NCBI GenBank assembly: GCA_937872895.1
Contig: CALMUP010000008.1
Location: 68,976-132,975 of the forward strand
Source of the DNA: an uncultured Verrucomicrobiota bacterium
GTDB lineage: Bacteria; Verrucomicrobiota; Kiritimatiellia; CAIVKH01
Length of the DNA stretch: 64,000 nucleotides
Reading direction: 5' to 3'
Within the stretch, counting starts at the first letter, position 1. Every line of letters begins with the position of its first letter. Both the position numbers and the translations under genes were made by a program. Of this stretch, positions 1 to 64,000 are shown piece after piece. The notes below the pieces were generated by a model. That model had not been told where the DNA came from and made no database searches. It saw nothing but the letters and a program-made list of their open reading frames with translations.

Positions 1-610
1 GGGTTGGCTGGCGCGGCACGGAAGAACGGCGTCCCGCGCGGAAATCCTCCACCAGTATGCCGCTTTCGAACCCGAGGCGCAGGTGGGTCTCTACCGGCGC
101 TACCGTGACGTGCTGGCCGTGGTTATGCAACGGTTCAGCGGGTCGTACGGGATCCCGCTGGCGGCGGGCGATGAGCGGATTCTCGCCGAATCGCTGGCCA
201 GCTGGCCAGCCTTTCCGGATGTTGCGGACGCGCTGGTGAAACTGGCGTCGCGTTACCGGTTGGTGATCCTGTCCAACGTGGACCGCGACCTGTTCGAGGG
301 CACGCGTGCGCAATTGCCGCCGGTGCTGGCCGGGGTGGTTACCGCCGAGGATGTGCAGGCCTACAAGCCGTCGCACCGGCATTTCCACGCCGCGATGGAG
401 CAGTATGCCTGCACGCCGGAGCAGATCCTGCACGTGGCGGAAAGCCTGTTCCACGACATCCTGCCCTGCCGCGAACTGGGGATCCCGCATTGCTGGATCA
501 ACCGGAAGGGCAAGACGATGGGCACGGGGGCGACAAGGGGCGCGGTGGTGCAGCCGGAGGCGGAGGCGGCATCGCTTGATGAATTCACCCGGCGGGTGCT
601 CGGCGCATGA
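1..610 (+). CDS. HAD-superfamily hydrolase (haloacid dehalogenase type II-like), 5' end outside window
   Basis: The reading frame is open from nt 2, so the GTG at 83 in the ORF track is probably internal. The C-terminal part matches HAD hydrolases (…VILSNVDRDLFEG…, …KPSHRHF…, ESLFHDILPCRELGIP). Confidence 0.55.
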   Translation, partial: GWLARHGRTASRAEILHQYAAFEPEAQVGLYRRYRDVLAVVMQRFSGSYGIPLAAGDERILAESLASWPAFPDVADALVKLASRYRLVILSNVDRDLFEGTRAQLPPVLAGVVTAEDVQAYKPSHRHFHAAMEQYACTPEQILHVAESLFHDILPCRELGIPHCWINRKGKTMGTGATRGAVVQPEAEAASLDEFTRRVLGA

Positions 611-765
611 GCGGGGACGACACGCCGTCGGAGTCGACTGCGGAGCCGTCCTCGGAACCGGTCTGTCCGGTGTGCGGCGCACCGCTCGTCCACGAGAAGT
701 GCAAGCTGGTGTGCCGCAGCGAGCGGTGCGTCTACCGGATCGTTTTCAACTGCGCGGAGTTCTGA
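607..765 (+). CDS. Small Cys-rich zinc-ribbon-like protein (52 aa)
   Basis: ATG at 607 overlaps the upstream TGA (ATGA), and the stop at 763-765 abuts the ATG of the next gene at 766. Translation is MSGDDTPSESTAEPSSEPVCPVCGAPLVHEKCKLVCRSERCVYRIVFNCAEF, with CPxCG … CxxxC … C spacing. It is below the 60-aa cutoff of the ORF track. Confidence 0.4.
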   Translation: MSGDDTPSESTAEPSSEPVCPVCGAPLVHEKCKLVCRSERCVYRIVFNCAEF

Positions 766-1236
766 ATGAAGCAGTACTGGTTGATGAAATCGGAGCCGGA
801 TGTCTATTCGATCACGGACCTGGAGCGCGACCGCACGACGTCCTGGACCGGGGTGCGGAACTACCAGGCACGCAATTTCATGCGCGATGCGATGAAGGTC
901 GGCGACGAGGTGTTGTTCTACCACTCCAACGCGGAGCCGCCAGGGGTGGCGGGCCTGGCCCGGGTGGTGCGACTGGCGCATCCGGACCGCACGGCCTTGG
1001 ACCCCGGGAGCGACTACTACGACCCCAAGGCCACGGAGGAAAACCCGATCTGGATGCATGTCGATGTCGGGCATGTCCGCACCTTCCCGCAGGTGGTCAC
1101 GTTGGATACGCTGAAGGCGGACCCGGCGCTGGACGGCTTGATGGTGACCAAGCGTGGCATGCGCCTCTCGGTGCAACCGGTCAGCGCCGCCCATTTCGCG
1201 CGGATCGTGCAGCTGGCCGGGACTCGAAAGGCGTGA
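766..1236 (+). CDS. EVE (PUA-like) domain protein
   Basis: 156 aa. MKQYWLMKSEPDVYSI…WTGVRNYQARNFMRDAMKVGDEVLFYHS… is the canonical EVE-domain N-terminus. Confidence 0.8.
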   Translation: MKQYWLMKSEPDVYSITDLERDRTTSWTGVRNYQARNFMRDAMKVGDEVLFYHSNAEPPGVAGLARVVRLAHPDRTALDPGSDYYDPKATEENPIWMHVDVGHVRTFPQVVTLDTLKADPALDGLMVTKRGMRLSVQPVSAAHFARIVQLAGTRKA

Positions 1237-1239
1237 GGG

Positions 1240-1600
1240 TGAAACCGCGGATGTCGCGGAGGGCGCGGATGGGGCGGGTGATCCTGTCGTTCCGGCGTTG
1301 TAGGCCGGAAGCGGACGGAACAAAGAGAGTGAACGACGGAACACGCGGAATTTACGGAAGGGGTTTGGTAGCGATGGTACGCCCTTCCTGTAGGCGGGAT
1401 CGGTGATCCCGCGGATGCGGTGCGGGAGATCGGACCGACCCACTCCGGCGTACAACGCCGGAGCTACAGGAAGAGTGTATGGAACCGCGGATGTCGCGGA
1501 GAGCGCGGATGAAGCGGGCTGGTTCTGTACTTCGGGTGTTGTACGCCGGAAAAAGACTGCGAAGCGAGAGGGAGCCGCGGCGGGCGAGCGCAACCGCCGC
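1240..1600. repeat. Cluster of REP-like palindromic elements in a convergent intergenic region
   Basis: Two imperfect direct repeats of about 80 bp (1243-1320 and 1478-1560) share 'gaaccgcggatgtcgcggag(g/a)gcgcggatg' and each contains the palindrome ccgcg-gatgt-cgcgg. There are three copies of a CCGGCG-TTGTA(G/C)-GCCGG-type hairpin, one in inverted orientation (ccggcgttgtaggccgg, ccggcgtacaacgccgg, cgggtgttgtacgccgg). Confidence 0.5.
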
Positions 1601-1606
1601 GCTGGA

Positions 1607-2401
1607 TCAGACGCTGTCGGCACCGAGGAATGCGCGAACATCGTCGGCCAGGTCCTGGTGGCAGGCGGCGATGCAGGCATAGCGACCGGGTTGGGCGATG
1701 GGTTGGATCGCGAAGGAACCACCGGCGCGTTGGATGATCAGACCGGCGGCGGCGACGTCCCAAAGGTACAGTCCGGTCTGGCAGAAGATATCAACCGAGC
1801 CGACGGCGACCTGGCAGAGGTCGAGGGCGGCGGCTCCGAGGATGCGGACCTTCTGCACATGCGGGGCGAGGCGCTGGGCAGTGGCCAGCGGGGGATCGCG
1901 CGGGTTCAGTTCCTTTTCAGAACCGGTGACCACGAGGGCATCGGCGAGGCGGCGCGTTTCAGCAACCTTGAGGGTCACGCCGTTGCACCGTGCCGGGGTG
2001 TCGGTGCTGGCTTCGTAGAGGTGGTCGAATTCCGGGGCATAGACCGACCCGGCCACCACGGTGCCGTGGACGCGCACGGCAACCGAGGAGCACCACCAGG
2101 GGATGCCGTGGAAGAAATTCACCGTACCGTCGATCGGGTCGAGGATCCACTCCACGCCGTTGGTCGCGCCATCGACCGTCCATTCCTCGCCGAGGACCGG
2201 GTCGCCGGGAAACACCTTGTGGATGGCCTCGACTGCGGTGTGCTGGGCCTCGCGGTCGAGCTGCAGTTTCACGTCATGGGAAAAGCGTTCATGAATTTCC
2301 GAACGGCGCGCCTTTTCCCGCAGGGCATGGAGGCCGGCGGCGCGGGCGGCATCGCGGCAGACAGCCAGCAGGTGGTCCACGCTGCGATCGGGCGTGCTCA
2401 T
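1607..2401 (-). CDS. Inositol monophosphatase family protein (SuhB/CysQ-like)
   Basis: 264 aa, with the motifs DPIDGT and WDVAAAGLII characteristic of the IMPase fold. Confidence 0.8.
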   Translation of the reverse strand: MSTPDRSVDHLLAVCRDAARAAGLHALREKARRSEIHERFSHDVKLQLDREAQHTAVEAIHKVFPGDPVLGEEWTVDGATNGVEWILDPIDGTVNFFHGIPWWCSSVAVRVHGTVVAGSVYAPEFDHLYEASTDTPARCNGVTLKVAETRRLADALVVTGSEKELNPRDPPLATAQRLAPHVQKVRILGAAALDLCQVAVGSVDIFCQTGLYLWDVAAAGLIIQRAGGSFAIQPIAQPGRYACIAACHQDLADDVRAFLGADSV

Positions 2402-2402
2402 G

Positions 2403-3329
2403 TCAACGTTGGTACCAGGCGATGGTGCGGCGGAGACCTTCCTCGAAGGTCACCTTGGGTTCCCAGCCGATCATCGCCTTCGCACGCGAGGAGTCGGCCT
2501 GGCTGTCGCGGACATCGCCGGCGCGGGCCGGTTCGTGTTTCGGCTCGATGTTCTTGCCGAGGATGCGGGCGATCAGCAGGGCGAGTTCCTTGATCGAGAT
2601 GCGGTTGCCCCAGGCCACGTTGTACACGCCACCGGCGGCGGCTTCCGGGGCATCGCAGCAGGCGAGGTTCGCGGCGACGATGTCGTCCACATAGGTGAAG
2701 TCGCGGGTCTGGCCGCCGTCGCCGTGCAGGATCGGGGCGCGGTCATTCAGCACCGCGTTGATGAACAGCGGGATCACCGCGGCGTAGTCGGACTTCGGAT
2801 TCTGGCGCGGACCGAACACGTTGAAGTAGCGGAGCGAATAGGTCTTCAAGCCGTACAGGTTGTGGAACATGCGCAGGTAATGTTCGCCGGCCAGCTTGTG
2901 CAAGGCGTAGGGGGAGAGCGGGGTGGGGGTCATGTCCTCGTGCTTGGGCAGCACCGGGGTGTTGCCGTAGACGGAGGAGGATGAAGAGAAGACAACACGG
3001 TCCACGCCGGCATCGCGGGCGGCGAGCAGCAGGTTCAGCGTGCCGTTGATGTTCACATCGTTGGCCGACCAGGGGTCCTCGACGGAGCGGATGACCGAGG
3101 GCATCGCGCCGAAGTGGATCACGAAGCGGACATCCTTCACGGCGCGGGCCACGGTGGCCCGGTCGCGCAGGTCGCCCTCGATCAGCTCGATGCGGTCCTC
3201 AAGGCCGGCGAGGTTTTCGCGGCGGCCTGAGAAGAAGTTGTCGAGCACCCGGACCGGACGGCCCTCGGCAGCGAGACGGTGGACGAAGTTGGAACCAATG
3301 AAGCCGGCGCCGCCGGTGACGAGGTACAC
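2403..3329 (-). CDS. NAD-dependent epimerase/dehydratase (extended SDR; UDP-sugar 4-epimerase-like)
   Basis: Has the GGAGFIGS Rossmann motif and a YxxxK (YALHK) motif. 308 aa, abutting the IMPase gene. Confidence 0.85.
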   Translation of the reverse strand: MYLVTGGAGFIGSNFVHRLAAEGRPVRVLDNFFSGRRENLAGLEDRIELIEGDLRDRATVARAVKDVRFVIHFGAMPSVIRSVEDPWSANDVNINGTLNLLLAARDAGVDRVVFSSSSSVYGNTPVLPKHEDMTPTPLSPYALHKLAGEHYLRMFHNLYGLKTYSLRYFNVFGPRQNPKSDYAAVIPLFINAVLNDRAPILHGDGGQTRDFTYVDDIVAANLACCDAPEAAAGGVYNVAWGNRISIKELALLIARILGKNIEPKHEPARAGDVRDSQADSSRAKAMIGWEPKVTFEEGLRRTIAWYQR

Positions 3330-3350
3330 GATGTTGCCTCCGGGTTGTGA

Positions 3351-5540
3351 TTAATAGCCGACGTCGATCATGGTGCCGGGGAAGGCGGTCAGCCAGAGCT
3401 GCAGCCAGACCTGCTCATCGTCATCCACCTGGCGGAAACCGAGGCCCCAGCCGATGCACTGGCCGGTACGGCGGATAAAGTAGGATTGCTCCTCCAGTTC
3501 ATCCTCTTCGAAATCCATGCGGAAACTCGAATTGAAGGACCAGCGGTCCTGCGGGAAAAGGTCGATGACCAGACCACCGAGGCTTTGTTGGTCGAGTCGA
3601 TAACGGTATTCGAGGCCGACGCGGCTCAGATCATCCATCAGGTAGGAGACCTGGGTGCTGAAGGTTTCGACCTCGGACTCGTAGGGGTCGTACGAACCGT
3701 CGAACTCGATCAACAGCCAGGGGACGAGGCTCATGTCGGCATCCCAGAAGATCTCCGAGAAGTCTTCCTCATCGTCCTCCTTCTCCACGCGGTAGAAGGT
3801 GTAGACATTCAGGTCGATCAGATCCACCGGTTGCTTGACGCGGCGGGTCTGCAGTTTGTTGCGCATACCGAGCTTGATGTCGTGGCGCTTGTCGATGGTG
3901 TCGATCGAATCAAACTGAGGAAGTTCATCCGGGGTCAGGTTCGGGCGGGGTTGGAAGGTGTGGTCGAGGTAGGGTTCGGCCACATGGCGGAGTCCGTCGC
4001 CGTCGCCCATGACGATGTAGTCGTCCCAGGTGCGGAACGCCTTGAAGGAGCCTTCCCACCCGAGCTGGTAGACGTTGCGGAGGTCGGCACCTTCGTCGAG
4101 GATGCTGGAGACGGTATTGGTGGTGACGGTGATGTTGCCGGCGCCGTCGTCTACGATGGCGGTGTTGGTTACGGTCGAGGATGACAAGGTCTCCGAATAA
4201 TAGGTACCGCGGTAGCCGGCGCGGGGGATGATGTTCAGGAACCCGAAGTGGCGGGTGGGGTAGTAGATGGTGTTGGCCGAATCGATGCGGAAGGAATCGT
4301 AATCCTCGGCCACCGGATCCCCGGATACCGGATCCTCCGGGAATACCCGTTCGAGGTAGGAGGCGGCGCTGCGGCTTTCGAAGTAGAAACCGCTGTCATC
4401 GATCTGCTTGCGAGGAACGTCGAGGGTCAGTTCCGGCAGGCGGTCCACGTTTTCGTAAAAATCGTTCAGGCGTTTGTTCAGCCCGATGGCGGCGGTGTAG
4501 TCATCGCCGCGGTGGGTCAGGGTCACCCGGTTCTCAGGTTGGACCTGGTTACGGTATTCACGGTTGAAGAAGTCCTGCAGAATGAAGGGATCGCTCAGAT
4601 AATTTGCGTCGGCGAGCAGGAAGTCGCGGTCCGAGAATTCATGGAAGTGGGTGAGGCGGATGCGGTAGCGCTCCTCATCGACGATGTCCTCGGTGCGGTT
4701 TTCCGAGTCGGGGCCGCGCAGCGGATCATCATCGTTCAGGTAGTAGCCTTGGATCATGCCGTTGTAGGTATCGTTTTCGCGGTCCTTCCAAACGAAGTCC
4801 TGACCGACGCCGACACCGCGCTTGGAGCGATAGTCGAGGTGGGTGATGCCGCGGAGATTTTCAGCGAGGCGGTAATTGTAGGCGGTGAGCATGAACGCTC
4901 CGAGGCGCGAGCTGTAGCCGGGCACCAGTTGGAAGAAGCGCTCATGGGAGTCGAGGCTGCGCGAATAGGACGGAAGGTAGAGGTAAGGCAGGAACCCGAA
5001 GGCATAGAAGGTGGCGCCCTTGGTATAGACGCGGTTGTCCTTGATGCGGGCTTCACGGGCATGGATGGACACGGCCGGGTCATCACCTTCGCAGGTGGTG
5101 ATGATCACGCCGTTCAGGACGTATTCGTTGGTCGCGACCCGTTTGGAATCCTCGGCGGTCACATAGAAGGGATCGAAAAACATGCTGAAGGAACCGAAGT
5201 CGCCCGTGCGGGTCTTCAGATTGTAGCGGAGTTCCTCGCCACGCCAGATGTTGTCGCCGCGGCGGTAGATGACGTTGCCGCGGGCATAGACGTCCATGGT
5301 CTCGGTCTGCACGCTCATGTAGTCGGCGGTCAGCACGTCGCCGCGATCCCGCACTTCGACGTTTCCGGTACCGACCATGAGGTTCTTTTCGGCGAAGTAA
5401 TCCAAACTGTCAGCCACGATATCCAGCGGAGGGCGCTCCTGGGCTTTGGATTGGGCGAAGGTTGGGGGGAGGGTCGCCAGCAAGGCGGCAACCAGGGCGA
5501 AACAACCGGCAATCATGGATCGTGGCATGAGGTTCTCCAT
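3351..5540 (-). CDS. lptD: LPS-assembly outer-membrane protein LptD (OstA family)
   Basis: 729 aa with a signal peptide and an N-terminal OstA/LptA-like jellyroll region (…LMVGTGNVEVRDRGDVLTADYMSV…ARGNVIYRRGDN…). The large C-terminal part is rich in β-strands. Confidence 0.7.
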   Translation of the reverse strand: MENLMPRSMIAGCFALVAALLATLPPTFAQSKAQERPPLDIVADSLDYFAEKNLMVGTGNVEVRDRGDVLTADYMSVQTETMDVYARGNVIYRRGDNIWRGEELRYNLKTRTGDFGSFSMFFDPFYVTAEDSKRVATNEYVLNGVIITTCEGDDPAVSIHAREARIKDNRVYTKGATFYAFGFLPYLYLPSYSRSLDSHERFFQLVPGYSSRLGAFMLTAYNYRLAENLRGITHLDYRSKRGVGVGQDFVWKDRENDTYNGMIQGYYLNDDDPLRGPDSENRTEDIVDEERYRIRLTHFHEFSDRDFLLADANYLSDPFILQDFFNREYRNQVQPENRVTLTHRGDDYTAAIGLNKRLNDFYENVDRLPELTLDVPRKQIDDSGFYFESRSAASYLERVFPEDPVSGDPVAEDYDSFRIDSANTIYYPTRHFGFLNIIPRAGYRGTYYSETLSSSTVTNTAIVDDGAGNITVTTNTVSSILDEGADLRNVYQLGWEGSFKAFRTWDDYIVMGDGDGLRHVAEPYLDHTFQPRPNLTPDELPQFDSIDTIDKRHDIKLGMRNKLQTRRVKQPVDLIDLNVYTFYRVEKEDDEEDFSEIFWDADMSLVPWLLIEFDGSYDPYESEVETFSTQVSYLMDDLSRVGLEYRYRLDQQSLGGLVIDLFPQDRWSFNSSFRMDFEEDELEEQSYFIRRTGQCIGWGLGFRQVDDDEQVWLQLWLTAFPGTMIDVGY

Positions 5541-5621
5541 ACGTCGTGGGCGAACCTAGCAGACCGGAGACGGACAAGCCACTATTTTTAGCCGGTGTCC
5601 GACGGGTGTCAGGGAGGGATT

Positions 5622-6041
5622 TCAGGTGGCTATCAGGAGCAGGAGCAGGCGGGCCGACCAGCCACCGGTGCGGATCCAGTTGGTGGTGACCAGGCGGCGA
5701 TGAACGGCGGCATCGTAGCCGCGGCCGAGCCGGTTGTGGCAGGGAATCTGGATCAGGGTGGTGGAAAGCCAGATCGCGGCGAGCAGCACCAGGCTGGCGA
5801 TGAGGGCGCTGCGTTGCGGGCCGGTGGCGCTGGCCAGCAGGGCGATGCCGGTGAGCAGTTCCGTGATCATGGCGGGTCCGACGATCAGGCCGATGCGCCG
5901 GGTGTAGCGCGCGTGATTCCGCGGGAAATCCGCCGGGGGGGATCGGTCGAGTTCCGGGTAGGTCACCAGCTGGGTCACCCAGATCACACCGGTCATGATG
6001 CCGGTGGCAGCGAGGTGGATGAGTAAGATGACGTCGCTCAT
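5622..6041 (-). CDS. DUF1772-like small integral membrane protein
   Basis: 139 aa with four predicted TM helices. The N-terminal motif LxxTQLVTYPEL resembles DUF1772. It overlaps the upstream SRPBCC gene by 4 nt. Confidence 0.45.
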   Translation of the reverse strand: MSDVILLIHLAATGIMTGVIWVTQLVTYPELDRSPPADFPRNHARYTRRIGLIVGPAMITELLTGIALLASATGPQRSALIASLVLLAAIWLSTTLIQIPCHNRLGRGYDAAVHRRLVTTNWIRTGGWSARLLLLLIAT

Positions 6042-6490
6042 GACAAGGCCTCAAGGGTAATGCGGTGGCGGAAGGTGAACAGGCGTTCGAACTTGGGCAG
6101 GATGATCAACCGGCCGAGCCACGGGCCGAGGCGACCGAGCGGCATGGTGAAGGTGACGTGGTCATGCAGGACGGAGCGGTTGGCATCGACGGGGATGATC
6201 CGGTGTTCGTGCCGGTAGGAGGCGAAGGGGCCGCGAAGCTGTACGTCGCAGAATTGCCGGTCCGGGACATAGTCGCGGTGTTCCAACTCCCAGCGGAGGC
6301 GGAACGGGCGGGGGCCGACGAGCAGCACGGCGCGGGCGCCATCGCGGACATGGCCGTCGTGGTGGAGGATGGTGACCGGCTCGCCGGGCGGGAGCAGGCG
6401 CCGAAAGGCGGCGGGTTCCTCGTGCCAACGGAACAGGCGTTCGGCGGAGCAGGGGATCTCGGTCTTCTTCTCGTAGATGAGCGGAGCCAT
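6038..6490 (-). CDS. SRPBCC (START/Bet v1-like, cyclase/dehydrase) family protein
   Basis: 150 aa. Composition and spacing are typical of SRPBCC ligand-binding proteins. It lies in an operon with the SDR and DUF1772 genes. Confidence 0.5.
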   Translation of the reverse strand: MAPLIYEKKTEIPCSAERLFRWHEEPAAFRRLLPPGEPVTILHHDGHVRDGARAVLLVGPRPFRLRWELEHRDYVPDRQFCDVQLRGPFASYRHEHRIIPVDANRSVLHDHVTFTMPLGRLGPWLGRLIILPKFERLFTFRHRITLEALS

Positions 6491-6493
6491 GGT

Positions 6494-7219
6494 TCACCGG
6501 GAGCGCACGGTGCTCAGGCCGCCGTCGACGCGGATGATCTGGCCGGTGACCCAGGAGGTGGCGGGATCGACCAGCCACGCCGCGGCGGCGGCGATGTCGG
6601 CGGGGGTGCCGATGCGGCCGAGCGGGTGCAGGGCGATCGAGGCCTTCAGGGCGGCCTCGTTGCCGGTGATCCGGGTGGCCAGCGGGGTGTCGGTCAGTCC
6701 GGGAGCGACGGCGTTCACGCGGAGGTTCTTCGCGGCATAGGTCGCGGCGGCGCTGATGACCAAGCCGTCGATGCCCGCCTTGGCCGAGGCGATGGCCTCG
6801 TGGTTGGCGAGGCCGATGCCGGTCGCCACGGTTGAGAAGAACACCATCGACCCGCCGGTTCCCATCATGGCCTTCGCGCCATGACGGGCCATCAGGAAGG
6901 CACTGACGAGGTTGGTGTCGAGGGTGGCTCGGAAATCCTCAATCGTCGTGAGGTGGGCGGGTTTCAGCAGCATGGAGCCGACGGCGTGCACGATGCCGTG
7001 GACCGGACCGATCGCGGCAAAGAGGGCGGCCACGTCCTCTTCGCGGGTGGCGTCCGCGGTGAAGGCCGGGGCGCCGAGTTCATCGGCGAGGGTTTGCACG
7101 GCATCGCGGTTGCGGCCGGCCAGGGCGAGGCGGTGGCCGCGGGTTTGGAGCAGGCGGGCGGTGGCGGCACCGATGCCACCGTTGGCGCCCATGATCAGGA
7201 TGGAAGAGTCGGGATTCAT
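6494..7219 (-). CDS. SDR-family short-chain dehydrogenase/reductase
   Basis: Has a GANGGIGAA Rossmann motif and the classical SDR core. 241 aa. Confidence 0.85.
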   Translation of the reverse strand: MNPDSSILIMGANGGIGAATARLLQTRGHRLALAGRNRDAVQTLADELGAPAFTADATREEDVAALFAAIGPVHGIVHAVGSMLLKPAHLTTIEDFRATLDTNLVSAFLMARHGAKAMMGTGGSMVFFSTVATGIGLANHEAIASAKAGIDGLVISAAATYAAKNLRVNAVAPGLTDTPLATRITGNEAALKASIALHPLGRIGTPADIAAAAAWLVDPATSWVTGQIIRVDGGLSTVRSR

Positions 7220-7280
7220 GCGACCAAGATACGCCAGGGCGGGACGGTTGCAATAGCCGGGGCGCGCAGCCGGGTGGTGG

Positions 7281-8468
7281 CTACAGCACCGGCTGGGTAT
7301 CGCGGACGACGAGGATGCGGGTGTTCCTGTTCTGGATGTAGGGTGGCTTGAGGTGCAGGGTCCGGCCGGCCCCGCCGGGGCTATGGACGAAGCGGACCTG
7401 GATCTCCTGCGGGTCGGTCGGGCAGGGCACGCGGGCGACCTGGAGCGAGCGGGGCAGCGTTTCCCAGCGGCGCACGTCGGGTTGTTCGAGCAGCCCGATC
7501 ATGATGATCCGGTACAGCGCGCCGACGAGTTCGTTCTGCTTGTCGAGTTGGTAGGCGGTCGCTTCCTTCAGGGCGATCCGGCTAACGGTCTTGGCCATGT
7601 CGCGGATCGCGTCCTTCTGCTTGGTGGTGAACGCGAGGTCGGCGGTGTCGGTCAGGGCATAACTGCGTCCGGCGGTCTGGCCATCGATGACGATCTCGGC
7701 GAAGCCGGCAGGCATGATCGGACGCCGTTGATTGTGGAGCTCCTGGCCGGTCGGGGAGCGGCCGATCAGGGCAAACACCACGAGTTCGTGGCCTGTGTTT
7801 GCGCCGGGTGTCGGGGAGGCGGGGGCATTGGTGCCGGGGGTGATCAGGCCGGTGCGCTCATCGATCTGAAGGGCGGGGAGCAGTTTGCCGGCCTCGCGGA
7901 ACTGCAATGCGGCATTGGACCAGTCGCCGATCATCGACAGGCAGAAGCCGGCCATGTAGCGGGAATAGGCGTCGTCGGGATAGTCCTTTTTCGCTTCCGC
8001 CGATAGCGACTGGATGATGCGGCGTGCTTCTACCGCGGCATTCTCCCAGTTCGACTGCAGCAGGTGATTCTTCGCGGTGAACGTGTGGAGCAGGGTGCGT
8101 TCGAACGGGACAGCATGGAAATTCTGGACATTGTCGTTGATGACCATGGATGCCGTGTCCTTGGTCACACTGATTGCGGTCATCTCCTCCAGCGTCTCAT
8201 AGGCATCGAGAAAATCCTTCGTCGAGTCGTCGTAGTGTTCGGCGGCCTGGCGGATCATGCCGCGCTCCATCATGAACAGAACGCGGTCGCGTTCGGGAAA
8301 ATCGGCCTTCTCCAACGTTTCGGCCGCCTTCCGGTAGTCGCCGCTGTGGTACTCGCGCCGCGCCTGGTTGAGGGACGAGGACGCACAACCGGAGGCGACG
8401 GCGGCCAGCAGGGCCAGCATCACCAACCCGGATGCTCTGGTCGGGGCGTGGTGCATGGTGGTCAACAT
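7281..8468 (-). CDS. Hypothetical lipoprotein
   Basis: Signal peptide with lipobox LAAVASGC. 395 aa. It lies immediately upstream of, and on the same strand as, the LpoB-like gene. Confidence 0.5.
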   Translation of the reverse strand: MLTTMHHAPTRASGLVMLALLAAVASGCASSSLNQARREYHSGDYRKAAETLEKADFPERDRVLFMMERGMIRQAAEHYDDSTKDFLDAYETLEEMTAISVTKDTASMVINDNVQNFHAVPFERTLLHTFTAKNHLLQSNWENAAVEARRIIQSLSAEAKKDYPDDAYSRYMAGFCLSMIGDWSNAALQFREAGKLLPALQIDERTGLITPGTNAPASPTPGANTGHELVVFALIGRSPTGQELHNQRRPIMPAGFAEIVIDGQTAGRSYALTDTADLAFTTKQKDAIRDMAKTVSRIALKEATAYQLDKQNELVGALYRIIMIGLLEQPDVRRWETLPRSLQVARVPCPTDPQEIQVRFVHSPGGAGRTLHLKPPYIQNRNTRILVVRDTQPVL

Positions 8469-8520
8469 GGCCGCCCGGTCGTCGCATGGAACGGCGATCC
8501 GGGCGGGGTGTGCGTGCCGG

Positions 8521-9192
8521 TTACCAGCCGATCAGCGGCAAGGTGGCGGCGCGGGCGAATTCGCGTTCGGTGGTCCAGGCGAGCAAGCCGGTCTCGAGGT
8601 CGGTTACCTCGACAGTCAGCTTGTAGTACTTCTCCTTGGTCTTGGAGACGCGGACTTGGCGGGGGCTGCGCTGGCTCATCTCGATCATTGAGCCGGTGAT
8701 CATGTACTTCGCGCCGAGCTGCTGGCCGATGCGGACCTGCGTTTCGGGGGTCACGTTCGCGGCCTGGAAGCCCTGCTCGTTCATCAGGTCGGCACGGCGC
8801 GACTCGTTCACGAACTGGGCCTTGCCGGAGCGGAACACCTCGGTGCGGATCCGGTCGGTCAAGGCCTTGGTGTCCATGTACTCGCTGGTGCGGTTCTCGA
8901 TGCCGGGGATCATCATGATAGGCGGGGTGGCCTGGCTGGCCAGGAAGGTAGTGATCATCTCGTCGGCCACGCTCTGGGATATCTGGCGCATGTCCACGAA
9001 ATCGTAGGATTCCTTCATGTGGGTGGTGCGGTTCACATCCACCTCGGTGGTCGAGGCGCGGAAAGCGGCGCAACCGGAGCTGGTGAGCATGGCCAGCATG
9101 CCGCAGCACAGAACACTTGAACGGACGAACATTGCTTTCATTTTCAAACCTGCCTGTTTCTGGTGGGTGGTTTCAACCTGCCTGTTGGTCAA
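8521..9192 (-). CDS. LpoB-like lipoprotein (COG3417; penicillin-binding protein activator family)
   Basis: Lipobox LTSSGC. Segments NRTSEYMDTKALTDRIRTEVFRSGKAQFV, QLGAKYMITGSMIEM and YKLTVEVTDLETGLLAWT parallel the E. coli LpoB core (NRTNGSLNAAE…, VGAHYVLYSSASGN, LQMQLMLVQTGEIIW). The true start is probably the internal MKAMFVRS at about 9141. Confidence 0.6.
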   Translation of the reverse strand: MTNRQVETTHQKQAGLKMKAMFVRSSVLCCGMLAMLTSSGCAAFRASTTEVDVNRTTHMKESYDFVDMRQISQSVADEMITTFLASQATPPIMMIPGIENRTSEYMDTKALTDRIRTEVFRSGKAQFVNESRRADLMNEQGFQAANVTPETQVRIGQQLGAKYMITGSMIEMSQRSPRQVRVSKTKEKYYKLTVEVTDLETGLLAWTTEREFARAATLPLIGW

Positions 9193-9444
9193 GACTTATA
9201 CCTTTCCTCTCTCTAGGACGCAAGGGGGGCGGGAATATTCATCGGCGGGCAGGAAAATGAGACAAGGGGTATAGGCGCCGGCAGCCGGAACCCCATACCG
9301 GGCTGGAACCGGGTCGGGGGGTTCCCGGATCGAACGCATCAGGGTTTTATTGAAACGTTCCATACGTTATTGACGCTATGGGGAGGGTGCGATATGTATG
9401 CGCACTTGTAATTTTCGGGGTCGGGGTAGCCATACCCATCCTGA

Positions 9445-10491
<1,047 letters not shown>

Positions 10492-10500
10492 TCGCAACAA

Positions 10501-10536
10501 CCCCGGACGCGGCGACGCGTCCGGGGTTTCCTTTTC
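10501..10536 (+). terminator. Intrinsic terminator/attenuator hairpin between gap and pgk
   Basis: Perfect 11-bp stem CCCCGGACGCG-gcga-CGCGTCCGGGG followed by the T-rich tract tttccttttcc. Confidence 0.5.
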
Positions 10537-10584
10537 CCCCTCCGTCTTCCCGTTACCGACTCCATCACCAAGGACCTGATCTCA

Positions 10585-11840
10585 TGGACAAGCTGACCAT
10601 TCGCGACATCGACCTCAAGGGCAAGCGTGTGCTGATACGCGTTGACTTCAATGTGCCGATCAAGGACGGCAAGGTGGGCGACGATACCCGCATCACCTCC
10701 GCGCTGCCGACCATCAAGTACGTGCTCGACCACGGCGCCTCGGTGATCCTGATGAGCCACCTCGGTCGTCCGAAGGGGAAGCCTGCCGCCGAGTTCAGCC
10801 TGAAGCCGGTGGCCGAACACCTTTCCAACCTCATGCGACGCCCGGTTCTCTTCGCCCCCGATTGCGTCGGCACCGAGGTCAAGGCGATGGCCGAGTCGCT
10901 CCGTCGCGAACAGCATATCCTCCTGCTCGAGAACCTCCGCTTTCATGCCGAGGAAGAGGGCAAGGCGAAAGTGGCCGAGGACGCCACCGATGACGTCAAG
11001 AAGGCCGCGAAAGCCGAGATGAAGAAGAAGCAGGAGGAATTCGCCCGCCAGTTGTCCGAGCTGGGCGAAATCTATGTCAACGACGCGTTCGGCACCGCGC
11101 ACCGCGCCCACGCCTCGACCGCGATCATCACCAAGTTCTTCAAGCAGAATGTCGCCGGTTTCCTGATGGAGAAGGAGATCAAGTACATGGGCCAGGCGCT
11201 GGCCAATCCGGAACGCCCGTTCATCGCCATCCTTGGTGGAGCAAAGGTCAGCGATAAGGTCAACGTGATCGCCAACCTGCTGACCAAGGTCGATGCGTTG
11301 CTGATCGGCGGCGCAATGGCCTATACGTTCTACCGCGCCATGGGCATCGGAGTCGGCAAGTCCCTGGTCGAGGAAGACAAGAAGGACCTTGCCGCCGACC
11401 TGCTCAAGCAGGCCGAGACGCGCGGCGTCAAGCTGCTCCTGCCGGTCGACAACATCGTTGCCGATGCGTTCAGCGCCCAGGCGAATACCAAGGTCGTTTC
11501 CCGCGACGGCATCCCGTCGGACTGGGAGTCGCTGGACATCGGCCCGGAGACTGCGAAGCTGTTTGCCGCGGAAATCAAGCGCGCCAAGACGGTGATCTGG
11601 AACGGCCCGATGGGCTGCTTCGAGATGGCCCCGTTCGCGGGCGGAACCTTGGCTGTTGCCAAGGCCATCGCCGAGACCACCTGCGTCAGCATCATCGGTG
11701 GTGGCGACAGCGTCAGCGCGATCAACCAGAGTGGCTTGGCCGACAAGATGACCCATATCAGTACCGGTGGCGGCGCGAGCCTCGAGTTCCTCGAAGGCAA
11801 GATCCTCCCCGGTGTGGATGCCCTTTCAACCAAAGCCTGA
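10585..11840 (+). CDS. pgk: Phosphoglycerate kinase
   Basis: [25 protein letters not shown]…. The ORF-track start at 10062 is a spurious read-through of the gap 3' flank; the true ATG is at 10585. The protein carries a roughly 20-aa Lys/Glu/Ala-rich insertion after [11 protein letters not shown]. Confidence 0.95.
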
Positions 11841-11875
11841 GTCACCCCCTTCACCCCCAACGTCAGGAATCCATC

Positions 11876-12646
11876 ATGACTGCCAACAAGAGCCGCAAGC
11901 CCATTGTCGCCGGCAACTGGAAAATGAACAAGACCGTCGCCGATGCCGTGGTGCTCGCCGATGCGATCAAGCGCAGCCTCGCCGGCTGCAAGGATGTCGA
12001 TATTGTCCTATGCCCTCCGTTTACCGCGCTGAAGGCGGTGAGCGATGTCATCTCCGGCACCCACATCGACCTCGGCGCGCAGAACATGCACTGGGAGAAG
12101 TCCGGCGCGTTCACCGGCGAGATTTCCGCCGAAATGCTCCGCGAAGTCTATTGCCACTACGTCATCCTCGGCCACAGCGAACGCCGTGCTTATTTCGGCG
12201 AATCCGATGAGATCGTGAACAAGAAGACCAAGGCGGCGCTGGAAAGCAACCTGACCCCGATCGTCTGTGTCGGCGAGACGCTGGCCGAACGCGAGGGCGG
12301 CAAGACCAACGATGTCGTCGGCACCCAGGTGCGCGGCAGCCTGGCCGGCCTGAGTGCCCGCCAGTTGGTCGACACCGTGATCGCCTACGAGCCGGTCTGG
12401 GCGATCGGCACCGGTAAGACCGCCTCGCCCGAACAGGCGCAGGAGGTCCATGCCTACATCCGCGGCGTGCTGAAGGACATGGCCGATGCCGCCGTGGCCC
12501 AATCGGTGCGTATCCAGTACGGCGGTAGCGTCAAGGCCTCAAACGCCAAGGAGCTGTTCAGCCTGCCGGATATCGACGGCGGCCTGATCGGTGGCGCCTC
12601 CCTCGAAGCCCGGTCCTTTATTGACATTGTGCAGGCGGCCCTGTAA
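11876..12646 (+). CDS. tpiA: Triose-phosphate isomerase
   Basis: IVAGNWKMN…, with a catalytic-loop and EPVWAIGTG motif. 256 aa. Confidence 0.95.
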   Translation: MTANKSRKPIVAGNWKMNKTVADAVVLADAIKRSLAGCKDVDIVLCPPFTALKAVSDVISGTHIDLGAQNMHWEKSGAFTGEISAEMLREVYCHYVILGHSERRAYFGESDEIVNKKTKAALESNLTPIVCVGETLAEREGGKTNDVVGTQVRGSLAGLSARQLVDTVIAYEPVWAIGTGKTASPEQAQEVHAYIRGVLKDMADAAVAQSVRIQYGGSVKASNAKELFSLPDIDGGLIGGASLEARSFIDIVQAAL

Positions 12647-12672
12647 GCAGACCGGCAAACGTAAGGAATTTT

Positions 12673-13167
12673 ATGCAAAGCGTGTTGCTCGTCGTCTTGA
12701 TTCTGATCGAAGTTGTTTGCTGCCTCCTGCTGATCGGAGTGATCCTGCTCCAGCAGTCGAAAAGCCAGGGACTTGGCCTCGCCTTTGGGGGTGGGATGGG
12801 CGAATCGTTGTTTGGTTCCCGTGCCGGCAATGTGTTGACCAAGATCACCATCATCCTGTCGATCGTGTTTCTAGCCAACACCACGCTGTTGGGCATCCTG
12901 TTCTCCTCGAGCGATGACCGATCGCTGGTCGAAAAAGTTGCTGCACCCGCGCCGTTGCCGGTGGCGGCCCCAGCCGCTTCGGACATGATGGCGTCGCCGA
13001 GCCAGCAGGGAACCCTGTTCCCTACCACGGATGGTACACCGGTTACCGCTCCGGTCGAAGCCCCGGCCATGGCCCCGACGGTGACCGCTGATCCGATACC
13101 GATTGCCGTGCCGGCAGAAGAAGCGGCTTCCCCGGTTGAGACCGCCGAGCCGGTCGCCACGCCCTGA
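12673..13167 (+). CDS. secG: Preprotein translocase subunit SecG (with Ala/Pro-rich C-terminal tail)
   Basis: …LLQQSKSQGLGLAFGGGMGESLFGSRAG… is the canonical SecG core, in the conserved gap-pgk-tpi-secG arrangement. Confidence 0.8.
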   Translation: MQSVLLVVLILIEVVCCLLLIGVILLQQSKSQGLGLAFGGGMGESLFGSRAGNVLTKITIILSIVFLANTTLLGILFSSSDDRSLVEKVAAPAPLPVAAPAASDMMASPSQQGTLFPTTDGTPVTAPVEAPAMAPTVTADPIPIAVPAEEAASPVETAEPVATP

Positions 13168-13190
13168 GCCGCAAGGCGCACGCTGCTCCC

Positions 13191-15017
13191 ATGCATGCCG
13201 ATCCCACGCCGGCGATCCGTCTCCCGGCCTGGATCGGCATGTTGCTTTTGATCTCCCTCGCATTCCCGCTCGGATGCGGCGATCCCACGCTGCGCACCTC
13301 CGCCCCGGTCGAATCCGTGTTGCGCCAGGACACCCTCCGCATCCGCGGGTTTGATCCGGTCAAGGCGGGTGACGCGCCCAGCGCCCTCGCCATCGCCCGT
13401 ATCTACGAACCGCTCCTTCAGTACGCCTACCTCGACCGTCCCTACCGCGTGGTGCCCTTGCTCGCAGCCGACCTACCGGTCGTCTCGGACGATGGCCTGA
13501 CCTATACCTTCACCATCCGCCCCGGCATCCATTTTCAGGATGATCCCTGCTTTACCGCCACCGGCGGCAAGGGCCGCGAGGTCACCGCCGAGGATTTCGT
13601 TTATTCGGTGAAACGGCTGGCCGACCGCAAAAACCAGTCGGTCGGTTACTGGATCCTCGACGGACGGGTGGTCGGACTTGATGCCTTCCGCGAGGCGTCG
13701 GGAACGCCGGAGCCGACCGACTACGACGTCGAGATCGAAGGCATCCGCGCCCTCGACCGCTACACCCTCCAGTGGAAACTGACCGAGCCGTATCCGCAAC
13801 TACTGTGGGTTCTGGCCATGCACTATGTCTGCGCCTTCCCCCGCGAAGCGGTGGAACGGTATGGCGATGCCATCACCCGGCACCCGGTCGGAACCGGACC
13901 CTACATCCTCGAACAGTGGGTGCCAAATTACCGGCTCGATTACGTTCGCAACCCGAAATGGGCGGAAACCGGACGCATCGACCGGTTTCCGTCCACCGCG
14001 ACCGAGGCGTTCCGGGAACGGGGCCTGCTTGCCGACGCCGGGCAGCCGTTGCCGTTCATCGACCGCATCACCGATACCGTGGTGATGGACCCGGCCACCC
14101 GCTGGCTGATGTTCATGAAGGAGCAGCTCGACGCCTCGGATGTCTCGCGGGACAACTGGGACGCCGTGCTCGATGACCAACTCGGCCTCGCCCCGGCGCT
14201 CGCCGCGCGTGGCATCACCGTCAGCCACGGTCCCTCGCTCCGTCTCGGTTACTTCGCCTTCAACATGGAAGACCCGCTGCTCGGCGCGAACCGCGCGCTT
14301 CGCCAGGCCATGACCTGCGCCTTCGACACCGAAGCCTGGATCACCCTCTACAACGGACGCATCACCCGGCCGAACGGACCGATCCCCGAGGGCCTTGACG
14401 GCCATGAGCCGGACTACCAGCCGTTCCCGTTCGACCTCGACCGCGCGAAGGCGCTGATGGTCGAGGCCGGTTTTCCCGAAGGCCGTGACCCCGCCACCGG
14501 CCGCCGCCTGCAGATCACGCTCGAACTCGGACGCGCCGACGACGCGGAGTTGCGCCAATCGGCCGAACTCTTCGCCCACTTCATGAGCCGGATCGGCATT
14601 CAGATCAACCTCAGCTACAACAACGGCCCGGCGTTCTTCGACAAGCTTGAACGCCGCCAGGCCCCGATGTTCTTCCTGAGCTGGATCGGTGACTATCCCG
14701 ATGCGGAGAACTTCCTCCAGCTCTTCTACGGACCGAACAGCTCGCCTGGGCCGAACCGCAGCAACTACCGCAACCCGGAATTCGATGCCTTGTACGAGCG
14801 GATCCGCGTCATGCCCGACACCCCGGAGCGCACCGCGTTGTACCAGGCGATGGCCCGCATCGTCATCGCGGACTGTCCGTGGATCTTCGCCTACCAGCAC
14901 CTGAATGTCGGCTTGCGCCATGCCTGGTTCGGCAACTACGCGATGCACGCCTTCCCCTACGGCAACGAGAAGTACTACCGGATCAACCGCGCGGGCGGGG
15001 CAGGGGGGGCGCGTTGA
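13191..15017 (+). CDS. ABC transporter substrate-binding protein, family 5 (Opp/Dpp-like)
   Basis: 608 aa with a signal peptide and SBP_bac_5 architecture. The stop overlaps the start of the first permease by 1 nt. Confidence 0.85.
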   Translation: MHADPTPAIRLPAWIGMLLLISLAFPLGCGDPTLRTSAPVESVLRQDTLRIRGFDPVKAGDAPSALAIARIYEPLLQYAYLDRPYRVVPLLAADLPVVSDDGLTYTFTIRPGIHFQDDPCFTATGGKGREVTAEDFVYSVKRLADRKNQSVGYWILDGRVVGLDAFREASGTPEPTDYDVEIEGIRALDRYTLQWKLTEPYPQLLWVLAMHYVCAFPREAVERYGDAITRHPVGTGPYILEQWVPNYRLDYVRNPKWAETGRIDRFPSTATEAFRERGLLADAGQPLPFIDRITDTVVMDPATRWLMFMKEQLDASDVSRDNWDAVLDDQLGLAPALAARGITVSHGPSLRLGYFAFNMEDPLLGANRALRQAMTCAFDTEAWITLYNGRITRPNGPIPEGLDGHEPDYQPFPFDLDRAKALMVEAGFPEGRDPATGRRLQITLELGRADDAELRQSAELFAHFMSRIGIQINLSYNNGPAFFDKLERRQAPMFFLSWIGDYPDAENFLQLFYGPNSSPGPNRSNYRNPEFDALYERIRVMPDTPERTALYQAMARIVIADCPWIFAYQHLNVGLRHAWFGNYAMHAFPYGNEKYYRINRAGGAGGAR

Positions 15018-16327
15018 TGCTTCGCTACCTGATGCGCCGTCTCGTGCAGATGATCCCGACGATGATCGGGGTTGTGCTGATCACCTTCATCCTGTTCAAC
15101 CTCGTCGGCGGCAGCCCGGCCCGCATGGTGCTCGGCGACAAGGCGTCGGCGCGGCAACTCGAGGAGTTCGATGAACAGCGCGGATTCAACCGTCCGCTGT
15201 TCTTTGGTCGCACCAGTCCGACGCGCCTGTACGCGGCAACCGACTTCCGCCGCTCGGCGGGTCCATGGACCGGCAGTTCCGGCGTGGTGCACCATACCGA
15301 GGGATTCCTCCGCCTCACGGGCCCCGCCTCGGTCCCGTTCCCGTTGTCCTTCGCTCCACTGCCGGGTCACCGGTATGCCTGGCGGCTCGAAGTCCGAACC
15401 TCGGGCGAAGGCGCGGCCTTGCGCGTGCGTGACGGGACGCGGGAGCTACCTCCCGGTGCCTCGGTGCAGGGGTGGACCGATGGCGTGGACGCCGCGGGTG
15501 ATCCCTACCGGCCGCACCTCGATGTGCCGGCTGGCGTCACCGTGGACCTGGTCGCGCTCACCTGCAAACGGGCGCATGCCCGGCCGTGGCAGTCGCAGTG
15601 GTCCCACTACCTCGGGCAGGTGCTGCGGTTCGACTTCGGGACATCGCACGCAGTCAACCGTCCGGTCGCCGACCTGCTGCGCGAGGGGATCAGCCCGACC
15701 TTGCTGCTCGCCACCCCGATCCTCGTCGGCGAGACCGTGCTCAGCCTGGTGCTCGCCTTGCTGTGCGCCTACCGGCGCGGGCGCTGGCTCGACCATACGG
15801 TACTCGTGGCCTGTGTCATGCTGATGAGCGTCAACTACCTGGTCTGGATCGTGGCCGGGCAGTATTGGCTGGGTTACCGGCTCGACCTGTTTCCGGTATG
15901 GGGCTTCGAGTCGTGGTCCTACCTGCTGCTCCCGGTCCTCATCGGCATCCTGCACGGGCTCGGTCCCAACGTGCGGTTCTACCGCTCGATCATGCTCGAG
16001 GAGATGAACCGCGACTATGTGCGCACCGCGCGGGCCAAGGGCATCGGCACGGCGGGCATCCTGTTCCGCCACGTGCTCAAGAACGCGATGATCCCGGTCA
16101 TCACCAACGTCGTGTTGTCGTTACCATTCCTGTACACCGGCAGCCTGCTGCTGGAGACGTTCTTCGGCATTCCCGGCCTCGGGTACATCAGCGTCAACGC
16201 GATCAATTCATCCGACGTCGATGTCGTGCGCGCCGTGGTGCTGATCGGTTCGTTCCTGTACCTCGCCTCCAACCTGATGGCCGATATCGCCTATGCGCTG
16301 GTCGATCCGAGGGTGCGGCTGTCATGA
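15017..16327 (+). CDS. ABC transporter permease (OppB/DppB-like) with long periplasmic insertion
   Basis: N-terminus MLRYLMRRLVQMIPTMIGVVLITF with BPD_transp_1 TM helices. An insert of about 170 aa lies between TM1 and TM2. ATG at 15017; the track start at 14879 was rejected. Confidence 0.85.
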   Translation: MLRYLMRRLVQMIPTMIGVVLITFILFNLVGGSPARMVLGDKASARQLEEFDEQRGFNRPLFFGRTSPTRLYAATDFRRSAGPWTGSSGVVHHTEGFLRLTGPASVPFPLSFAPLPGHRYAWRLEVRTSGEGAALRVRDGTRELPPGASVQGWTDGVDAAGDPYRPHLDVPAGVTVDLVALTCKRAHARPWQSQWSHYLGQVLRFDFGTSHAVNRPVADLLREGISPTLLLATPILVGETVLSLVLALLCAYRRGRWLDHTVLVACVMLMSVNYLVWIVAGQYWLGYRLDLFPVWGFESWSYLLLPVLIGILHGLGPNVRFYRSIMLEEMNRDYVRTARAKGIGTAGILFRHVLKNAMIPVITNVVLSLPFLYTGSLLLETFFGIPGLGYISVNAINSSDVDVVRAVVLIGSFLYLASNLMADIAYALVDPRVRLS

Positions 16328-17220
16328 GTGCGGACGTCCAGATCGCCGTCGCCGTGCGCTCCGGGGCCTGGGCCCAGTTGTGGCGTTCGACGCGGGCCCG
16401 GTGGTGCATCGGCATCGTGCTGGTCTACGTCGCGATGGCCTTGTACGGCGAGGCGGTATACCAGTGGCACCAGTGGCACGACGTCGTACCGTCGTACCAG
16501 CACCAGGACCTCGACCGCCGGTTCGAGCCGCCGGGTCGCGACCACTGGCTGGGCACCGATGCCCTCGGTCGTGACGTGTTGCAGCGCCTCGTGCAAGGCG
16601 CGCGCATCGCGTTCCGGGTCGGCATCATCACGTCGCTCATCGCGATTCCGATCGGCGTCCTGCTCGGCGCGCTGGCCGGGTATTTCGGGGGCAAGACCGA
16701 CGACGTGATCGTCTGGCTCTATTCCACCTTTGCCGCGATTCCCGGACTGCTCTTCATCCTCGCCATCGCCATGGTCGTCGGGAAGGGACTGCTCGGGGTG
16801 TACCTCGGCATCGGCCTCACCATGTGGGTGGGGGTCTGCCGCCTGGTGCGCGCCGAGGTGATGAAGCAGCGGGCCTTGCCCTACGTGATGGCGGCGCGGG
16901 TGCTGGGTTATTCGCATGCGCGGATTATCGTCCGCCACATCCTGCCCAATGTCCTGCACATCATCATCGTCGCCTTCACCCTCCGGTTCCCCGCCTCGGT
17001 CGGCACGGAAGTCTTCATGAGCTTCCTCGGACTCGGGGTGCAGGGTGAACCCTCGTGGGGCATCATGATCAACAACGCACGGTTGCGGTTGTGGCAGGGC
17101 GTCTGGTGGGAGATGACCTTCGTCACGCTCGCCCTCTTCCTGCTCGTCTGGGCCTTCAACCTGCTTGGGGATGCCCTGCGCGATGCCCTCGATCCGCGCG
17201 TCCGTTCGCAGCGAACGTAA
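16324..17220 (+). CDS. ABC transporter permease (OppC/DppC-like)
   Basis: Overlaps the previous permease in an ATGA arrangement, with a typical DppC topology. No ATPase genes follow. Confidence 0.85.
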   Translation: MSADVQIAVAVRSGAWAQLWRSTRARWCIGIVLVYVAMALYGEAVYQWHQWHDVVPSYQHQDLDRRFEPPGRDHWLGTDALGRDVLQRLVQGARIAFRVGIITSLIAIPIGVLLGALAGYFGGKTDDVIVWLYSTFAAIPGLLFILAIAMVVGKGLLGVYLGIGLTMWVGVCRLVRAEVMKQRALPYVMAARVLGYSHARIIVRHILPNVLHIIIVAFTLRFPASVGTEVFMSFLGLGVQGEPSWGIMINNARLRLWQGVWWEMTFVTLALFLLVWAFNLLGDALRDALDPRVRSQRT

Positions 17221-17345
17221 AAGGCAAACCACCCATTCTCCTCTTGATCCTCTTCATCGAGCGAAGCGGATGGTAAAAAATCTTCCCGAATTTAACTTGC
17301 AACCCCTTCAAGGTGTAATATCCTTTTATCCGAAAGTACGCATAT
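17221..17345 (+). promoter_or_regulatory. AT-rich promoter/operator region upstream of SahR-like regulator and ahcY
   Basis: Locally AT-rich (ggtaaaaaatcttcccgaatttaacttgc…gtgtaatatccttttatccgaaagtacgcatat) within a GC-rich genome. Direct TATCC repeats are present. Confidence 0.3.
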
Positions 17346-18272
17346 ATGCCTGAAGCCGACACGATTGAAATCTTCCGCGCCCTGGCCGACGATGTGCGGT
17401 TGCGGTTGGTTCGGGCGTTGATGACCGCGGAACTTTCGGTGGCGGAGTTGGTACAAGTGCTTGGTTTGCCGCAGTCTACGGTGAGTCGGCATTTGAAGCC
17501 GCTCCGCGATTGTGCGTTGGTGGAGACGCGACGCGAAGGCACCTCGGTGTATTACCGGAAGGGTCCGGCGCTGCGCGAATCGAACCTCGAGCAGGTGTTG
17601 GACCGGGAGCTGCCGCGGTTGGCGACGGCACGCGAAGATGCCCAGGCGGTGCGCCGGGTGTTGGAGCAGCGACGCCGGCGCAGCCACGAGTTTTTTGAAA
17701 AGATGGCCGGCAAGTACGGGGAGTTGACCCAGCCCGGGGGCGGGTGGTCGGCCTTGGCTGCCGGGTTGGCCGCCGGATTCACCGGCCGCGAGGTGGTGGA
17801 CATGGGGGCCGGGGAAGGCGAGTTGGCCTTGCTGCTTGCCCGGTTCGCCGGACGGGTGACCGCGGTGGACCAGTCGCAGGCGATGTTGAAGGAAGTCCGC
17901 AGCAAGGCGGAAGCCGCGGGACTGGGTTCGGTGGTGCAGGTGTGCGAGAGCGACATGGAGTCGTTGCCGCTGGCGGATGCCTCGGCCGATGCGGTGTTCC
18001 TGAGCCAGGCCTTGCACCATGCCGCGCAACCGGAGGCGGCGGTGCGCGAAGCGGCGCGGATCCTGCGGCCGGGCGGGCAGGTGATCCTGCTCGACCTGGT
18101 CAAGCACGACCAGGATTGGGTGCGCGAGCAGTGGGCCGACCAGTGGCTGGGGTTTGGTGAGCAGGAGATCCGCGATTGGATGAACGCGGCCGGATTGAAG
18201 CAGGTGCGCACCGAGCGACTGCCCGCAGCCTCGGATGCGTTTACGGTTTTGTTGGCGAGTGCATGCAAGTAA
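17346..18272 (+). CDS. ArsR-family HTH fused to SAM-dependent methyltransferase-like domain (SahR-like SAM/SAH-responsive regulator)
   Basis: The N-terminal region has an ArsR HTH ([18 protein letters not shown]…[21 protein letters not shown]). The C-terminal region has a Methyltransf_11-like domain ([13 protein letters not shown]…VDQSQAML…[12 protein letters not shown]). It sits immediately upstream of ahcY. Confidence 0.7.
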
Positions 18273-18307
18273 CAGCAACGGTATCAAACACGAAGGAGCA
18301 GAGAGAC

Positions 18308-19729
<1,422 letters not shown>

Positions 19730-19752
19730 GCGGTCGTCCGGCTTGTTGCAGC

Positions 19753-19786
19753 GAAGCGCTCCCCGCAAGGGGGGCGCTTTTTTTAT
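19753..19786 (+). terminator. Rho-independent terminator after ahcY
   Basis: Stem AGCGCTCCCC-gcaa-GGGGGGCGCT followed by TTTTTTT. Confidence 0.7.
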
Positions 19787-19913
19787 GCAAACGGTAGCAC
19801 TGTCCAATCATTGGAAACAACGAATCTGGTGCTGTCCAGTCATGGGAAAGCAGTTTTGTAACCACGGATGAACACGGATTCAGAGGGTGGTGTAGAGGTG
19901 CTGTTCCAGATAC

Positions 19914-19982
19914 ACTTCGACTTCGCTCCGGGCATTCGACGCGGATGGCCCGCCATGAGCAAGCTGAACGAAGTGAAGCGCG
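19914..19982. repeat. Solo copy of the 107-bp repeat unit, truncated exactly at the GIY-YIG stop codon
   Basis: cttcgacttcgctccgggcattcgacgcggatggcccgccatgagcaagctgaacgaagtgaagcgcg matches the tandem units at 20276-20670. Confidence 0.7.
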
Positions 19983-19984
19983 GA

Positions 19985-20266
19985 TCACGTCCGGGAGCGG
20001 CTCAATGCTTTCAGACTCACGTGATCGCCCCGTACGAGGGCTAGTTTCTTTGCCCTGGACCATCGCTTAATCTGTTTCTCGCGGGCAATGGCGGTAGCGT
20101 GATCAGGCGCCGACTCGGAGTAGATAAGTTTTCCGAAGCCATGATGAGCTACATGCAGGGCGCCACGTTTTTCCGAATGGTAGGACATTCGCTGTTCGAG
20201 GTCATGGGTGTGCCCTACATAGAGCGACCCATCACCACATTCGACTATGTAAACGGCGTATTGCAT
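19985..20266 (-). CDS. GIY-YIG nuclease family protein (stand-alone URI domain)
   Basis: 93 aa. YAVYIVECGDGSLYVGHTHDLEQRMSYH… is a classical GIY-YIG motif. Confidence 0.75.
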   Translation of the reverse strand: MQYAVYIVECGDGSLYVGHTHDLEQRMSYHSEKRGALHVAHHGFGKLIYSESAPDHATAIAREKQIKRWSRAKKLALVRGDHVSLKALSRSRT

Positions 20267-20275
20267 GGGTAAGCC

Positions 20276-20673
20276 CGCCCTTCGACTACGCTCAGGGCAT
20301 TCGACGCGGATGGCCCGCCATGAGCAAGCTGAACGAAGTGAAGCGCGTCGAGTCGTGGTGTCTTCATCGTATATCTAAAGTTCGCCCTTCGACTTCGCTC
20401 AGGGCATTCGACGCGGATGGCCCGCCATGAGCAAGCTGAACGAAGTGAAGCGCGTCGAGTCGTGGTGTCTTCATCGTATATCTAAAGTTCGCCCTTCGAC
20501 TTCGCTCAGGGCATTCGACGCGGATGGCCCGCCATGAGCAAGCTGAACGAAGTGAAGCGCGTCGAGTCGTGGTGTCTTCATCGTATATCTAAAGTTCGCC
20601 CTTCGACTTCGCTCAGGGCATTCGACGCGGATGGCCCGCCATGAGCAAGCTGAACGAAGTGAGGCGCGTCGAA
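20276..20673. repeat. Tandem array, about 3.7 copies of a 107-bp unit
   Basis: Units at 20276-20382, 20383-20489 and 20490-20596 are near-identical. The fourth, partial unit merges into the 3' flank of tRNA-Ser. Copies are identical with no unique spacers, so this is not a CRISPR array. Confidence 0.85.
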
Positions 20674-20768
20674 TGGCGGAGAGAGAGGGATTCGAACCCT
20701 CGGTACCTGGTTAACCCAAGTACAAGTGATTAGCAATCACTCGCATTCGACCACTCTGCCATCTCTCC
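20674..20768 (-). tRNA. tRNA-Ser (anticodon GCT), type II with long variable arm; CCA encoded
   Basis: The reverse complement folds as GGAGAGA / D-arm / anticodon stem AGTGA, loop TTGCTAA, TCACT / long variable stem / T-arm GAGGGTTCGAATCCCTC / acceptor / G / CCA. Confidence 0.85.
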
Positions 20769-20874
20769 GCACGGGTCGTATTCCGGGAAGGAATGAGCGC
20801 AACCTAGCGGATTCATTCCTGTGCGGCAAGGTGTTTCTGGTTGGCGGGGGAAATCAGGCCGGTATGCTGGAGCC

Positions 20875-21573
20875 ATGTTGATTCTTGGTCATCGCGGGGC
20901 GGCGGCGGTTATGCCGGAGAACACCCTGGTGTCGTTCCGAGCGGCGTGGCAGGCCGGGGCGGATGGGGTTGAGTTGGATGTCCATCTTACGGCGGATGGA
21001 ATCCCGGTGGTATTCCATGACCACGACGGGGCGCGTCTGGCCGGGCGTCCGCAGTCGATCGCGGCCACCTCCTGGGCCGAGCTGCAAACCTGGCGGGTGC
21101 GCGGCGAGCCGGTTCCGTCGCTGGCGGAGGTGCTGGATTCGGCACCGGACGGTTCACGGGTGCTGGTGGAGGTGAAGGCGGGACGGGAGGCGTTGGTGCC
21201 GCTGGCCTCGGTCTTGCGCACGCCTCGTCCGGTGCACCTCGGGCTGCTGGGGTTTGATCCGATGGTCATGGCCGAGGCGGTCTCGGTATTGCCTGGAATT
21301 CCGGTATCGCTGAATGTCGAAGCCGGGGAGGTGAACCGGCTTGATGCCTTGTTGGCGCTGGCGGTGCGGTCCCGGTGGGAGGGGTTGAGCTTCGGGTGGT
21401 CGGCGGTGCTGGATGCTTCGGTGGTTCGTGCCGTGCACGGGGCAGGGTTGTTGTGCACGGTATGGACGGTCAATGACCCGATCGTCGCGGCCTCGTTGCG
21501 CGCGGCCGGCGTGGACCGCTGCATTACCGATGATCCGGCGCGGTTGCGGGAGTTCCTCGATCGTGGGCACTAA
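20875..21573 (+). CDS. Glycerophosphodiester phosphodiesterase (GDPD family)
   Basis: LILGHRGAAAVMPENTLVSFRAAWQAGADGVELDVHLTADGIPVVFHD is the canonical GDPD N-terminus with its HR…E…D…H catalytic signature. Confidence 0.85.
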   Translation: MLILGHRGAAAVMPENTLVSFRAAWQAGADGVELDVHLTADGIPVVFHDHDGARLAGRPQSIAATSWAELQTWRVRGEPVPSLAEVLDSAPDGSRVLVEVKAGREALVPLASVLRTPRPVHLGLLGFDPMVMAEAVSVLPGIPVSLNVEAGEVNRLDALLALAVRSRWEGLSFGWSAVLDASVVRAVHGAGLLCTVWTVNDPIVAASLRAAGVDRCITDDPARLREFLDRGH

Positions 21574-22405
21574 ACGGCGATGGGCACCCGGTGAGCGAGA
21601 CGCGGCGTTGTGCTGGTTGGAGGATCTCCATGCCCAGTACCACCAACGGGCGTGGCTTGGTTCCGATCCGTTGCAGTTTGTCCATCGGTACCCTGATCCG
21701 GCCGATCAGGAAGTTGTCGGACTGATCGCCGCGTCGCTTGCCTACGGGAATGTTACGGTGATCCACCGCAGCATTGAGGATGTGTTACACCGGATGGCCG
21801 GTGCGCCCGCCGCTTGGTTGCGTGGCACGCCGGATCGGGAGGTGTACCGGGCCATGGCCGGGTTCCGGCACCGCTGGACCGATGCGGTGGCGCTCGGTGA
21901 TTTGCTGGTGGGCATGGCGCGGGCGATTCGAACACACGGTTCACTGGGCTGGTTGTTCCGGGAACTCGATCGTCCCGCCGAAGATTACCGGGACACCCTG
22001 ACCGCATGGGTCGGGGTTTTGCGTACGTCCGCCTCGCGGGGTGGGCGGCACCTGCTCGCGGATCCTGCGGCCAACAGTCCTTGTAAACGCCTTTACCTGT
22101 TTGCCCGCTGGATGATCCGGCAAGACGCGATCGATCCGGGATGCTGGGCCGGTCTTGATCCGTCACGTCTGGTGATTCCACTCGACACCCACATCTTTGC
22201 CTTCGCCAAAGCCGCCCGCTTTACCAGGCGCGTCCGTCCCGATGGTTGCGCTGCACAGGAGATTACCACTGTGTTTCGCATCCTGCGGCCGGATGATCCG
22301 GTGCGTTACGACTTCGCCTTGACCCGCCCGGGCATACTTCATGGATGGCGACCGGGTATCCGGCCTCCGTGGTTGAACCGAAGGCCTACGCCTCTAAATG
22401 CATAA
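21563..22405 (+). CDS. Conserved hypothetical protein (possibly DUF2400/TIGR02757-like); start uncertain
   Basis: Long ORF in a different frame from the GDPD gene. It has no in-frame ATG downstream of the GDPD stop before conserved-looking sequence, so a GTG at 21563 is proposed. Contains …HRYPDPADQEVVGLIAASLAYGNV…. Confidence 0.4.
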   Translation: MGTKRRWAPGERDAALCWLEDLHAQYHQRAWLGSDPLQFVHRYPDPADQEVVGLIAASLAYGNVTVIHRSIEDVLHRMAGAPAAWLRGTPDREVYRAMAGFRHRWTDAVALGDLLVGMARAIRTHGSLGWLFRELDRPAEDYRDTLTAWVGVLRTSASRGGRHLLADPAANSPCKRLYLFARWMIRQDAIDPGCWAGLDPSRLVIPLDTHIFAFAKAARFTRRVRPDGCAAQEITTVFRILRPDDPVRYDFALTRPGILHGWRPGIRPPWLNRRPTPLNA

Positions 22406-22513
22406 ATACGTTAACCTTGCGGTCTGATTTCTTGACGTGTTCTAAACCATCCCATAACCTTTATCGATCATGATCCAACAAACGGATCATGAACGCAGTC
22501 CAAAGAATACATC

Positions 22514-25324
22514 ATGATTGCTACACGCACCGTAGGGATGTTTGCAGGTTCTGGTCGGCGGGGGTGTGTTCTGGCGATAACGGTGGCATGCCTGCTCCCG
22601 ATCGCCAGCCGTGCCCAGACGCTCGATGCGGACATGAATTTCGCCTCGGGGTTGATCGAGTGGGGTTTTCCTGACTTCGCGTTGAAACAGGCCGAAGCCG
22701 TCCTGCAGAAGAATCCCGGTGCGGCTGATCGCGTCAACCTGATCCGGGCCCAGATTCACATCGCGGCCCGCCGCTTTGCCGAGGCCGAGGCGATGCTGGC
22801 CGGTTTCGCTCCCGGCAATGCGAAGGCCGATGCGCTGCGTCTTGCCTTGGCCAATGCGTACAACGCCGCCGGAGACACCGACAAGGCACGGCAGATTTAT
22901 ACGGAATTCTTCAGCCGGTTCACCGAGAAGCCGACCGATCCCGATGTGATGCGGTTCTACCGTGACGCTGCCTACCGCTATGCCGCCATGCTCGAGCGGG
23001 CCGGCGATCTGGTTGGCGCGTTTGATGCCTACAACCGGGTGTTGCTGACCGACCCGGAAAAGGACGTCGCCCGGCGCATCAAGACGGATCAATCGCAATT
23101 GTATCTCAAACTTGCCCGGGCCAACCATGAAGGCAAACGCGATGAATTTGCCCATAAGACCCGAACATTGGTCGAGGAAATTCAATGGGGCGGCGTGGAC
23201 CTGTGGTTCGGTCAGTCGATCATCACCCTGGCCAATGTCGAGTTGATCTACAACGACGAGGAGAAAGCACAGGCCATCATCCGTGACTACAAGGACATTC
23301 TCGATCAGATCGATGTGCTGCTGGAAGAGAACCAGATGTCCAAGGCGCTTAGTCCAAAGGCCGGAGCACGCTTTCTATCCGGAGAGATTTCCCAACGAGC
23401 CGCCGAGCGGGCCGCTGCCGCGAACGATACGGACGGTGCGGTGCGCGCCTATGGTGCCGCACTGACCGAATTCTACAATGTATTCGTCGGGTACGGCGAC
23501 AGCGACGTCGGTCCGGAGGCGGGAGTGCGTGCCCAGACGATCAAGGACATCCTGCAAAACACCTACGGCAAACGGGTGAACATCGACCTTGGAGCACGGG
23601 CCAACGAAGCCGCGATTACGGCGTACCGACTGGCTGAAACCCTGTTCCGCGAGAAGAAGTTCGCCGAGGCGGCTGACGCATTCCTCCGCGCCGCCAACCA
23701 GTTCCCTGAACTGGACACGACCGCCAAGGCGCTGGGCACGTTGATGCTCGCCTATGCTGAATTGGACGACGTGCTGATGGTACGTACAATCGCTTCGTAC
23801 GTGGCCGATCGGTTCTCCAGCAAACCCGACGGTGCCAACGGCCTCCTTGCCGCCGGCAAGTTTTATGTCGATAAGAACCGGCCCGACTTGTTCACCGAAT
23901 TGTACGAGACCTACCTGCGCGCCTATCCCTCACACGATCGCGCCGGTACGATCCTGTTCTTCCTCGCCACCCAGCGCAAGAAGGCCGGGGACGAGGCGGG
24001 TGCAGCGGCCTATTTCCGCCGGATCATCGATAACTACCCGAAGGACCAGTATTACCCGCGCGCCTTGACGCAGGTGGCCTGGAGTTTCTACCAGGCCGGT
24101 GACTTCGAAAGTGCAGTGAATTATTTCCGCAAGATGGTGGCGGAAACCCAACCAGGTCCGGACCGTGCCAATGCACAGTTCAACCTGGCCGATTCCCTGG
24201 TACGGCTTGGTCGATTTGCCGATGCCATCACGGAGCTGGAAACGCTGATCAAGTGGTTGGCCCCGCCCAGCAACCCGTACGGATCCTCGCCGTCCGATAT
24301 CGAGAAGAACCGCCAGACCCTCGAACGCGCCACCTTCCAACGCGCCCAAAGCCTGGCGCGGATCACCGAGCCGGCCGACCAGATCCCCGAGTTCCGCGAC
24401 CGGGCCATTCGCGGGTTCGACCAGTTCGTCCGGACGTTTGGCCAGTCCGACCTGGCATCGCGGGCGTTGAATGCCAAGGGAACGGTTCTGCTCGAACTCA
24501 AGCGCTTTGACGAAGCAACCCAGGCGTTTGATGAGCTCGCGGCCAAGTACCCCGACTCCACCGAGGGCCGCAACGCCTTGTTCTCCCTCGCACGGGCGGC
24601 CATGGAGATCAAGCAGTTCGAACAGGGGGTCGCGGCGTTCCGCAAGATGATGGGCATGCCGGATCAGTACGCCGCCGACGAATATGTCCGCCTTGGTCAA
24701 ATGATGGGTGATGCCGGCTATGCCAAGGAAGCCATCGAGGCCTTCAACCAGGCCCAGGGGAAAATCGCCCGCCTTCCCGAGGCCGAACAAGCCAATGCCC
24801 GCCCGCTGCTTGAGCGTTCGCTCTTCGGGATCGCGCAGGCCTATTACAAAGCGGGGCAATTTCCGGAGGCCATCCAGGCCGTGAGCGACCTGATGGCCCG
24901 GTATCCGCAATCGGGTCTGTTCTATGAAGCGAAATTCCTCCAGGGTGAAGCCTTGCGTGACAGCGGGCGCCTGCCCGATGCCGTGATCGCCTTGAGCGAT
25001 GTGTTCCGCTTTGCCTCCGACCCCGCCTTGATCAATCGAGCCAACCGGACCCTGGCCGATATCCAGACCCGGAACGGGGATCTGGTCGATGCCTTGGCGA
25101 CCTGGCAACGCATGGCTTTGCTCAGTGATCGCAGCAAACCCGAGAATCTGCCGATGATCGAAGAGGCGCTGTTCCGCAGCATTGAACTGGCGACCCAGTT
25201 GGAGCGGCACAAGGAAGTGATCGAAAGCGCCGATGACTATCTCGCCTTGTTCCCGCAGGGTCCGAACATCGTTACGGTGCGCCGCCTGCGTGGTGAGTCC
25301 GTCTTGAAATCCGCTGGTCCATAG
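22514..25324 (+). CDS. Large secreted tetratricopeptide-repeat (TPR) protein
   Basis: 936 aa with a signal peptide and TPR-like helical repeats throughout. It lies immediately upstream of the TPR/ExbB/ExbD/ExbD cluster. Confidence 0.7.
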   Translation: MIATRTVGMFAGSGRRGCVLAITVACLLPIASRAQTLDADMNFASGLIEWGFPDFALKQAEAVLQKNPGAADRVNLIRAQIHIAARRFAEAEAMLAGFAPGNAKADALRLALANAYNAAGDTDKARQIYTEFFSRFTEKPTDPDVMRFYRDAAYRYAAMLERAGDLVGAFDAYNRVLLTDPEKDVARRIKTDQSQLYLKLARANHEGKRDEFAHKTRTLVEEIQWGGVDLWFGQSIITLANVELIYNDEEKAQAIIRDYKDILDQIDVLLEENQMSKALSPKAGARFLSGEISQRAAERAAAANDTDGAVRAYGAALTEFYNVFVGYGDSDVGPEAGVRAQTIKDILQNTYGKRVNIDLGARANEAAITAYRLAETLFREKKFAEAADAFLRAANQFPELDTTAKALGTLMLAYAELDDVLMVRTIASYVADRFSSKPDGANGLLAAGKFYVDKNRPDLFTELYETYLRAYPSHDRAGTILFFLATQRKKAGDEAGAAAYFRRIIDNYPKDQYYPRALTQVAWSFYQAGDFESAVNYFRKMVAETQPGPDRANAQFNLADSLVRLGRFADAITELETLIKWLAPPSNPYGSSPSDIEKNRQTLERATFQRAQSLARITEPADQIPEFRDRAIRGFDQFVRTFGQSDLASRALNAKGTVLLELKRFDEATQAFDELAAKYPDSTEGRNALFSLARAAMEIKQFEQGVAAFRKMMGMPDQYAADEYVRLGQMMGDAGYAKEAIEAFNQAQGKIARLPEAEQANARPLLERSLFGIAQAYYKAGQFPEAIQAVSDLMARYPQSGLFYEAKFLQGEALRDSGRLPDAVIALSDVFRFASDPALINRANRTLADIQTRNGDLVDALATWQRMALLSDRSKPENLPMIEEALFRSIELATQLERHKEVIESADDYLALFPQGPNIVTVRRLRGESVLKSAGP

Positions 25325-25347
25325 TGAAACGAAGCGAGGGGAAACCC

Positions 25348-26124
25348 ATGAAAACCAAACCATATCTTTTCGCCGTGGTCGCCATCGTCGCCGGTTGGTC
25401 CGCCGATGCCGCCGTGGTCATCCTGCCCAACGGCAACCGTATTGAAGGCACCGAGATCAGGGCGAACCGCAACGGGGATGTCGTCCTTACCACCGCTGCT
25501 GGTCAACGTACCTTCGCCCGCGGCCAGTACACCCAGGCCATTGCCGATAAACCGGCTTCGTTCGACCAGGCGCGTGCCTTGGCCGGGCAGGGGAGGCATG
25601 ATGAGGCGATCACCATGCTGGAAACGATCGCAACCGAGTTCCGGTTTCTCGACTGGGACAACAAGGCGCTGATTGCCATCGCCCAGATCCAATCCGGCCG
25701 CGGCAACCACAAGCAGGCGGTTGAGGTCTATGAACGGTTGTTCCGTCAGGCACCGGAGTTGCGCCAGGATGCCGTCGCGCAATGGGCTTACCGCGATGCG
25801 TTGCTCGCCGCGGAGGAGTTCGACAAGCTGGTGCCGCAGTTGGATGATGCGATCAGCAAGGGAAGCCGCACCGATGCCGCCCGGGCCCAGGTCATGCGGG
25901 GTGATGTGCGGATGCGCCAGTCGCAGGTGGAGGCCGCGGTCATGGATTATCTCCGCTCCGCCATCCTGTTCGAGACCGAGGCGACCGTGCAGCCGGAAGC
26001 CCTGTTCAAGGCCGGACAGGGACTGGAAAAACTCCGTGATCCCCGTTCAAAAGAGATGTATCGTCGATTGGTAGCAAAGTATCCAACGTCCACCTTCGCC
26101 CAGGAAGCTCGGGGCAAGCTGTAA
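25348..26124 (+). CDS. Secreted TPR-like protein
   Basis: Signal peptide MKTKPYLFAVVAIVAGWSADA with TPR-like repeats. RBS gaggggaaa lies before the ATG at 25348. Confidence 0.6.
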   Translation: MKTKPYLFAVVAIVAGWSADAAVVILPNGNRIEGTEIRANRNGDVVLTTAAGQRTFARGQYTQAIADKPASFDQARALAGQGRHDEAITMLETIATEFRFLDWDNKALIAIAQIQSGRGNHKQAVEVYERLFRQAPELRQDAVAQWAYRDALLAAEEFDKLVPQLDDAISKGSRTDAARAQVMRGDVRMRQSQVEAAVMDYLRSAILFETEATVQPEALFKAGQGLEKLRDPRSKEMYRRLVAKYPTSTFAQEARGKL

Positions 26125-26132
26125 ACCAACGT

Positions 26133-26969
26133 ATGAAGCGAACCGTCATGAGGAGTGCTGGTATGTCCAATAAAATGCGCGTGTTGTTGTGTCTGATGGT
26201 GTCCATCGGCCTGTTGGGATTCACCTCGGCGGTCCTCGCCCAGGAGGCCGCACCGGCGGCCGGGGCCGGACTTGAGCTTGACGCCGATGCGGCGGCCGCA
26301 GCGGCCAACGAGGCGAAACAGGACCAGATGAGTTTCTACCGCATTGTCATGAGCGGTGGCTTCATGGGCGTGGTCCTCTGGCTGTCGCTGGGTGCCTGCT
26401 CGGTGGCCGGATTTGCCCTGATCGTCGATTCGTTCATCACCATCCGCGAGAAGAAGATCGTTCCCGACGCCTTTGTCACCAAGGTGCGCGAGTCGATGGA
26501 GCAGGGGGATGTCATGAAGGCGATGAAACACTGCGAGGAGGAGCCGGGCCCCTTGTCCAGCATCCTCACCGCCGGCTTCAGCAACGTGCAGGAAGGTTTC
26601 GAGGCGATTCAGGAGGCGGTCGGTATCGCCGCTGACCTGGAAAGTGAAAAACTGCTTCAGCGCGTCACCTACCTGAACGTGGTGGCCAACCTGGCGCCGA
26701 TGCTCGGGCTGCTCGGCACGGTGCAAGGCATGATCTTCGCCTTCGCCACCCTCGGTACCCAGTCTGCCGGTGCCGCCCAGCAGGCCATGCTCGCCGTCAA
26801 CATCGCCCAGGCGCTCTACACCACGGCGGGTGGCCTGGTGGCCGCCGTCCCGGCACTTGCCTTCTTCTACTACTTCCGCAACCGCGCCACCAAGATCACG
26901 CTGGGCATGGAGGCGTTGACCCTGGATTTGATCAAGGTGCTTCGCAACGTGGATGTCGTTTCCGAGTAA
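26133..26969 (+). CDS. MotA/TolQ/ExbB proton-channel family protein
   Basis: C-terminal core …ANLAPMLGLLGTVQGMIFAF…AQALYTTAGGLVAAVPALAFFYYF… with an N-terminal signal/anchor extension. Confidence 0.85.
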   Translation: MKRTVMRSAGMSNKMRVLLCLMVSIGLLGFTSAVLAQEAAPAAGAGLELDADAAAAAANEAKQDQMSFYRIVMSGGFMGVVLWLSLGACSVAGFALIVDSFITIREKKIVPDAFVTKVRESMEQGDVMKAMKHCEEEPGPLSSILTAGFSNVQEGFEAIQEAVGIAADLESEKLLQRVTYLNVVANLAPMLGLLGTVQGMIFAFATLGTQSAGAAQQAMLAVNIAQALYTTAGGLVAAVPALAFFYYFRNRATKITLGMEALTLDLIKVLRNVDVVSE

Positions 26970-26992
26970 TCGAGCCCCGGACAGGTGAACGG

Positions 26993-27406
26993 ATGAAAAA
27001 GCCGAGAGAAGAAGGGGGCGTCAATATGACGCCGATGATCGATGTGGTCTTCCAGTTGATCATCTTCTTCGTGTGCACCGCCGTCCTGGAGCAGCAGTCG
27101 ATCGATGAGAGCATCCGGTTGAGCATGTCGCCCCACGGACCCGCGGTCGAGAAGAAGGACCCCCGCGAGGTCGTGGTGGAGGTGGATGAGCGCGGTCGGA
27201 TATCCATCGCCCGCAACCACATGAACGAGGCGTTCCTGCGCAACCTGCTGCGGAACATCGTGGTGAACCATGGTCAGACCACACCGGTGATCATCCGCGC
27301 TGCCGGCGGGGCCAAGCACGAGGATGTGCGCAAGGTGATGGATGCCTGCGCCTATGCCGGCTTGTGGAAGGTTTCGTTTGCCGCCACCAAGGAAGTGGCC
27401 AAGTAG
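26993..27406 (+). CDS. ExbD/TolR biopolymer transport protein
   Basis: NMTPMIDVVFQLIIFF, a single TM helix and a periplasmic domain. 137 aa. Confidence 0.85.
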   Translation: MKKPREEGGVNMTPMIDVVFQLIIFFVCTAVLEQQSIDESIRLSMSPHGPAVEKKDPREVVVEVDERGRISIARNHMNEAFLRNLLRNIVVNHGQTTPVIIRAAGGAKHEDVRKVMDACAYAGLWKVSFAATKEVAK

Positions 27407-27421
27407 AAAGGCGCATGCACC

Positions 27422-27841
27422 ATGGCAGGTAAACGCAGAAGGTCCCGAGGTTCGTCGTCGGAGTCAGGCGAGGTCAACATGACCGCCATGATCGATGTGG
27501 TGTTTCAATTGCTGGTGTATTTCATTGTCACCATCCAGCCGGTTGATGTCATTGCCCACCTCGATGTATTTCGCCCGTCGCCGGAAAAGAAGCAGGAGAA
27601 GCTCGAGAAGCCGCCGAAAATGATCAACATCCAGATCTATCCGGACGGGTTTACCATCAATGAGCGCTCGGTCGGTTTACGTGAGCTGGATACGCTGGTG
27701 GGCCGTCTGGCCGCGATTGATACGCGCCAGACCATCATGATCATGGCCACCGCATTGTCCAAGCATGAAGACCTGATCCGGGTACTCGACCTGTGTGCCA
27801 AGCATGGCCTGCAGAACCTCTCCGTGATCAGCACCAATTAA
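27422..27841 (+). CDS. ExbD/TolR biopolymer transport protein (second paralogue)
   Basis: NMTAMIDVVFQLLVYFIV…, 139 aa. Confidence 0.8.
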   Translation: MAGKRRRSRGSSSESGEVNMTAMIDVVFQLLVYFIVTIQPVDVIAHLDVFRPSPEKKQEKLEKPPKMINIQIYPDGFTINERSVGLRELDTLVGRLAAIDTRQTIMIMATALSKHEDLIRVLDLCAKHGLQNLSVISTN

Positions 27842-27867
27842 CGGATGGAGCGAATAGGAAGCCCGCC

Positions 27868-29370
27868 ATGAACGAAAGCGCCTCGACGCCCACGCCCAGC
27901 ACCGAATCGATCAAGAAGAAGCACCTGCGCCGCCGGATCCTCGAGCATATGCTCGGCCCGGTCGGTTCGATCATTTTCCATATCATTATCGTGATTGCTG
28001 CGCTGAAATTTCTCGGTATGGTCGGCGAACAGAAGGATGCCGCCATCCAGGTCCAGATCATGGAACCGGACGCGATTGATCTCGAGGAATTCGAAAAGGA
28101 ACTGGAGCAGATGGATGAGCTGACCGAGATGACCGACCTGGTCAATCCCGATCAGAACTTCGACATGGAAACCCCTCCGGATGTATCCACCGATGTCGCC
28201 CCCTCCGAAGATATCAGCATGGACTTGGCCGATCTGAATGTCATCAGCGATGCCCAGAGCCCGCTGGTGATGAAGGGTCTGTACGAAGGGCGTTCGGCTG
28301 CCGGCCGCTCCAAGATGCTCGGTGGCGCCGGCCGCTGGGCGCGCGAGGTCGAGGGCTCGGTCAACAAGGCCCTCGAATGGTTGAAGAACAACCAGGCCGA
28401 AGACGGATCATGGGGCCCCGGCGACCGGGAAGCCATGACCGGTTTGGCCGTCCTGACCTTCCTGGCCAATGGGGAAACCCCGTCGTCCGCGCAATACGGA
28501 GCCACCGTTGAAAAAGGCATCAAGTACCTCGTCAGCCTCCAGGAGAAGTTCGGTGAAGGCCGGTTTGCCAACTGGACACCCGGCGGAGAAGGCGGCATGC
28601 ATCAGGCCTATGCCCATGGTATTGCCACCTACGCCCTGTCCGAAGCCTATGGCCTTACGCGTATTCCAAGCCTTAAACCTGTTATGGAAAACGCCGTGGC
28701 CCTGATCGTCAACGGCCAGCAACCCGGTGGTTCCTGGGATTATGGCTTCCGCAAAACGGCCCGACGCGATGCCTCCGTGGCGGGGTGGCAATTGCAGGCC
28801 TTGAAGGCCGCCATCATGGCGGGGGCCAGTACTCCGGGAATCAAGGAAGCCCTTGATCGAGGTGTCGAAGAATTGATCAAGAGCCAACACCCGGAAACCG
28901 GCATGTTCCCGTACTCATCGCCTGACCGCGGCAAGATGAGCATCACCGGTGTTTCCGTGTTGTGTCTGCAGATTTCCGGGAAGGGCCGCGACAGCGCAAC
29001 CCGTCGCGGACTGCAGGCGCTGAAACAAGCGGACATCGACTGGCAAAAGCCCATGGATTGGCCCATGTACTCCTGGTATTACATCACCCAGGCAAAGTTC
29101 CATGCCGGCGGGGGAGACTGGGATCAGTGGAACATGAAATTCGCCCGGGAGATCATCCGGAACCAGAACGATGACGGAAGCTGGACTTCGGCTGGTCAGA
29201 ACATCGAGGGCGATGGCCATGGCAAGGAAGTGAACCATGGCCCGGTATATGCCACGACCCTGGCCGCCCTGACGCTTCAGGTCTATTACCGCTTCCTGCC
29301 GACCTACAAACCGGTCGAAGTCGAGGAAGACAAGGGGCCGTCCAAGGACGTGGTCATCGAGATCATCTGA
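27868..29370 (+). CDS. TonB-like membrane anchor fused to squalene-cyclase/prenyltransferase-like (alpha/alpha-toroid, QW-repeat) periplasmic domain
   Basis: Basic cytoplasmic N-terminus (KKKHLRRRILEH), one TM helix, an acidic Pro-containing linker, then at least four QW-type repeats (LEWLKNNQAEDGSWG; LIVNGQQPGGSWDYG; LIKSQHPETGMFPY; IIRNQNDDGSWTS). It occupies the position normally held by tonB after exbB-exbD-exbD. Confidence 0.6.
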   Translation: MNESASTPTPSTESIKKKHLRRRILEHMLGPVGSIIFHIIIVIAALKFLGMVGEQKDAAIQVQIMEPDAIDLEEFEKELEQMDELTEMTDLVNPDQNFDMETPPDVSTDVAPSEDISMDLADLNVISDAQSPLVMKGLYEGRSAAGRSKMLGGAGRWAREVEGSVNKALEWLKNNQAEDGSWGPGDREAMTGLAVLTFLANGETPSSAQYGATVEKGIKYLVSLQEKFGEGRFANWTPGGEGGMHQAYAHGIATYALSEAYGLTRIPSLKPVMENAVALIVNGQQPGGSWDYGFRKTARRDASVAGWQLQALKAAIMAGASTPGIKEALDRGVEELIKSQHPETGMFPYSSPDRGKMSITGVSVLCLQISGKGRDSATRRGLQALKQADIDWQKPMDWPMYSWYYITQAKFHAGGGDWDQWNMKFAREIIRNQNDDGSWTSAGQNIEGDGHGKEVNHGPVYATTLAALTLQVYYRFLPTYKPVEVEEDKGPSKDVVIEII

Positions 29371-29428
29371 TCCCGTCCCGCTTCGGCCGCAGTTGTGCTT
29401 TCCGGGCCGCGCGGCTACACTGCCGCCC

Positions 29429-31249
29429 ATGTCCAGCCACCCGGTCATCCAGATCCTGCCCGACCCGATCATCAACAAGATCGCGGCGGGCGAAGTGGTT
29501 GACCGACCCGCCTCGGTGGTGAAGGAATTGATGGAAAACGCCATCGACGCCGGTGCCCGCAACATCCATGTCTCGGTGATCGATGGCGGATTGAAGCTGA
29601 TCTCCATTGCCGATGACGGCCATGGCATGGACCGTGACAACGCGTTGTTGTCGATTGAACGCCATGCAACCAGCAAGATACGCCATGTGGACGACATCGA
29701 GAACGTGGCCACGCTGGGTTTCCGCGGTGAAGCACTCGCCGCGATCGCCTCCGTATCGCGGTTCACCTTGACCACCCGCCGCGCCGAGGATCTCAGCGGT
29801 ACCGAGATCCGGATCAACGGGGGCCGTATCGAGGATGTCGGTGAAGCCGGTTGTCCGCCGGGAACCCGGTTCGATATCCGGCAACTGTTCTTCAACGTGC
29901 CCGCGCGGCGGAAGTTCCTCAAAGCCGCCGCCACCGAATTGAACCATATCCGCCAGGTGTTTCTCCTGTATGCGCTCGGTCGTCCTGATATCGGCTTGCG
30001 GCTGACGTCGGATGAACGTGATTTGTACCGGCTCGATGCGGATAGCCAGATCGAGGACCGGATCCGCCAGTTGTACGGCCCTGATCTGGTCCGCGACTTG
30101 TGCGCGGTCTCGTGGACCAACGGACCGTGGCGCATCCACGGCCTGGCCAGCCATCCCAGGTTGCACCGCGCCGACAAGGCGGAGCAGTACATCTACGTCA
30201 ATGGCCGCCCCGCGAGTGCGCCGGTTCTCGGCTACGCCATCAGTGAGAGTTATGCCGACAGGATCCCGCGTGGCCGGCATCCGATCCTCTTCCTGTTCAT
30301 CGAGGTGCCGCCGGGCGATGTCGATGTCAATGTCCACCCGACCAAGAAGGAGGTCCGCTTCCGCCGTGCCGGACCGCTGCGCGACGCCCTGATGGCTGCG
30401 TTGACTGCCGCGCTTGCCGCCCGCATCACGGAAACGGCAGCCGTGGCGGGAACGCCGACCCGTGACCGGGCCACTCCGGATGGATCCGCCCGACCGGGCG
30501 CCGAGCCGTTCATGCGTGTCCCGGATCTGCCGGTACTGCCCGCATTTGATTACCCTGTTCCCGAGCGTACCATGGTTCCGCTGTCACCCAGCGGGAGCGC
30601 TCCTTCCGCCTCGCCGTCCGGGGCCTTCGCCGCCTCCGCCACCGCCGCACAACCAAACCATCGGGCACCTTGGCACTGGTGCCGGATCCTTGGTCAGATC
30701 GCCGATTTCTTTGTCGTGCTGGAAACGGACGAGGGCATGATCCTGATGGATCCACAGGCGGCCCATGAGCGGGTCCTGTTCGAGCGGTTCATGCGGTCAT
30801 TGAAGGGGCGCACCCTCGATACCCAGGGATTGCTCACCCCGGAAACGGTCACCTTGCCACCGCTCAAGGCCGCATTGGTCCGGAAGCATCTGGCCGTCTT
30901 GCAGGAAATCGGGGTGGGGGTATCGGAATTCGGCGGGGACACCTTCCTGGTTGAGGCATTGCCCTCCGTATTGGGCGAATTGTCCGCCGCCGCGCTGTTG
31001 GCGGATGTTACCGAGGAACTCGAGCTGGTCGGGAAACAAGCCTCCGGCCTCGCCGCGATTCGCGACACCGTCGTGCAGATGGCGGTACGCGCCGCCGTGC
31101 GCAGCACCACCCAGTTGTCGCGCGAGGAGTTGGAGCGGCTGATCAGTGATCTGGCCATGACCGCCATGCCGTATACGAGTCCGCGGGGGAGGCCCACCCT
31201 CGTGTTCACCAGCATCCAGGAACTTAACCGGAAATTCGGCCGCGCCTAG
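29429..31249 (+). CDS. mutL: DNA mismatch repair protein MutL
   Basis: N-terminal GHKL ATPase (IINKIAAGEVVDRPASVVKELMENAIDAGA…) and a C-terminal dimerisation domain. Start at MSSHP (29429). Confidence 0.9.
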   Translation: MSSHPVIQILPDPIINKIAAGEVVDRPASVVKELMENAIDAGARNIHVSVIDGGLKLISIADDGHGMDRDNALLSIERHATSKIRHVDDIENVATLGFRGEALAAIASVSRFTLTTRRAEDLSGTEIRINGGRIEDVGEAGCPPGTRFDIRQLFFNVPARRKFLKAAATELNHIRQVFLLYALGRPDIGLRLTSDERDLYRLDADSQIEDRIRQLYGPDLVRDLCAVSWTNGPWRIHGLASHPRLHRADKAEQYIYVNGRPASAPVLGYAISESYADRIPRGRHPILFLFIEVPPGDVDVNVHPTKKEVRFRRAGPLRDALMAALTAALAARITETAAVAGTPTRDRATPDGSARPGAEPFMRVPDLPVLPAFDYPVPERTMVPLSPSGSAPSASPSGAFAASATAAQPNHRAPWHWCRILGQIADFFVVLETDEGMILMDPQAAHERVLFERFMRSLKGRTLDTQGLLTPETVTLPPLKAALVRKHLAVLQEIGVGVSEFGGDTFLVEALPSVLGELSAAALLADVTEELELVGKQASGLAAIRDTVVQMAVRAAVRSTTQLSREELERLISDLAMTAMPYTSPRGRPTLVFTSIQELNRKFGRA

Positions 31250-31285
31250 ATGTTTCACCGGTCAGCGCAGCGCGACGTCAACGCA

Positions 31286-31873
31286 TTACGCCGTCGTAGT
31301 ATGCGCATCGACCGTGGCGGACATGGCCTGGGCCGGGAACTTCGCCATGATCTCTTCGCGGAAGCTCCGGTAAGCCTTGCGATAGCGCTCCTGCTCGGCC
31401 GGGGATAGCGACTGGATATTGGCTTGCTGGAGGTTGCGGTACGGTTTGTGCCCGAGCCGCAGCAAGTGCCATAACCCATGAAAAATGTCATCGGCCCGGC
31501 GCCGGTAATGCATCGCCGGCAAGACGCATTCATCCGGCCGCGCATCCAGGAACTGGCATAGGAACCCCTCCTCGCCCTCAAGGTGCGCCTGGTGCTGCAT
31601 CATGGAATGAGCCGACTGGACGTTGTGGGAGATCAGCCGCAAGAAATGAAGCAGATCGTGTTCGGACTGGGTCGAGGCCGGGGATTTCGTCGAGAAGAAC
31701 GCGTGGAACTGTGCGGTCTTCAGCAACGTGATGACCTTGTCCACGTGCTCGATACGCGCACCGGTATCCATTTCCTGCATCGGCATGTACAACAGCTCCA
31801 CCGCGCGTTCGAAATAGGCGTCGCGACGGGCCAGATGGATCGGCCGGTTCAGGTTGAAATCCTTTGCGCTCAC
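31286..31873 (-). CDS. Hypothetical His-rich protein (possible metal-dependent hydrolase)
   Basis: 195 aa with many conserved-looking His residues (HNVQSAHSMMQHQAH). No confident family assignment. Confidence 0.35.
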   Translation of the reverse strand: MSAKDFNLNRPIHLARRDAYFERAVELLYMPMQEMDTGARIEHVDKVITLLKTAQFHAFFSTKSPASTQSEHDLLHFLRLISHNVQSAHSMMQHQAHLEGEEGFLCQFLDARPDECVLPAMHYRRRADDIFHGLWHLLRLGHKPYRNLQQANIQSLSPAEQERYRKAYRSFREEIMAKFPAQAMSATVDAHTTTA

Positions 31874-32004
31874 AAGGAACAGCTAGCATAAAGCTCGCGG
31901 GTTGGCAATCATCGCCCGGATTCTCACCCGCATCGAAGCTTGCCAGCCGGACGATGGCCGGGTATGTTACCCGCTCGATTTAAGGCAGATGAGCCGGAGG
32001 TACT

Positions 32005-32232
32005 ATGCTTGGTGGTAAAGAAGATATCCTGGAGCTTGATGGAACGGTCCTGAAGGTCCTTCCCGCGACGATGTACCGTGTGAAGCTGGAAAGCGGCCAC
32101 GAGATTCTCGCCCACATCTCCGGAAAAATGCGCAAGCATTTCATCAAGATTACCACGGGCGACAAGGTCAAGGTCGAGATGTCGCCCTACGATCTGACCA
32201 AGGGCCGCATCACCTACCGCCATAAGGCTTGA
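32005..32232 (+). CDS. infA: Translation initiation factor IF-1
   Basis: …[57 protein letters not shown]… has very high identity to IF-1. RBS ggagg. Confidence 0.95.
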
Positions 32233-32238
32233 CCTGCC

Positions 32239-33081
32239 TCATAGACCGAGCGCCTTCGCAGCCTGCTTGAAGTCCTCCGGAATCGCCGCCCGCGCCTGCA
32301 CGAAGGTTTGCGTGTACGGGTGGGGGAATCCCAGCAACACCGCATGGAGCATGTGACGCTTCAGGGTGCGCAACATTGGATTGTCGAGCGTGGTGGCTCC
32401 GTATTGTTTTTCACCGGCTAGATGGAGTCCCAGCGCGGTCAGGTGGCGTCGGATCTGGTGGGTGCGTCCGGTGATCAGTGTGAACTCGAGGCGTGCCGCA
32501 GGACCTTTACGCTTCATGACTTTGACCAACGTCATCGCATCCTCGCCATCCACCGGACGGTTGATGACCTCCAGGCTCTCCGGCAGATTCCCGATCACCA
32601 GACCTTCGTAGAGCTTCTTGACTTCGCGCCGCTGGAAAACCGGGATCATACGCTGCATGTCATCGCGCGACCAGGCCAGCAGCATGCATCCCGAGGTCTC
32701 CCGGTCCAATCGGTGCACCGCATGGACAGTCCGCTGGAGTTCACGTCCCAGTTTCTCCTCGATGCTGCCGGTGCCGTTGGCGAGCCAGCCAGCCGGCTTG
32801 TTGATGATGATGAAGTGATCGTCCTGCCACAGGATCTCGCACGGCTTTTCCACCTCCGGGGTCATCATGCCATGGATCTCGACCAGATCCCCGATCTGGA
32901 CCTGGTGCCGGGCCATCCAGACCCGTTGGTGGTTGATGAAGACCTGCCGGGAATCGATCCGCCGCTTCGCCTCGTTGCGGGTCAGGCCCAGCCGACGGGC
33001 CAGCAAGGCGATCAATTCCAGGCCTTTTTCGCCGCCAGCCACCTTCAATTGAATCGGTTTGCTCATGGTCGGATCATTCAT
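32239..33081 (-). CDS. RluA-family pseudouridine synthase with N-terminal S4 domain
   Basis: S4 domain followed by HRLDRETSGCMLLA (catalytic Asp motif). Confidence 0.85.
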   Translation of the reverse strand: MNDPTMSKPIQLKVAGGEKGLELIALLARRLGLTRNEAKRRIDSRQVFINHQRVWMARHQVQIGDLVEIHGMMTPEVEKPCEILWQDDHFIIINKPAGWLANGTGSIEEKLGRELQRTVHAVHRLDRETSGCMLLAWSRDDMQRMIPVFQRREVKKLYEGLVIGNLPESLEVINRPVDGEDAMTLVKVMKRKGPAARLEFTLITGRTHQIRRHLTALGLHLAGEKQYGATTLDNPMLRTLKRHMLHAVLLGFPHPYTQTFVQARAAIPEDFKQAAKALGL

Positions 33082-33258
33082 GGAAGCGACCGGTTTGACA
33101 AGCCCCGTATCCCTCGGTCGGGCCGGCCGGGATGCGGCATCAAAGCAAAAGCTTGTCTATCTGACTGATTTCCCTTAGGAACAACGGCACAAGACCGGTT
33201 CGGAACGTCCCGTAGCCGGACGTTGCCGGACCGGTTGTGTTATGTAGGGAGCTGTATC

Positions 33259-35400
33259 ATGTCGAACCTGTTGAATGCCGACCAGATCAAGGAAGCCATC
33301 GAGCGGGACGATTGCCCGTGGCCCACGGTGGAATCGAGCCTCAAGGCCCTGTACCGCAGCGGACCGAAGGCACAAGCCGATAGCCTGTCCGATCTGGCCG
33401 CCACCGCTCTCGAAGCCTCGGGAAATTTCGACGGCTGGCTGGGTGTCATGGAGGTCCGCACCAGCGCCTCCGGGGAGTCCGGCTCCGCCTGGACCGCCCG
33501 CGTGTTGAAAGTGATCGGAAGCGAATGGGAACAGAAGGCCTTGGTTGAACAGGCCGGGTTCGATTCCGGCATCAGCGCCGGCGAAGCCATGCGCCGCCTC
33601 CGTCTGCTTCGCGGCCTCAAGGAAGGTGCCGTTTGCTTCGACAAGACCTGGGGTACCGGAGTGGTTGGCAAGACCGACTACTTCTACAAGCGGGTGGACA
33701 TTGATTTCCGCAAAAAACGCGGCCATCAACTTGCCTTGTCCTACGCCGCGGAAAAACTCCTGCTCCTCGACGAGCACCACATCCTGTACTGGCGTCACCA
33801 GAAACCGGCCGAACTGGTCGATCTGGTCAAGTCCAAGCCCGGTGAAGCCTTCAAGCTTGCGCTGCGTTCCTTCGGCGCCATGTCTGCCGTGCAGCTCCAG
33901 GAGAAGATGGTGCCGGATGTCCTCGACGAGAAGCAGTGGAAGTCCCTGTGGGATGCCGCCCGCAAGGAGCTCAAGGCGGACAAGACCGTGCAGATCCCTT
34001 CCAACAAGAAGGATCCGATCCGCCTGATCGACGAAGCCCGCGCGAACGACGTCAGCAATGACCTCAACGGCCTTGCCGCCGAACGCAACCTGGAAACGCT
34101 CGCCCTGCGGTTTGAAGAACTCGCCGAGGAAATCGGTCAGGGTGGCCTGACCGACCAGCAGCGCGGAATCCTGCAGGATCGCCTGGCCTTCGTGGTAAAA
34201 GGCGCCTGGCCGCGGCAATTGACCCTGTTGATCCGCACGAAAATGGCTGCCGTATCCCTCGGCATAGATGACGAGAGTAAACCCGAACTCGCCGCGATCG
34301 AGAAGTTCCTCGACGAAGAGATCTTCATGGAAACGCTGCGCAAGTTGCCGGTGAAGCACTCCGCCAGGTTCCTCCGTTACCTCTCCGCGTACAGCAAGGA
34401 CCGGATCGATTCCATGCTCGTCGCGTTGCTGAAGAAGATGGACATCGGATCCATGGCGGAAGTGATCAACTACCTGTTCGAACAGGGGCAGGAACGCCAG
34501 GTCGCGGAAATCTTCCGATCGGCGGTCGATACCCGCGAGCCCGGTATCGAAATCCTGAGTTGGCTCTCCCGCAACATGGAGAAAGTGGCCGCCTGGAACC
34601 TCGGTCCGATGAACCAGATGCTGCACTTCATGGTCGATGAAATCGAGAAGGACTACAACGGCGACCAGCTCAAGGCCCAGAACCAGCTCAAGGAACGCTT
34701 CAACAAGTCCGAATGGATGAAGTCGGCCATGGTCCAGCTCGACGAGGCACAGCGCGAAGTGATCACCATGCGCGTAAAAAACTCGTCCGGTTGGTCGATG
34801 CTCGACCGGCAGTCCCAGCTCGCCACCATGGTCAAGCTGTTCCCCGAGCTCGAGGCCCTGATGGCCAGCAGCAGCAAGCAGGAGCAGTCGGCCCCGAAGG
34901 GTCCGCTGACCTCGATTCGCACCTACGAGGAGCGCAAGGAGCAGCTGCAGCGCATCGTGAACGTGGAGATTCCCCGGGTGGCCAAGGAAATCGCCCTGGC
35001 CCGCGAATACGGCGACCTGCGCGAGAATTTCGAGTACAAGGCCGCCAAGGACGCCCAGGCCCTGCTGTTCCGCCGCCGCGACGAAATCGCCGCGATGCTG
35101 GCCAAGGTCACGCCGACCGACTTCAAGGACCTCCCTACCGACAAGGCCGGACCCGCCACCTCGGTGACCCTGACCTATGGCGATGGCAAGGTGGAAACAT
35201 TCCACCTGCTGGGCGAATGGGATACCGACCCGACCCTGAGCATCATCTCCAGCAATTCCCGCATGGCCCAGGTGCTGAGCGGCCATGTCGCCGGCGATTC
35301 GCTGATGGTCCCGACAGAAAATGGCGAGGCGACCTGCACGGTGACCGCAATCAGCGCGTTGCCCGACAAGATCCGCCTGTGGATTGAGCGGAAACTGTAA
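33259..35400 (+). CDS. Large (713 aa) protein with C-terminal complete GreA/GreB transcript-cleavage-factor module
   Basis: The C-terminal roughly 150 aa contain a coiled-coil with the acidic tip GDLRENFEYKAAKD (equivalent to the GreA DxxE tip) followed by an FKBP-like domain. The N-terminal roughly 560 aa are novel/helical. RBS gggag lies before the ATG at 33259. Confidence 0.65.
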   Translation: MSNLLNADQIKEAIERDDCPWPTVESSLKALYRSGPKAQADSLSDLAATALEASGNFDGWLGVMEVRTSASGESGSAWTARVLKVIGSEWEQKALVEQAGFDSGISAGEAMRRLRLLRGLKEGAVCFDKTWGTGVVGKTDYFYKRVDIDFRKKRGHQLALSYAAEKLLLLDEHHILYWRHQKPAELVDLVKSKPGEAFKLALRSFGAMSAVQLQEKMVPDVLDEKQWKSLWDAARKELKADKTVQIPSNKKDPIRLIDEARANDVSNDLNGLAAERNLETLALRFEELAEEIGQGGLTDQQRGILQDRLAFVVKGAWPRQLTLLIRTKMAAVSLGIDDESKPELAAIEKFLDEEIFMETLRKLPVKHSARFLRYLSAYSKDRIDSMLVALLKKMDIGSMAEVINYLFEQGQERQVAEIFRSAVDTREPGIEILSWLSRNMEKVAAWNLGPMNQMLHFMVDEIEKDYNGDQLKAQNQLKERFNKSEWMKSAMVQLDEAQREVITMRVKNSSGWSMLDRQSQLATMVKLFPELEALMASSSKQEQSAPKGPLTSIRTYEERKEQLQRIVNVEIPRVAKEIALAREYGDLRENFEYKAAKDAQALLFRRRDEIAAMLAKVTPTDFKDLPTDKAGPATSVTLTYGDGKVETFHLLGEWDTDPTLSIISSNSRMAQVLSGHVAGDSLMVPTENGEATCTVTAISALPDKIRLWIERKL

Positions 35401-35402
35401 GC

Positions 35403-35897
35403 GTGGAATCGCTGATCCAGCAGTTCCTCAGCCGCGACGCCGGCCCGGTCGTCCAGTTCATCAAGTATGCCCTGGCCGGCGGGATCGCCACCGCGGTGGA
35501 CATCGCGGTGTTCTACCTGGTGGCCTGGAAATTCATTCCCGCCCTGCGCGAGGATGATCCGGTCGTGAAGCGGCTGGGCCTGAAGGTCAAGCCGGTCACC
35601 GAAGCCCAGCGTTCCGCCCGCTTCGTGTACGTCACGCTGATCGCCTTCCTGTTCTCGAACCTGACCGCCTACCTGATCAACATCCTCTGGGTGTTCGAGC
35701 CGGGCAAGCATGCATGGTGGATTGAACTGCTGCTCTTCTACGCCGTATCCGGCATCAGCATCTTTATCGGGGCGGGCATCGGCTGGGTGATGATCAAGTG
35801 GTTCCACCTCAGCACCACCGCCTCCTACGCGAGCAAGATGATCGCATCACTGCTGATCAACTTTGTCTGCCGGAAATTCATTATTTTCAAGGGTTAA
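35403..35897 (+). CDS. GtrA-family membrane protein
   Basis: 164 aa with four TM helices, a GtrA-like N-terminus (…FIKYALAGGIATAVDIAVFYLV…) and a GTG start. Confidence 0.65.
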   Translation: MESLIQQFLSRDAGPVVQFIKYALAGGIATAVDIAVFYLVAWKFIPALREDDPVVKRLGLKVKPVTEAQRSARFVYVTLIAFLFSNLTAYLINILWVFEPGKHAWWIELLLFYAVSGISIFIGAGIGWVMIKWFHLSTTASYASKMIASLLINFVCRKFIIFKG

Positions 35898-38147
35898 CCC
35901 GTCGTCCGGAGCAAGCAGCCGCGCAGTCAGCCCGGTACGGCGCTGCTGGACATCATGCCGCCCGACCGCCATGGCGATGGCCTTGCGCGAGCCGACCAGG
36001 ATCACCAGCTTGCGCCCCCGGGTGATCGCCGTGTACAGCAGGTTCCGCTGCAGCATCATGAAGTGCTGGGTGTGCACCGGCACGATCACGCAGGGATATT
36101 CGCTGCCCTGGCTCTTATGCACGGTGATGGCGTAGGCCGGGGCCAGCTCGTCGAGCTCGTTGAAGCCGTAGTGCACGAGACGGTCGCCGAAGCGCACCAG
36201 CATCTGCTGCTCGGGGGTGTCGATGCGGTGCACGAAGCCGACATCACCGTTGAAAACCTCCTTGTCGTAGTCGTTCTCGAGCTGCATCACCTTGTCCTTC
36301 TCGCGGAACACGATGCCGAATCGTTCCAGGACATCACCGTGGGGATTCAACGCCTCCTGCAGCCGCGCATTGAGGTTCCGGGCACCGAGCGCGCCACGTT
36401 GCATCGGGGCGAGCACCTGGATGTCGCGGATCGGACTGAGCTTGGCCCGCGCCGGCACGTGTTTGCAAACCAGCTTGAGAATGGTGTCCACCGCGCGTTC
36501 CGGGTCCTCCTCCTCCATGATGAAGAAGTCCGACCCTGAACCCGGCTCGCCGCTGACCGGCATGTCGCCCCGGTTGACCGCGTGGGCGTTGACCACGATC
36601 GCGCTGCCTTCAGCCTGCCGGAAGATCTCGTTGAGCTGGGCGACCGGGAAGGCCCCGCTGCGGATAATGTCCTTCAGCACCGCACCGGGCCCGACCGAGG
36701 GCAACTGGTCGACGTCGCCGACCAGCACCAGCGCCGCCCGGCGGGGCAGGGCGGCCACCAGCGCATGGGCCAGGGGAAGGTCAAGCATGCTCGACTCGTC
36801 CACGATGAACACGTCGCCTTCAAGAGGATTCTTCGCGCCGAACTTGAATGACCCCTTGCCCGGCTCGAACTCGAGCATGCGGTGGATCGTCTTGGCGTCC
36901 AGCCCGGTGGATTCGCTCAATCGCTTGGCCGCACGCCCGGTCGGCGCACACAGGCACACCGTCACCCGCTTCGCACCAAGGATCTGGATGATTGCCCGGA
37001 TCAGGGTGGTCTTACCCACGCCGGGCCCGCCGGTGATCACACTTACCTTGTGTGTCAATGCGCCCGCCACCGCGGCCCGCTGCGCCGGAGCCAACGTAAA
37101 GCCGATGCGCGCCTCCGCCCAGACGATCGCCTTGTCCACCGCGATGGGCGGACTCGGATACGTGCCCTGGGCCAGCGACTTGAGGCGGCGGGCCAGCGAG
37201 ACTTCGAAGTCGTAGAGGTGCGCGAGGTAGATCACCGCAGTGCCCTGGTGCTGGTCGCGCACGATACGACGTTCACGCAACGCGTGGGCGATCGCCTCCT
37301 CGATGATCGGGCGCTCGATACCGAGGATGCTCACCGCCTGTTCGATCAATTCCTCGAGCAGACAGGCGCAATGGCCCTGGTTGGTCATCTCCAGCAGCAC
37401 ATGTTCAATGCCGGCCCGCGCGCGCAACACGCTGTTCGCCGCGATGCCCATCTTCATGGCGATGGCATCCGCGCTCTTGAACCCGATGCCCTTGATGTCG
37501 CGGGCGAGGCAATAGGGATCGGCCTTGACCGTCGGGATCGCCCGGTCGCCGTACATGCGGTAGATGCGGAACGCCCGCGCCGTGCTGATGCCGTTGGCCA
37601 TCAGGAACGCCATGATCGCCCGGATCTCCCGCGCCTCGTTCCAGCTCTCCTTGATACACTGGCGGCGCGTCTTGCCGATGCCTTCGACCTCCTCCAGCCG
37701 TGCCGACTCCTTCTCGATGATCTCGAAGATCTCGCGGCCGAATTGCTTCACCAGCTTCGCCGCATAGACCGGACCGATGCCGCGAATCATGCCGGAGCCG
37801 AGGAACTTCTCGATACCCTCCAGCGAATCCGGTGGACTCCCCTTGAGCTGCTCGGCCTTGAATTGGCGGCCATGCTGACGGTCGGTAATCCACGATCCGG
37901 ATGCCGTGACGGTTTCGCCCGGCACGATCTGCGGGATTTGACCGACGACCGTTACCGGGGTTTTGCGTCCGCCTAAAAGCACCTTCAAAACGGTAAATCC
38001 CGTCTCGTCGTTGTGGAACGTCACCCGATCCACGGTACCGGAAAGGCTTGTCGTGGCGGTACTTGACAGTTGTTCCGGGTTGGCCATGGACACTCTATAC
38101 CACAACCGATGGCTCGCTGAAAGGATGGTGAATTTTCCTTTATCCAC
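35847..38147 (-). CDS. recD2: RecD2-like ATP-dependent DNA helicase (SF1B)
   Basis: Walker A GGPGVGKTT with helicase motifs. The N-terminal region is typical of RecD2. The start may be the internal MANPEQ at 38087. Confidence 0.9.
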   Translation of the reverse strand: MDKGKFTILSASHRLWYRVSMANPEQLSSTATTSLSGTVDRVTFHNDETGFTVLKVLLGGRKTPVTVVGQIPQIVPGETVTASGSWITDRQHGRQFKAEQLKGSPPDSLEGIEKFLGSGMIRGIGPVYAAKLVKQFGREIFEIIEKESARLEEVEGIGKTRRQCIKESWNEAREIRAIMAFLMANGISTARAFRIYRMYGDRAIPTVKADPYCLARDIKGIGFKSADAIAMKMGIAANSVLRARAGIEHVLLEMTNQGHCACLLEELIEQAVSILGIERPIIEEAIAHALRERRIVRDQHQGTAVIYLAHLYDFEVSLARRLKSLAQGTYPSPPIAVDKAIVWAEARIGFTLAPAQRAAVAGALTHKVSVITGGPGVGKTTLIRAIIQILGAKRVTVCLCAPTGRAAKRLSESTGLDAKTIHRMLEFEPGKGSFKFGAKNPLEGDVFIVDESSMLDLPLAHALVAALPRRAALVLVGDVDQLPSVGPGAVLKDIIRSGAFPVAQLNEIFRQAEGSAIVVNAHAVNRGDMPVSGEPGSGSDFFIMEEEDPERAVDTILKLVCKHVPARAKLSPIRDIQVLAPMQRGALGARNLNARLQEALNPHGDVLERFGIVFREKDKVMQLENDYDKEVFNGDVGFVHRIDTPEQQMLVRFGDRLVHYGFNELDELAPAYAITVHKSQGSEYPCVIVPVHTQHFMMLQRNLLYTAITRGRKLVILVGSRKAIAMAVGRHDVQQRRTGLTARLLAPDDGLTLENNEFPADKVDQQ

Positions 38148-39066
38148 AGCGGCACGGGCGTATGCTGTCCATACCGATATGCCCCATACCCACCCACATG
38201 CTTTTCCTCACCTGGTCACTGCTGAAGTGACCGATCGCGGCCTGCACCGAGCCCGCAACGAGGATGCGATCATCCGCCTGCCTGGTTCCGGGGTGTTCTG
38301 CGTCGCCGATGGTATTGGTGGTTCACAAGGAGGGCACGAGGCCAGCGCCATCACCGTGCAAGCACTCCTTGATATATTTTCACGCGCGGATGTTGACCAG
38401 TCGGCCAACAACTTTGAAACCCGTAAGCGCCTGGTCCGCGAGGCGATGAACCAGGCCTGTCAGTCCATTCGCCGCCACTGTCTGGTGGCGGGGTACCGCG
38501 AGTCGGGAACAACGGCGGTGACCATGTTGTTCGACCGGGAGGATGTGACACGTGCGGCGATCCTGCATGCCGGCGACAGCCGTGCCTACCGCTACCGTGA
38601 CGGGCGATTGTACCGGCTGACCCGCGATCACACGCTCGCCGTCGAGGCGGGGTGGCCCGAGCAGGACGCCTGGGTCTTCGGCATGCGTACCATCGTGACG
38701 AGGGCGGTGGGTGTTCGACCTGCGGTTGATCTGGATGAATCGCCGGTGGATGTTCTGCCGGGCGATGTTTTCCTGCTGTGTACTGACGGGCTTACCCGCA
38801 TGTTGCATGATCGTCTGATCGCGGATAGCATACAGCGCCACGGAATTCATGATCTTGATGCCACGGCGCAAGCCCTGGTTGCCCAGGCCAACGCGGCCGG
38901 CGGCAAGGACAACATCACGGTGTTGCTGGTGCGGGTGGATGAGTCCGCAAATCCGTCCATCCGTGACAAGCCGGCGGGGTGGCGCTCATGGTGCGCTCCG
39001 TTGCTTCGCCGTATCCCGTGGATCGGACGCAAACTGCATCATCCGACCGGTCCGGCCCTGGGTTGA
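38126..39066 (+). CDS. PP2C-family Ser/Thr protein phosphatase
   Basis: GLHRARNEDA…FCVADGIGGSQGGHEAS…LLCTDGL…GGKDNITVLLV is the PP2C signature. RBS aaagga lies before the ATG at 38126. Confidence 0.8.
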
Positions 39067-39097
39067 CGCCGAAACCGCTCGCGGCCATCGGCGCGGT

Positions 39098-39499
39098 CTA
39101 CTCCTTGAATTTGAACGCGTGCGGGAGCAGTCCGCCCATGGTCAGGGAATGGATGTCCTCCGGATGCTTGACCGATGCGACATAAACCGGCGTGTCGGCC
39201 CGCAGGAACTCGCTCAACACCTGGCGGCAGGCACCGCACGGGAAGGCAATCGCATCGCCGTCGGCCACGATCGCCACCGCCTTGAACGAGGAGATCCCCC
39301 GGGCCACCGCGGCAAAGATCGCGTTGCGCTCGGCACAGATGGTCAGGCCGTAGGAGGCGTTCTCGACATTGCAGCCGGTGATGATCTCCCCGTTGTCGGC
39401 GAGCAAGGCCGCGCCGACATGGAAGTTCGAGTAGGGCGCGTAGGCGCGCCGCGAAACCTCTACCGCGGCGGCGACGAGTTTGTGGGCGATGTCGTTCAT
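39098..39499 (-). CDS. cdd: Cytidine deaminase
   Basis: …CAERNAIFAAV…PCGACRQVL… zinc-binding motifs. 133 aa. Confidence 0.9.
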   Translation of the reverse strand: MNDIAHKLVAAAVEVSRRAYAPYSNFHVGAALLADNGEIITGCNVENASYGLTICAERNAIFAAVARGISSFKAVAIVADGDAIAFPCGACRQVLSEFLRADTPVYVASVKHPEDIHSLTMGGLLPHAFKFKE

Positions 39500-40323
39500 G
39501 CGCGGGCCATCTCCTCCCAGAAGCGACCGATCATCGCGATCATCTTCGGCATGGTCTGCCGCGAGGTCTCGGTGACTTCCTCATGGCTGAGCGGATGGGC
39601 GCTGATCCCGGCCGCCGCATTGGTGATGCACGACAGGCCGGCCACCCGCAAACCGGCGGCATTCGCGAGCAGGGTTTCCGGAACGGTGGACATACCCACC
39701 GCATCGGCACCGAGCGTCCGGAAGGCGCGGATCTCGGCCGGTGTTTCATAAAACGGACCGGACGAGGCGAGGTAGACGCCTTCGGCGGCGGCGAGCCCAC
39801 TCGACAACGCGGCGCGCTTCAACGCGGCGCGCATGGCGAGATCGTAGGCATTCGACAGGTCGGGGAAGCGCGGTCCCCAGCAGGGATGGTGCGGACCGAT
39901 CAACGGATTTGCGCCCATGTTGTTGATGTGATCGGAAAGGACCATCAGCGAACCGGGTTTCAGGTCGGCCCGTACCCCGCCTGCCGCATTGGTCAGCAGC
40001 ACCCACGACGCGCCCAGCTGCTTCAGCAGGTAGACTGGAATCGCGACCGGGGTCCAGCCTTCGCCCTCGTAGTAATGGCGGCGTCCCTGGAACACCAGGG
40101 TCGTGATGCCGGCCGCTTCGGCGAGGATCAACTTGCCGGAATGGCCGACCACCCCGGTCTTGCCGAAGCCGGGGATGTCCTCGTAGGGGATCGTGGCGTG
40201 TACAGTGAAGTTGGTCAGGACATCGCCCCAGCCGGAGCCGAGGATCAAACCGGCGGTCGGTTTGGGCTGGTTGAGTCGCTTGCGGACAACGTCCGCGGCC
40301 TGTTCGAGGACTTGAATGTTCAT
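39496..40323 (-). CDS. punA: Purine nucleoside phosphorylase (PNP family I, PunA/XapA-type)
   Basis: …ILGSGWG…GHSGKL…LTNAAGG…MSTVPE…. 275 aa. Overlaps cdd by 4 nt. Confidence 0.9.
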   Translation of the reverse strand: MNIQVLEQAADVVRKRLNQPKPTAGLILGSGWGDVLTNFTVHATIPYEDIPGFGKTGVVGHSGKLILAEAAGITTLVFQGRRHYYEGEGWTPVAIPVYLLKQLGASWVLLTNAAGGVRADLKPGSLMVLSDHINNMGANPLIGPHHPCWGPRFPDLSNAYDLAMRAALKRAALSSGLAAAEGVYLASSGPFYETPAEIRAFRTLGADAVGMSTVPETLLANAAGLRVAGLSCITNAAAGISAHPLSHEEVTETSRQTMPKMIAMIGRFWEEMARA

Positions 40324-40334
40324 GGTCGGACCTT

Positions 40335-41639
40335 TCAGCGGAGGGTTTCCAAAACGGCGGGGGCGTGCGGTACGGGATTGGCGGAGAAGCGGAAGGCGGC
40401 CGCGATAAGTTGTTCCGCCTCGGCGAGCTTCTGCTTGTCGTTGGCGTGGATCATCAGCAGCGGCTGGCCTTTCTCCACCCGGTCGCCAACCTTGACGAGG
40501 TCGGAGATGCCGACGGCGAAATCGACCGGATCCTCGGTCCGCTTGCGGCCCGCGCCCAGCACGATGCAGGCGCGGCCGATGCCCTCGGCATTCACCTCGG
40601 CGACATAACCGGCGTGTGGCGCGTTGAACTCCTCCACGATGGAGGCGTGCGGCAGGCGCGACAGGTCATCGATCGCCGCGACATCGCCGTGTTGCAGCCG
40701 GACCATCTCGCGGAACCGCGCCAGGGCTTCGCCGTTCTTGAGCTTCTCGCGGCAGGCGCGGTCGAGTTCGACCGGATCGCGGTCCGGATAGGAGAGCATG
40801 ATCATCTCGACCGCGAGCAATACGGTCAGGTCCACCAGATCGGCCGGACCCCGGCCACGCAGTGTCTCGACCGATTCGATCACCTCAAGGGCATTGCCCG
40901 CAGTGCGGCCGAGCGGCTGGTTCATGTCGGTGATGATCGCGGAGACCTTCCTGTTCATCGCCTTGCCTACGTTGATCATCGACTGGGCGAGGGCACGGGC
41001 GTCCTCGCGTGTCTTCATGAAGGCCCCGGCACCACACTTCACGTCAAGCACGAGGGCATCGATGCCTTCAGCCATCTTCTTGCACATGATGCTGGCGGTG
41101 ATCAGCGGGATCGACGGCACCGTCGCGGTCACATCGCGCAATGCATAGAGTTTCTTGTCGGCGGGGGCCAGCCGGTCGGTCTGGCCGATGATCGAGCATC
41201 CGCACTGCTTGATGACATCGATGAAGTGCTTCTCGGCAATCTTCGCCTGGTAGCCGGGAATCGATTCGAGCTTGTCGAGGGTGCCGCCGGTGATGCCGAG
41301 GCCGCGCCCGGAGATCATCGGCACGGCGATGTCGAAGCAGGCGACCAGCGGGGCCAGCGGCAGCGACACCTTGTCGCCGATGCCGCCGGTCGAATGCTTG
41401 TCGGCCTTGGGCAACGGGATGCTCGACGTGTCCACGAGGTCGCCCGAACGCATCATCGCATCGACCAGCACCGAGACCTCGGCCGGATCCATCCCCTTGA
41501 AGTAGATGGCCATGGCCAGGGCCGACATCTGGTAGTCGGGAATGGTTCCCTTCGTGTAGCCATCGATAAACCAGCGAATCTCCTCGCTGCTCAGGGCTTT
41601 TCCGTCGCGTTTCTTCTCAATGATCCATTGGGGCAGCAT
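40335..41639 (-). CDS. deoA: Thymidine/pyrimidine-nucleoside phosphorylase
   Basis: …KRDGKALSSEEIRWFIDGY…HSTGGIGDKVSL…. 434 aa. Confidence 0.9.
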   Translation of the reverse strand: MLPQWIIEKKRDGKALSSEEIRWFIDGYTKGTIPDYQMSALAMAIYFKGMDPAEVSVLVDAMMRSGDLVDTSSIPLPKADKHSTGGIGDKVSLPLAPLVACFDIAVPMISGRGLGITGGTLDKLESIPGYQAKIAEKHFIDVIKQCGCSIIGQTDRLAPADKKLYALRDVTATVPSIPLITASIMCKKMAEGIDALVLDVKCGAGAFMKTREDARALAQSMINVGKAMNRKVSAIITDMNQPLGRTAGNALEVIESVETLRGRGPADLVDLTVLLAVEMIMLSYPDRDPVELDRACREKLKNGEALARFREMVRLQHGDVAAIDDLSRLPHASIVEEFNAPHAGYVAEVNAEGIGRACIVLGAGRKRTEDPVDFAVGISDLVKVGDRVEKGQPLLMIHANDKQKLAEAEQLIAAAFRFSANPVPHAPAVLETLR

Positions 41640-41656
41640 GGTGGGTCTCCGTCGGG

Positions 41657-42832
41657 TTAGACAAACGATACGCCGCGGGTGACCGGCTTGATGCCGAACA
41701 GCGTGGCGATAGATTGGGCGATGTCGTAGTAGCCGTTGCGCACACCGAGCGAGACACCCGGCTTGCCGCGTCGGTACAGCAGGACCGGAACGGCCTCGCG
41801 GGTATGGTCGGTACCCTTGTAGGTCGGGTCGTTGCCGTGGTCCGCAGTCAGGATGAGCACATCGTCATCGGCCAGGGTCGGAATGAATCCGGCCAGCCAG
41901 GCATCGGTCTGGCGCAGGCAGTCGGCGTAACCCTGCGGATCGCGACGATGCCCGTAGATCATGTCGAAGTCGATGAAGTTGGCGAAGATCAAGCCGTTGC
42001 CCGGTTCCTTCATGAACACCTCGACCGCCTTCTGGGAGTCGCGGTTGTTCCCGGTGTGGTTCGACTTGGTAACGCCGCGGTGGGCGACAATGTCCTCGAT
42101 CTTGCCGACGGCATACACCGGAATGCCGGCTTCGGTCAGCCGCTCCAGCACGGTTGCCTCGGCGGGCTTGAACGCGTAGTCGCGGCGGTTTTCCGTGCGC
42201 GTGAAGGCACCGGGTTTGCCGAGGAACGGGCGTGCGATGACCCGGCCGACGCGGTAGGGGTCGCACAGTTCGCGGGCGATCTCGCAGGCGCGGTAGAGTT
42301 CCTCCAGCGGGATCACGTCTTCATGGGCGGCGATCTGGAACACGCTGTCCGCGCTGGTATAGACGATCCATTTCCCTTCGACCATTTGACGGGCGCCGAA
42401 TTCATCGATGATGCCGGTCCCGCTGGCCGCCTTGTTGCCGAGGATGCCGCGCCCGGTGCGCTCCTCGAATTGGCGCACCAGTTCATCCGGGAAGGAGGGT
42501 GGACCGGGCGGGAATAGGTGGAAGCCGGGGATGAGTTCGAGCCCGACAATTTCCCAATGGCCGGTGACCGTGTCCTTGCCCTGCGATTGCTCGATCATCG
42601 TGCCGAAACTTGCCTCGGGTGCATCGACCGGTGCTACGCCGGGGATAGCGGGTGACCCGGGCAACAGGACGGGGATGTTGCCGAGGCCGAGGCGTTGCAG
42701 GACGGGGAGGTTCAAACCGCCCACCGCCTGGCCGATGTGGGGCAGGGTGGCGGCACCTTCATCGCCGTAGGCGGCGGCATCCGGGGCATGGCCCACGCCA
42801 ACGGAATCCAAAACGATCAATACCACTTTCAT
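41657..42832 (-). CDS. deoB: Phosphopentomutase
   Basis: MKVVLIVLDSVGVG…, 391 aa, alkaline-phosphatase-superfamily DeoB. Confidence 0.9.
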   Translation of the reverse strand: MKVVLIVLDSVGVGHAPDAAAYGDEGAATLPHIGQAVGGLNLPVLQRLGLGNIPVLLPGSPAIPGVAPVDAPEASFGTMIEQSQGKDTVTGHWEIVGLELIPGFHLFPPGPPSFPDELVRQFEERTGRGILGNKAASGTGIIDEFGARQMVEGKWIVYTSADSVFQIAAHEDVIPLEELYRACEIARELCDPYRVGRVIARPFLGKPGAFTRTENRRDYAFKPAEATVLERLTEAGIPVYAVGKIEDIVAHRGVTKSNHTGNNRDSQKAVEVFMKEPGNGLIFANFIDFDMIYGHRRDPQGYADCLRQTDAWLAGFIPTLADDDVLILTADHGNDPTYKGTDHTREAVPVLLYRRGKPGVSLGVRNGYYDIAQSIATLFGIKPVTRGVSFV

Positions 42833-42922
42833 AGGCTGTCTCCGTGGTTGGGTTGCGCCGCCATGACGTCGTGCATGTTAACGCATCATCGCGCGACGCG
42901 GTAGCACAATCAACGCAATCGG

Positions 42923-43192
42923 CTAGGTCCGGTTGAGCTGGTCCACGATGCCGACGATTACCGAACGGACCGGTGCGGTGGGGTCACCCAGCACCTGGCG
43001 GGCTCCGGTTCCCTCATCGAGAACAAGGACCGGTTCGCCGATGCCGGCCCCGACGGAATCCACCGCGATCAGGTAATCCCCGCCCGGCTTTCCCTCGGGA
43101 TTGTGCTTCTCCACCATCAGGAGTTTTTTCCCGTCGTAAAACGGGTGGTTGATCGTTGAGTAGATGTTGCCGATGACGACGCCGGTGATCAT
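42923..43192 (-). CDS. BMC vertex protein (BMC-P; EutN/CcmL/PduN family)
   Basis: MITGVVIGNIYSTINHP…GKKLLMV……GDYLIAVDSVGAGIGEPVLV…. 89 aa. Confidence 0.85.
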   Translation of the reverse strand: MITGVVIGNIYSTINHPFYDGKKLLMVEKHNPEGKPGGDYLIAVDSVGAGIGEPVLVLDEGTGARQVLGDPTAPVRSVIVGIVDQLNRT

Positions 43193-43473
43193 GGTGTGCC
43201 TGCCTCGTTGCGGGTGATGCCGTCCACGATGCCGATGATCGCGTGATCGACCGGGACGAACGTCGTGTCCAAGGCCATGGCCGCCTCGCGGCCTCCTTCG
43301 TAATAAACGGTCTCGCCTGCGCCGGCCATCCGTGTGGCATCGGCCGCGACCAGCGCCTTGCCCTTCGGCTGGCCGTTCTTGTCGAGCGGCTGGACCAGTA
43401 GCATCGGCACGCCGCCGAGGCCTTCGTAGATGTCGCAGGGGACAACGGTTCCGATGACTTTGCCGAGCATCAT
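43189..43473 (-). CDS. BMC vertex protein (BMC-P), second paralogue
   Basis: MMLGKVIGTVVPCDIYEGLGGVPMLLVQPL…ALVAADATRMAGAGETVYY…. Strong RBS aggagagagg before the internal ATG; the 154-aa track ORF was rejected. Confidence 0.8.
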   Translation of the reverse strand: MMLGKVIGTVVPCDIYEGLGGVPMLLVQPLDKNGQPKGKALVAADATRMAGAGETVYYEGGREAAMALDTTFVPVDHAIIGIVDGITRNEAGTP

Positions 43474-43474
43474 A

Positions 43475-44086
43475 TCAAGTCCTCTCTCCTTCGAGTTCGA
43501 GGGCGGTGGCTTCGTGGAAACGGGTCGAGCCGTTGATCTGGCGACCGAGGGCTTCGTGGGGTGCGGTGAGGATCCGGTGGGTGAAGACCACCCCGGCGTG
43601 TTCGAGGAAGGCTGCGGCGAGGTCCACTGCGGCCTCGATATCATGCAGGTCACCCTCGTAGATGCTCAAGCCCTTGCCCGCGAGCCCGTCATCGGCCAGG
43701 CGCAACTCGATCAGCGATACCGGGGTGCCTTTGAGTGCGGCCTCGGCGGCCCGGACATTCGCGGAAACCGAGGAGGTCTCGATGATCGCCCAGGCTCCGT
43801 CACGGGTCGCCGCACGGCGACCGAACATCGCCGCAAATACGTCGGGATGCACATCGGGGAGAAACACCTTGTCGATCAGCGCCTGCCCGGCCCAGAACTG
43901 GCCTTCGGCATAGGCCTCCTCGACGGCGGCGGTGGAGCCGCCGATAACGGTCAGGTAACGCCCGCGGGTGATCGTTCCGTTCTTCAGGAAGGCGATCGGC
44001 GCTTTCTTGAGCATGGCATCGGTGGCCTGGATTCCCGAGGGAATGTCCAGGAACTCCAGGATGGCCACCGCGGGGAAGGGCTTCAT
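43475..44086 (-). CDS. Tandem-domain BMC shell protein (BMC-T)
   Basis: Two BMC (PF00936-like) domains: AVAILEFLDIPSGIQATDAMLKKAPIAF… and AWAIIETSSVSANVRAAEAALKGTPVSLIELRL…. The start codon overlaps the AldDH stop (TGATG). Confidence 0.7.
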   Translation of the reverse strand: MKPFPAVAILEFLDIPSGIQATDAMLKKAPIAFLKNGTITRGRYLTVIGGSTAAVEEAYAEGQFWAGQALIDKVFLPDVHPDVFAAMFGRRAATRDGAWAIIETSSVSANVRAAEAALKGTPVSLIELRLADDGLAGKGLSIYEGDLHDIEAAVDLAAAFLEHAGVVFTHRILTAPHEALGRQINGSTRFHEATALELEGERT

Positions 44087-45537
44087 CAGGTGATCCGGAA
44101 GTGGTCGACCAGCACGCAGCGGCGCCACCGCGAGAAGCTGCGCGGTCCGGTGAGGCCTTCGCCGGTCGGGCTGGCGATGGTGAACGAGCAGTAGCCTTCG
44201 CCACCGAGGCCGAGTCCCGCCTGGGAGCGGCCATTCTTGACGAAGATGCTGCAGTTGCATTCCTTTGCCATGCGGTGCAGTTTGTCGATGTTGCGCGAGT
44301 GCATGATCGCGGTGTGGCGGTTGCCGCCCTCGGTCTTGAGGGCGAGGTCGATCGCGTAGTCGGCATTCGGTACGCGGCAGACCGGCAGGATCGGCATCAT
44401 CTGTTCGGTCCAGAGCAGCGGATGGTTCTCGTCGACTTCGACGATGCCGAGGCGGATCGAGCTCGGGACATTGATGCCGATCTTCGCGAGGATCACGTCG
44501 GCGTTCTTGCCGATCAAGTCGCGGTTGATGTGGGCCTCCTTGCGGGGTCCGTGCATTTCGGTGAAGATGACTTTCTCCAGCGCGGCGAGCTTGTCGGGAC
44601 CGATCAGCACCGCATTGTTCTGGGTCATGGCCTGGACCAGCCGGTCGGCCACGCTCGACACCACCAGCACCTGTTTCTCGTCGGCGCAGATAATGTTGTT
44701 GTCGGTCGAGGCGCCGAGCACGATGTCGCGCCCGGCCTTGTCGATGTCGGCGGTCTCGTCGACGACCACCGGCGGGTTGCCAGGGCCGGCGCAGATCGCG
44801 CGCTTGCCGCTGGTCATCGCCGCCTTCACCACACCGCCACCGCCGGTCACCACGACCAGGCGGATATCCGGATGCTTCATCGTGGCGTTGGCGCTCTCCA
44901 CGGTCGGGCTGGCCACGCAGGTGATGGTGTTCGCCGGGCCGCCGGAATCGACGATGACCTTGTTGATCAGCGCGACGGTCTGCATGGAGCAGTTCTTCGC
45001 GGTCGGATGGACGTTGAAGACCACCGTGTTGCCGGCGGCGATCATGCCGATGGTGTTGCAGATGATCGTCGAGGTCGGGTTGGTGCAGGGGGTGATCGCG
45101 CCGATCACGCCAAACGGGGCGGGCTCGAGCAGGCAGAGGCCGTGGTCGCCGGTGATGGCCTGCGGTTCGAGGTGCTCCATGCCCGGGGTCTTTTCCGTCA
45201 CCAGGATGTTCTTGGTGATCTTGTCCTCAAAGCGGCCGAGGCCGGTCTCGGTATGGGCCGCCTTGGCCAGCGGAGCGGCGTGCTCGAGCATCGTCTTGCG
45301 GATGTTGGCGATGATCGTGGCGCGGGTCTTGAGGGGCAGGGCGACGAATACCGGTTGCGCGGCCTTGGCGGCCTTCACCGCTTCATCCACGGTGGCGTAG
45401 ATGCCGAGGGCCTGTTCCAGGGGCGGTGCCCCCGAGGCGCTGGTCGCGGCGGGGCTGCCCGGTTCCCGGTTCAAGTCCGCAACGATGCGCTGGGCGATCG
45501 CATCGATTTCCTGGTCGGTCAATCTGGCCATAATCAC
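44086..45537 (-). CDS. CoA-acylating aldehyde dehydrogenase (EutE/PduP family) with N-terminal encapsulation-peptide-like helix
   Basis: 483 aa with an ALDH fold and a catalytic Cys region. The N-terminus ARLTDQEIDAIAQRIVADL (amphipathic) is followed by a Pro/Ser/Ala linker. Confidence 0.85.
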   Translation of the reverse strand: MIMARLTDQEIDAIAQRIVADLNREPGSPAATSASGAPPLEQALGIYATVDEAVKAAKAAQPVFVALPLKTRATIIANIRKTMLEHAAPLAKAAHTETGLGRFEDKITKNILVTEKTPGMEHLEPQAITGDHGLCLLEPAPFGVIGAITPCTNPTSTIICNTIGMIAAGNTVVFNVHPTAKNCSMQTVALINKVIVDSGGPANTITCVASPTVESANATMKHPDIRLVVVTGGGGVVKAAMTSGKRAICAGPGNPPVVVDETADIDKAGRDIVLGASTDNNIICADEKQVLVVSSVADRLVQAMTQNNAVLIGPDKLAALEKVIFTEMHGPRKEAHINRDLIGKNADVILAKIGINVPSSIRLGIVEVDENHPLLWTEQMMPILPVCRVPNADYAIDLALKTEGGNRHTAIMHSRNIDKLHRMAKECNCSIFVKNGRSQAGLGLGGEGYCSFTIASPTGEGLTGPRSFSRWRRCVLVDHFRIT

Positions 45538-45638
45538 ACCTCGAACGACGGCGAAGGATCAACAACCGGGCATGCACCGGGCCATCAGCCCGTGGCACCC
45601 GTGCGTGCCATGCCCTGCGATGTTGCTCCTGTCCGCTA

Positions 45639-45926
45639 CTACTTTTTGTACTTGGTCGCGTTGCCGACGTTCCACGTGTCCACGATGCCCATGACCACGG
45701 CGTCCACCGGACGCTTGTCGGTCATCTGGGTCTGGCGCGCGGAACTGCCGGACGCGATCAACACGATTTCCTCGGGACCCGCGCCGACGGCGTCGGCCGC
45801 GACGAGGATCGAGCCGGTTTCCCGGCCTTCCTCGTCAACCGGCCGCACCATCAGGAATTTCAGCCCGTCGAGGCTGGACTCCTTGCGCGTCGACACGACA
45901 GTCCCGACCACTTTGGCGAGTTGCAT
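45639..45926 (-). CDS. BMC vertex protein (BMC-P), third paralogue
   Basis: MQLAKVVGTVVSTRKESSLDGLKFLMVRPVD…ILVAADAVGAGPEEIVLIASGSSAR…. 95 aa. Confidence 0.85.
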   Translation of the reverse strand: MQLAKVVGTVVSTRKESSLDGLKFLMVRPVDEEGRETGSILVAADAVGAGPEEIVLIASGSSARQTQMTDKRPVDAVVMGIVDTWNVGNATKYKK

Positions 45927-45963
45927 AGTGATCCCATCTCCCGCACGGGGCGGGATGGACTGG

Positions 45964-46263
45964 TTACTTCTTGGCCTTGGCGTCGGGGGCGCGGCCGAGC
46001 GGCATCACCGCATCCACGTTGGCGTGGGGGCGGGCAATGACGTGGATGGCCACGACTTCACCGATGCGTCCGGCAGCGACCTGGGCGGCGTCGCAGGCGG
46101 CCTTGACCGCGGCCACATCACCGCGAACAACCACGGTGGTGAAACCGCCGCCGGTCTTCTCGTAGGACACCAGTTCAACCTTGGCCGCTTTCACTGCGGC
46201 ATCGGCGGCTTCCACGACCGCCGGGAACGAACGCGTCTCGATCATGCCTAATGCTTCCGTCAT
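45964..46263 (-). CDS. BMC hexamer shell protein (BMC-H; PduA/EutM-like)
   Basis: [57 protein letters not shown]… is the canonical BMC-H sequence. Confidence 0.9.
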
Positions 46264-46373
46264 GTTCTCTCTCCGTTTGGGTTATACTTGCTACTGCTCA
46301 TTGAACGTATGGGTTTGGGCGCCCACTCCGGGCCTTTTCCGTTCCCATCAACCATGAACCATTCTCCTTCGGC

Positions 46374-47000
46374 CTACCGTCCCTTGACCACGCGGCCGGT
46401 GACCGCTTCGATGGCCTTCTCGGCGGCCCGGTACCCGACATCGATATCACGCTCCTCCCCGCCGAGGTAGAGGCGCCCGACCGCGCCGACCGCGCGCACT
46501 TCGAGAATATTGATGTTCGCGGCCTTTTCGGCCTCGTTCGCGGCGATGGCGGCGTACCCGGCCGGCGCGCACTCCATCACGTACAGGGAGTGGCCGGGCA
46601 GGATCATGTCGCCGTGGCGGGTGCGGTTGATCAACTGGGTGTGGTAGTCGGAAATGTTGCGGATCACCTCGCTGGTGTAGATCTCCGGCTTGATGCGGTC
46701 CTCCTCCTTGAGGCCAAGGTGCTCGAGGATGGCCCGGCCGGCCTCGCGCACTTCCGACTGTTCGTGGGAGTGGAGTTCCAGCATGCCGAACTGGCGTTCG
46801 ACGATCAGCATGCCGGGCGTGACGTTGGTCGCCTTCAGGGCGACGTCGGTCATGCGCATGATGTCCATGCCGGGGTTGATTTCCACGAAGAGGGCGGCCT
46901 GGCCCGGGGTGGGGAGGAAGCCCTGCGCGACCGTTCCGAGGAACGACGCGAATTGCGGCTGCAAGCTGTCGAGAAACACGTAACAACGCAGTTCGGCCAT
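46374..47000 (-). CDS. Permuted tandem BMC shell protein (EutL/PduB-like BMC-T)
   Basis: About 208 aa. Segments …ALFVEINPGMDIMRMTDVALKATNV… and …GHSLYVMECAPAGYAAIAANEAEKAANINILEV… parallel the two permuted domains of EutL. Strong RBS ggaagaaggag before the ATG at 47000; the upstream extension in the track ORF was rejected. Confidence 0.6.
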   Translation of the reverse strand: MAELRCYVFLDSLQPQFASFLGTVAQGFLPTPGQAALFVEINPGMDIMRMTDVALKATNVTPGMLIVERQFGMLELHSHEQSEVREAGRAILEHLGLKEEDRIKPEIYTSEVIRNISDYHTQLINRTRHGDMILPGHSLYVMECAPAGYAAIAANEAEKAANINILEVRAVGAVGRLYLGGEERDIDVGYRAAEKAIEAVTGRVVKGR

Positions 47001-47023
47001 GGTGATACTCCTTCTTCCTTCTG

Positions 47024-48298
47024 TTATTTGCCGGCCAATGCCTTGGCCTCTTCCATTATCTTCACACTGCTGCTGCAACCGACGCGGGTCGCGCCGGCGT
47101 TGACCATCTTGATGACATCGGCGTAGGTGCGCACCCCGCCCGAGGCCTTGACCCCGAGTTTCTTCGGCGCGGTCACCCGGGCCATCAGCGCGATGTCCTC
47201 GGCGGTCGCGCCGCCGGTGGACATGCCGGTCGAGGTCTTCACGTAGTGGGCGCCGCCCTTCATGCTCAATTCACAGGCGCGGACCTTCTCCTCGTCGGTG
47301 AGCAGGCTGTTCTCGAAGATCACCTTGCACAGGGCGCGCGCATCGTTGCAGTCCTCGACCACGCCGCGGATGTCCTGCAGGACCAGCTTGTCGTCCTTGC
47401 TCTTGAGTGCGCCGATGTTGATAACCATGTCGATCTCCTGGGCGCCGTCGCGCAACGCACGCCGGGTCTCCAGGGCCTTGATCTGCGGGGTCACCGCACC
47501 CAGCGGGAATCCGACCACCGCGCAGACCTTGACCGACGAACCGCGCAGCAGCGTGCGGGCCAGTTTCACCCACATCGGGTTCACGCAGACCGAGAAGAAG
47601 TTGAACTGGAGCGCTTCCTTGCAAAGTTTTTCGACATCCGCCTGCGAGGCGTCGGCCTTCAGGATGGTATGATCGATCAGCTTGCAGAGTTTCTCCGGCG
47701 GAATCGGGGCGCCGCCGGCAGGACGTCCGGTCGGGCCGCCGGCGATCATCGACTTCACACGGTCGGCGATGCGTTGGACGTCTTCGGGGCTCAGGTTGGA
47801 TGGCATGGATGCGCTCATATGCGTTCTCTCGATTTCCTTGATAAGGTTCACCCGGGCGATGTGCCGCTCCGCGGTGTGTTCGGTGGACAGGAAAACAGCG
47901 GCGATCTTCTTGGCGTCCTCCAGACCGGTCTGGCCGGAACCGAGGGTGAGGAGGTTCGCCCCGTTGTGCTCGCGGGCATTGCGGGCGAGGGCTTCGTTGT
48001 AGCAGGCGGCGGCGAGTACGCCGGGATGCTTGTTCGCGGTCATCGCGGATCCGATGCCCGCACCGTCGATCATGATGCCGAAATCGGCCTTGCCGGACGA
48101 CACCGCGGCGGCCACCAGGGAGGCGAATCGTGGATAGTCCACGGGGTCCTTGCCGTTTGTGCCAACGTCCTGGACGGAGTGTCCCAAGCCGGTCAGTAAG
48201 GGGATCAACCCCTGCTTGGTCTCGAAGCCTCCGTGGTCAGCGCCAATCGCTATCCGTACACTTCGGGTCATCAGTTGCAGCATGCTTGGCCATGTCAC
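47024..48298 (-). CDS. Fusion protein: RpiB/LacAB-family sugar-phosphate isomerase (N) + deoxyribose-phosphate aldolase DeoC/DERA (C), with internal encapsulation-peptide-like helix
   Basis: N-terminal domain IAIGADHGG…[17 protein letters not shown] (RpiB fold). The linker …[41 protein letters not shown]… contains an amphipathic helix. C-terminal domain [12 protein letters not shown]…FFSVCVNP…[17 protein letters not shown]…VKASGGVRT (DERA, with both catalytic Lys present). Confidence 0.8.
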
Positions 48299-48419
48299 CC
48301 TGCTACGTCAACCGAAATCGGCTACCAATTGCTGTTTAACGTTTTAACGAAAAGGCTTTACCTGCACGAAACCTAAATGACAAGGATTCGGCTTGGACGA
48401 AACCGGAGCTGGAACTGGT
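48299..48419 (-). promoter_or_regulatory. Promoter region of the BMC/deo operon with AT-rich direct repeat GTTAAAAC-GTTAAAC
   Basis: Only AT-rich patch in the locus: (minus strand) …cgttaaaacgttaaacagcaattggtagccgatttcggttgacgtagc…. Candidate operator plus a TTGAC-like -35. Confidence 0.3.
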
Positions 48420-50141
48420 TCAGCTCCGGGGCTGATCGCTCTCATTCTCGTCTGGTTGGGAGGCTTCGGCGGGTTGACGACGAAGATTATCCACGAAGCC
48501 GGATTGGCGGAGGATGTGTTGCTGCAGGTCAGCGAAGGCGACACGGCTGAATTCGCGGCGCAACATCGAGGTGATTTGCTGCTGCATCGCGCTGTATCCG
48601 CCCGGGTCGGCGGAAGGGGTGCGGGCGGCGACATAGCCGAGCAGGATGCCGTCGTCGGTCTGGATCAGTTCGGTCAATTCGTTCTGGTTCAGGACGAGAA
48701 TCGGGCGGACCAGGTTTGAGGCCAGCTCCTCATCAATCTTCATGTCGCTGATCGTGAAGGGCTCGAGCTTCTCGCTGGATAGGCCGTAATCAGCCAGTAC
48801 CTGGTTGAACGTCAGGCCAACCGCCAGGCCGGCCACAACGCTCTCGCGGATTTCCTGGGCCTTTTCGGTAAGCGCATTGTAGACGGCAAACTCACGGGCC
48901 ATCAACGTCACGTCGTTCTTTACTTCCTCGAATTCGGGGACGCGTTCCGGAATTCGTTCCTGCAACGCCAGGACATAGACATAATTCGATCCCTTGATCG
49001 GATCACTGTAAAAGTAGTCGTTGTCGTCCGACAGGCTGAAGGCGGCGCGCACGAGGTCGGCGCCGGCTTCGAGACCTTCCGGGCGTTGAGCGACGGTGAA
49101 CGGTTTGGGCAGGACCAATTCCACGCCGAACTCGGAAGCAATCTGGTCAAAAACGGAGCGTCCCTGGGCGTGACGCTCGGAAACCTGTTGGACAAACCGG
49201 TTGGCTTCCTGCTCGGCCTTGACCCGGGCTTCGATGGCCGTAAGGGTGGCGCGGATTTCGCCGGAAACCTCGTCCAGCGGTCTGTACACCGCACCGGCCA
49301 GCGAAAACGAATTGGTCGCAGGTTCGTCCGGGGTGGTGGTGAATTTGTCGAGGTTGAAGTCGTAGTACTCCTTGATCTCGGCTTCGGTGATCTCGATGGT
49401 GGCGGCGTAGTCCGCGATCGGGAACACCGCAGCCTTGACGCTGACCTTTTCCGCGAGGGTAAAGACCGAGGGATCCTTGGAGAAGTAGGCAAGAACGTCT
49501 TCCTCGGACACGGTAACCTCATCGGAGACGATCGCCGGGGAAAGGTTCACGTATTCGACCGTGAAGGTGTCGGTGAGGGTGCTGTAGGTGCGTTGGATTT
49601 CCTGAGGGGTCACCAGCAGCATCCGGTCGGTGATCACCCGGAACTTCTGCAGGACGATCTCCTGGCGGATATGTTCATCGAACATCTTCTTGCTGGCGCG
49701 TCGAGGTGCGAGGAACTGCTGGTAGAATCCTTCGTAGGCTTGCGGGTTGAACTTTCCGTTGGTCTGCAGGAATTCAAGCGATTGGATCGCCCGCACAACC
49801 TCGTCGTCGGTGGCGGTGATGCCAAGCTTTTCCGCCTCGCGCAAGGTCGCCAGCCGCTGCCAGGCCATCTTGTAGAGTTCCTCGTCCACTTCAGGCGTGA
49901 TGTTGATGTCGCGGCCCGACATCAGGACAATCGACAGGTAGGTGTGAAACCGCATGCGCTGGAAGTCCTCGAAACTGACCGACGCGCCGTCGAGTTGCCC
50001 CGCGGCATTCTTCGCCCGGTCTTCCGCCGTCGGCATCGTGGTACCCCAGATCACGAACGAGAAGATGATCACGACCAGGAAAAACAGCCAGAGGAGCTTG
50101 CTCTGAATCAAACGATGAAATTTCGTAATCAGCATGGCCAT
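48420..50141 (-). CDS. Membrane-anchored periplasmic chaperone / peptidyl-prolyl isomerase (PpiD/SurA-like)
   Basis: 573 aa with an N-terminal TM anchor and a SurA_N-like region (…FEDFQRMRF…YKMAWQRLATLREAEKLGI…). Confidence 0.65.
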   Translation of the reverse strand: MAMLITKFHRLIQSKLLWLFFLVVIIFSFVIWGTTMPTAEDRAKNAAGQLDGASVSFEDFQRMRFHTYLSIVLMSGRDINITPEVDEELYKMAWQRLATLREAEKLGITATDDEVVRAIQSLEFLQTNGKFNPQAYEGFYQQFLAPRRASKKMFDEHIRQEIVLQKFRVITDRMLLVTPQEIQRTYSTLTDTFTVEYVNLSPAIVSDEVTVSEEDVLAYFSKDPSVFTLAEKVSVKAAVFPIADYAATIEITEAEIKEYYDFNLDKFTTTPDEPATNSFSLAGAVYRPLDEVSGEIRATLTAIEARVKAEQEANRFVQQVSERHAQGRSVFDQIASEFGVELVLPKPFTVAQRPEGLEAGADLVRAAFSLSDDNDYFYSDPIKGSNYVYVLALQERIPERVPEFEEVKNDVTLMAREFAVYNALTEKAQEIRESVVAGLAVGLTFNQVLADYGLSSEKLEPFTISDMKIDEELASNLVRPILVLNQNELTELIQTDDGILLGYVAARTPSADPGGYSAMQQQITSMLRREFSRVAFADLQQHILRQSGFVDNLRRQPAEASQPDENESDQPRS

Positions 50142-50261
50142 GAGAGGGCCCTTTCTATGAACAGGTTACCAATCGATCAACAATAGCCGGGCAGACTACC
50201 CGGTCACGGCAAACCCGTCAATGCGAAGTCCTGAGGGAGGAGAGCCGAAAAAAGGGGAAAA

Positions 50262-50337
<76 letters not shown>

Positions 50338-50568
50338 ACAGGTGATCGAGGGTGCGTTTATAGCCAGCGATGGCGTTTCGTGCAACAAAAAGTTGAACTC
50401 CTGCGATCCGGACCGGAAATAGGTTGCGCAGTATTCCATCCCGGGGATGACCGGTCGTTGCCGCCAGCCGGCCTGTGGGGCGGCCAATCCGTATTGAGCC
50501 TCCCGGGTCCTGGAATGCCTGAAGCCGCTTCCGCTTTCCTTTCCACGGGCATTCGTTAAGGTGGGGTC

Positions 50569-52020
50569 ATGCGCGAGGTCGTTGTTCACGGTTGGCCCTA
50601 CTTCGTGGCGGGCCTCGGTTTGTTGATGTCGCTGCTGACCTCGGGTCATGCGATCATCTACAAGCGCGACTCCCGTGCCGCCGTGGGGTGGGTCGGTCTC
50701 GTCTGGCTGGCCCCGTTTGTCGGGCCGCTTTTGTATGTCCTGCTCGGCATCAACCGGATCCACAGGAAAGCCGCGGGGATACGCGGTGACGAATGCGAGC
50801 ACATGGCTTCCGTGGCGTCGTTCACCTGTTCGCCGGTTGACCTGGCCAACCACCTGCCGGATGGTCATGGCCACCTCGCCAGCCTGGCCCAGGTCGGAGA
50901 GCAACTGACCCGGCTCCCCTTGCTCACGGGCAACCGTGTCGATGTCCTGTGCGATGGCGATCAAGCCTACCCGGCCATGATCGAGGCCATCGAGGCGGCG
51001 GAACGGTCGGTCTCGTTGACCTCGTACATCTTCGACAATGATCGCGCTGGCCGTCGGTTCGTCGAGGCGCTGGCCGCCGCAGTCAGGCGCGGGGTCCAGG
51101 TGCGTGTGCTGATCGATGCGATCGGCGCCCGCTATTCAATCCCTCCCGTCACACAGAATCTCCGGGCGCAGGGCGTCCGGGTGGCCCGATTCATGCCTAG
51201 CAATGTGCCGTGGACTACACCGTATGTGAACCTCCGCAGCCATCGCAAGATCCTGGTCGCGGATGGCCGGGTCGGCTTTACCGGCGGGATGAATATTCGT
51301 GAAGGCAGCATGTTGTCGCTGAATTCAGAACATCCCGCTCGCGATGTGCATTTCCGCGTGACGGGACCGGTGGTGCAGGAGTTGCAGGCCACCTTTGTCG
51401 AGGATTGGTATTTCACCACCGGCGAACGGCTGTCCGGTGACGGTTGGTTTGCCCCGGCCGAGGACGTCGGATCGGTCATCGCACGTGGTGTGCCCGACGG
51501 ACCCGACAAGCACTACGACACGATGCGCATGGCCTTTCATGCCGCGTTGTCCGTGGCGCAACGATCGGTACGGATCATCACGCCCTACTTCCTGCCGGAC
51601 GCCGCCCTGATCAGCACGTTGAACACCTGTGCGATGCGCGGGGTACCGGTGGATATCATCCTGCCGGAAACCAACAACCTGAAAATGGTGGCCTGGGCAT
51701 CCATGGCCCAGATGTGGCAGGTTCTTGAGTGGGGTTGTAGGGTTTGGTTGACCCCGCCGCCCTTTGATCATACCAAGCTTTTTGTCGTCGACGGTGCCTG
51801 GTCCATGATTGGCTCGTCCAACTGGGATCCTCGCAGCCTGCGGCTTAATTTCGAATTCGGGGTCGAGTGTTACGGCGTGGAACTGGCGAAACGGCTTGAT
51901 GCACTGGCCGAACTGCGCATGCGGGAAGCGCGCCGCCTCACGTTGGAGGAGGTGAACGGTCGTTCCCTCCCGGTTCAATTGCGGGATGGCGGAGCCCGCC
52001 TGTTTGCCCCGTACCTGTGA
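50569..52020 (+). CDS. cls: Cardiolipin synthase (PLD superfamily)
   Basis: Two N-terminal TM helices and two HKD motifs (…LRSHRKILVADG…; …DHTKLFVVDGAWSMIGSSNWD…). Confidence 0.9.
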   Translation: MREVVVHGWPYFVAGLGLLMSLLTSGHAIIYKRDSRAAVGWVGLVWLAPFVGPLLYVLLGINRIHRKAAGIRGDECEHMASVASFTCSPVDLANHLPDGHGHLASLAQVGEQLTRLPLLTGNRVDVLCDGDQAYPAMIEAIEAAERSVSLTSYIFDNDRAGRRFVEALAAAVRRGVQVRVLIDAIGARYSIPPVTQNLRAQGVRVARFMPSNVPWTTPYVNLRSHRKILVADGRVGFTGGMNIREGSMLSLNSEHPARDVHFRVTGPVVQELQATFVEDWYFTTGERLSGDGWFAPAEDVGSVIARGVPDGPDKHYDTMRMAFHAALSVAQRSVRIITPYFLPDAALISTLNTCAMRGVPVDIILPETNNLKMVAWASMAQMWQVLEWGCRVWLTPPPFDHTKLFVVDGAWSMIGSSNWDPRSLRLNFEFGVECYGVELAKRLDALAELRMREARRLTLEEVNGRSLPVQLRDGGARLFAPYL

Positions 52021-52103
52021 ACGGTCCATGTCCTTGAATGCCACCTTGACAGCGCTAGCCACCTTCCGGATGGTAGCCGCACACGCAACACGCTGAGCTT
52101 CCC

Positions 52104-53999
52104 ATGGACACCACACCCACCTTCAACGCGACCCATCCGCGAACGCCAAACGCAAAATCGCCCTTTTGCCCTCCCAAGACCTCCCGGCTGGCCACCCTGC
52201 TGCATGGCGGCCCGGTGGATCTCGAGGAAGTGCAACGCATCCGTGATGTCGTGATGTTTGATCCCCCGGAGCGAACCAAGCGTCTGGTTCGGTTCTTCTG
52301 CCTGCTGCTGATGGCCGCGGGAATCGCGACCTTTGGCCTGTTGCTGGATTCGGCGGCCACCGTGATCGGCGCGATGATCGTGGCGCCGCTCATGCTTCCC
52401 ATCACCGGACTCGCGTTCGGGATCAGCATGGGCGATGCCCGGTCGGTGCTCAGTTCCGCCCTTGTCTCGCTGGCCGGCATGGTGGTTGTGGTGTGCCTCG
52501 GTTGCCTGCTGACCCTGCCGGTGACCGGGCTTTACGCACCACTGGAAATCGGACAGATCATGGCCCGCACTGCACCACGCCTGCTGGACCTGATTGCCGC
52601 GCTCGTCATCGGCATCGCCGGTGCATTCGCCATGGCCCGCCGTGATGTGTCCGACACCCTGCCCGGGGTCGCGATTGCCGTATCGCTGGTTCCGCCGCTG
52701 GCCAACGTGGGCATTCTCCTGGCCTTTGGCGAAACCCGGCTCGCGCTCGGCAGTCTGCTCCTGTTCCTCGCCAACTACGTCGCGATCCTCACCTCGGGCA
52801 TTTTTGTCTTCCGGATCATGGGCTTCGGCACCGTGCTTGCCGAGGAGGCCACAGGGCAAACCCATCGCAAAGGCGTCCTGGTTTCGGCGCTGGGAATCCT
52901 GCTGGTTGCCGTCCCTCTGGCGTTGACCAGCTATGACATCGCCCGCAAGGCTTCGCTGAAGCGTTCGGTCATGGCGGAGGTCGAATCGTGGCTCACGGGA
53001 GGGGACTACCGCCTGGCCGGGGTCGAGACCGAAACCGTTGACGACCACGTGAGGGTCCTGGTCAAGGGCTCGGGTTACCTGCCTCCGATCGAGGATCTCC
53101 AGGACCGGTTGTCCGGGCCGTTGGCCGGTCGTTCGGTCACGGTTGAAGCCATCGAGGTGAATTCGATCCATTTCCCGGCGGCACCCGTGACCGGGGACAA
53201 GAAATCTGCGCACGAACAAGGCATCTGGGAGCGCACGTACCAGACCCTGCAAACCGACGATTGGTTGGATCTCGCCTACGTTCGCCCTGAGGCGGAAGAA
53301 TACCTGGCGATCCTGAAGTCGGTTGAGGAAACGGAGCCCGGCGCCGACTGGCTCGAACAGCGTCTGGATTACTACCGGATGGTGGAGCAGGCGGTCCTGG
53401 AACTTGCGCCACCCGGGCTCTACGACCCGGCTGCTCCCAAGCCGCTGACGCAAGCCGCCATGGCATTCGATTCCGTACTCGGGCTGGCGATTGCCGCGCG
53501 GATCGCCGATCCTGAAGCGTGGAAGTCCCGCGTGGCCGGGCGTCCGGTACCCGCCCGCGCCGAAGCCCTGGCCCCGTTGCTTCGCCGTATCTTCATCGAG
53601 GAAGGGGTGGCTCCCGAACTGATCTGGGTGGCCGAGGTTGAGTCGACCTTCAACCCCGCAGCGCGGAGTCCGGTGGGTGCCCTGGGATTGTTCCAATTGA
53701 TGCCGGTTACCGCGAAATCGCTGGGATTGCGGGTATCTCCGACGGATGAACGGCTCGATCCCGAGCGGAACACGCGCGCGGCTGCACGGTATTTGCGGCA
53801 GTTGCATGGCCGGTTCGGTTCGTGGGAACTGGCGTTGGCCGCCTACAACGGCGGACAGGGACGGGTGGCCCGTCTTCTGCGCCAACACCCGGGCGGTGGA
53901 TTTGCCGAAATTTCACCGTACCTGCCTGCGGAAACCCGCATGTACGTGCCCAAGGTCATGGCCATCATTTCTCTTCGAGAAGGGCGATTGCCGGGATAA
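52104..53999 (+). CDS. Fusion: DUF389 (TIGR00341) polytopic membrane domain + C-terminal soluble lytic transglycosylase (SLT) domain
   Basis: The N-terminal roughly 330 aa have multiple TM helices typical of DUF389. The C-terminus has …ELIWVAEVESTFNPAARSPVGALGLFQLMPVTA…AYNGG… (SLT catalytic Glu-Ser motif). Confidence 0.65.
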   Translation: MDTTPTFNATHPRTPNAKSPFCPPKTSRLATLLHGGPVDLEEVQRIRDVVMFDPPERTKRLVRFFCLLLMAAGIATFGLLLDSAATVIGAMIVAPLMLPITGLAFGISMGDARSVLSSALVSLAGMVVVVCLGCLLTLPVTGLYAPLEIGQIMARTAPRLLDLIAALVIGIAGAFAMARRDVSDTLPGVAIAVSLVPPLANVGILLAFGETRLALGSLLLFLANYVAILTSGIFVFRIMGFGTVLAEEATGQTHRKGVLVSALGILLVAVPLALTSYDIARKASLKRSVMAEVESWLTGGDYRLAGVETETVDDHVRVLVKGSGYLPPIEDLQDRLSGPLAGRSVTVEAIEVNSIHFPAAPVTGDKKSAHEQGIWERTYQTLQTDDWLDLAYVRPEAEEYLAILKSVEETEPGADWLEQRLDYYRMVEQAVLELAPPGLYDPAAPKPLTQAAMAFDSVLGLAIAARIADPEAWKSRVAGRPVPARAEALAPLLRRIFIEEGVAPELIWVAEVESTFNPAARSPVGALGLFQLMPVTAKSLGLRVSPTDERLDPERNTRAAARYLRQLHGRFGSWELALAAYNGGQGRVARLLRQHPGGGFAEISPYLPAETRMYVPKVMAIISLREGRLPG

Positions 54000-54071
54000 A
54001 CCTGGGTGCGTGTTGCTCTGACTGGCCAGTACTGGTCATGACCCCGTCCTGCCGTTTCGCTCAGTTGGAGG

Positions 54072-55142
54072 TCAACGCATCGCACCAAATAGAACGTGAA
54101 ACTGGATGTTGATGAACGGTGTAGCCTCCCAGTCCTGCTCCCTCGGGAACTGCACCCCCGGTTCGATTTCGAGGTAAACCCAGTTCTTGTAGATCAGCCG
54201 GTAGAGGTTGTAGCGGACGATGTAGGCGGTCACGATGGCCGAAGGTTCCAACGTCCCGGTTGCCCCTGCATGAACGGAATGGACACGCCGACGGTTTGGG
54301 GCGTGGAACACCGAAAAGGTCTGGGACGCCTCCACACCCTCGCTTGTTTCCGACCACAGGAAGAAGGTGCTGGACCGCTGCTTCCATACCGGGGTGGGAT
54401 GGCGCTCGAAGTCGATACGCGCATTCTGGCCGAAGCCGTCCCTTTCGTCCCAGAACAGGGTGGGGGTTATGCGTCGTACGTAGATTCCATCGCGCTCCTC
54501 AAGCCGAAGCCGGGCCGAGATCACCGGTACGGGTTCCGGCCGGAAGTTGATGCCGGTGGACAAGGACAAGCGCAAGCGTCGGGTTTCACGCACCGTGGCA
54601 CGCAGGCTGATGCTCCGATCCGTCTCCTCCTCGAGGATCGAGTCGTTGAAACGTCCGGTACGGAAGGCGTCATCCACGGTTTCATCGCGCGCAAAGTTGG
54701 CAATCACCAGGTCAACCTGGTTCTCGAAGCGGGGCAGGTGAAGCTTGAGAGCATACCGGAAAGAGGGATCCGTTCCTTCACCATCCTTGATGGTCAATCC
54801 CGGTGACAGGCGAAGTACGGTATCCTGTTCCGTGTAATCCAATCCCCGGTCGTCGAAGAAGTGATCAAAGGTGGCGTTCCGTCGCGCATGGGAAGGCGCG
54901 GACAGGTTAAAGAAGAACCGGTCCAGCCGGTTCGCAGTGCGTACGATCCAGTCCGACCAGCGTTCCTGCTGGCGGCCGGTCTCCTCGATCATGTACTGGA
55001 CCCGGCCCCGGGTTGTTGCGGGTTCGGGAGCCGTTTCCGGCAGGGTTGGTTCAGGCAACTCCGCGGCTACCGTGGATCCGATGATCAGGCATAACAGCAT
55101 CGCCGGACATGCCTTCTTGGGGTTCAATGCGGATTCTCCCAC
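54072..55142 (-). CDS. Hypothetical secreted/outer-membrane protein
   Basis: 356 aa with a signal peptide. β-rich, with no recognisable family. Confidence 0.4.
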   Translation of the reverse strand: MGESALNPKKACPAMLLCLIIGSTVAAELPEPTLPETAPEPATTRGRVQYMIEETGRQQERWSDWIVRTANRLDRFFFNLSAPSHARRNATFDHFFDDRGLDYTEQDTVLRLSPGLTIKDGEGTDPSFRYALKLHLPRFENQVDLVIANFARDETVDDAFRTGRFNDSILEEETDRSISLRATVRETRRLRLSLSTGINFRPEPVPVISARLRLEERDGIYVRRITPTLFWDERDGFGQNARIDFERHPTPVWKQRSSTFFLWSETSEGVEASQTFSVFHAPNRRRVHSVHAGATGTLEPSAIVTAYIVRYNLYRLIYKNWVYLEIEPGVQFPREQDWEATPFINIQFHVLFGAMR

Positions 55143-55732
55143 AGGCGGTTGAACCTCAATCGGGACTTCAGGTTTTTCTGCTGGCGCTCCAGCCCCTCGC
55201 GAATCGCCGTGAGTTCCGCTTCAGAGTAGGTCCTTGTCGGATTAATCGCGCAGATCATGATCCATGTCCCGTCCAGCCGGGGTTTTTCATACACGGCGAT
55301 ACGGAGACGCCTTCGCATTTCCAGATCCCGGAGAAAGGGTTCGATACGGGAATGGTCCTCGAAGAAAATGCCATTGACCATCAGGCAGATCGTGTTTCCG
55401 GTCCCGTACACGACCAGGAAAGGGTCGGTGCCTCCGAAGCGGGACATCGCTTCCAGTTCGGATGTGTTGGTGATGAACCCCGGATTCTCCTGCATGCCCA
55501 TCGCCCGGAGAAAGTTCGGGATTTCGATCAGCGAATAACCTTCCGGACAGATTTCCGAGGTGTCCAGGAAGGTTTGCAGCACATCGGGATGCACGGGTTC
55601 GAATTCAAGGATCCGGGACGAACGGCAGGACGTTCCCAGTCCGAGGTTGATGAACAGGAGAAACAGTGCCAGGTTGCCCAGGGGCCGATAGTGACTGGCC
55701 GGGCGGAGCGGGATGGGATAAACAGCCTTCAT
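55124..55732 (-). CDS. Hypothetical exported protein (possible lipoprotein)
   Basis: 202 aa. Internal start MKAVYPIPL… with a hydrophobic leader ending LGLGTSC. The 378-aa track ORF overlaps the next gene and was trimmed. Confidence 0.35.
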   Translation of the reverse strand: MKAVYPIPLRPASHYRPLGNLALFLLFINLGLGTSCRSSRILEFEPVHPDVLQTFLDTSEICPEGYSLIEIPNFLRAMGMQENPGFITNTSELEAMSRFGGTDPFLVVYGTGNTICLMVNGIFFEDHSRIEPFLRDLEMRRRLRIAVYEKPRLDGTWIMICAINPTRTYSEAELTAIREGLERQQKNLKSRLRFNRLWENPH

Positions 55733-55743
55733 GCCTGGTCCGG

Positions 55744-57108
55744 TCAAAACTGGAACGGCTGTGAGATCATCATCTGGATCCCGACGCCCTCTTCGGAAAC
55801 GGCGGTATCGATGCGGGCGACGATGCCCTTGGCCCAGCACCGGATGCCCAGGCCGGTGCTCCACTTCATGTCCGAATGAAGCTCGTCTGCGTTCCACGCG
55901 GGAGCCACCCGGCCGACCTCGACAAACGGGACGATCTGAATCCATTGAACCCCGACGTGCTTCTGCACGGCGGGCCAGTGGTTGAACGGATTCCAATTCG
56001 GGATCATCCGGAGTTCCGCCGAGTAATAGATGGCGGCTTTGTCGTTGAACCGCTGGGAGGGATAGCCGCGCATCCGCCACAAACCGCCGAGGGTCGATCC
56101 GGTATAAGAGGGCGGATTGTTGTCGATCGAGCCGTCGGCCGACTCCTCCCAGCTCGGTGAATAGGAGGTCCAGATATCGAACGCCAGCACGCTCTGGCGG
56201 AAGGCTTCGCCGAGGTCCACGGGAACATACAGGTCCAGTTCGCCGTCGAGGTTCCGCCACGGATTGGAACTGTTGAACCAGCCGTAGTCGCGGGAGTAGC
56301 GGCCGCGCAAGCCGAAGCCCCGCGTGGGATTGGCATAGAAGTCCCGGTTGTCCCAGAACAGGGAAAGATCAAGCCCGTTGGTGTCCAGCTCCTTGTCGAA
56401 ATCGGATCCCTCGATCTGGAGCGAACGATAGAAGGGGCGCAGTTCGATGTAGCTTCGTCCGCTCTCCAGCGGGTTCAGGGATTCACCGCCGGCCGCCCCC
56501 GATTCCAGCAAGCCGTCCCGTAGATGAAACGAACCGATTGTCTGATCACGACCATGGCCGATGGGGAGCAGGTACTTCAGGCGCAGGCGGAAGAAGTTGT
56601 CCCAGCCATCGCCCTCAAGGAAGTCGTCCGGGTCCGAGTTGTTGCTGCCGGCGCGCTCGTCGGGAAACGCGGGGTTCCCGTCGATGAACGCCTCGGCCCC
56701 CTTGTAGTAGCCCAGTGAAAGAATCGGATCGAGGAACAGGCGATCCGCAAAGGGTGCTTGCAGGTCCCGGCCGGCGAGGAACCCCATGGCCGAACCCTCG
56801 GAGCCGGCAATCGCCGTCGCCAGCAACGTGGCTTGTTTCTGGGGTATTCCGACCAACCCATGGACGTAACCGGCAGCGAAACCGAAGGTCTCGTTGTAGA
56901 AGGCATACGGGAGGCGAAGGGTACTCTCGACCACCTGGCCGTCTGGATCGACACGGACGCCCTGGCCTAACACGGTCGATGCCGTCAATAGCATCAGCGC
57001 GAACCGGCGGAGCAGCACGCCACGTTGACAGGTGTGATGAAGGATGGTCATTGAGCGCTGTGATCGATTCCGTTCCGTGCCGGCTGTGGTTTGTCGTGGC
57101 GCATGCAT
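55744..57108 (-). CDS. Outer-membrane β-barrel protein, Omp85/surface-antigen (D15)-like barrel without obvious POTRA repeats
   Basis: C-terminus …GLGIRCWAKGIVARIDTAVSEEGVGIQMMISQPFQF, with a terminal Phe and BamA-like final strands. Signal-like region after the internal Met. Confidence 0.5.
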   Translation of the reverse strand: MHAPRQTTAGTERNRSQRSMTILHHTCQRGVLLRRFALMLLTASTVLGQGVRVDPDGQVVESTLRLPYAFYNETFGFAAGYVHGLVGIPQKQATLLATAIAGSEGSAMGFLAGRDLQAPFADRLFLDPILSLGYYKGAEAFIDGNPAFPDERAGSNNSDPDDFLEGDGWDNFFRLRLKYLLPIGHGRDQTIGSFHLRDGLLESGAAGGESLNPLESGRSYIELRPFYRSLQIEGSDFDKELDTNGLDLSLFWDNRDFYANPTRGFGLRGRYSRDYGWFNSSNPWRNLDGELDLYVPVDLGEAFRQSVLAFDIWTSYSPSWEESADGSIDNNPPSYTGSTLGGLWRMRGYPSQRFNDKAAIYYSAELRMIPNWNPFNHWPAVQKHVGVQWIQIVPFVEVGRVAPAWNADELHSDMKWSTGLGIRCWAKGIVARIDTAVSEEGVGIQMMISQPFQF

Positions 57109-57130
57109 GCGATGGCCAACCCGGCGAACA

Positions 57131-57973
57131 CTAGAAGAAGTAGTTCACGCCGGCGATGAACGTCGTCAGGTAATCGTCGCGAATGATCGGGCTGTCGCGC
57201 ACCTCCGGGCCCAGGACCTCGACCCGGACCGCACTGGCCAGCGACCAGTTGGGGGTAAGATCGTACCGCAGCGCCAGGCGCGCGAACCACTCGAGGTCGG
57301 CACCCGGATCATACGCCGGTCTGGTCTCGGTTGCCTCGGAGTCCCGGACGCCGTAGTAGTACGCATTGTAATCCGCGCTTCGCCACACCACTCCGGCGGC
57401 GGGAATCAGCATCAGGTTGTCCATCCGGAAAACCCTGCTCAGGGAAAGATTGACCTCCTGCCCATTGTGCCGGTCAAGGATGTCGGTCATGGCGGACAGG
57501 TCGGCACGATAACGACCGGGCAGGCGCAGGTGGCCGTCGAGTCCCGCCATTGCGGTGTTCTTCCGATCCTGCATGCCTGCCAGGAACCCTTCGCTTTCGA
57601 AGGCTTCGCCCTTGAACCGGAAGTCCGTGATGGCATTGATCCCGCCCATCGGTTGCCGGTAGAGGTGAACCCCGGCTCGCGGACTGACCACGAAAAAGCG
57701 TTCGCCCACGTAGGAAAGCATGGGTAGGGCCATCACGACGCTATCGCCACCTCGGTAAGGGTTGGATTGAACCAACGCCTGGGCACCGAGTCCTATCTGC
57801 TGGGTGCGCTGGATGGGCGGAGGAAGCTCGGCCTCCCCTGCGTACCCGTCGGGGAAATGGGCATCGCCATCGTCCGGTGACGAAGCGATCTGGTTTTCAG
57901 CCGCGAGAGCAGGAGCGGCGAGGAAGCCAAGCCATCCTAACAATAAAAGCAGGCGGGCATGTACGATGTTCAT
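57131..57973 (-). CDS. MipA/OmpV-family outer-membrane protein
   Basis: 280 aa with a signal peptide, a C-terminal …FIAGVNYFF and MipA-like spacing. Confidence 0.65.
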   Translation of the reverse strand: MNIVHARLLLLLGWLGFLAAPALAAENQIASSPDDGDAHFPDGYAGEAELPPPIQRTQQIGLGAQALVQSNPYRGGDSVVMALPMLSYVGERFFVVSPRAGVHLYRQPMGGINAITDFRFKGEAFESEGFLAGMQDRKNTAMAGLDGHLRLPGRYRADLSAMTDILDRHNGQEVNLSLSRVFRMDNLMLIPAAGVVWRSADYNAYYYGVRDSEATETRPAYDPGADLEWFARLALRYDLTPNWSLASAVRVEVLGPEVRDSPIIRDDYLTTFIAGVNYFF

Positions 57974-58182
57974 GTGTTCCTTTTCGCTTCGGTCTGCGGC
58001 CTGTGCCTATGTGTTGCTCCCGCGCAAAATGACCCTCCAACCCTTGCGCGTCAAGTGTCCAGATTGGAAAGGTGTGCCGTACGAGCATGAGTCCCCATGG
58101 ATGAGGAAGTCGTGGCTATCGCGCAACCATCGGACATCAGCAACCAATCATCGGGAAACAAGTTGCCGCCTCATGGATTTTC

Positions 58183-59271
58183 TTGATCCGATCGACAGAA
58201 GGTGCGACTTCATGCGTCATGAACATCCCGTCTTTTCCATCACGCAAGGTCCGGATTCTCTTGCTATCCCTCCTGATGCCTGTACTTCTGGGTGGGATGT
58301 GGACGTGGTGGGCGGAAAGCCACCGCGACCAGGAGCGCGAACTGCGGAACCTGGTCCAGGACCATCTGGAAGAATGGTTTCCCGGCCCGATGCAGGCCTC
58401 GTCCGGACAATACGGGTTGCTCCGGCATGGGTCGGCTGTGCGGACTGAAAACCCGCGGAGCGTCGTGCTTGTCCATGGACTGGATGAACCGGGCGGTATC
58501 TGGCATGACCTTGTTCCCGTGCTCGAGGCCATGGAGTTGGAGGTGTGGGAATTTCGTTATCCGAACGATCAGGCGATCGACCGGAGTGTCCAGTTGCTGG
58601 CCGTTGCGTGGGCAACCTTGGAGGGAAGGCGGGATGTGGTGATGATCGGGCATAGCATGGGCGGCTTGGTCATCCGCGATTTTGTCTCCCGGCTTCGTCA
58701 TCCGGTCGGCGCATCCCCCTTGATCGATGGGCCTGCGATCTCCGGGGTCATTCTTGTGGGCACGCCCAGCCAGGGTTCGGAATGGGCGCGATTGCGCGTA
58801 TGGCTGGAACTTAGGGAGTACTTTACGACGGTCACCGACCGGCGCTTCTCCCTGTTCGCGGCATTGCGCGATGGCACAGGCGCCGCGAAGGTGGACCTGC
58901 ATCCGGGAAGCACCTTCCTGGCCGGACTGAATGGTCGTGACTGGCCGCAACAGGTGCCGGTAACCATCATCGGCGGCAGCATGCCAACGACACCTGCGCC
59001 GCTGGAGGAATCCTTCCGTGCGATCAGCGAGGACTTCGTCTCCCCCGAACTCGAGCAGGCACTCAAGGCTCAAGTGGCCGAACTCGGGGACGTGGTCGGC
59101 GATGGTGCGGTTGCCGTTGCGTCGCTTTCATTCCCCGGCGGCCCGCCGCCCATCCTGGTGCCCGCGTCCCACCGAGGGCTTCTGGCGCGCCGGGTTCCGT
59201 CCGACCCGCAACCTCCAGCGATCGCCCACATTGTCGCAAGCATCCGCGCCTGGGAGGCAGGCCGGGAATGA
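58183..59271 (+). CDS. Alpha/beta-hydrolase (lipase/esterase-like; GHSMGG nucleophile elbow); start uncertain (58183 or 58219)
   Basis: …VLVHGLDEPGGIWHDL…VVMIGHSMGGLVIRDFV…. Hydrophobic N-terminal anchor. Confidence 0.6.
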   Translation: MIRSTEGATSCVMNIPSFPSRKVRILLLSLLMPVLLGGMWTWWAESHRDQERELRNLVQDHLEEWFPGPMQASSGQYGLLRHGSAVRTENPRSVVLVHGLDEPGGIWHDLVPVLEAMELEVWEFRYPNDQAIDRSVQLLAVAWATLEGRRDVVMIGHSMGGLVIRDFVSRLRHPVGASPLIDGPAISGVILVGTPSQGSEWARLRVWLELREYFTTVTDRRFSLFAALRDGTGAAKVDLHPGSTFLAGLNGRDWPQQVPVTIIGGSMPTTPAPLEESFRAISEDFVSPELEQALKAQVAELGDVVGDGAVAVASLSFPGGPPPILVPASHRGLLARRVPSDPQPPAIAHIVASIRAWEAGRE

Positions 59272-59367
59272 ACCCGATGCCTGATGTGACCGTTCTCCAT
59301 CCATGATCGCGCCACCCTGGATGGTTCATGGGTTCGAGACCGATCACGCACCCATCCTGGAATAGTA

Positions 59368-60444
59368 TCAACGCGCTTCTTCTTGGGGGATGCCCGGTCG
59401 GTTCATCCGGATCCGGGCGGAAAAGTCGCCGGTGCCCTCGTCGGCGTAAGCCCGCGCTGCGTCGTTGATGTGTGATCGTGCGCGAAGTTCGTCAAAGGGG
59501 AGTTGCGTGTCGAGGATGCCCAGGTAGTACAGGTAGGTGTCGATGAAACCATTCAGGAGATGCCGGAGGTCGATGCGCCGGTGGGGACCGCCCACCTTGC
59601 GTGCGTACCGGATGACATTGATCGTGCAGTTGTCGGTCAGCAGGTGGTACCACTCGGGGTGATCGGCCAGGCGGTTGATCCGATCGAGGTAGATGCGGAA
59701 CAGGTCCCGGACCGCCTCCGGCGTTGCGTTGATGCGGTAGAGGAACACCTCCTCGTCGCGATGGTCCGTGCGCACGCGAACGAGGTCGCGTTCATCGCCG
59801 ACCACATAGATCAGCTCGAACTGCTTGAACATCGAGGAGAGGGGGTCGAACGATTCCCCGATCTCCGGGCGCACCTCGATCGAGATGCTCACCGGGGGGG
59901 AACCATCGTCGAAATTGAAGCTGAGGAAGGTGTGCGCGACCGGACCGATCTTCCAGTACGAGATGATCAAATCGACCGAATCCATGCGGGATAGATCCAC
60001 CACCCGGACCTCATGGCGCTCATCAAAGTCCGTCGCGCTCCGGTAGATGAAGTTCCGGTAGTTGACCAGGCGTACGTTGTCCCCGTCGATTTCAGCACGC
60101 GGAAGGACCGCGACCTCCCGCCGCCAGGGCCGGTCGTTGGAGGGCGGGATCAGCACATGCCAGATGATCACCAGCAGGATCAGCAGCCACAAGGTCTTCC
60201 TCCAGCGTGATGACCGATGTATCCAGAACGCCCACACCGCGAACACACCAAAGCCCGCCGACATCAGCAGGCGTCCGGTAGGCCAGGGCAGGTTGGAATA
60301 ATAGAGGGCCAGCGTGGTCCACAGGACCAGCAGCAGGAAGGCCAGTGCGGTGAAGCACCACCGGACGATCCGGCCCAGCACGTTCAGGAACCTCGATTGA
60401 ATGGACGGCTCCCCCTTAGGCTTCACGGGCCTGCTTGAGTCCAA
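59368..60444 (-). CDS. Membrane protein with DUF4105-like periplasmic domain
   Basis: 358 aa with three N-terminal TM helices followed by a soluble domain. Family assignment is tentative. Confidence 0.4.
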   Translation of the reverse strand: MDSSRPVKPKGEPSIQSRFLNVLGRIVRWCFTALAFLLLVLWTTLALYYSNLPWPTGRLLMSAGFGVFAVWAFWIHRSSRWRKTLWLLILLVIIWHVLIPPSNDRPWRREVAVLPRAEIDGDNVRLVNYRNFIYRSATDFDERHEVRVVDLSRMDSVDLIISYWKIGPVAHTFLSFNFDDGSPPVSISIEVRPEIGESFDPLSSMFKQFELIYVVGDERDLVRVRTDHRDEEVFLYRINATPEAVRDLFRIYLDRINRLADHPEWYHLLTDNCTINVIRYARKVGGPHRRIDLRHLLNGFIDTYLYYLGILDTQLPFDELRARSHINDAARAYADEGTGDFSARIRMNRPGIPQEEAR

Positions 60445-60967
60445 GTCCGTACATGATCAGCGACATGCCGATAAACAGGCTGTTGATGCCAAACAGCAGG
60501 CCGATCGCCCACGGGGCATCGGAGGGAAACCGGATGAAGAGCAGGAGTCCCAGCACAAGGGCGCCGAGTGAGTTAAGGAGAACCCAGCCCCAGGCCGGGT
60601 TCTTGCCGCGCAACGATAGGGCGAGGAAGATGCCCATCACGCCCTCGGCCGCGAACATCCCCGCCAGGAACAGGGTCAACACCGCGACGGTGGTGAGGAG
60701 ATTGCCGATGAAGAGCAGTCCGAGGAAAATACGGAGCAACCCGGTCGCGATATCCAGGATGCGGTGTTTGCGTGCCTTGCCGAACAATCCGGTGCCCAGC
60801 AGCACGGCACCGCTCACCAGCGACAGGACGCCGACCATTTTGGCGATTGCGACGGTGGTCACACAGGGAATCGCGATGGCCATCGCGCCCAGCATCAGGG
60901 AGAAAACACCTCCCACGACAAACCAACCCCGGCTGACAGACTGTACGGAAGCAGTTTCGGTATTCAT
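60416..60967 (-). CDS. HdeD-family (DUF308) membrane protein
   Basis: 183 aa with six short TM helices and repeated GxxxG-rich segments, in an HdeD-like pattern. Confidence 0.6.
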   Translation of the reverse strand: MNTETASVQSVSRGWFVVGGVFSLMLGAMAIAIPCVTTVAIAKMVGVLSLVSGAVLLGTGLFGKARKHRILDIATGLLRIFLGLLFIGNLLTTVAVLTLFLAGMFAAEGVMGIFLALSLRGKNPAWGWVLLNSLGALVLGLLLFIRFPSDAPWAIGLLFGINSLFIGMSLIMYGLGLKQAREA

Positions 60968-61021
60968 GAGTTCCTCTTTGTTGTTGCGTTCAATGGTTCA
61001 GCCTGTGCGGTGATCACCCGC

Positions 61022-62647
61022 CTAGTGCGCGAAGTGTGCGCGCAACCGCTCCAGATCCGGTTCGCTCCAGCCGGCGGGTTCGGTCAATCCGTTCCAGGCG
61101 TTCAGGTAGTGGATCGCCGCGTACTCATGGCCGAATCCGGTGGGCGCGGTTCCGACCATCATGTCGGCGGCGAGTTGGAGCATGGTCACCACCGGGAACC
61201 AGCGAAGGCCGGGCGCGACGTCGGGGCCGCGGGGCTCCCGCATCCACTCCGGCTCGCGCCATGCCGCCCCGGCGCTGAAGAAGGTGATGGGGTCGCTGGC
61301 GTACTGCAGGAACGCGATGCGGAACGAGCCCCATGGCATCGTGTACCGATCAAGACCCTTGTCCTGGTTGATGAACCGCACCACCGAACCCCCGCGGAAC
61401 GAGGGAAGCCAGGCGGGTGAACCGGCATCGCGCTCTGTGGTCGCCCGGTACCAGGTCCGCGCGCTGAAGGGGGGGCCGATCCAGAGTGCACCGTCGAACG
61501 GATCGTCGATGATGTCGAAGAGATCGAAGGACAAGTCGGAATTGAGGGAGCCCAGGCTAAGGCCGGCGAGGAACAGCCGGGGCCGGGCGTCCTTGGGCAA
61601 CGTCCGCCAGTAACCATAGATCTCGGCAAACAGGGCACGCGCCATTTCCGCGCCGTACGCGGCCTGGGTCAGCAGGGCGAGCGGGCTGTTCAGGTAGGAA
61701 TACTGCGCCGCCACGGTCGCGATATCCCCGCGGTGCAGGTATTCGACGGTGTCCTGCGAGCCCGGATCGATCCAGCCGGTGCCGGTTGGTGTTACGATCA
61801 GCAGCAACGAACGCTCGAAGCCGCCTGCGCGTTTCAATTCCTCCAAGGCCAGCCGGGCCCGGTCCTCGGGGGTGTCGGCTGAATTCAGTCCGACATACAC
61901 ACGGATCGGCGATGGGGCCGGGGCGCCCAGGAACTCGGTCAGGTCGTCCGCGGACGGCCCGCCCATGACAAACCGCCGGCCCTGCCGCCCGAGATCCGAC
62001 CACTTTACCAGCGATTCGGCACTGCCGGTTTGTTCAGGACGAACAGGCTGGGGCAAGTCGTCCTCGATCAGGGCGTCCAATTGCTGAAAGGATCGGTCGG
62101 CCACGCGCAACACGGATGAGACAAGCAAGCCATCGATCACCGTCCAGAACAGCAGGATAGCAGCCGCGATGCCGGCCAGGTAGGAGATCCGGGGCGGCAC
62201 AAGCCGGTGCAACCAGCGCGAGAAGCATCGGAACACCATCCGGAACAAGCGGCCGAGACCGAGCAGGACGAGGAACACGACGATGGCCACGAGGCCGATC
62301 AGCGCCGGATGCACGCCGGGTGCCTCCTCCATGCCCATCACGGCGCGAATCGCGTTCTGTCCTTGTGCGGCCCGCCAGAGGAAACTCAACGCCACAAGGA
62401 TGCTCAGGACGGCGGCGATCACGGTGGTGACAAAAGCGGTACGTCCCCGAACGAGTGGAAGTTGCAGGTACTTCCACAGGTACAGGGCCGCGACGCCCAG
62501 GCCGTAACCGGCGGCAAGGGAGATACCGGATATGATGCCTTGGATGGCGAAGGGACGCGGTAGCAGCGAAGGCGTCAGCGAAAAAGCGAAGAAAATCGTG
62601 CCGAGCACCAAGCCGGTAATGCCGAGGCGTTCCTTGAGTAACATCAC
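61022..62647 (-). CDS. Membrane-anchored alpha/beta-hydrolase family protein (Abhydrolase_9-like)
   Basis: 541 aa with N-terminal TM helices and a C-terminal hydrolase-like domain (…FLAGLSLGSLNS…). Confidence 0.55.
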   Translation of the reverse strand: MMLLKERLGITGLVLGTIFFAFSLTPSLLPRPFAIQGIISGISLAAGYGLGVAALYLWKYLQLPLVRGRTAFVTTVIAAVLSILVALSFLWRAAQGQNAIRAVMGMEEAPGVHPALIGLVAIVVFLVLLGLGRLFRMVFRCFSRWLHRLVPPRISYLAGIAAAILLFWTVIDGLLVSSVLRVADRSFQQLDALIEDDLPQPVRPEQTGSAESLVKWSDLGRQGRRFVMGGPSADDLTEFLGAPAPSPIRVYVGLNSADTPEDRARLALEELKRAGGFERSLLLIVTPTGTGWIDPGSQDTVEYLHRGDIATVAAQYSYLNSPLALLTQAAYGAEMARALFAEIYGYWRTLPKDARPRLFLAGLSLGSLNSDLSFDLFDIIDDPFDGALWIGPPFSARTWYRATTERDAGSPAWLPSFRGGSVVRFINQDKGLDRYTMPWGSFRIAFLQYASDPITFFSAGAAWREPEWMREPRGPDVAPGLRWFPVVTMLQLAADMMVGTAPTGFGHEYAAIHYLNAWNGLTEPAGWSEPDLERLRAHFAH

Positions 62648-62981
62648 CGGACCTTGATGAAATTGCGGGCATTGATCAAGTCAACAGTTGGCTTGCAGGT
62701 CGTGCGTGGTGTGTAAACGCGAGGTCACTCCGGTGACCTCCATGCCGTGAAGGGACACGGCAGCAGGCCGCCATCGCACCTTGTTCTGTTTGCAAAAAAC
62801 CGTGTTTTGCGCAATAACCCACAGGTGACGGGTTTTCCCGTCGATACGGGCACGTGGTGAAATGGCAGACACGCAAGACTTAGGATCAAATGCGAATCAC
62901 CGAAAACACTAGGAAAAACGCAAAAACCAGCGCGTGTTGACGCGGTGTTGACAAATTGCCTTCATGCGCCATCATGGGTGC

Positions 62982-64000
62982 ATGAAAACAAAAAAGCGCA
63001 AGATTCCGACAACGATTGAAGCGGGAATACCGATCCGCGAAGTGCGACCCGGCTACTACCTCGTTGATTGCTACCACCACGGCAAGCGGGAACGTCAATG
63101 CTTCCGTGACTTGGTAATGGCGAAGGCGCATTGCCAAGCCCTACGGATCAAGGTCCGCAACGAGGGCCTGTCTTTTCTCGCGTTGAACTCCAAACAACGA
63201 GCCGATGCAATCGAGGCGTTGACCTTGCTGGCCGGTCGAGCGTCGTTGGTCGAGGCCGCGCAAGCGTTCAACACCCTGAACCCTGTAGGCGTTGTCGAGA
63301 CGGTAGCGCAGACGGTTCAACGGTATCTTGAAACGATGCGCGTTGAAGGTGCGCGGCCTATTTCGATCAACGAGAAACGCCAGAAGTTGACCAAGCTGGC
63401 AGATGCCTATGGTGATCGGCCTACTTCGTCGTTGATCCGCGATCACTTGAACACCCTGGCCGACAAGCTGGGCTATCAGGGAACCAATCGGACCAAGTAC
63501 ATTGGCGCATGGCAATCGGCGTTGAACCTGTACGCCGGAACCCGCCGCACCGCCGCCAGCACTGGCGACAAGAAACCGGCCGAGACGTTCCACCCGGATG
63601 TTGTGCGGAAGCTGTTTTCCGTGGCCGCAATAAACCACCCGGATGTTGCGCCCGTTCTGGCGTTGCTGTTTTTCGCCGGTCTGAGGCCCGAGGAAGTGCA
63701 ACGGATGACGTGGGAGGCAATCAAGATCGGGGAGGGCTACATTGACGTAGCACCTTCCATGTCGAAAACACGCGACGGCCGGCACGTTACCATCCAGAAA
63801 AATCTATCCTCGTGGCTGATGAAGTACCGCCGCGCTCGCGGTCCTGTAGCACCGACCAAGGCCGCAACGAGACGGTTGCGAGAACTGGTCATGCGGAAGG
63901 CCGGATTGACGGAGTGGCCGAACGATGTTGCACGACACACGTTTGCCACGGCGCATTTCACGGCGTTCAAGGATTCGGGAGACACGTGCAAGGAACTTGG
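62982..64000 (+). CDS. Tyrosine-type site-specific recombinase/integrase, 3' end outside window
   Basis: My own translation from the ATG at 62982 is MKTKKRKIPTTIEAGIPIREVRPGYY…LLFFAGLRPEEVQRMTWEAI…ARHTFATAHF…, giving integrase core motifs. The ORF is open to the window end, which is why it is absent from the ORF track. Confidence 0.8.
   Translation, partial: MKTKKRKIPTTIEAGIPIREVRPGYYLVDCYHHGKRERQCFRDLVMAKAHCQALRIKVRNEGLSFLALNSKQRADAIEALTLLAGRASLVEAAQAFNTLNPVGVVETVAQTVQRYLETMRVEGARPISINEKRQKLTKLADAYGDRPTSSLIRDHLNTLADKLGYQGTNRTKYIGAWQSALNLYAGTRRTAASTGDKKPAETFHPDVVRKLFSVAAINHPDVAPVLALLFFAGLRPEEVQRMTWEAIKIGEGYIDVAPSMSKTRDGRHVTIQKNLSSWLMKYRRARGPVAPTKAATRRLRELVMRKAGLTEWPNDVARHTFATAHFTAFKDSGDTCKEL

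Follow-up and report, generated by a model that had tools for sequence, protein, structure and literature searches.

An SPU3-type microcompartment operon that runs on into nucleoside-catabolic genes in an uncultured Kiritimatiellia bacterium

When a bacterial microcompartment (BMC) gene cluster continues directly into genes of nucleoside catabolism, does it encode one catabolic unit or two neighboring ones, and is it a new kind of system? The question is raised by 12 co-directional minus-strand genes at 39098-48298 of the window (the whole 64,000-nt stretch of DNA analyzed) from an uncultured Kiritimatiellia bacterium MAG; 21.3 kb of the window are 100% identical to NCBI GCA_035324265.1 contig DAOLCB010000008.1. 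Domains were assigned to the 12 ORFs with Pfam and NCBIfam profiles and their curated cut-offs, which confirmed the positions and domains of the original prediction. In transcription order, the first eight genes encode an RpiB-like/DERA fusion, BMC-Tdp, BMC-H, BMC-P, an aldehyde dehydrogenase (AldDH), BMC-Ts, BMC-P, and BMC-P, and the last four are deoB, deoA, punA, and cdd:

48397..48429, minus strand: terminator-like hairpin (GC-rich stem of 9 bp and loop of 9 nt, followed by UUUCGU)
48272..48396, minus strand: leader/promoter region of the operon (alignment A2)
47024..48271, minus strand: RpiB-like/DERA fusion gene (Pfam PF02502 and PF01791; TIGR00126; alignment A1)
47840..48253, minus strand: RpiB-like domain (PF02502; alignments to five solved RpiB structures)
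47741..47794, minus strand: inter-domain amphipathic helix (sequence; A1 columns)
47027..47689, minus strand: DERA (DeoC) domain (PF01791; BLASTP against E. coli DeoC; solved DERA 8qps)
46374..47000, minus strand: BMC-Tdp, permuted double-stacking CcmP-like shell trimer (CcmP 5lsr/4ht5; PF27545 CsoS1D_N)
45964..46263, minus strand: BMC-H hexamer shell protein (PF00936, 96.7 bits; EutM/CcmO/CsoS1-like by NCBIfam)
45639..45926, minus strand: BMC-P pentamer protein, paralog 1 (P1; PF03319, 109 bits)
44086..45537, minus strand: CoA-acylating AldDH (PF00171; PRK15398, 646.6 bits)
43475..44086, minus strand: BMC-Ts, PduT-like tandem-domain trimer (two PF00936 domains; 113 bits to PduT 3n79/6fdb)
43189..43473, minus strand: BMC-P pentamer protein, paralog 2 (P2; PF03319; gene calls in L081/L082)
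42923..43192, minus strand: BMC-P pentamer protein, paralog 3 (P3; PF03319, 84.5 bits)
42833..42922, minus strand: P3-deoB spacer, 90 nt (fold, sequence)
41657..42832, minus strand: deoB, phosphopentomutase, (deoxy)ribose-1-P to -5-P (PRK05362, 507 bits; TIGR01696, 462 bits, full-length)
40335..41639, minus strand: deoA/pdp, thymidine or pyrimidine-nucleoside phosphorylase (PRK05820, 570 bits; TIGR02644, 565 bits; three Pfam domains)
39496..40323, minus strand: punA, purine-nucleoside phosphorylase (PNP), inosine/guanosine type (PRK08202, 329 bits; TIGR01697, 292 bits)
39098..39499, minus strand: cdd, tetrameric-type cytidine deaminase (TIGR01354, 148 bits)

The genes are spaced as in an operon, with junctions of 23, 110, 37, ~101, -1, 1, -4, 90, 17, 11, and -4 nt in transcription order, and are probably co-transcribed. 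The junctions had been called tiny or overlapping, which does not fit three of them (110, ~101, and 90 nt); BMC-Ts begins on the last nucleotide of the AldDH gene (an overlap of 1 nt), and P3 overlaps P2 by 4 nt. Starts were corrected for BMC-Tdp (47000), AldDH (45537 or 45531), BMC-Ts (44086), and P2 (43473), and the fusion begins at ATG 48271 (MTRSV, alignment A1) or 48283 (419-aa public call), GTG 48298 also being possible. The terminator-like hairpin, directly 3' of the stop codon of an upstream PpiD/SurA-like gene, is probably the upstream operon boundary; the fold of 48300-48430 has a z score of -3.2, and 1 of 200 shuffles was equally stable. Within the leader, the stretch …CTAAAACGTTAAACA…TTGACG… is kept in the two closest relatives (alignment A2), while Rfam scans of this region detected no riboswitch and no consensus sigma-70 site was found in it. 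The last gene of the unit is cdd, 31 nt from the end of a convergent PP2C phosphatase gene.

The region is an SPU3-type BMC operon and so belongs to a known class rather than being a new kind of system. The SPU class was described by Axen 2014, and the SPU3 subtype with its RPI-DERA chimera by Sutter 2021 (PMC8217296) and Dwyer 2024 (PMC11585597). By Pfam, and in agreement with the gene calls of the neighborhood, the shell set consists of a single BMC-H protein, two of BMC-T type, and three EutN_CcmL (BMC-P) proteins, which is the SPU combination of a PF00936 BMC-H, tandem-domain BMC-T, and a PF03319 BMC-P triplet. The SPU enzymes are likewise present, namely, a DERA (PF01791) with D102/K167/K201, a fused RpiB-family domain (PF02502) with Cys66→Asp, and an AldDH (PF00171) with a putative N-terminal encapsulation peptide (EP). 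Specific to SPU3 are the chimera, with N-terminal RPI, C-terminal DERA, and an inter-domain helix, and the CcmP-like BMC-Tdp; PTAC (PF06130) is absent from the 21-kb annotated neighborhood, as in SPU3. The subtype is predicted from gene content. No PduS homolog (Complex1_51K/RnfC/SLBB) was found at 12.4-51.6 kb of the window or in 10 large ORFs elsewhere; it is reported as a frequent accessory in all subtypes but SPU6 and is not defining (Dwyer 2024, PMC11585597; Sutter 2021, PMC8217296). A PVM or fucose-rhamnose BMC was rejected, as the class II fuculose/rhamnulose-phosphate aldolase (PF00596) is absent from the 12 proteins and their neighbors; with the DERA equivalog cut-off passed, the original preference for an SPU-like BMC stands.

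The signature enzyme of the operon is the RpiB-like/DERA fusion, the SPU3 chimera. It scores 275.7 bits with the deoC equivalog TIGR00126 (cut-off, 117.3), and its DERA domain scores 256 bits with the solved DERA 8qps. The equivalents of D102, K137, K167 (Schiff base), and K201 are intact according to BLASTP with the E. coli DeoC sequence, and they are invariant columns in A1. The RpiB-like domain carries Cys66→Asp and Thr68→Ala and retains D9, H10, H99, N100, R133, and R137 (E. coli numbering; alignments to five solved RpiB structures), while its score with the rpiB equivalog TIGR01120 is under the cut-off (130.7 < 138.65). The motif IDGAGIGS, which contains the Asp, is invariant in 16/16 aligned fusions (A1), and two search patterns, of which [IV]DGAGIGSA was one, recovered relatives in at least 592 species. 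Cys66→Asp has been published for all SPU RPIs (Dwyer 2024, PMC11585597). The original remark that no function had been shown for the class is outdated, since the SPU6 DERA is active on 2-deoxyribose-5-P (dR5P) in vitro and the SPU6 RPI, with Cys→Asp, has negligible ribose-5-P (R5P) isomerase activity (Dwyer 2024, PMC11585597). Because of the two substitutions, the sub-cut-off TIGR01120 score, and the published inactivity of the SPU6 RPI, the RpiB-like domain is probably not an R5P isomerase. The conserved sugar-phosphate-binding residues nevertheless sit uneasily with a purely structural role, and dR5P cannot undergo aldose-ketose isomerization. Given that the Asp and Ala are invariant in 16 fusions and that the phosphate-binding and ring-opening residues are all kept, it is conceivable, if rather doubtful, that the domain has a new activity for dR5P, such as opening of the furanose ring, or capture of the substrate and its transfer to the fused DERA, and that the deo-extended operon is a complete, self-contained deoxynucleoside-to-acetyl-CoA organelle module moving between phyla.

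Both enzymes of the core carry elements that may direct them into the shell. The inter-domain helix of the fusion, which is followed by a Gly/Pro-rich linker, is similar to the AldDH N terminus (LTDQEIDAIAQRIVADL) and has conserved A1 columns at L169, S170, D173, R176, R180, and V181; it is an EP-like element, and the helix of the SPU3 chimera has been interpreted in this way in print (Dwyer 2024, PMC11585597). The AldDH, with 647 bits for the EutE-type model (cut-off, 403) and a conserved catalytic Cys, has a ~40-residue N-terminal extension composed of an amphipathic helix and a P/A/S/G linker. Its homology to the solved aldehyde dehydrogenase 5jfl (443 bits), which we take to be a BMC-associated enzyme from R. 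palustris, starts near residue 43. The extension looks like an EP and is predicted to act as one; the AldDH EP is N-terminal in all SPU subtypes but SPU6 (Dwyer 2024, PMC11585597). Among the shell proteins, BMC-Tdp matches CcmP 5lsr/4ht5 with 256 bits and Haliangium ochraceum (HO) HO-5816 (entry 5v74) with 240 bits, scores 312.7 bits against the NCBIfam CcmP cut-off of 340, and conserves the gating Glu-Arg pair (…IVERQFG…). BMC-Ts contains no cysteine and therefore lacks a PduT-type Fe-S center, and P1 is 43% identical to both P2 and P3.

Downstream of the shell genes, deoB, deoA, punA, and cdd all give full-length matches over curated equivalog cut-offs (NCBIfam bits/cut-off: deoB, 507/256; thymidine/pyrimidine-nucleoside phosphorylase, 570/269; PNP, 329/218; cdd, 150/74). 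None of the four proteins has an extension (for DeoB, at either terminus), and they are therefore presumed to be cytosolic. These four enzymes also act on ribonucleosides and in salvage.

The reading that we consider likely is a single SPU3-type catabolic BMC operon with a cytosolic "feeder" module as its 3' extension. Cdd would deaminate (deoxy)cytidine, DeoA and PunA would release (deoxy)ribose-1-P from pyrimidine and purine (deoxy)nucleosides by phosphorolysis, and DeoB would convert it to (deoxy)ribose-5-P in the cytosol. dR5P would then enter a shell of BMC-H, PduT-like BMC-Ts, CcmP-like gated BMC-Tdp, and the three BMC-P paralogs, where the DERA domain, targeted via the internal amphipathic helix, would cleave it to glyceraldehyde-3-P (G3P) and acetaldehyde. 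The AldDH, targeted via its EP, would turn the retained acetaldehyde into acetyl-CoA and NADH, and G3P and acetyl-CoA would exit to central metabolism. The RpiB-like domain would most likely not isomerize R5P and would instead help to package DERA or be its binding partner. The originally proposed flow from nucleosides through dR5P to G3P plus acetaldehyde and on to acetyl-CoA is thus supported, as a prediction, by gene identities and catalytic residues; the description of the set as complete does not survive. No nucleoside transporter (NupC/NupG) or DeoR/CytR-type regulator lies between the PpiD-like and PP2C genes or within ~10 kb, and the locus contains no PTAC, alcohol dehydrogenase, PduS, or nuclease/nucleotidase. 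For NAD+/CoA recycling, the default would be the exchange through the pore of BMC-Tdp that has been proposed in published work. Cofactor recycling is left unaccounted for by the genes of the locus, among which PTAC, alcohol dehydrogenase, PduS, and a BMC-Ts Fe-S ligand are all missing.

Alternatively, deoB-deoA-punA-cdd might be a housekeeping operon for nucleoside salvage that is functionally independent of the SPU3 BMC operon and has stayed next to it through vertical inheritance within a single PVC lineage. We compared loci from the best 80 tblastn matches among the matches listed (GTDB scan, at least 600 rows), which are a biased sample. Among these 80, most loci with the same eight-gene core, from Acidobacteriota, other Verrucomicrobiota, Woeseiaceae, Marinimicrobia, and further groups, lack deo genes within 5-10 kb, as independent units would predict. 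Of 39 species-level loci from other species in which the core is complete and is followed by 4 kb or more of sequence, 4 carry deo genes; one further case lies at the end of a contig. The core-deo link is therefore lineage-specific and could partly be inherited synteny, so that the "hard-wired" connection of the original prediction holds in one clade only and not in most loci with the same core. An unrelated PpiD-like gene is equally conserved upstream in the same clade, and synteny alone can therefore persist here. The 90-nt spacer 5' of deoB also suits separate units, but it does not exceed the two gaps (110 and ~101 nt) within the undisputed shell/enzyme core and contains neither a terminator-like hairpin or U-run (fold z = -0.73) nor a promoter-like site; 6 nt 5' of the deoB ATG there is a GGAGA ribosome-binding site. 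The terminator at 42832-42923 that had been named as a refuting test was not found, and the synteny of relatives favors one transcription unit. The whole 12-gene block is kept in the PVC relatives L083, L084, L085, and L087 (fusion identity, 88-69%), whose flanks beyond the block differ. L088 carries it with two genes inserted, and gene order in L005 (Lentisphaerae) is identical to that of the window. The corresponding spacers measure 95 (L083), 42 (L084), 6 (L085), 13 (L087), and 3 nt (L088), and those of L005, L007, and L009 range from 5 to 29 nt; in L085, L088, and L005 the spacer is thus as short as 3-6 nt. L045 (Planctomycetota) and L050 (Granulosicoccus) have a differently ordered module, PNP-PNP-deoA(-cdd), downstream of the same core, which argues against independent units. 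DeoA identity follows fusion identity across loci (65 versus 64-65%, 50-53 versus 48-49%, and 72 versus 76%), and the nucleoside module of the Planctomycetota and Gammaproteobacteria loci appears to have moved together with the core, given that, between phyla, the fusions are 76% and the DeoA proteins 72% identical. As the product of DeoB is, in addition, exactly the DERA substrate, two independent units are unlikely.

Another sugar phosphate could be the main substrate, for example, ribonucleoside-derived R5P handled by the RpiB-like domain with Asp as catalytic base, DERA being promiscuous or working in the synthetic direction. The invariance of the Asp and of the phosphate-binding and ring-opening residues would fit, PunA, DeoA, DeoB, and Cdd yield R5P too, and the role of RPI was left open by the authors of the SPU paper themselves. 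Yet no transketolase or other enzyme of the locus would join R5P/Ru5P to an aldehyde, R5P isomerase activity is negligible in the SPU6 RPI, which carries this Cys→Asp change too (PMC11585597), and the DeoC domain is far over the deoC equivalog cut-off with all catalytic residues intact, which makes this substrate quite improbable. Hardly credible is a relic shell or the lack of a closed organelle, with fusion and AldDH soluble in a normal deo pathway. In 13/80 loci (best 80 matches listed; sequence present, up to 10 kb per side and less on short contigs), the fusion occurs without a shell gene and is therefore able to exist away from shell genes, whereas here the six shell ORFs are all uninterrupted, show translational coupling, are 50-88% identical to orthologs across phyla in conserved order, and are accompanied by EP-like elements kept on both enzymes.

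The deo-extended SPU3-type operon can be compared with several described systems. With SPU3 (PMC8217296, PMC11585597; representative chimera from Verrucomicrobia bacterium ADurb.Bin018) it shares the RPI-DERA chimera with RPI N-terminal, the DERA-derived inter-domain helix, RPI Cys66→Asp, the CcmP-like BMC-Tdp, BMC-Ts, BMC-H, the BMC-P triplet, the N-terminal-EP AldDH, the lack of PTAC, and a PVC-superphylum host; it differs in having no nearby PduS homolog and in running on into deoB-deoA-punA-cdd, which the main texts of Sutter 2021 and Dwyer 2024 do not mention. The only SPU enzymes characterized biochemically are those of the SPU6 locus of Chloroflexi bacterium GWB2_54_36 (Dwyer 2024), which shares the DERA D/K/K active site and EP-like extension, RPI Cys→Asp, AldDH, three BMC-P, and BMC-Tdp, but has separate RPI and DERA in complex, a C-terminal AldDH EP, a GntR/UTRA regulator, and other shell-protein clades, with no deo module described. 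A DNA/deoxynucleoside hypothesis for SPU has been put forward in Sutter 2021 (PMC8217296), Dwyer 2024 (PMC11585597), and a 2025 preprint (PMC12747264). The original pointer to deoxynucleosides or DNA as substrate is supported but is not new, both the hypothesis and the RPI-DERA chimera being already published, and the operonic deo extension corroborates the deoxyribose-from-DNA idea. The SPU-type "archaeal microcompartments" of Hodarchaeales (bioRxiv 2025, PMC12747264) follow the same scheme, in which cytosolic nucleoside phosphorylase and phosphodeoxyribomutase supply dR5P to encapsulated DERA and AldDH; there, the feeder enzymes were inferred genome-wide and have no operon linkage, the fusion partner of DERA is a flavoprotein domain, and PTAC and MNdh (a PduS homolog) are present. 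The HO BMC shell (PDB 5v74 and related), which serves as a structural model, likewise combines BMC-H, BMC-Ts, and BMC-Tdp with three BMC-P, and BMC-Ts of the window matches 5dih, presumably an HO protein structure; the main HO locus differs in lacking DERA/RPI.

In classical operons such as E. coli deoCABD and B. subtilis dra-nupC-pdp, the latter with the SorC-family repressor DeoR, DeoC is co-transcribed with the enzymes supplying its substrate. The operon described here has nucleoside phosphorylases, phosphopentomutase, and DERA in common with them; unlike in the classical operons, DERA is here fused to an RpiB-like domain, seven shell/AldDH genes separate it from the other deo genes, and acetaldehyde would be handled by a dedicated, putatively encapsulated AldDH. 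While the locus has no transporter or DeoR/CytR, a Bacillus-DeoR-like SorC regulator lies immediately upstream of the core in seven other loci among the matches listed.

An ORF scan of the window recovered 12 ORFs in succession on the minus strand between 39098 and 48298. Their Pfam assignments agree with the co-directional genes and domains of the original prediction, and NCBIfam models lift these assignments to the equivalog level.

Genes of the proposed operon in transcription order, with Pfam domains and NCBIfam model scores (cut-offs in parentheses)
47024-48298, minus strand, RpiB-like/DERA fusion, LacAB_rpiB + DeoC; deoC model, 275.7 bits (117.3)
46374-47078, minus strand, shell protein BMC-Tdp, weak BMC match
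45964-46263, minus strand, shell protein BMC-H, BMC
45639-45926, minus strand, shell protein BMC-P1, EutN_CcmL
44086-45537, minus strand, AldDH, Aldedh; EutE-type aldehyde dehydrogenase model, 647 bits (403)
43475-44260, minus strand, shell protein BMC-Ts, BMC, two domains in one protein
43189-43653, minus strand, shell protein BMC-P2, EutN_CcmL
42923-43192, minus strand, shell protein BMC-P3, EutN_CcmL
41657-42832, minus strand, DeoB, Metalloenzyme; phosphopentomutase model, 507 bits (256)
40335-41639, minus strand, DeoA, Glycos_trans_3N / Glycos_transf_3 / PYNP_C; thymidine phosphorylase model, 570 bits (269), and pyrimidine-nucleoside phosphorylase subfamily model, 565 bits (409)
39496-40323, minus strand, PunA, PNP_UDP_1; purine-nucleoside phosphorylase model, 329 bits (218)
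39098-39499, minus strand, Cdd, dCMP_cyt_deam_1; cytidine deaminase model, 150 bits (74)

NCBI assembly GCA_035324265.1 (contig DAOLCB010000008.1) and one ENA assembly are 100% identical to the window over 21.3 kb. Members of an NCBI protein cluster shared with the window are named “Kiritimatiellia bacterium,” and a database look-up found no exact-protein match for two outer window genes. Both flanks are housekeeping, with tRNA-Lys, a PpiD/SurA-like chaperone and a PLD-type synthase upstream, and a convergent PP2C phosphatase, RecD2, GtrA, a GreA-like protein, RluA, IF-1 and MutL downstream.

Sugar-phosphate-utilising (SPU) microcompartment loci were defined by DeoC, RpiB and AldDH and tied to deoxyribose-5-P/DNA catabolism (Axen et al. 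2014). More than 280 of them, in seven subtypes, were later catalogued, with DNA-degradation products proposed as the substrate (Sutter et al. 2021, PMC8217296). In the 206 loci curated by Dwyer et al. (2024, PMC11585597), 20 SPU3 loci have an RPI-DERA chimera (representative from Verrucomicrobia), a CcmP-like Tdp occurs in SPU2/3, AldDH encapsulation peptides are N-terminal, and all SPU RPIs carry Cys66→Asp. The same authors showed that one SPU6 DERA cleaves 2-deoxyribose-5-P (dR5P) in vitro while the RPI of that locus is essentially inactive; they described the compartment as breaking down deoxyribonucleosides and placed deoB upstream of the compartment. The same scheme, with a cytosolic nucleoside phosphorylase and phosphodeoxyribomutase, appears in a 2025 preprint on SPU-type compartments of archaea (PMC12747264), and in MAG papers loci of this kind are already labelled as a “BMC involved in DNA degradation.” The SPU-like class named in the original prediction is a described class and subtype with the same proposed function, and the operon matches SPU3 in its chimera, CcmP-like Tdp, putative N-terminal AldDH encapsulation peptide and RPI Cys66→Asp. 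The main texts of these papers do not mention genes for nucleoside phosphorylase, phosphopentomutase or cytidine deaminase within SPU loci, and full-text literature searches that paired microcompartments with phosphopentomutase, or with DERA plus nucleoside phosphorylase, returned no paper on the linkage.

The DERA domain matches a solved DERA at 256 bits and keeps the equivalents of D102, K137, K167 (the Schiff-base lysine) and K201 of E. coli DeoC. DERA was proposed as the signature aldolase in place of a class II enzyme; this holds, given the deoC score and the absence of any class II aldolase domain among the operon proteins and neighbors (Pfam, gene calls), which rules out a PVM/class II aldolase BMC type. 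Alignment of the RpiB-like domain to five solved RpiBs revealed Cys66→Asp and Thr68→Ala (E. coli numbering) and retention of D9, H10, H99, N100, R133 and R137, and all 16 aligned fusions share the motif IDGAGIGS without variation. The fusion just missed the rpiB equivalog model (130.7 against 138.65) and passed the subfamily models. The domain appears too well conserved to be a mere spacer, a role that its conserved binding residues make unlikely.

AldDH has the aldehyde dehydrogenase 5jfl, presumably the BMC-associated CoA-acylating enzyme of Rhodopseudomonas palustris, as its nearest solved structure (443 bits), and its catalytic Cys is conserved. Homology starts only near residue 43; before it come a helix of amphipathic character, LTDQEIDAIAQRIVADL, and a linker rich in Pro/Ala/Ser/Gly, together a putative encapsulation peptide of the usual form. 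The fusion has a very similar 18-residue helix with a Gly/Pro linker, kept in homologues, between its two domains. DeoB, DeoA, PunA and Cdd match their NCBIfam family models end to end with no extensions, and nothing in them suggests encapsulation. The public NCBI annotation of the fusion (3891-4616 in the public locus L081) is a 241-aa “deoxyribose-phosphate aldolase” only, unlike the ORF itself, which runs intact for 415-424 aa, covering both the RpiB-like domain and the encapsulation-like helix; wrong start sites of BMC enzymes are a described problem (Dwyer 2024, PMC11585597), of which the 241-aa call is a case.

Among the shell proteins, the second gene encodes a CcmP-like, permuted, double-stacking BMC-Tdp (256 bits to CcmP 5lsr/4ht5; 240 bits to the Haliangium shell protein HO-5816, 5v74) with a conserved gating Glu-Arg pair. 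The sixth encodes a PduT-like BMC-Ts (113 bits), and the three BMC-P proteins are distinct paralogues with 34-43% pairwise identity. BMC-Ts has no cysteine and therefore cannot hold a PduT-type Fe−S cluster.

In the proposed pathway, Cdd, DeoA, PunA and DeoB would convert (deoxy)nucleosides to dR5P, which would pass into the shell and be split by the DERA domain into G3P and acetaldehyde; co-encapsulated AldDH would then trap acetaldehyde as acetyl-CoA. We judge the original prediction, which already put this reading forward, to be a real finding and a correct interpretation; the sequence shows the gene identities, active sites, junction spacing and conservation, from which encapsulation, substrate and co-transcription are inferred. 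Between 12.4 and 51.6 kb, and among large ORFs in other parts of the window, we found no PTAC, alcohol dehydrogenase or PduS, which, with a BMC-Ts devoid of an Fe−S ligand, leaves exchange through the Tdp pore, the route proposed in the literature, for cofactor recycling. The window has no BMC-linked TPI; its sole TIM belongs to a standard tpiA-secG pair ~26 kb downstream of cdd.

With likely true start codons, chosen from alignment and public gene calls, the junctions measure 23, 110, 37, ~101, -1, +1, -4, 90, 17, 11 and -4 nt in transcription order, so that the description of tiny or overlapping junctions fits most of them but not the three of about 100 nt (110, ~101 and 90). The genes had been proposed to form one unit, open to division by a terminator between 42832 and 42923. 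Neither consensus scanning nor folding found a terminator on the minus strand of this P3-deoB gap, and consensus scanning found no promoter there. The 90-nt spacer folds no more stably than shuffled sequences (z = -0.73), lacks a U-run and closes with a GGAGA ribosome-binding site, and we predict co-transcription across it.

Upstream, a strong hairpin followed by UUUCGU (fold z = -3.2) directly after the stop codon of the PpiD-like gene suggests a separate start for the BMC operon. In the leader (48300-48396), the stretch …CGTGCA…CTAAAACGTTAAACA…TTGACG… is common to the window and its two closest relatives, L083 and L084, and absent from more distant relatives in the leader alignment, making it a possible promoter or operator. 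Searches of the leader and window for known RNAs found two tRNAs only and no riboswitch. The PpiD/SurA-like chaperone gene (48420-50141, minus strand) lies directly upstream on the same strand, as it does in every PVC-clade relative examined (L005 2445-4235, L009 8126-9928, L083-L085, L087 and L088); the genes beyond it vary.

More than 8000 database proteins match the fusion, and at least 592 GTDB species genomes from many phyla carry it. We searched the window's twelve proteins by tblastn against 80 fetched fusion loci (L001-L080) from among the GTDB matches listed, a set without the window's closest species. Most of these loci, in groups ranging from Acidobacteriota to Marinimicrobia, keep the eight-gene core (fusion-Tdp-H-P-AldDH-Ts-P-P) in collinear order. 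Far fewer carry the deo module: 51 loci have the full core and 39 of these at least 4 kb downstream, where deo genes follow in 4 (L005, L007, L045 and L050), a frequency drawn from a biased sample. L009 adds a deoB at a contig end.

Within the window's clade, the full 12-gene block and upstream PpiD-like gene recur in L083, L084, L085 and L087 (88, 83, 72 and 69% fusion identity) amid differing outer flanks, and L088 is identical except for two genes inserted between deoB and deoA. The inserted genes (16826-18118 and 18293-19627; 430 and 444 aa) match no Pfam or NCBIfam model. The P3-deoB spacer is 95, 42, 6, 13 and 3 nt in L083, L084, L085, L087 and L088, respectively, and 5 nt in L005 (Lentisphaerae), whose gene order is identical. 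In L045 (Planctomycetota) and L050 (Granulosicoccus), the core is followed by two PNP paralogues and deoA, and in L045 also by cdd. Their fusions are 76% and their DeoA proteins 72% identical, which argues that the PNP-deoA module moved between phyla together with the core; in every other pair compared, DeoA identity likewise follows that of the fusion. Taking our own rough estimate of 0.5% as the background per random locus (any such gene within 5 kb), the chance of deo linkage among 40 loci is p ≈ 0.02 for at least two independent occurrences and p ≈ 2e-6 for five; the loci themselves are phylogenetically related.

That an SPU3 operon and a nucleoside operon are merely adjacent is unlikely. 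Such a reading would accommodate the rarity of the deo link outside the window's clade and the equally conserved, unrelated PpiD-like neighbor, but it is hard to reconcile with the collapse of the P3-deoB spacer in relatives, the second independent arrangement of nucleoside genes after the core and the apparent co-transfer of module and core. Less probable still is a main substrate other than dR5P with an active RpiB-like domain, since the locus has no downstream enzyme for such a route and the SPU6 assay (PMC11585597) is at odds with it. The shell genes are intact, coupled and conserved, and a non-assembling relic is very improbable. The evidence best supports one operon encoding an SPU3 metabolosome together with its cytosolic feeder enzymes.

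SPU BMCs are among the most widespread BMC types, and their in vivo substrate is predicted. The operon physically joins the shell/DERA/AldDH core to four enzymes that make the DERA substrate from nucleosides. Kept throughout a PVC clade and seen elsewhere in a second arrangement, this join provides independent genomic support for the DNA/deoxynucleoside scavenging model. The deo extension, originally offered as a pointer to that substrate, is a lineage-specific locus feature corroborating the published model. The current picture is unchanged; the value lies in this corroboration and in the pointer to the RpiB-like role and to recycling without PTAC, alcohol dehydrogenase or PduS. Thymidine, deoxycytidine and deoxyinosine are offered as test conditions, with Kiritimatiellia and Lentisphaerae as candidate lineages.

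No accessory gene flanks the core in all phyla among the fetched loci; its neighbors are clade specific (a DeoR-like regulator, HTH_34, PfkB kinase, HGPRT, TonB-dependent receptor). Some of these clades combine the core or fusion with nucleoside-related neighbors of a different kind. A full-length SorC regulator resembling Bacillus DeoR, the deoxyribonucleoside repressor, lies directly upstream of the fusion in seven loci (L040, L042, L053, L062, L064, L070 and L073; five Marinimicrobia, one Lentisphaeria, one unclassified), its best NCBIfam match scoring 334 bits, below the cut-off of 420. Five Woeseiaceae loci pair the core or fusion with a PfkB sugar kinase. In 12 loci, the fusion adjoins a divergent hypoxanthine phosphoribosyltransferase gene, and 10 of these have no shell gene in the sequence available.

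The fusion stands without a shell or AldDH gene in 13 of the 80 loci (L039, L043, L052, L055, L058, L060, L061, L066, L068 and L075-L078), within at most 10 kb on each side and on several much shorter contigs. These are mostly Pyrinomonadaceae and other Acidobacteriota, with one Anaerolineae. In 10 of the 13, a hypoxanthine phosphoribosyltransferase gene lies no more than ~6 kb upstream, in nearly all cases on the opposite strand. The 13 may represent satellite loci or a form that has no compartment. An extra ~0.8-0.9 kb separates BMC-P1 from AldDH in some loci of Opitutales and other Verrucomicrobiota (L016 12697-13621, L017 4524-5418, L023 12667-13453), and L017 has a further ~4.7 kb between Ts and P2.

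Elsewhere in the window, a 248-aa ORF with no family match (50218-50964, minus strand) overlaps tRNA-Lys (50262-50337) and is probably spurious. A 107-bp tandem repeat (20276-20672; 3.7 copies, 99% identity) adjoins tRNA-Ser (20674-20768, minus strand), and overlapping BLAST alignments at the repeat against L086, another assembly of the same organism, suggest that its copy number differs between the two assemblies.

What the first reader, a model, noticed from the sequence alone, without database searches (positions are those of the whole stretch)
47024..48298. RpiB-DERA fusion enzyme with an internal encapsulation-peptide-like helix and a non-canonical RpiB active-site position
A single 424-aa ORF joins an RpiB/LacAB-type isomerase domain to a deoxyribose-phosphate aldolase domain. 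Both Schiff-base and general-acid lysines are present (VKTSTG…VKASGGVRT).

The roughly 45-aa inter-domain linker contains an amphipathic helix, [17 protein letters not shown], flanked by Ser/Pro/Gly-rich segments. It closely resembles the N-terminal helix of the neighbouring AldDH (TDQEIDAIAQRIVADL). This is the pattern expected for BMC encapsulation peptides, but here placed internally between two catalytic domains.

In the RpiB-like domain the residue aligned, from memory, with the catalytic Cys of E. coli RpiB (…LICGTGIG…) is Asp (…MIDGAGIG…). This suggests the 'RpiB' module may act on a different sugar phosphate, or be non-isomerising.
Basis: seen in the sequence. Interest (0 to 1): 0.7.

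Follow-up and report, generated by a model that had tools for sequence, protein, structure and literature searches.

The report
Known microcompartment RpiB-like–DERA fusion enzyme

Summary
ORF 47024..48298 (minus strand, 424 aa) has three parts. The first is an RpiB/LacAB domain (residues 15-162). The second is a roughly 40-50 aa linker with a conserved amphipathic helix (169-186). The third is a complete DERA (204-424) with Asp290, Lys354 and Lys384 in place. Asp78 occupies the position of E. coli RpiB Cys66. Ala80 replaces Thr68, and Ser84 sits where M. tuberculosis RpiB has its alternative base, Glu75.

The gene opens a sugar-phosphate-utilising (SPU) microcompartment operon. Downstream lie a CcmP-like BMC-T, a BMC-H, three BMC-P, a PduT-like BMC-T and an acylating aldehyde dehydrogenase with an N-terminal encapsulation peptide. 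These are followed by deoB, deoA, a purine nucleoside phosphorylase gene and cdd.

All three claims are already in the literature. Axen 2014 noted the fusion. Dwyer, Sutter and Kerfeld 2024 described the SPU3 RPI-DERA chimera, the linker helix as a putative encapsulation peptide, Cys-to-Asp in all SPU RPIs, and negligible ribose-5-phosphate isomerase activity. A 2025 preprint showed that inter-domain encapsulation peptides recruit cargo to shells.

My additions are modest. All 11 RpiB pocket positions are at least 98% conserved in 62 fusions, which argues against a decayed pseudoenzyme. The linker helix and the AldDH peptide share one motif. Verdict: already known, low interest.

The parts
47024..48298 (-). 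RpiB-like/DERA fusion gene (424 aa from GTG 48298; the more likely start is ATG 48271, MTRS...)
   Evidence: ORF list. Pfam domains. NCBIfam. Homologue N-termini. DNA around the start codons.
47813..48256 (-). RpiB/LacAB-like domain, residues 15-162. The pocket residues are D21, H22, Y55, D78, A80, S84, H111, N112, R145, H146 and R149.
   Evidence: PDB phmmer gives E 3.5e-32 to C. thermocellum RpiB 3he8, ungapped. AF2 pLDDT is about 86-96 across the domain.
48065..48067 (-). Asp78 codon, at the position of the catalytic Cys66 of E. coli RpiB
   Evidence: Asp is found in 62 of 62 fusions. It is also found in 122 of the 150 best 50%-identity cluster representatives.
47690..47812 (-). Inter-domain region, residues 163-203 ([41 protein letters not shown])
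   Evidence: It has low AF2 confidence outside the helix. Outside the helix it is poorly conserved and variable in length.
47741..47794 (-). Conserved amphipathic helix [18 protein letters not shown] (residues 169-186), a putative internal encapsulation peptide that corresponds to the N-terminal extension of SPU DERAs
   Evidence: Hydrophobic moment 0.67. AF2 helix at 171-186. Column conservation, e.g. D173 in 58/62, I177 in 56/62 and R180 in 51/62. AldDH-EP HMM hits. Literature.
47027..47689 (-). DERA (DeoC) domain, residues 204-424. Catalytic residues are D290, K354 (Schiff base) and K384.
   Evidence: PDB phmmer gives E 1.6e-75 to DERA 8qps. TIGR00126 scores 275.6 bits. Alignment to E. coli DERA is.
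46374..47000 (-). CcmP-like tandem-domain shell protein (BMC-T, double-stacking type); ATG at 47000 preceded by AAGGAG
   Evidence: NCBIfam beta-carboxysome CcmP scores 312.7 bits, E 1.2e-93, below its equivalog cut-off of 340.
45964..46263 (-). BMC-H hexamer shell protein
   Evidence: Pfam BMC, E 7.7e-28.
45639..45926 (-). BMC-P pentamer shell protein 1
   Evidence: Pfam EutN_CcmL, E 1.3e-31.
44086..45537 (-). CoA-acylating aldehyde dehydrogenase (EutE/PduP-like) with an N-terminal encapsulation peptide
   Evidence: NCBIfam PRK15398 scores 646.6 bits.
45472..45525 (-). AldDH N-terminal encapsulation peptide RLTDQEIDAIAQRIVADL
   Evidence: It is conserved in AldDH of related loci. The joint motif HMM scores 17.9 bits here and 19.1 bits on the fusion helix, and at most 2 bits on any other ORF of the window. 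That HMM was trained on these two sequences among others.
43475..44086 (-). PduT-like tandem BMC-T shell protein; its start overlaps the AldDH stop codon (TGATG)
   Evidence: Pfam BMC with two stretches. NCBIfam eut_PduT E 1.7e-21, below cut-off.
43189..43473 (-). BMC-P pentamer shell protein 2
   Evidence: Pfam EutN_CcmL, E 2.7e-19.
42923..43192 (-). BMC-P pentamer shell protein 3
   Evidence: Pfam EutN_CcmL, E 7.7e-24.
41657..42832 (-). Phosphopentomutase (deoB), with no terminal extension and therefore presumably cytosolic
   Evidence: NCBIfam PRK05362 scores 507.2 bits over residues 2-391.
40335..41639 (-). Thymidine/pyrimidine-nucleoside phosphorylase (deoA)
   Evidence: NCBIfam PRK05820 scores 570.4 bits.
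39496..40323 (-). Purine-nucleoside phosphorylase
   Evidence: NCBIfam PRK08202 scores 329.2 bits.
39098..39499 (-). Cytidine deaminase (cdd)
   Evidence: NCBIfam PRK05578 scores 150.4 bits.

Best explanation
The ORF is the signature cargo enzyme of an SPU3-type (sugar-phosphate-utilising) bacterial microcompartment, probably in a Kiritimatiellia/PVC-group bacterium.

Proposed pathway. Cytosolic cytidine deaminase, the nucleoside phosphorylases and phosphopentomutase convert deoxynucleosides to 2-deoxyribose 5-phosphate. That sugar phosphate enters the shell. [quoted passage not shown] The co-encapsulated acylating AldDH oxidises the volatile, toxic acetaldehyde to acetyl-CoA.

The helix. The helix at 169-186 is the DERA family's own N-terminal extension, here trapped between two domains. 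It carries the same motif as the AldDH N-terminal peptide. It most likely acts as an encapsulation peptide, either co-aggregating the cargo or docking it to the shell.

The RpiB-like domain. It belongs to a BMC-specific Asp/Ala/Ser subfamily that does not isomerise ribose 5-phosphate. It most likely serves as the oligomerising partner of DERA that builds the enzyme core. Its intact pocket suggests that it still binds a sugar phosphate.

Shown here: domain identities, residue identities, conservation, helix amphipathicity, locus content. Shown elsewhere on homologues: DERA activity, lack of RPI activity, the RPI-DERA complex, and dependence of shell recruitment on inter-domain EPs. Inferred: encapsulation of this particular protein, the role of the RpiB-like domain, and the metabolite flow.
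For: - Domains and catalytic residues.
- Operon: tightly packed genes for BMC-Tdp, BMC-H, three BMC-P, BMC-T and AldDH, then deoB, deoA, a PNP gene and cdd.
- Recurrence: the fusion recurs in many phyla. 581 tblastn-confirmed relatives were found among GTDB species genomes, and the 80 best cover both domains. 62 of 81 sequences (the 80 loci plus the window) are single-ORF fusions. 59 of 80 loci have shell genes within the sequence fetched.
- Helix: conserved and amphipathic. An independent AldDH-EP HMM hits it. In this window only the fusion and AldDH carry the motif.
- Asp-type RpiB: it forms a coherent subfamily. 122 of 150 representatives have Asp, and 74 of those have an N-terminal extension of at least 35 aa, as described for SPU RPIs.
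- Literature: PMC11585597 for the SPU3 chimera, Cys-to-Asp, no R5P isomerase activity, the 1:1 RPI-DERA complex and active DERA. PMC4207490 for the fusion noted in 2014. PMC12747264 for inter-domain EPs required for shell recruitment.
Against: - Nothing has been measured on this protein. Encapsulation, DERA activity and the oligomeric state are all inferred from homologues that are 45-65% identical or more distant.
- All 11 RpiB pocket positions are at least 98% conserved. That fits poorly with a purely structural, catalytically dead module.
- AF2 confidence for the helix is only moderate, and pTM is 0.55, so the relation of the helix to either domain is unresolved.
- The locus encodes no phosphotransacylase, alcohol dehydrogenase or PduS homologue within the genes examined. 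CoA and NAD+ recycling inside the shell is therefore unexplained.
Confidence: 0.8

Rival explanations
1. The RpiB-like domain is not a scaffold but a working enzyme or ligand-binding module for a different sugar phosphate. Asp78 could act as the catalytic base. Alternatively, only the His111 ring-opening function may be retained, for example to open or deliver the furanose form of 2-deoxyribose 5-phosphate to DERA, or to isomerise another phosphosugar.
For: All 11 pocket positions (equivalents of E. coli D9, H10, Y43, C66, T68, I72, H99, N100, R133, H134, R137) are at least 98% conserved in 62 fusions whose RpiB domains are only 49-70% identical to the window. Only 25% of domain columns reach that level (hypergeometric P = 7e-8). 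The replacement triad Asp/Ala/Ser is itself fixed, in 112 of 150 cluster representatives. A carboxylate base works in M. tuberculosis RpiB (cited in PMC11585597). The RpiB family includes isomerases for other phosphosugars (NCBIfam LacA/LacB and erythrulose-4-phosphate isomerase models).
Against: A standalone SPU RPI with the same Asp showed negligible ribose-5-phosphate isomerase activity, and complex formation did not improve DERA kinetics (PMC11585597). 2-Deoxyribose 5-phosphate has no C2 hydroxyl and cannot undergo aldose-ketose isomerisation (established chemistry). RpiB pocket residues lie at the subunit interface (established from RpiB structures), so some of the conservation could reflect oligomerisation. 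RPI is absent from SPU5 loci, so it is not essential to SPU chemistry.
Confidence: 0.3
2. [quoted passage not shown]
For: Dwyer et al. found that the apparent linker superposes on a structural element of the SPU6 DERA N-terminal extension. The helix carries conserved charged residues (D173, R176, R180), which could form intramolecular contacts. It is internal, whereas classical encapsulation peptides are terminal.
Against: Non-BMC DERAs lack the extension (PDB DERAs align only from residue 204 onwards). The same motif sits at the N-terminus of the AldDH, which has no DERA fold. It is flanked by low-confidence, poorly conserved Pro/Gly/Ser/Ala stretches. Inter-domain EPs in Flav+DERA fusions were required for shell recruitment in a related SPU-type system (PMC12747264). 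Removing the extension made SPU6 DERA soluble, which is typical EP behaviour.
Confidence: 0.15
3. The N-terminal domain is an ordinary ribose-5-phosphate isomerase B that links pentose-phosphate metabolism to the compartment.
For: It passes the Pfam PF02502 threshold and the NCBIfam subfamily thresholds (PRK05571 146.4 against 135; TIGR00689 138.5 against 88.3). It is 40-46% identical to characterised RpiBs.
Against: The catalytic Cys66, Thr68 and the alternative Glu75 position are all substituted. It scores below the rpiB equivalog cut-off (130.6 against 138.65). A homologue lacks activity. No transketolase or other enzyme in the locus would connect ribulose 5-phosphate to DERA.
Confidence: 0.04
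4. The single ORF is an assembly or frame artefact that joins two separate genes.
For: In some genomes the two domains are separate adjacent ORFs (19 of the 80 loci). NCBI records of near-identical sequences list only 241-259-aa DERA products.
Against: 62 independent single-ORF fusions from many phyla show continuous conservation through the junction. At least 120 protein clusters of 370-487 aa (most 403-433) carry both Pfam domains. There is no stop or frame change in the window ORF.
Confidence: 0.01

Closest known systems
SPU3 RPI-DERA chimera (Dwyer, Sutter & Kerfeld 2024, Commun Biol, PMC11585597; representative from Verrucomicrobia bacterium ADurb.Bin018)
   Same: The domain order is the same (N-terminal RPI-like, C-terminal DERA). 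There is no N-terminal EP on the RPI part. An inter-domain helix derived from the DERA extension is proposed as an EP. Asp replaces the catalytic Cys. The gene sits in a BMC locus with AldDH, a CcmP-like BMC-T and three BMC-P.
   Different: Nothing essential differs. In this window deoB, deoA, a PNP gene and cdd follow the shell genes directly, which I saw in only a few of 80 related loci. I could not compare sequences with the published representative because its sequence is not held by the tools.
Standalone SPU6 RPI and DERA of Chloroflexi bacterium GWB2_54_36 (the same paper; characterised biochemically)
   Same: The RPI has Asp at the Cys66 position with His99 retained. The DERA has an N-terminal amphipathic extension and conserved D/K/K. 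The two proteins form a 1:1 complex, which the fusion makes covalent.
   Different: They are separate polypeptides. The RPI has its own N-terminal EP plus a linker of about 75 residues. The AldDH EP is C-terminal in SPU6. The DERA extension is longer, about 70 aa with two predicted strands.
E. coli RpiB (PDB 1NN4/2VVR) and C. thermocellum RpiB (3HE8)
   Same: Same fold family, with 40-46% identity and a near-ungapped alignment. The equivalents of Asp9, His10, Tyr43, His99, Asn100, Arg133, His134 and Arg137 are all present.
   Different: Cys66 is Asp, Thr68 is Ala and Ile72 is Ser. The domain is fused to DERA and lies in a BMC locus.
[quoted passage not shown]
   Same: It is an RpiB/LacAB-family protein with Asp at the catalytic-base position (as stated in PMC11585597).
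   Different: LacA works as a heteromer with LacB, which supplies the Cys. No LacB-like partner is encoded here. The window domain scores far below the LacA equivalog cut-offs (89.1 against 164).
Flav+DERA and CS+PTAC fusions of Hodarchaeales SPU-type archaeal microcompartments (preprint PMC12747264)
   Same: The EP is located as a linker between two domains of a DERA-containing fusion. It is an SPU-type pathway with AldDH.
   Different: The N-terminal partner is a flavoprotein domain rather than an RpiB-like domain. The host is archaeal. EP function was tested experimentally there and not here.
N-terminal encapsulation peptides of PduP/EutE-type aldehyde dehydrogenases
   Same: A short amphipathic helix is followed by a poorly conserved linker. 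The AldDH of this very locus has one with the same motif as the fusion helix.
   Different: The position is terminal rather than internal.

Membership tests
RpiB/LacA/LacB sugar-phosphate isomerase family (PF02502, TIGR00689) | Sequence match above the curated family thresholds | tested here: met
   PF02502 scores 150.6 bits against 24.7. TIGR00689 scores 138.5 against 88.3, and PRK05571 scores 146.4 against 135.
Ribose-5-phosphate isomerase B proper (TIGR01120 equivalog; E. coli RpiB type) | Score above the equivalog cut-off | tested here: not met
   130.6 bits against a cut-off of 138.65.
Ribose-5-phosphate isomerase B proper | Catalytic base: Cys66 (E. coli type) or Glu75 (M. tuberculosis type), plus Thr68/Ser71 | tested here: not met
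   Asp78, Ser84 and Ala80 occupy these positions. The same residues are found in 62/62, 62/62 and 61/62 fusions respectively.
Ribose-5-phosphate isomerase B proper | Ring-opening His99 and the phosphate/sugar-binding residues Asp9, His10, Tyr43, Asn100, Arg133, His134, Arg137 | tested here: met
   D21, H22, Y55, H111, N112, R145, H146 and R149 are present and invariant.
Ribose-5-phosphate isomerase B proper | Ribose-5-phosphate to ribulose-5-phosphate isomerase activity | not testable with these tools
   Negligible activity was reported for a standalone SPU6 homologue with the same Asp (PMC11585597).
Deoxyribose-phosphate aldolase (DeoC, TIGR00126 equivalog; class I aldolase) | Score above the equivalog cut-off | tested here: met
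   275.6 bits against 117.3. E 1.6e-75 to solved DERA 8qps.
Deoxyribose-phosphate aldolase | Schiff-base Lys167, proton-relay Lys201 and Asp102 (E. coli numbering) | tested here: met
   K354, K384 and D290, invariant in 49 homologues.
Deoxyribose-phosphate aldolase | Cleavage of 2-deoxyribose 5-phosphate | not testable with these tools
   Activity was measured for the SPU6 DERA with its N-terminal extension removed.
BMC encapsulation peptide | Amphipathic alpha-helix of about 15-20 residues | tested here: met
   AF2 helix at 171-186. Hydrophobic moment 0.67, above the protein's 95th percentile. Hydrophobic positions 174, 177, 178, 181, 184 and 185 are conserved.
BMC encapsulation peptide | [quoted passage not shown] | tested here: met
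   pLDDT is below 50 at 163-167 and 186-195. The flanks are variable in length and rich in Pro/Gly/Ala/Ser.
BMC encapsulation peptide | Located at the N- or C-terminus of the cargo protein | tested here: not met
   It is internal, between residues 162 and 204. It is terminal only with respect to the DERA domain. Internal EPs have since been reported.
BMC encapsulation peptide | Absent from non-BMC homologues and encoded in a shell-gene locus | tested here: met
   Solved DERAs align only from residue 204. Shell genes lie immediately downstream.
BMC encapsulation peptide | Necessary and sufficient for targeting to shells | not testable with these tools
   Shown for inter-domain EPs of Flav+DERA in Hodarchaeales, not for this protein.
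SPU (sugar-phosphate-utilising) BMC locus, subtype SPU3 | DERA plus acylating AldDH next to BMC-H, BMC-T and a triplet of BMC-P | tested here: met
SPU BMC locus, subtype SPU3 | RPI-DERA chimera, CcmP- or CsoS1D-like BMC-Tdp, N-terminal EP on AldDH, no PTAC | tested here: met
   The CcmP-like protein scores 312.7 bits. No PF06130 was found among the locus genes scanned. The formal subtype call with the authors' HMM set (BMC Caller) was not run.

The most novel reading that the evidence does not exclude
The Asp/Ala/Ser-type RpiB-like domain is not a relic scaffold. It would be a functional, BMC-specific sugar-phosphate module whose activity has been missed because only ribose 5-phosphate was assayed. 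One candidate is a His111-dependent furanose ring-opening or substrate-presenting domain that feeds acyclic 2-deoxyribose 5-phosphate to the fused DERA. Another is an Asp-based isomerase for a different phosphosugar. The complete invariance of its pocket across phyla is what one would expect of a working site.
Probability: 0.25. Interest if true: 0.6.

Novelty: already known. Interest (0 to 1): 0.22.

Why it matters
SPU compartments are among the most widespread bacterial microcompartments. They are thought to let bacteria live on DNA-derived deoxyribose while containing the acetaldehyde produced.

The fusion is useful as natural evidence that DERA and the RpiB-like protein work as a unit. It also shows that encapsulation peptides can sit between domains. 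Both points are already published.

The open question is what the RpiB-like module does. The strict conservation of its pocket, quantified here, gives a concrete reason to assay substrates other than ribose 5-phosphate. This window's operon (cdd, PNP, deoA, deoB, then the BMC genes) is a clean genetic argument that deoxynucleosides are the physiological feedstock.

Tried and rejected
- Assembly or frame artefact. I rejected this because 62 single-ORF fusions from many phyla are conserved through the junction.
- An alternative catalytic base elsewhere in the RpiB domain. The only conserved acidic residue near the site, E110, is shared with Cys-type RpiBs (REHN in C. thermocellum and M. tuberculosis). 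C99 is not invariant. I found no substitute Cys or Glu.
- A riboswitch or other RNA element upstream of the operon. The Rfam gathering-threshold scan of the window found only two tRNAs.
- Further cargo proteins carrying the EP motif in the window. None scored above 2 bits. That HMM included the two positives, so this is only a negative screen.
- Supplementary tables of Dwyer et al., for SPU3 composition and EP annotation. They are not held as text.
- Using BMC-unlinked fusions as a natural test of the EP hypothesis. The 10 fully flanked loci without shell genes turned out to carry separate RPI and DERA genes, and their DERAs still have the N-terminal extension. They do not discriminate, because the shell genes may lie elsewhere in those genomes.
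- Not done. I did not run fold searches on the AF2 model, because the sequence matches to solved RpiB and DERA structures (E 1e-32 and 1e-75) already settle the folds. The tools do not return residue-level structural alignments or model coordinates.
Full report
**1. What is there**

The minus strand carries a 424-aa ORF at 47024..48298. Pfam finds an RpiB/LacAB domain at residues 16-153 (E 3.3e-44) and a DeoC aldolase domain at 206-401. NCBIfam's deoC equivalog scores 275.6 bits against a cut-off of 117.3. The C-terminal 220 residues match solved DERAs at E 1.6e-75.

The reading frame is probably slightly over-extended. Most homologues start at MTRS, which is the ATG at 48271, and the 98%-identical P0001 is 419 aa.

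**2. The active sites**

I aligned the C-terminal domain to E. coli DERA, whose sequence I verified against PDB 1JCL. D102, K167 and K201 correspond to D290, K354 and K384. D16, K137, G204/G205 and S238 are also conserved. All are invariant in 49 homologues. By sequence, the aldolase is competent.

The N-terminal domain aligns without gaps to C. thermocellum RpiB. A four-way alignment with E. coli and M. tuberculosis RpiB used sequences verified. It places Asp78 at E. coli Cys66, Ala80 at Thr68, and Ser84 at the position of the M. tuberculosis base Glu75.

The rest of the pocket is intact. It comprises the equivalents of Asp9, His10, Tyr43, His99, Asn100, Arg133, His134 and Arg137. The domain passes the family-level models but falls just below the rpiB equivalog cut-off (130.6 against 138.65 bits).

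**3. The linker**

AlphaFold2, run with 49 homologues, gave mean pLDDT 85.5 and pTM 0.55. It models both domains confidently. Between them lies a helix at 171-186 with only moderate confidence, flanked by segments with pLDDT below 50.

The segment 171-185 has a hydrophobic moment of 0.67. The 95th percentile for windows of this protein is 0.53.

Across 62 single-ORF fusions from many phyla the helix shows the motif L-S-x-x-D-h-x-R-I-A-x-R-h-x-x-h-h, where h is a hydrophobic residue. The flanks vary in length and composition.

**4. Resemblance to the AldDH peptide**

The neighbouring aldehyde dehydrogenase starts ...MARLTDQEIDAIAQRIVADL, followed by a Pro/Ser/Ala/Gly-rich stretch. This is a classical N-terminal encapsulation peptide, and the same peptide is conserved in the AldDHs of related loci.

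I built an HMM from AldDH peptides of 48 loci only. Its 31 best hits in the fusion proteins all fell on the linker helix, which is about 4% of the protein's length. Each hit is individually weak; the window's own is 2.0 bits, E 1.0. The resemblance is therefore real at family level, though not significant for the single pair.

In this window a joint motif model scores only these two proteins (19.1 and 17.9 bits). The next ORF scores 2 bits. That model was trained on both positives.

**5. Context**

The fusion gene opens a tightly packed minus-strand operon. The genes that follow, in order, are:
- a CcmP-like BMC-T (46374..47000)
- a BMC-H
- a BMC-P
- an acylating AldDH
- a PduT-like BMC-T whose start overlaps the AldDH stop
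- two more BMC-P
- phosphopentomutase
- thymidine phosphorylase
- purine-nucleoside phosphorylase
- cytidine deaminase

The deo-type enzymes match their family profiles end to end, with no extensions, so they are presumably cytosolic. The gene upstream is a PpiD-like chaperone and appears unrelated. The nearest protein relatives come from Kiritimatiellia MAGs.

**6. Distribution**

At least 120 protein clusters carry both domains. The best 80 span Acidobacteriota, Verrucomicrobiota, Kiritimatiellia, Lentisphaerae, Planctomycetota, Marinimicrobia, Calditrichota, Fibrobacterota and others. Shell genes lie within the fetched flanks in 59 of the 80 loci.

Among the 150 best 50%-identity cluster representatives of the RpiB-like domain, 122 have Asp at the base position. 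Of these, 112 have the full Asp/Ala/Ser triad. 74 carry an N-terminal extension of at least 35 aa, which is the architecture published for standalone SPU RPIs. Cys-type RpiBs appear only further down the list.

**7. What is already known**

- Axen et al. [quoted passage not shown]
- Sutter et al. 2021 expanded SPU to seven subtypes.
- Dwyer, Sutter and Kerfeld 2024 reported the RPI-DERA chimera in 20 SPU3 loci. [quoted passage not shown]
- The same paper noted that the chimera lacks the N-terminal EP of standalone RPIs. It also found Cys66 replaced by Asp in all SPU RPIs while His99 is kept.
- Its biochemistry showed negligible ribose-5-phosphate isomerase activity for the SPU6 RPI, an active DERA, and a 1:1 RPI-DERA complex. 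The authors proposed a packaging role for the RPI.
[quoted passage not shown] Deleting them abolished recruitment to shells.

Every element of the finding is therefore in print.

**8. What this analysis adds**

First, all 11 pocket positions of the RpiB-like domain are at least 98% conserved in 62 fusions whose RpiB domains are only 49-70% identical to the window. Only 25% of domain columns are that conserved (P = 7e-8). This looks more like a working ligand site than a decayed pseudoenzyme, and it keeps open a catalytic or substrate-binding role that the published ribose-5-phosphate assay would not detect.

Second, the fusion helix and the AldDH peptide share one in-register motif. That fits a common binding partner.

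Third, this locus links the compartment directly to a full set of deoxynucleoside-salvage genes. That arrangement was seen in only a few of the 80 related loci.

**9. Mechanism proposed**

Deoxynucleosides are deaminated and phosphorolysed in the cytosol, and phosphopentomutase makes 2-deoxyribose 5-phosphate. This enters the shell. [quoted passage not shown]

The internal helix and the AldDH peptide bring both enzymes into the core. The RpiB-like domain contributes oligomerisation and possibly substrate binding.

The residues, the domains, the conservation and the gene content are shown here. The enzyme activities and EP function rest on published homologues. Encapsulation of this protein and the role of the RpiB-like domain are inference. 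How CoA and NAD+ are recycled is unexplained, because I found no phosphotransacylase, alcohol dehydrogenase or PduS homologue in the locus.

**10. Verdict**

The feature is already known, so interest is low. The residual interest lies in the unresolved function of the Asp-type RpiB-like module.

Noticed in passing
L026-L063 (e.g. L028, L034, L040, L044, L047, L058), inter-domain region of the fusion: In fusions from other phyla the inter-domain region is about twice as long as in the window. After the amphipathic helix comes a Cys-rich stretch with four or more cysteines, e.g. CTDACGFCKSCAELNPELVRSF, CSNTACAFCKVCAETNPELVRQF and CTCCGGHCGGLCAEKS. A second conserved helix (xxVRxFLxxGAxRIG) follows. 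The spacing looks like a metal or Fe-S binding site. The window's clade (L001-L024) lacks it. I did not see it mentioned in the main text of the 2024 paper.
   Followed up: partly
L056, L057, L064, L065, L068, L070, L073, L074, L076, L077 (Vicinamibacteria, Pyrinomonadaceae, Saltatorellus ferox): Ten of 35 loci with at least 6 kb on both sides show no shell or AldDH gene within about 10 kb. In at least nine of them the RPI-like and DERA parts are separate ORFs (L070 is unclear), and those DERAs still carry an EP-like N-terminal extension (NGNYEQLIDQITDLVLAKL...). Either the shell genes are elsewhere in those genomes or the extension has a role outside compartments.
   Followed up: partly
window 47024..48298; NCBI proteins HMO03194.1, HMP34644.1 and HMP89756.1: In the 90%-identity cluster of the nearest relative, NCBI's annotated products are only 241-259 aa 'deoxyribose-phosphate aldolase' from Kiritimatiellia MAGs. 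The same cluster holds 419-aa forms from other sources. Public annotation seems to truncate or split the fusion, which echoes the start-site problem described by Dwyer et al.
   Followed up: no
window 39098..42832 against L001-L080: deoB, deoA, a purine nucleoside phosphorylase gene and cdd directly follow the shell genes here. Homologues of these four genes were found near the fusion in only 2-4 of the 80 related loci each (all four together only in L005; subsets in L007, L009, L040, L044 and L073).
   Followed up: partly
P0029, P0037, P0040, P0047, P0057, P0063, P0066, P0075, P0090 (alignment A1): One subclade of fusion homologues ends in a short conserved C-terminal tail ...(K/S)GY that the window protein lacks. 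Its function is unknown.
   Followed up: no
window 33175..35286 (-), 51975..53888 (-), 50218..50964 (-): Three sizeable ORFs (703, 637 and 248 aa) gave no Pfam match at E <= 0.001. The 248-aa ORF overlaps a tRNA at 50265..50337 and may be spurious.
   Followed up: no
window 35847..38147 (-) and 37963..39066 (+): A RecD2-type helicase and a PP2C-family phosphatase lie just beyond the cdd end of the operon. I saw no evident link to the compartment.
   Followed up: no
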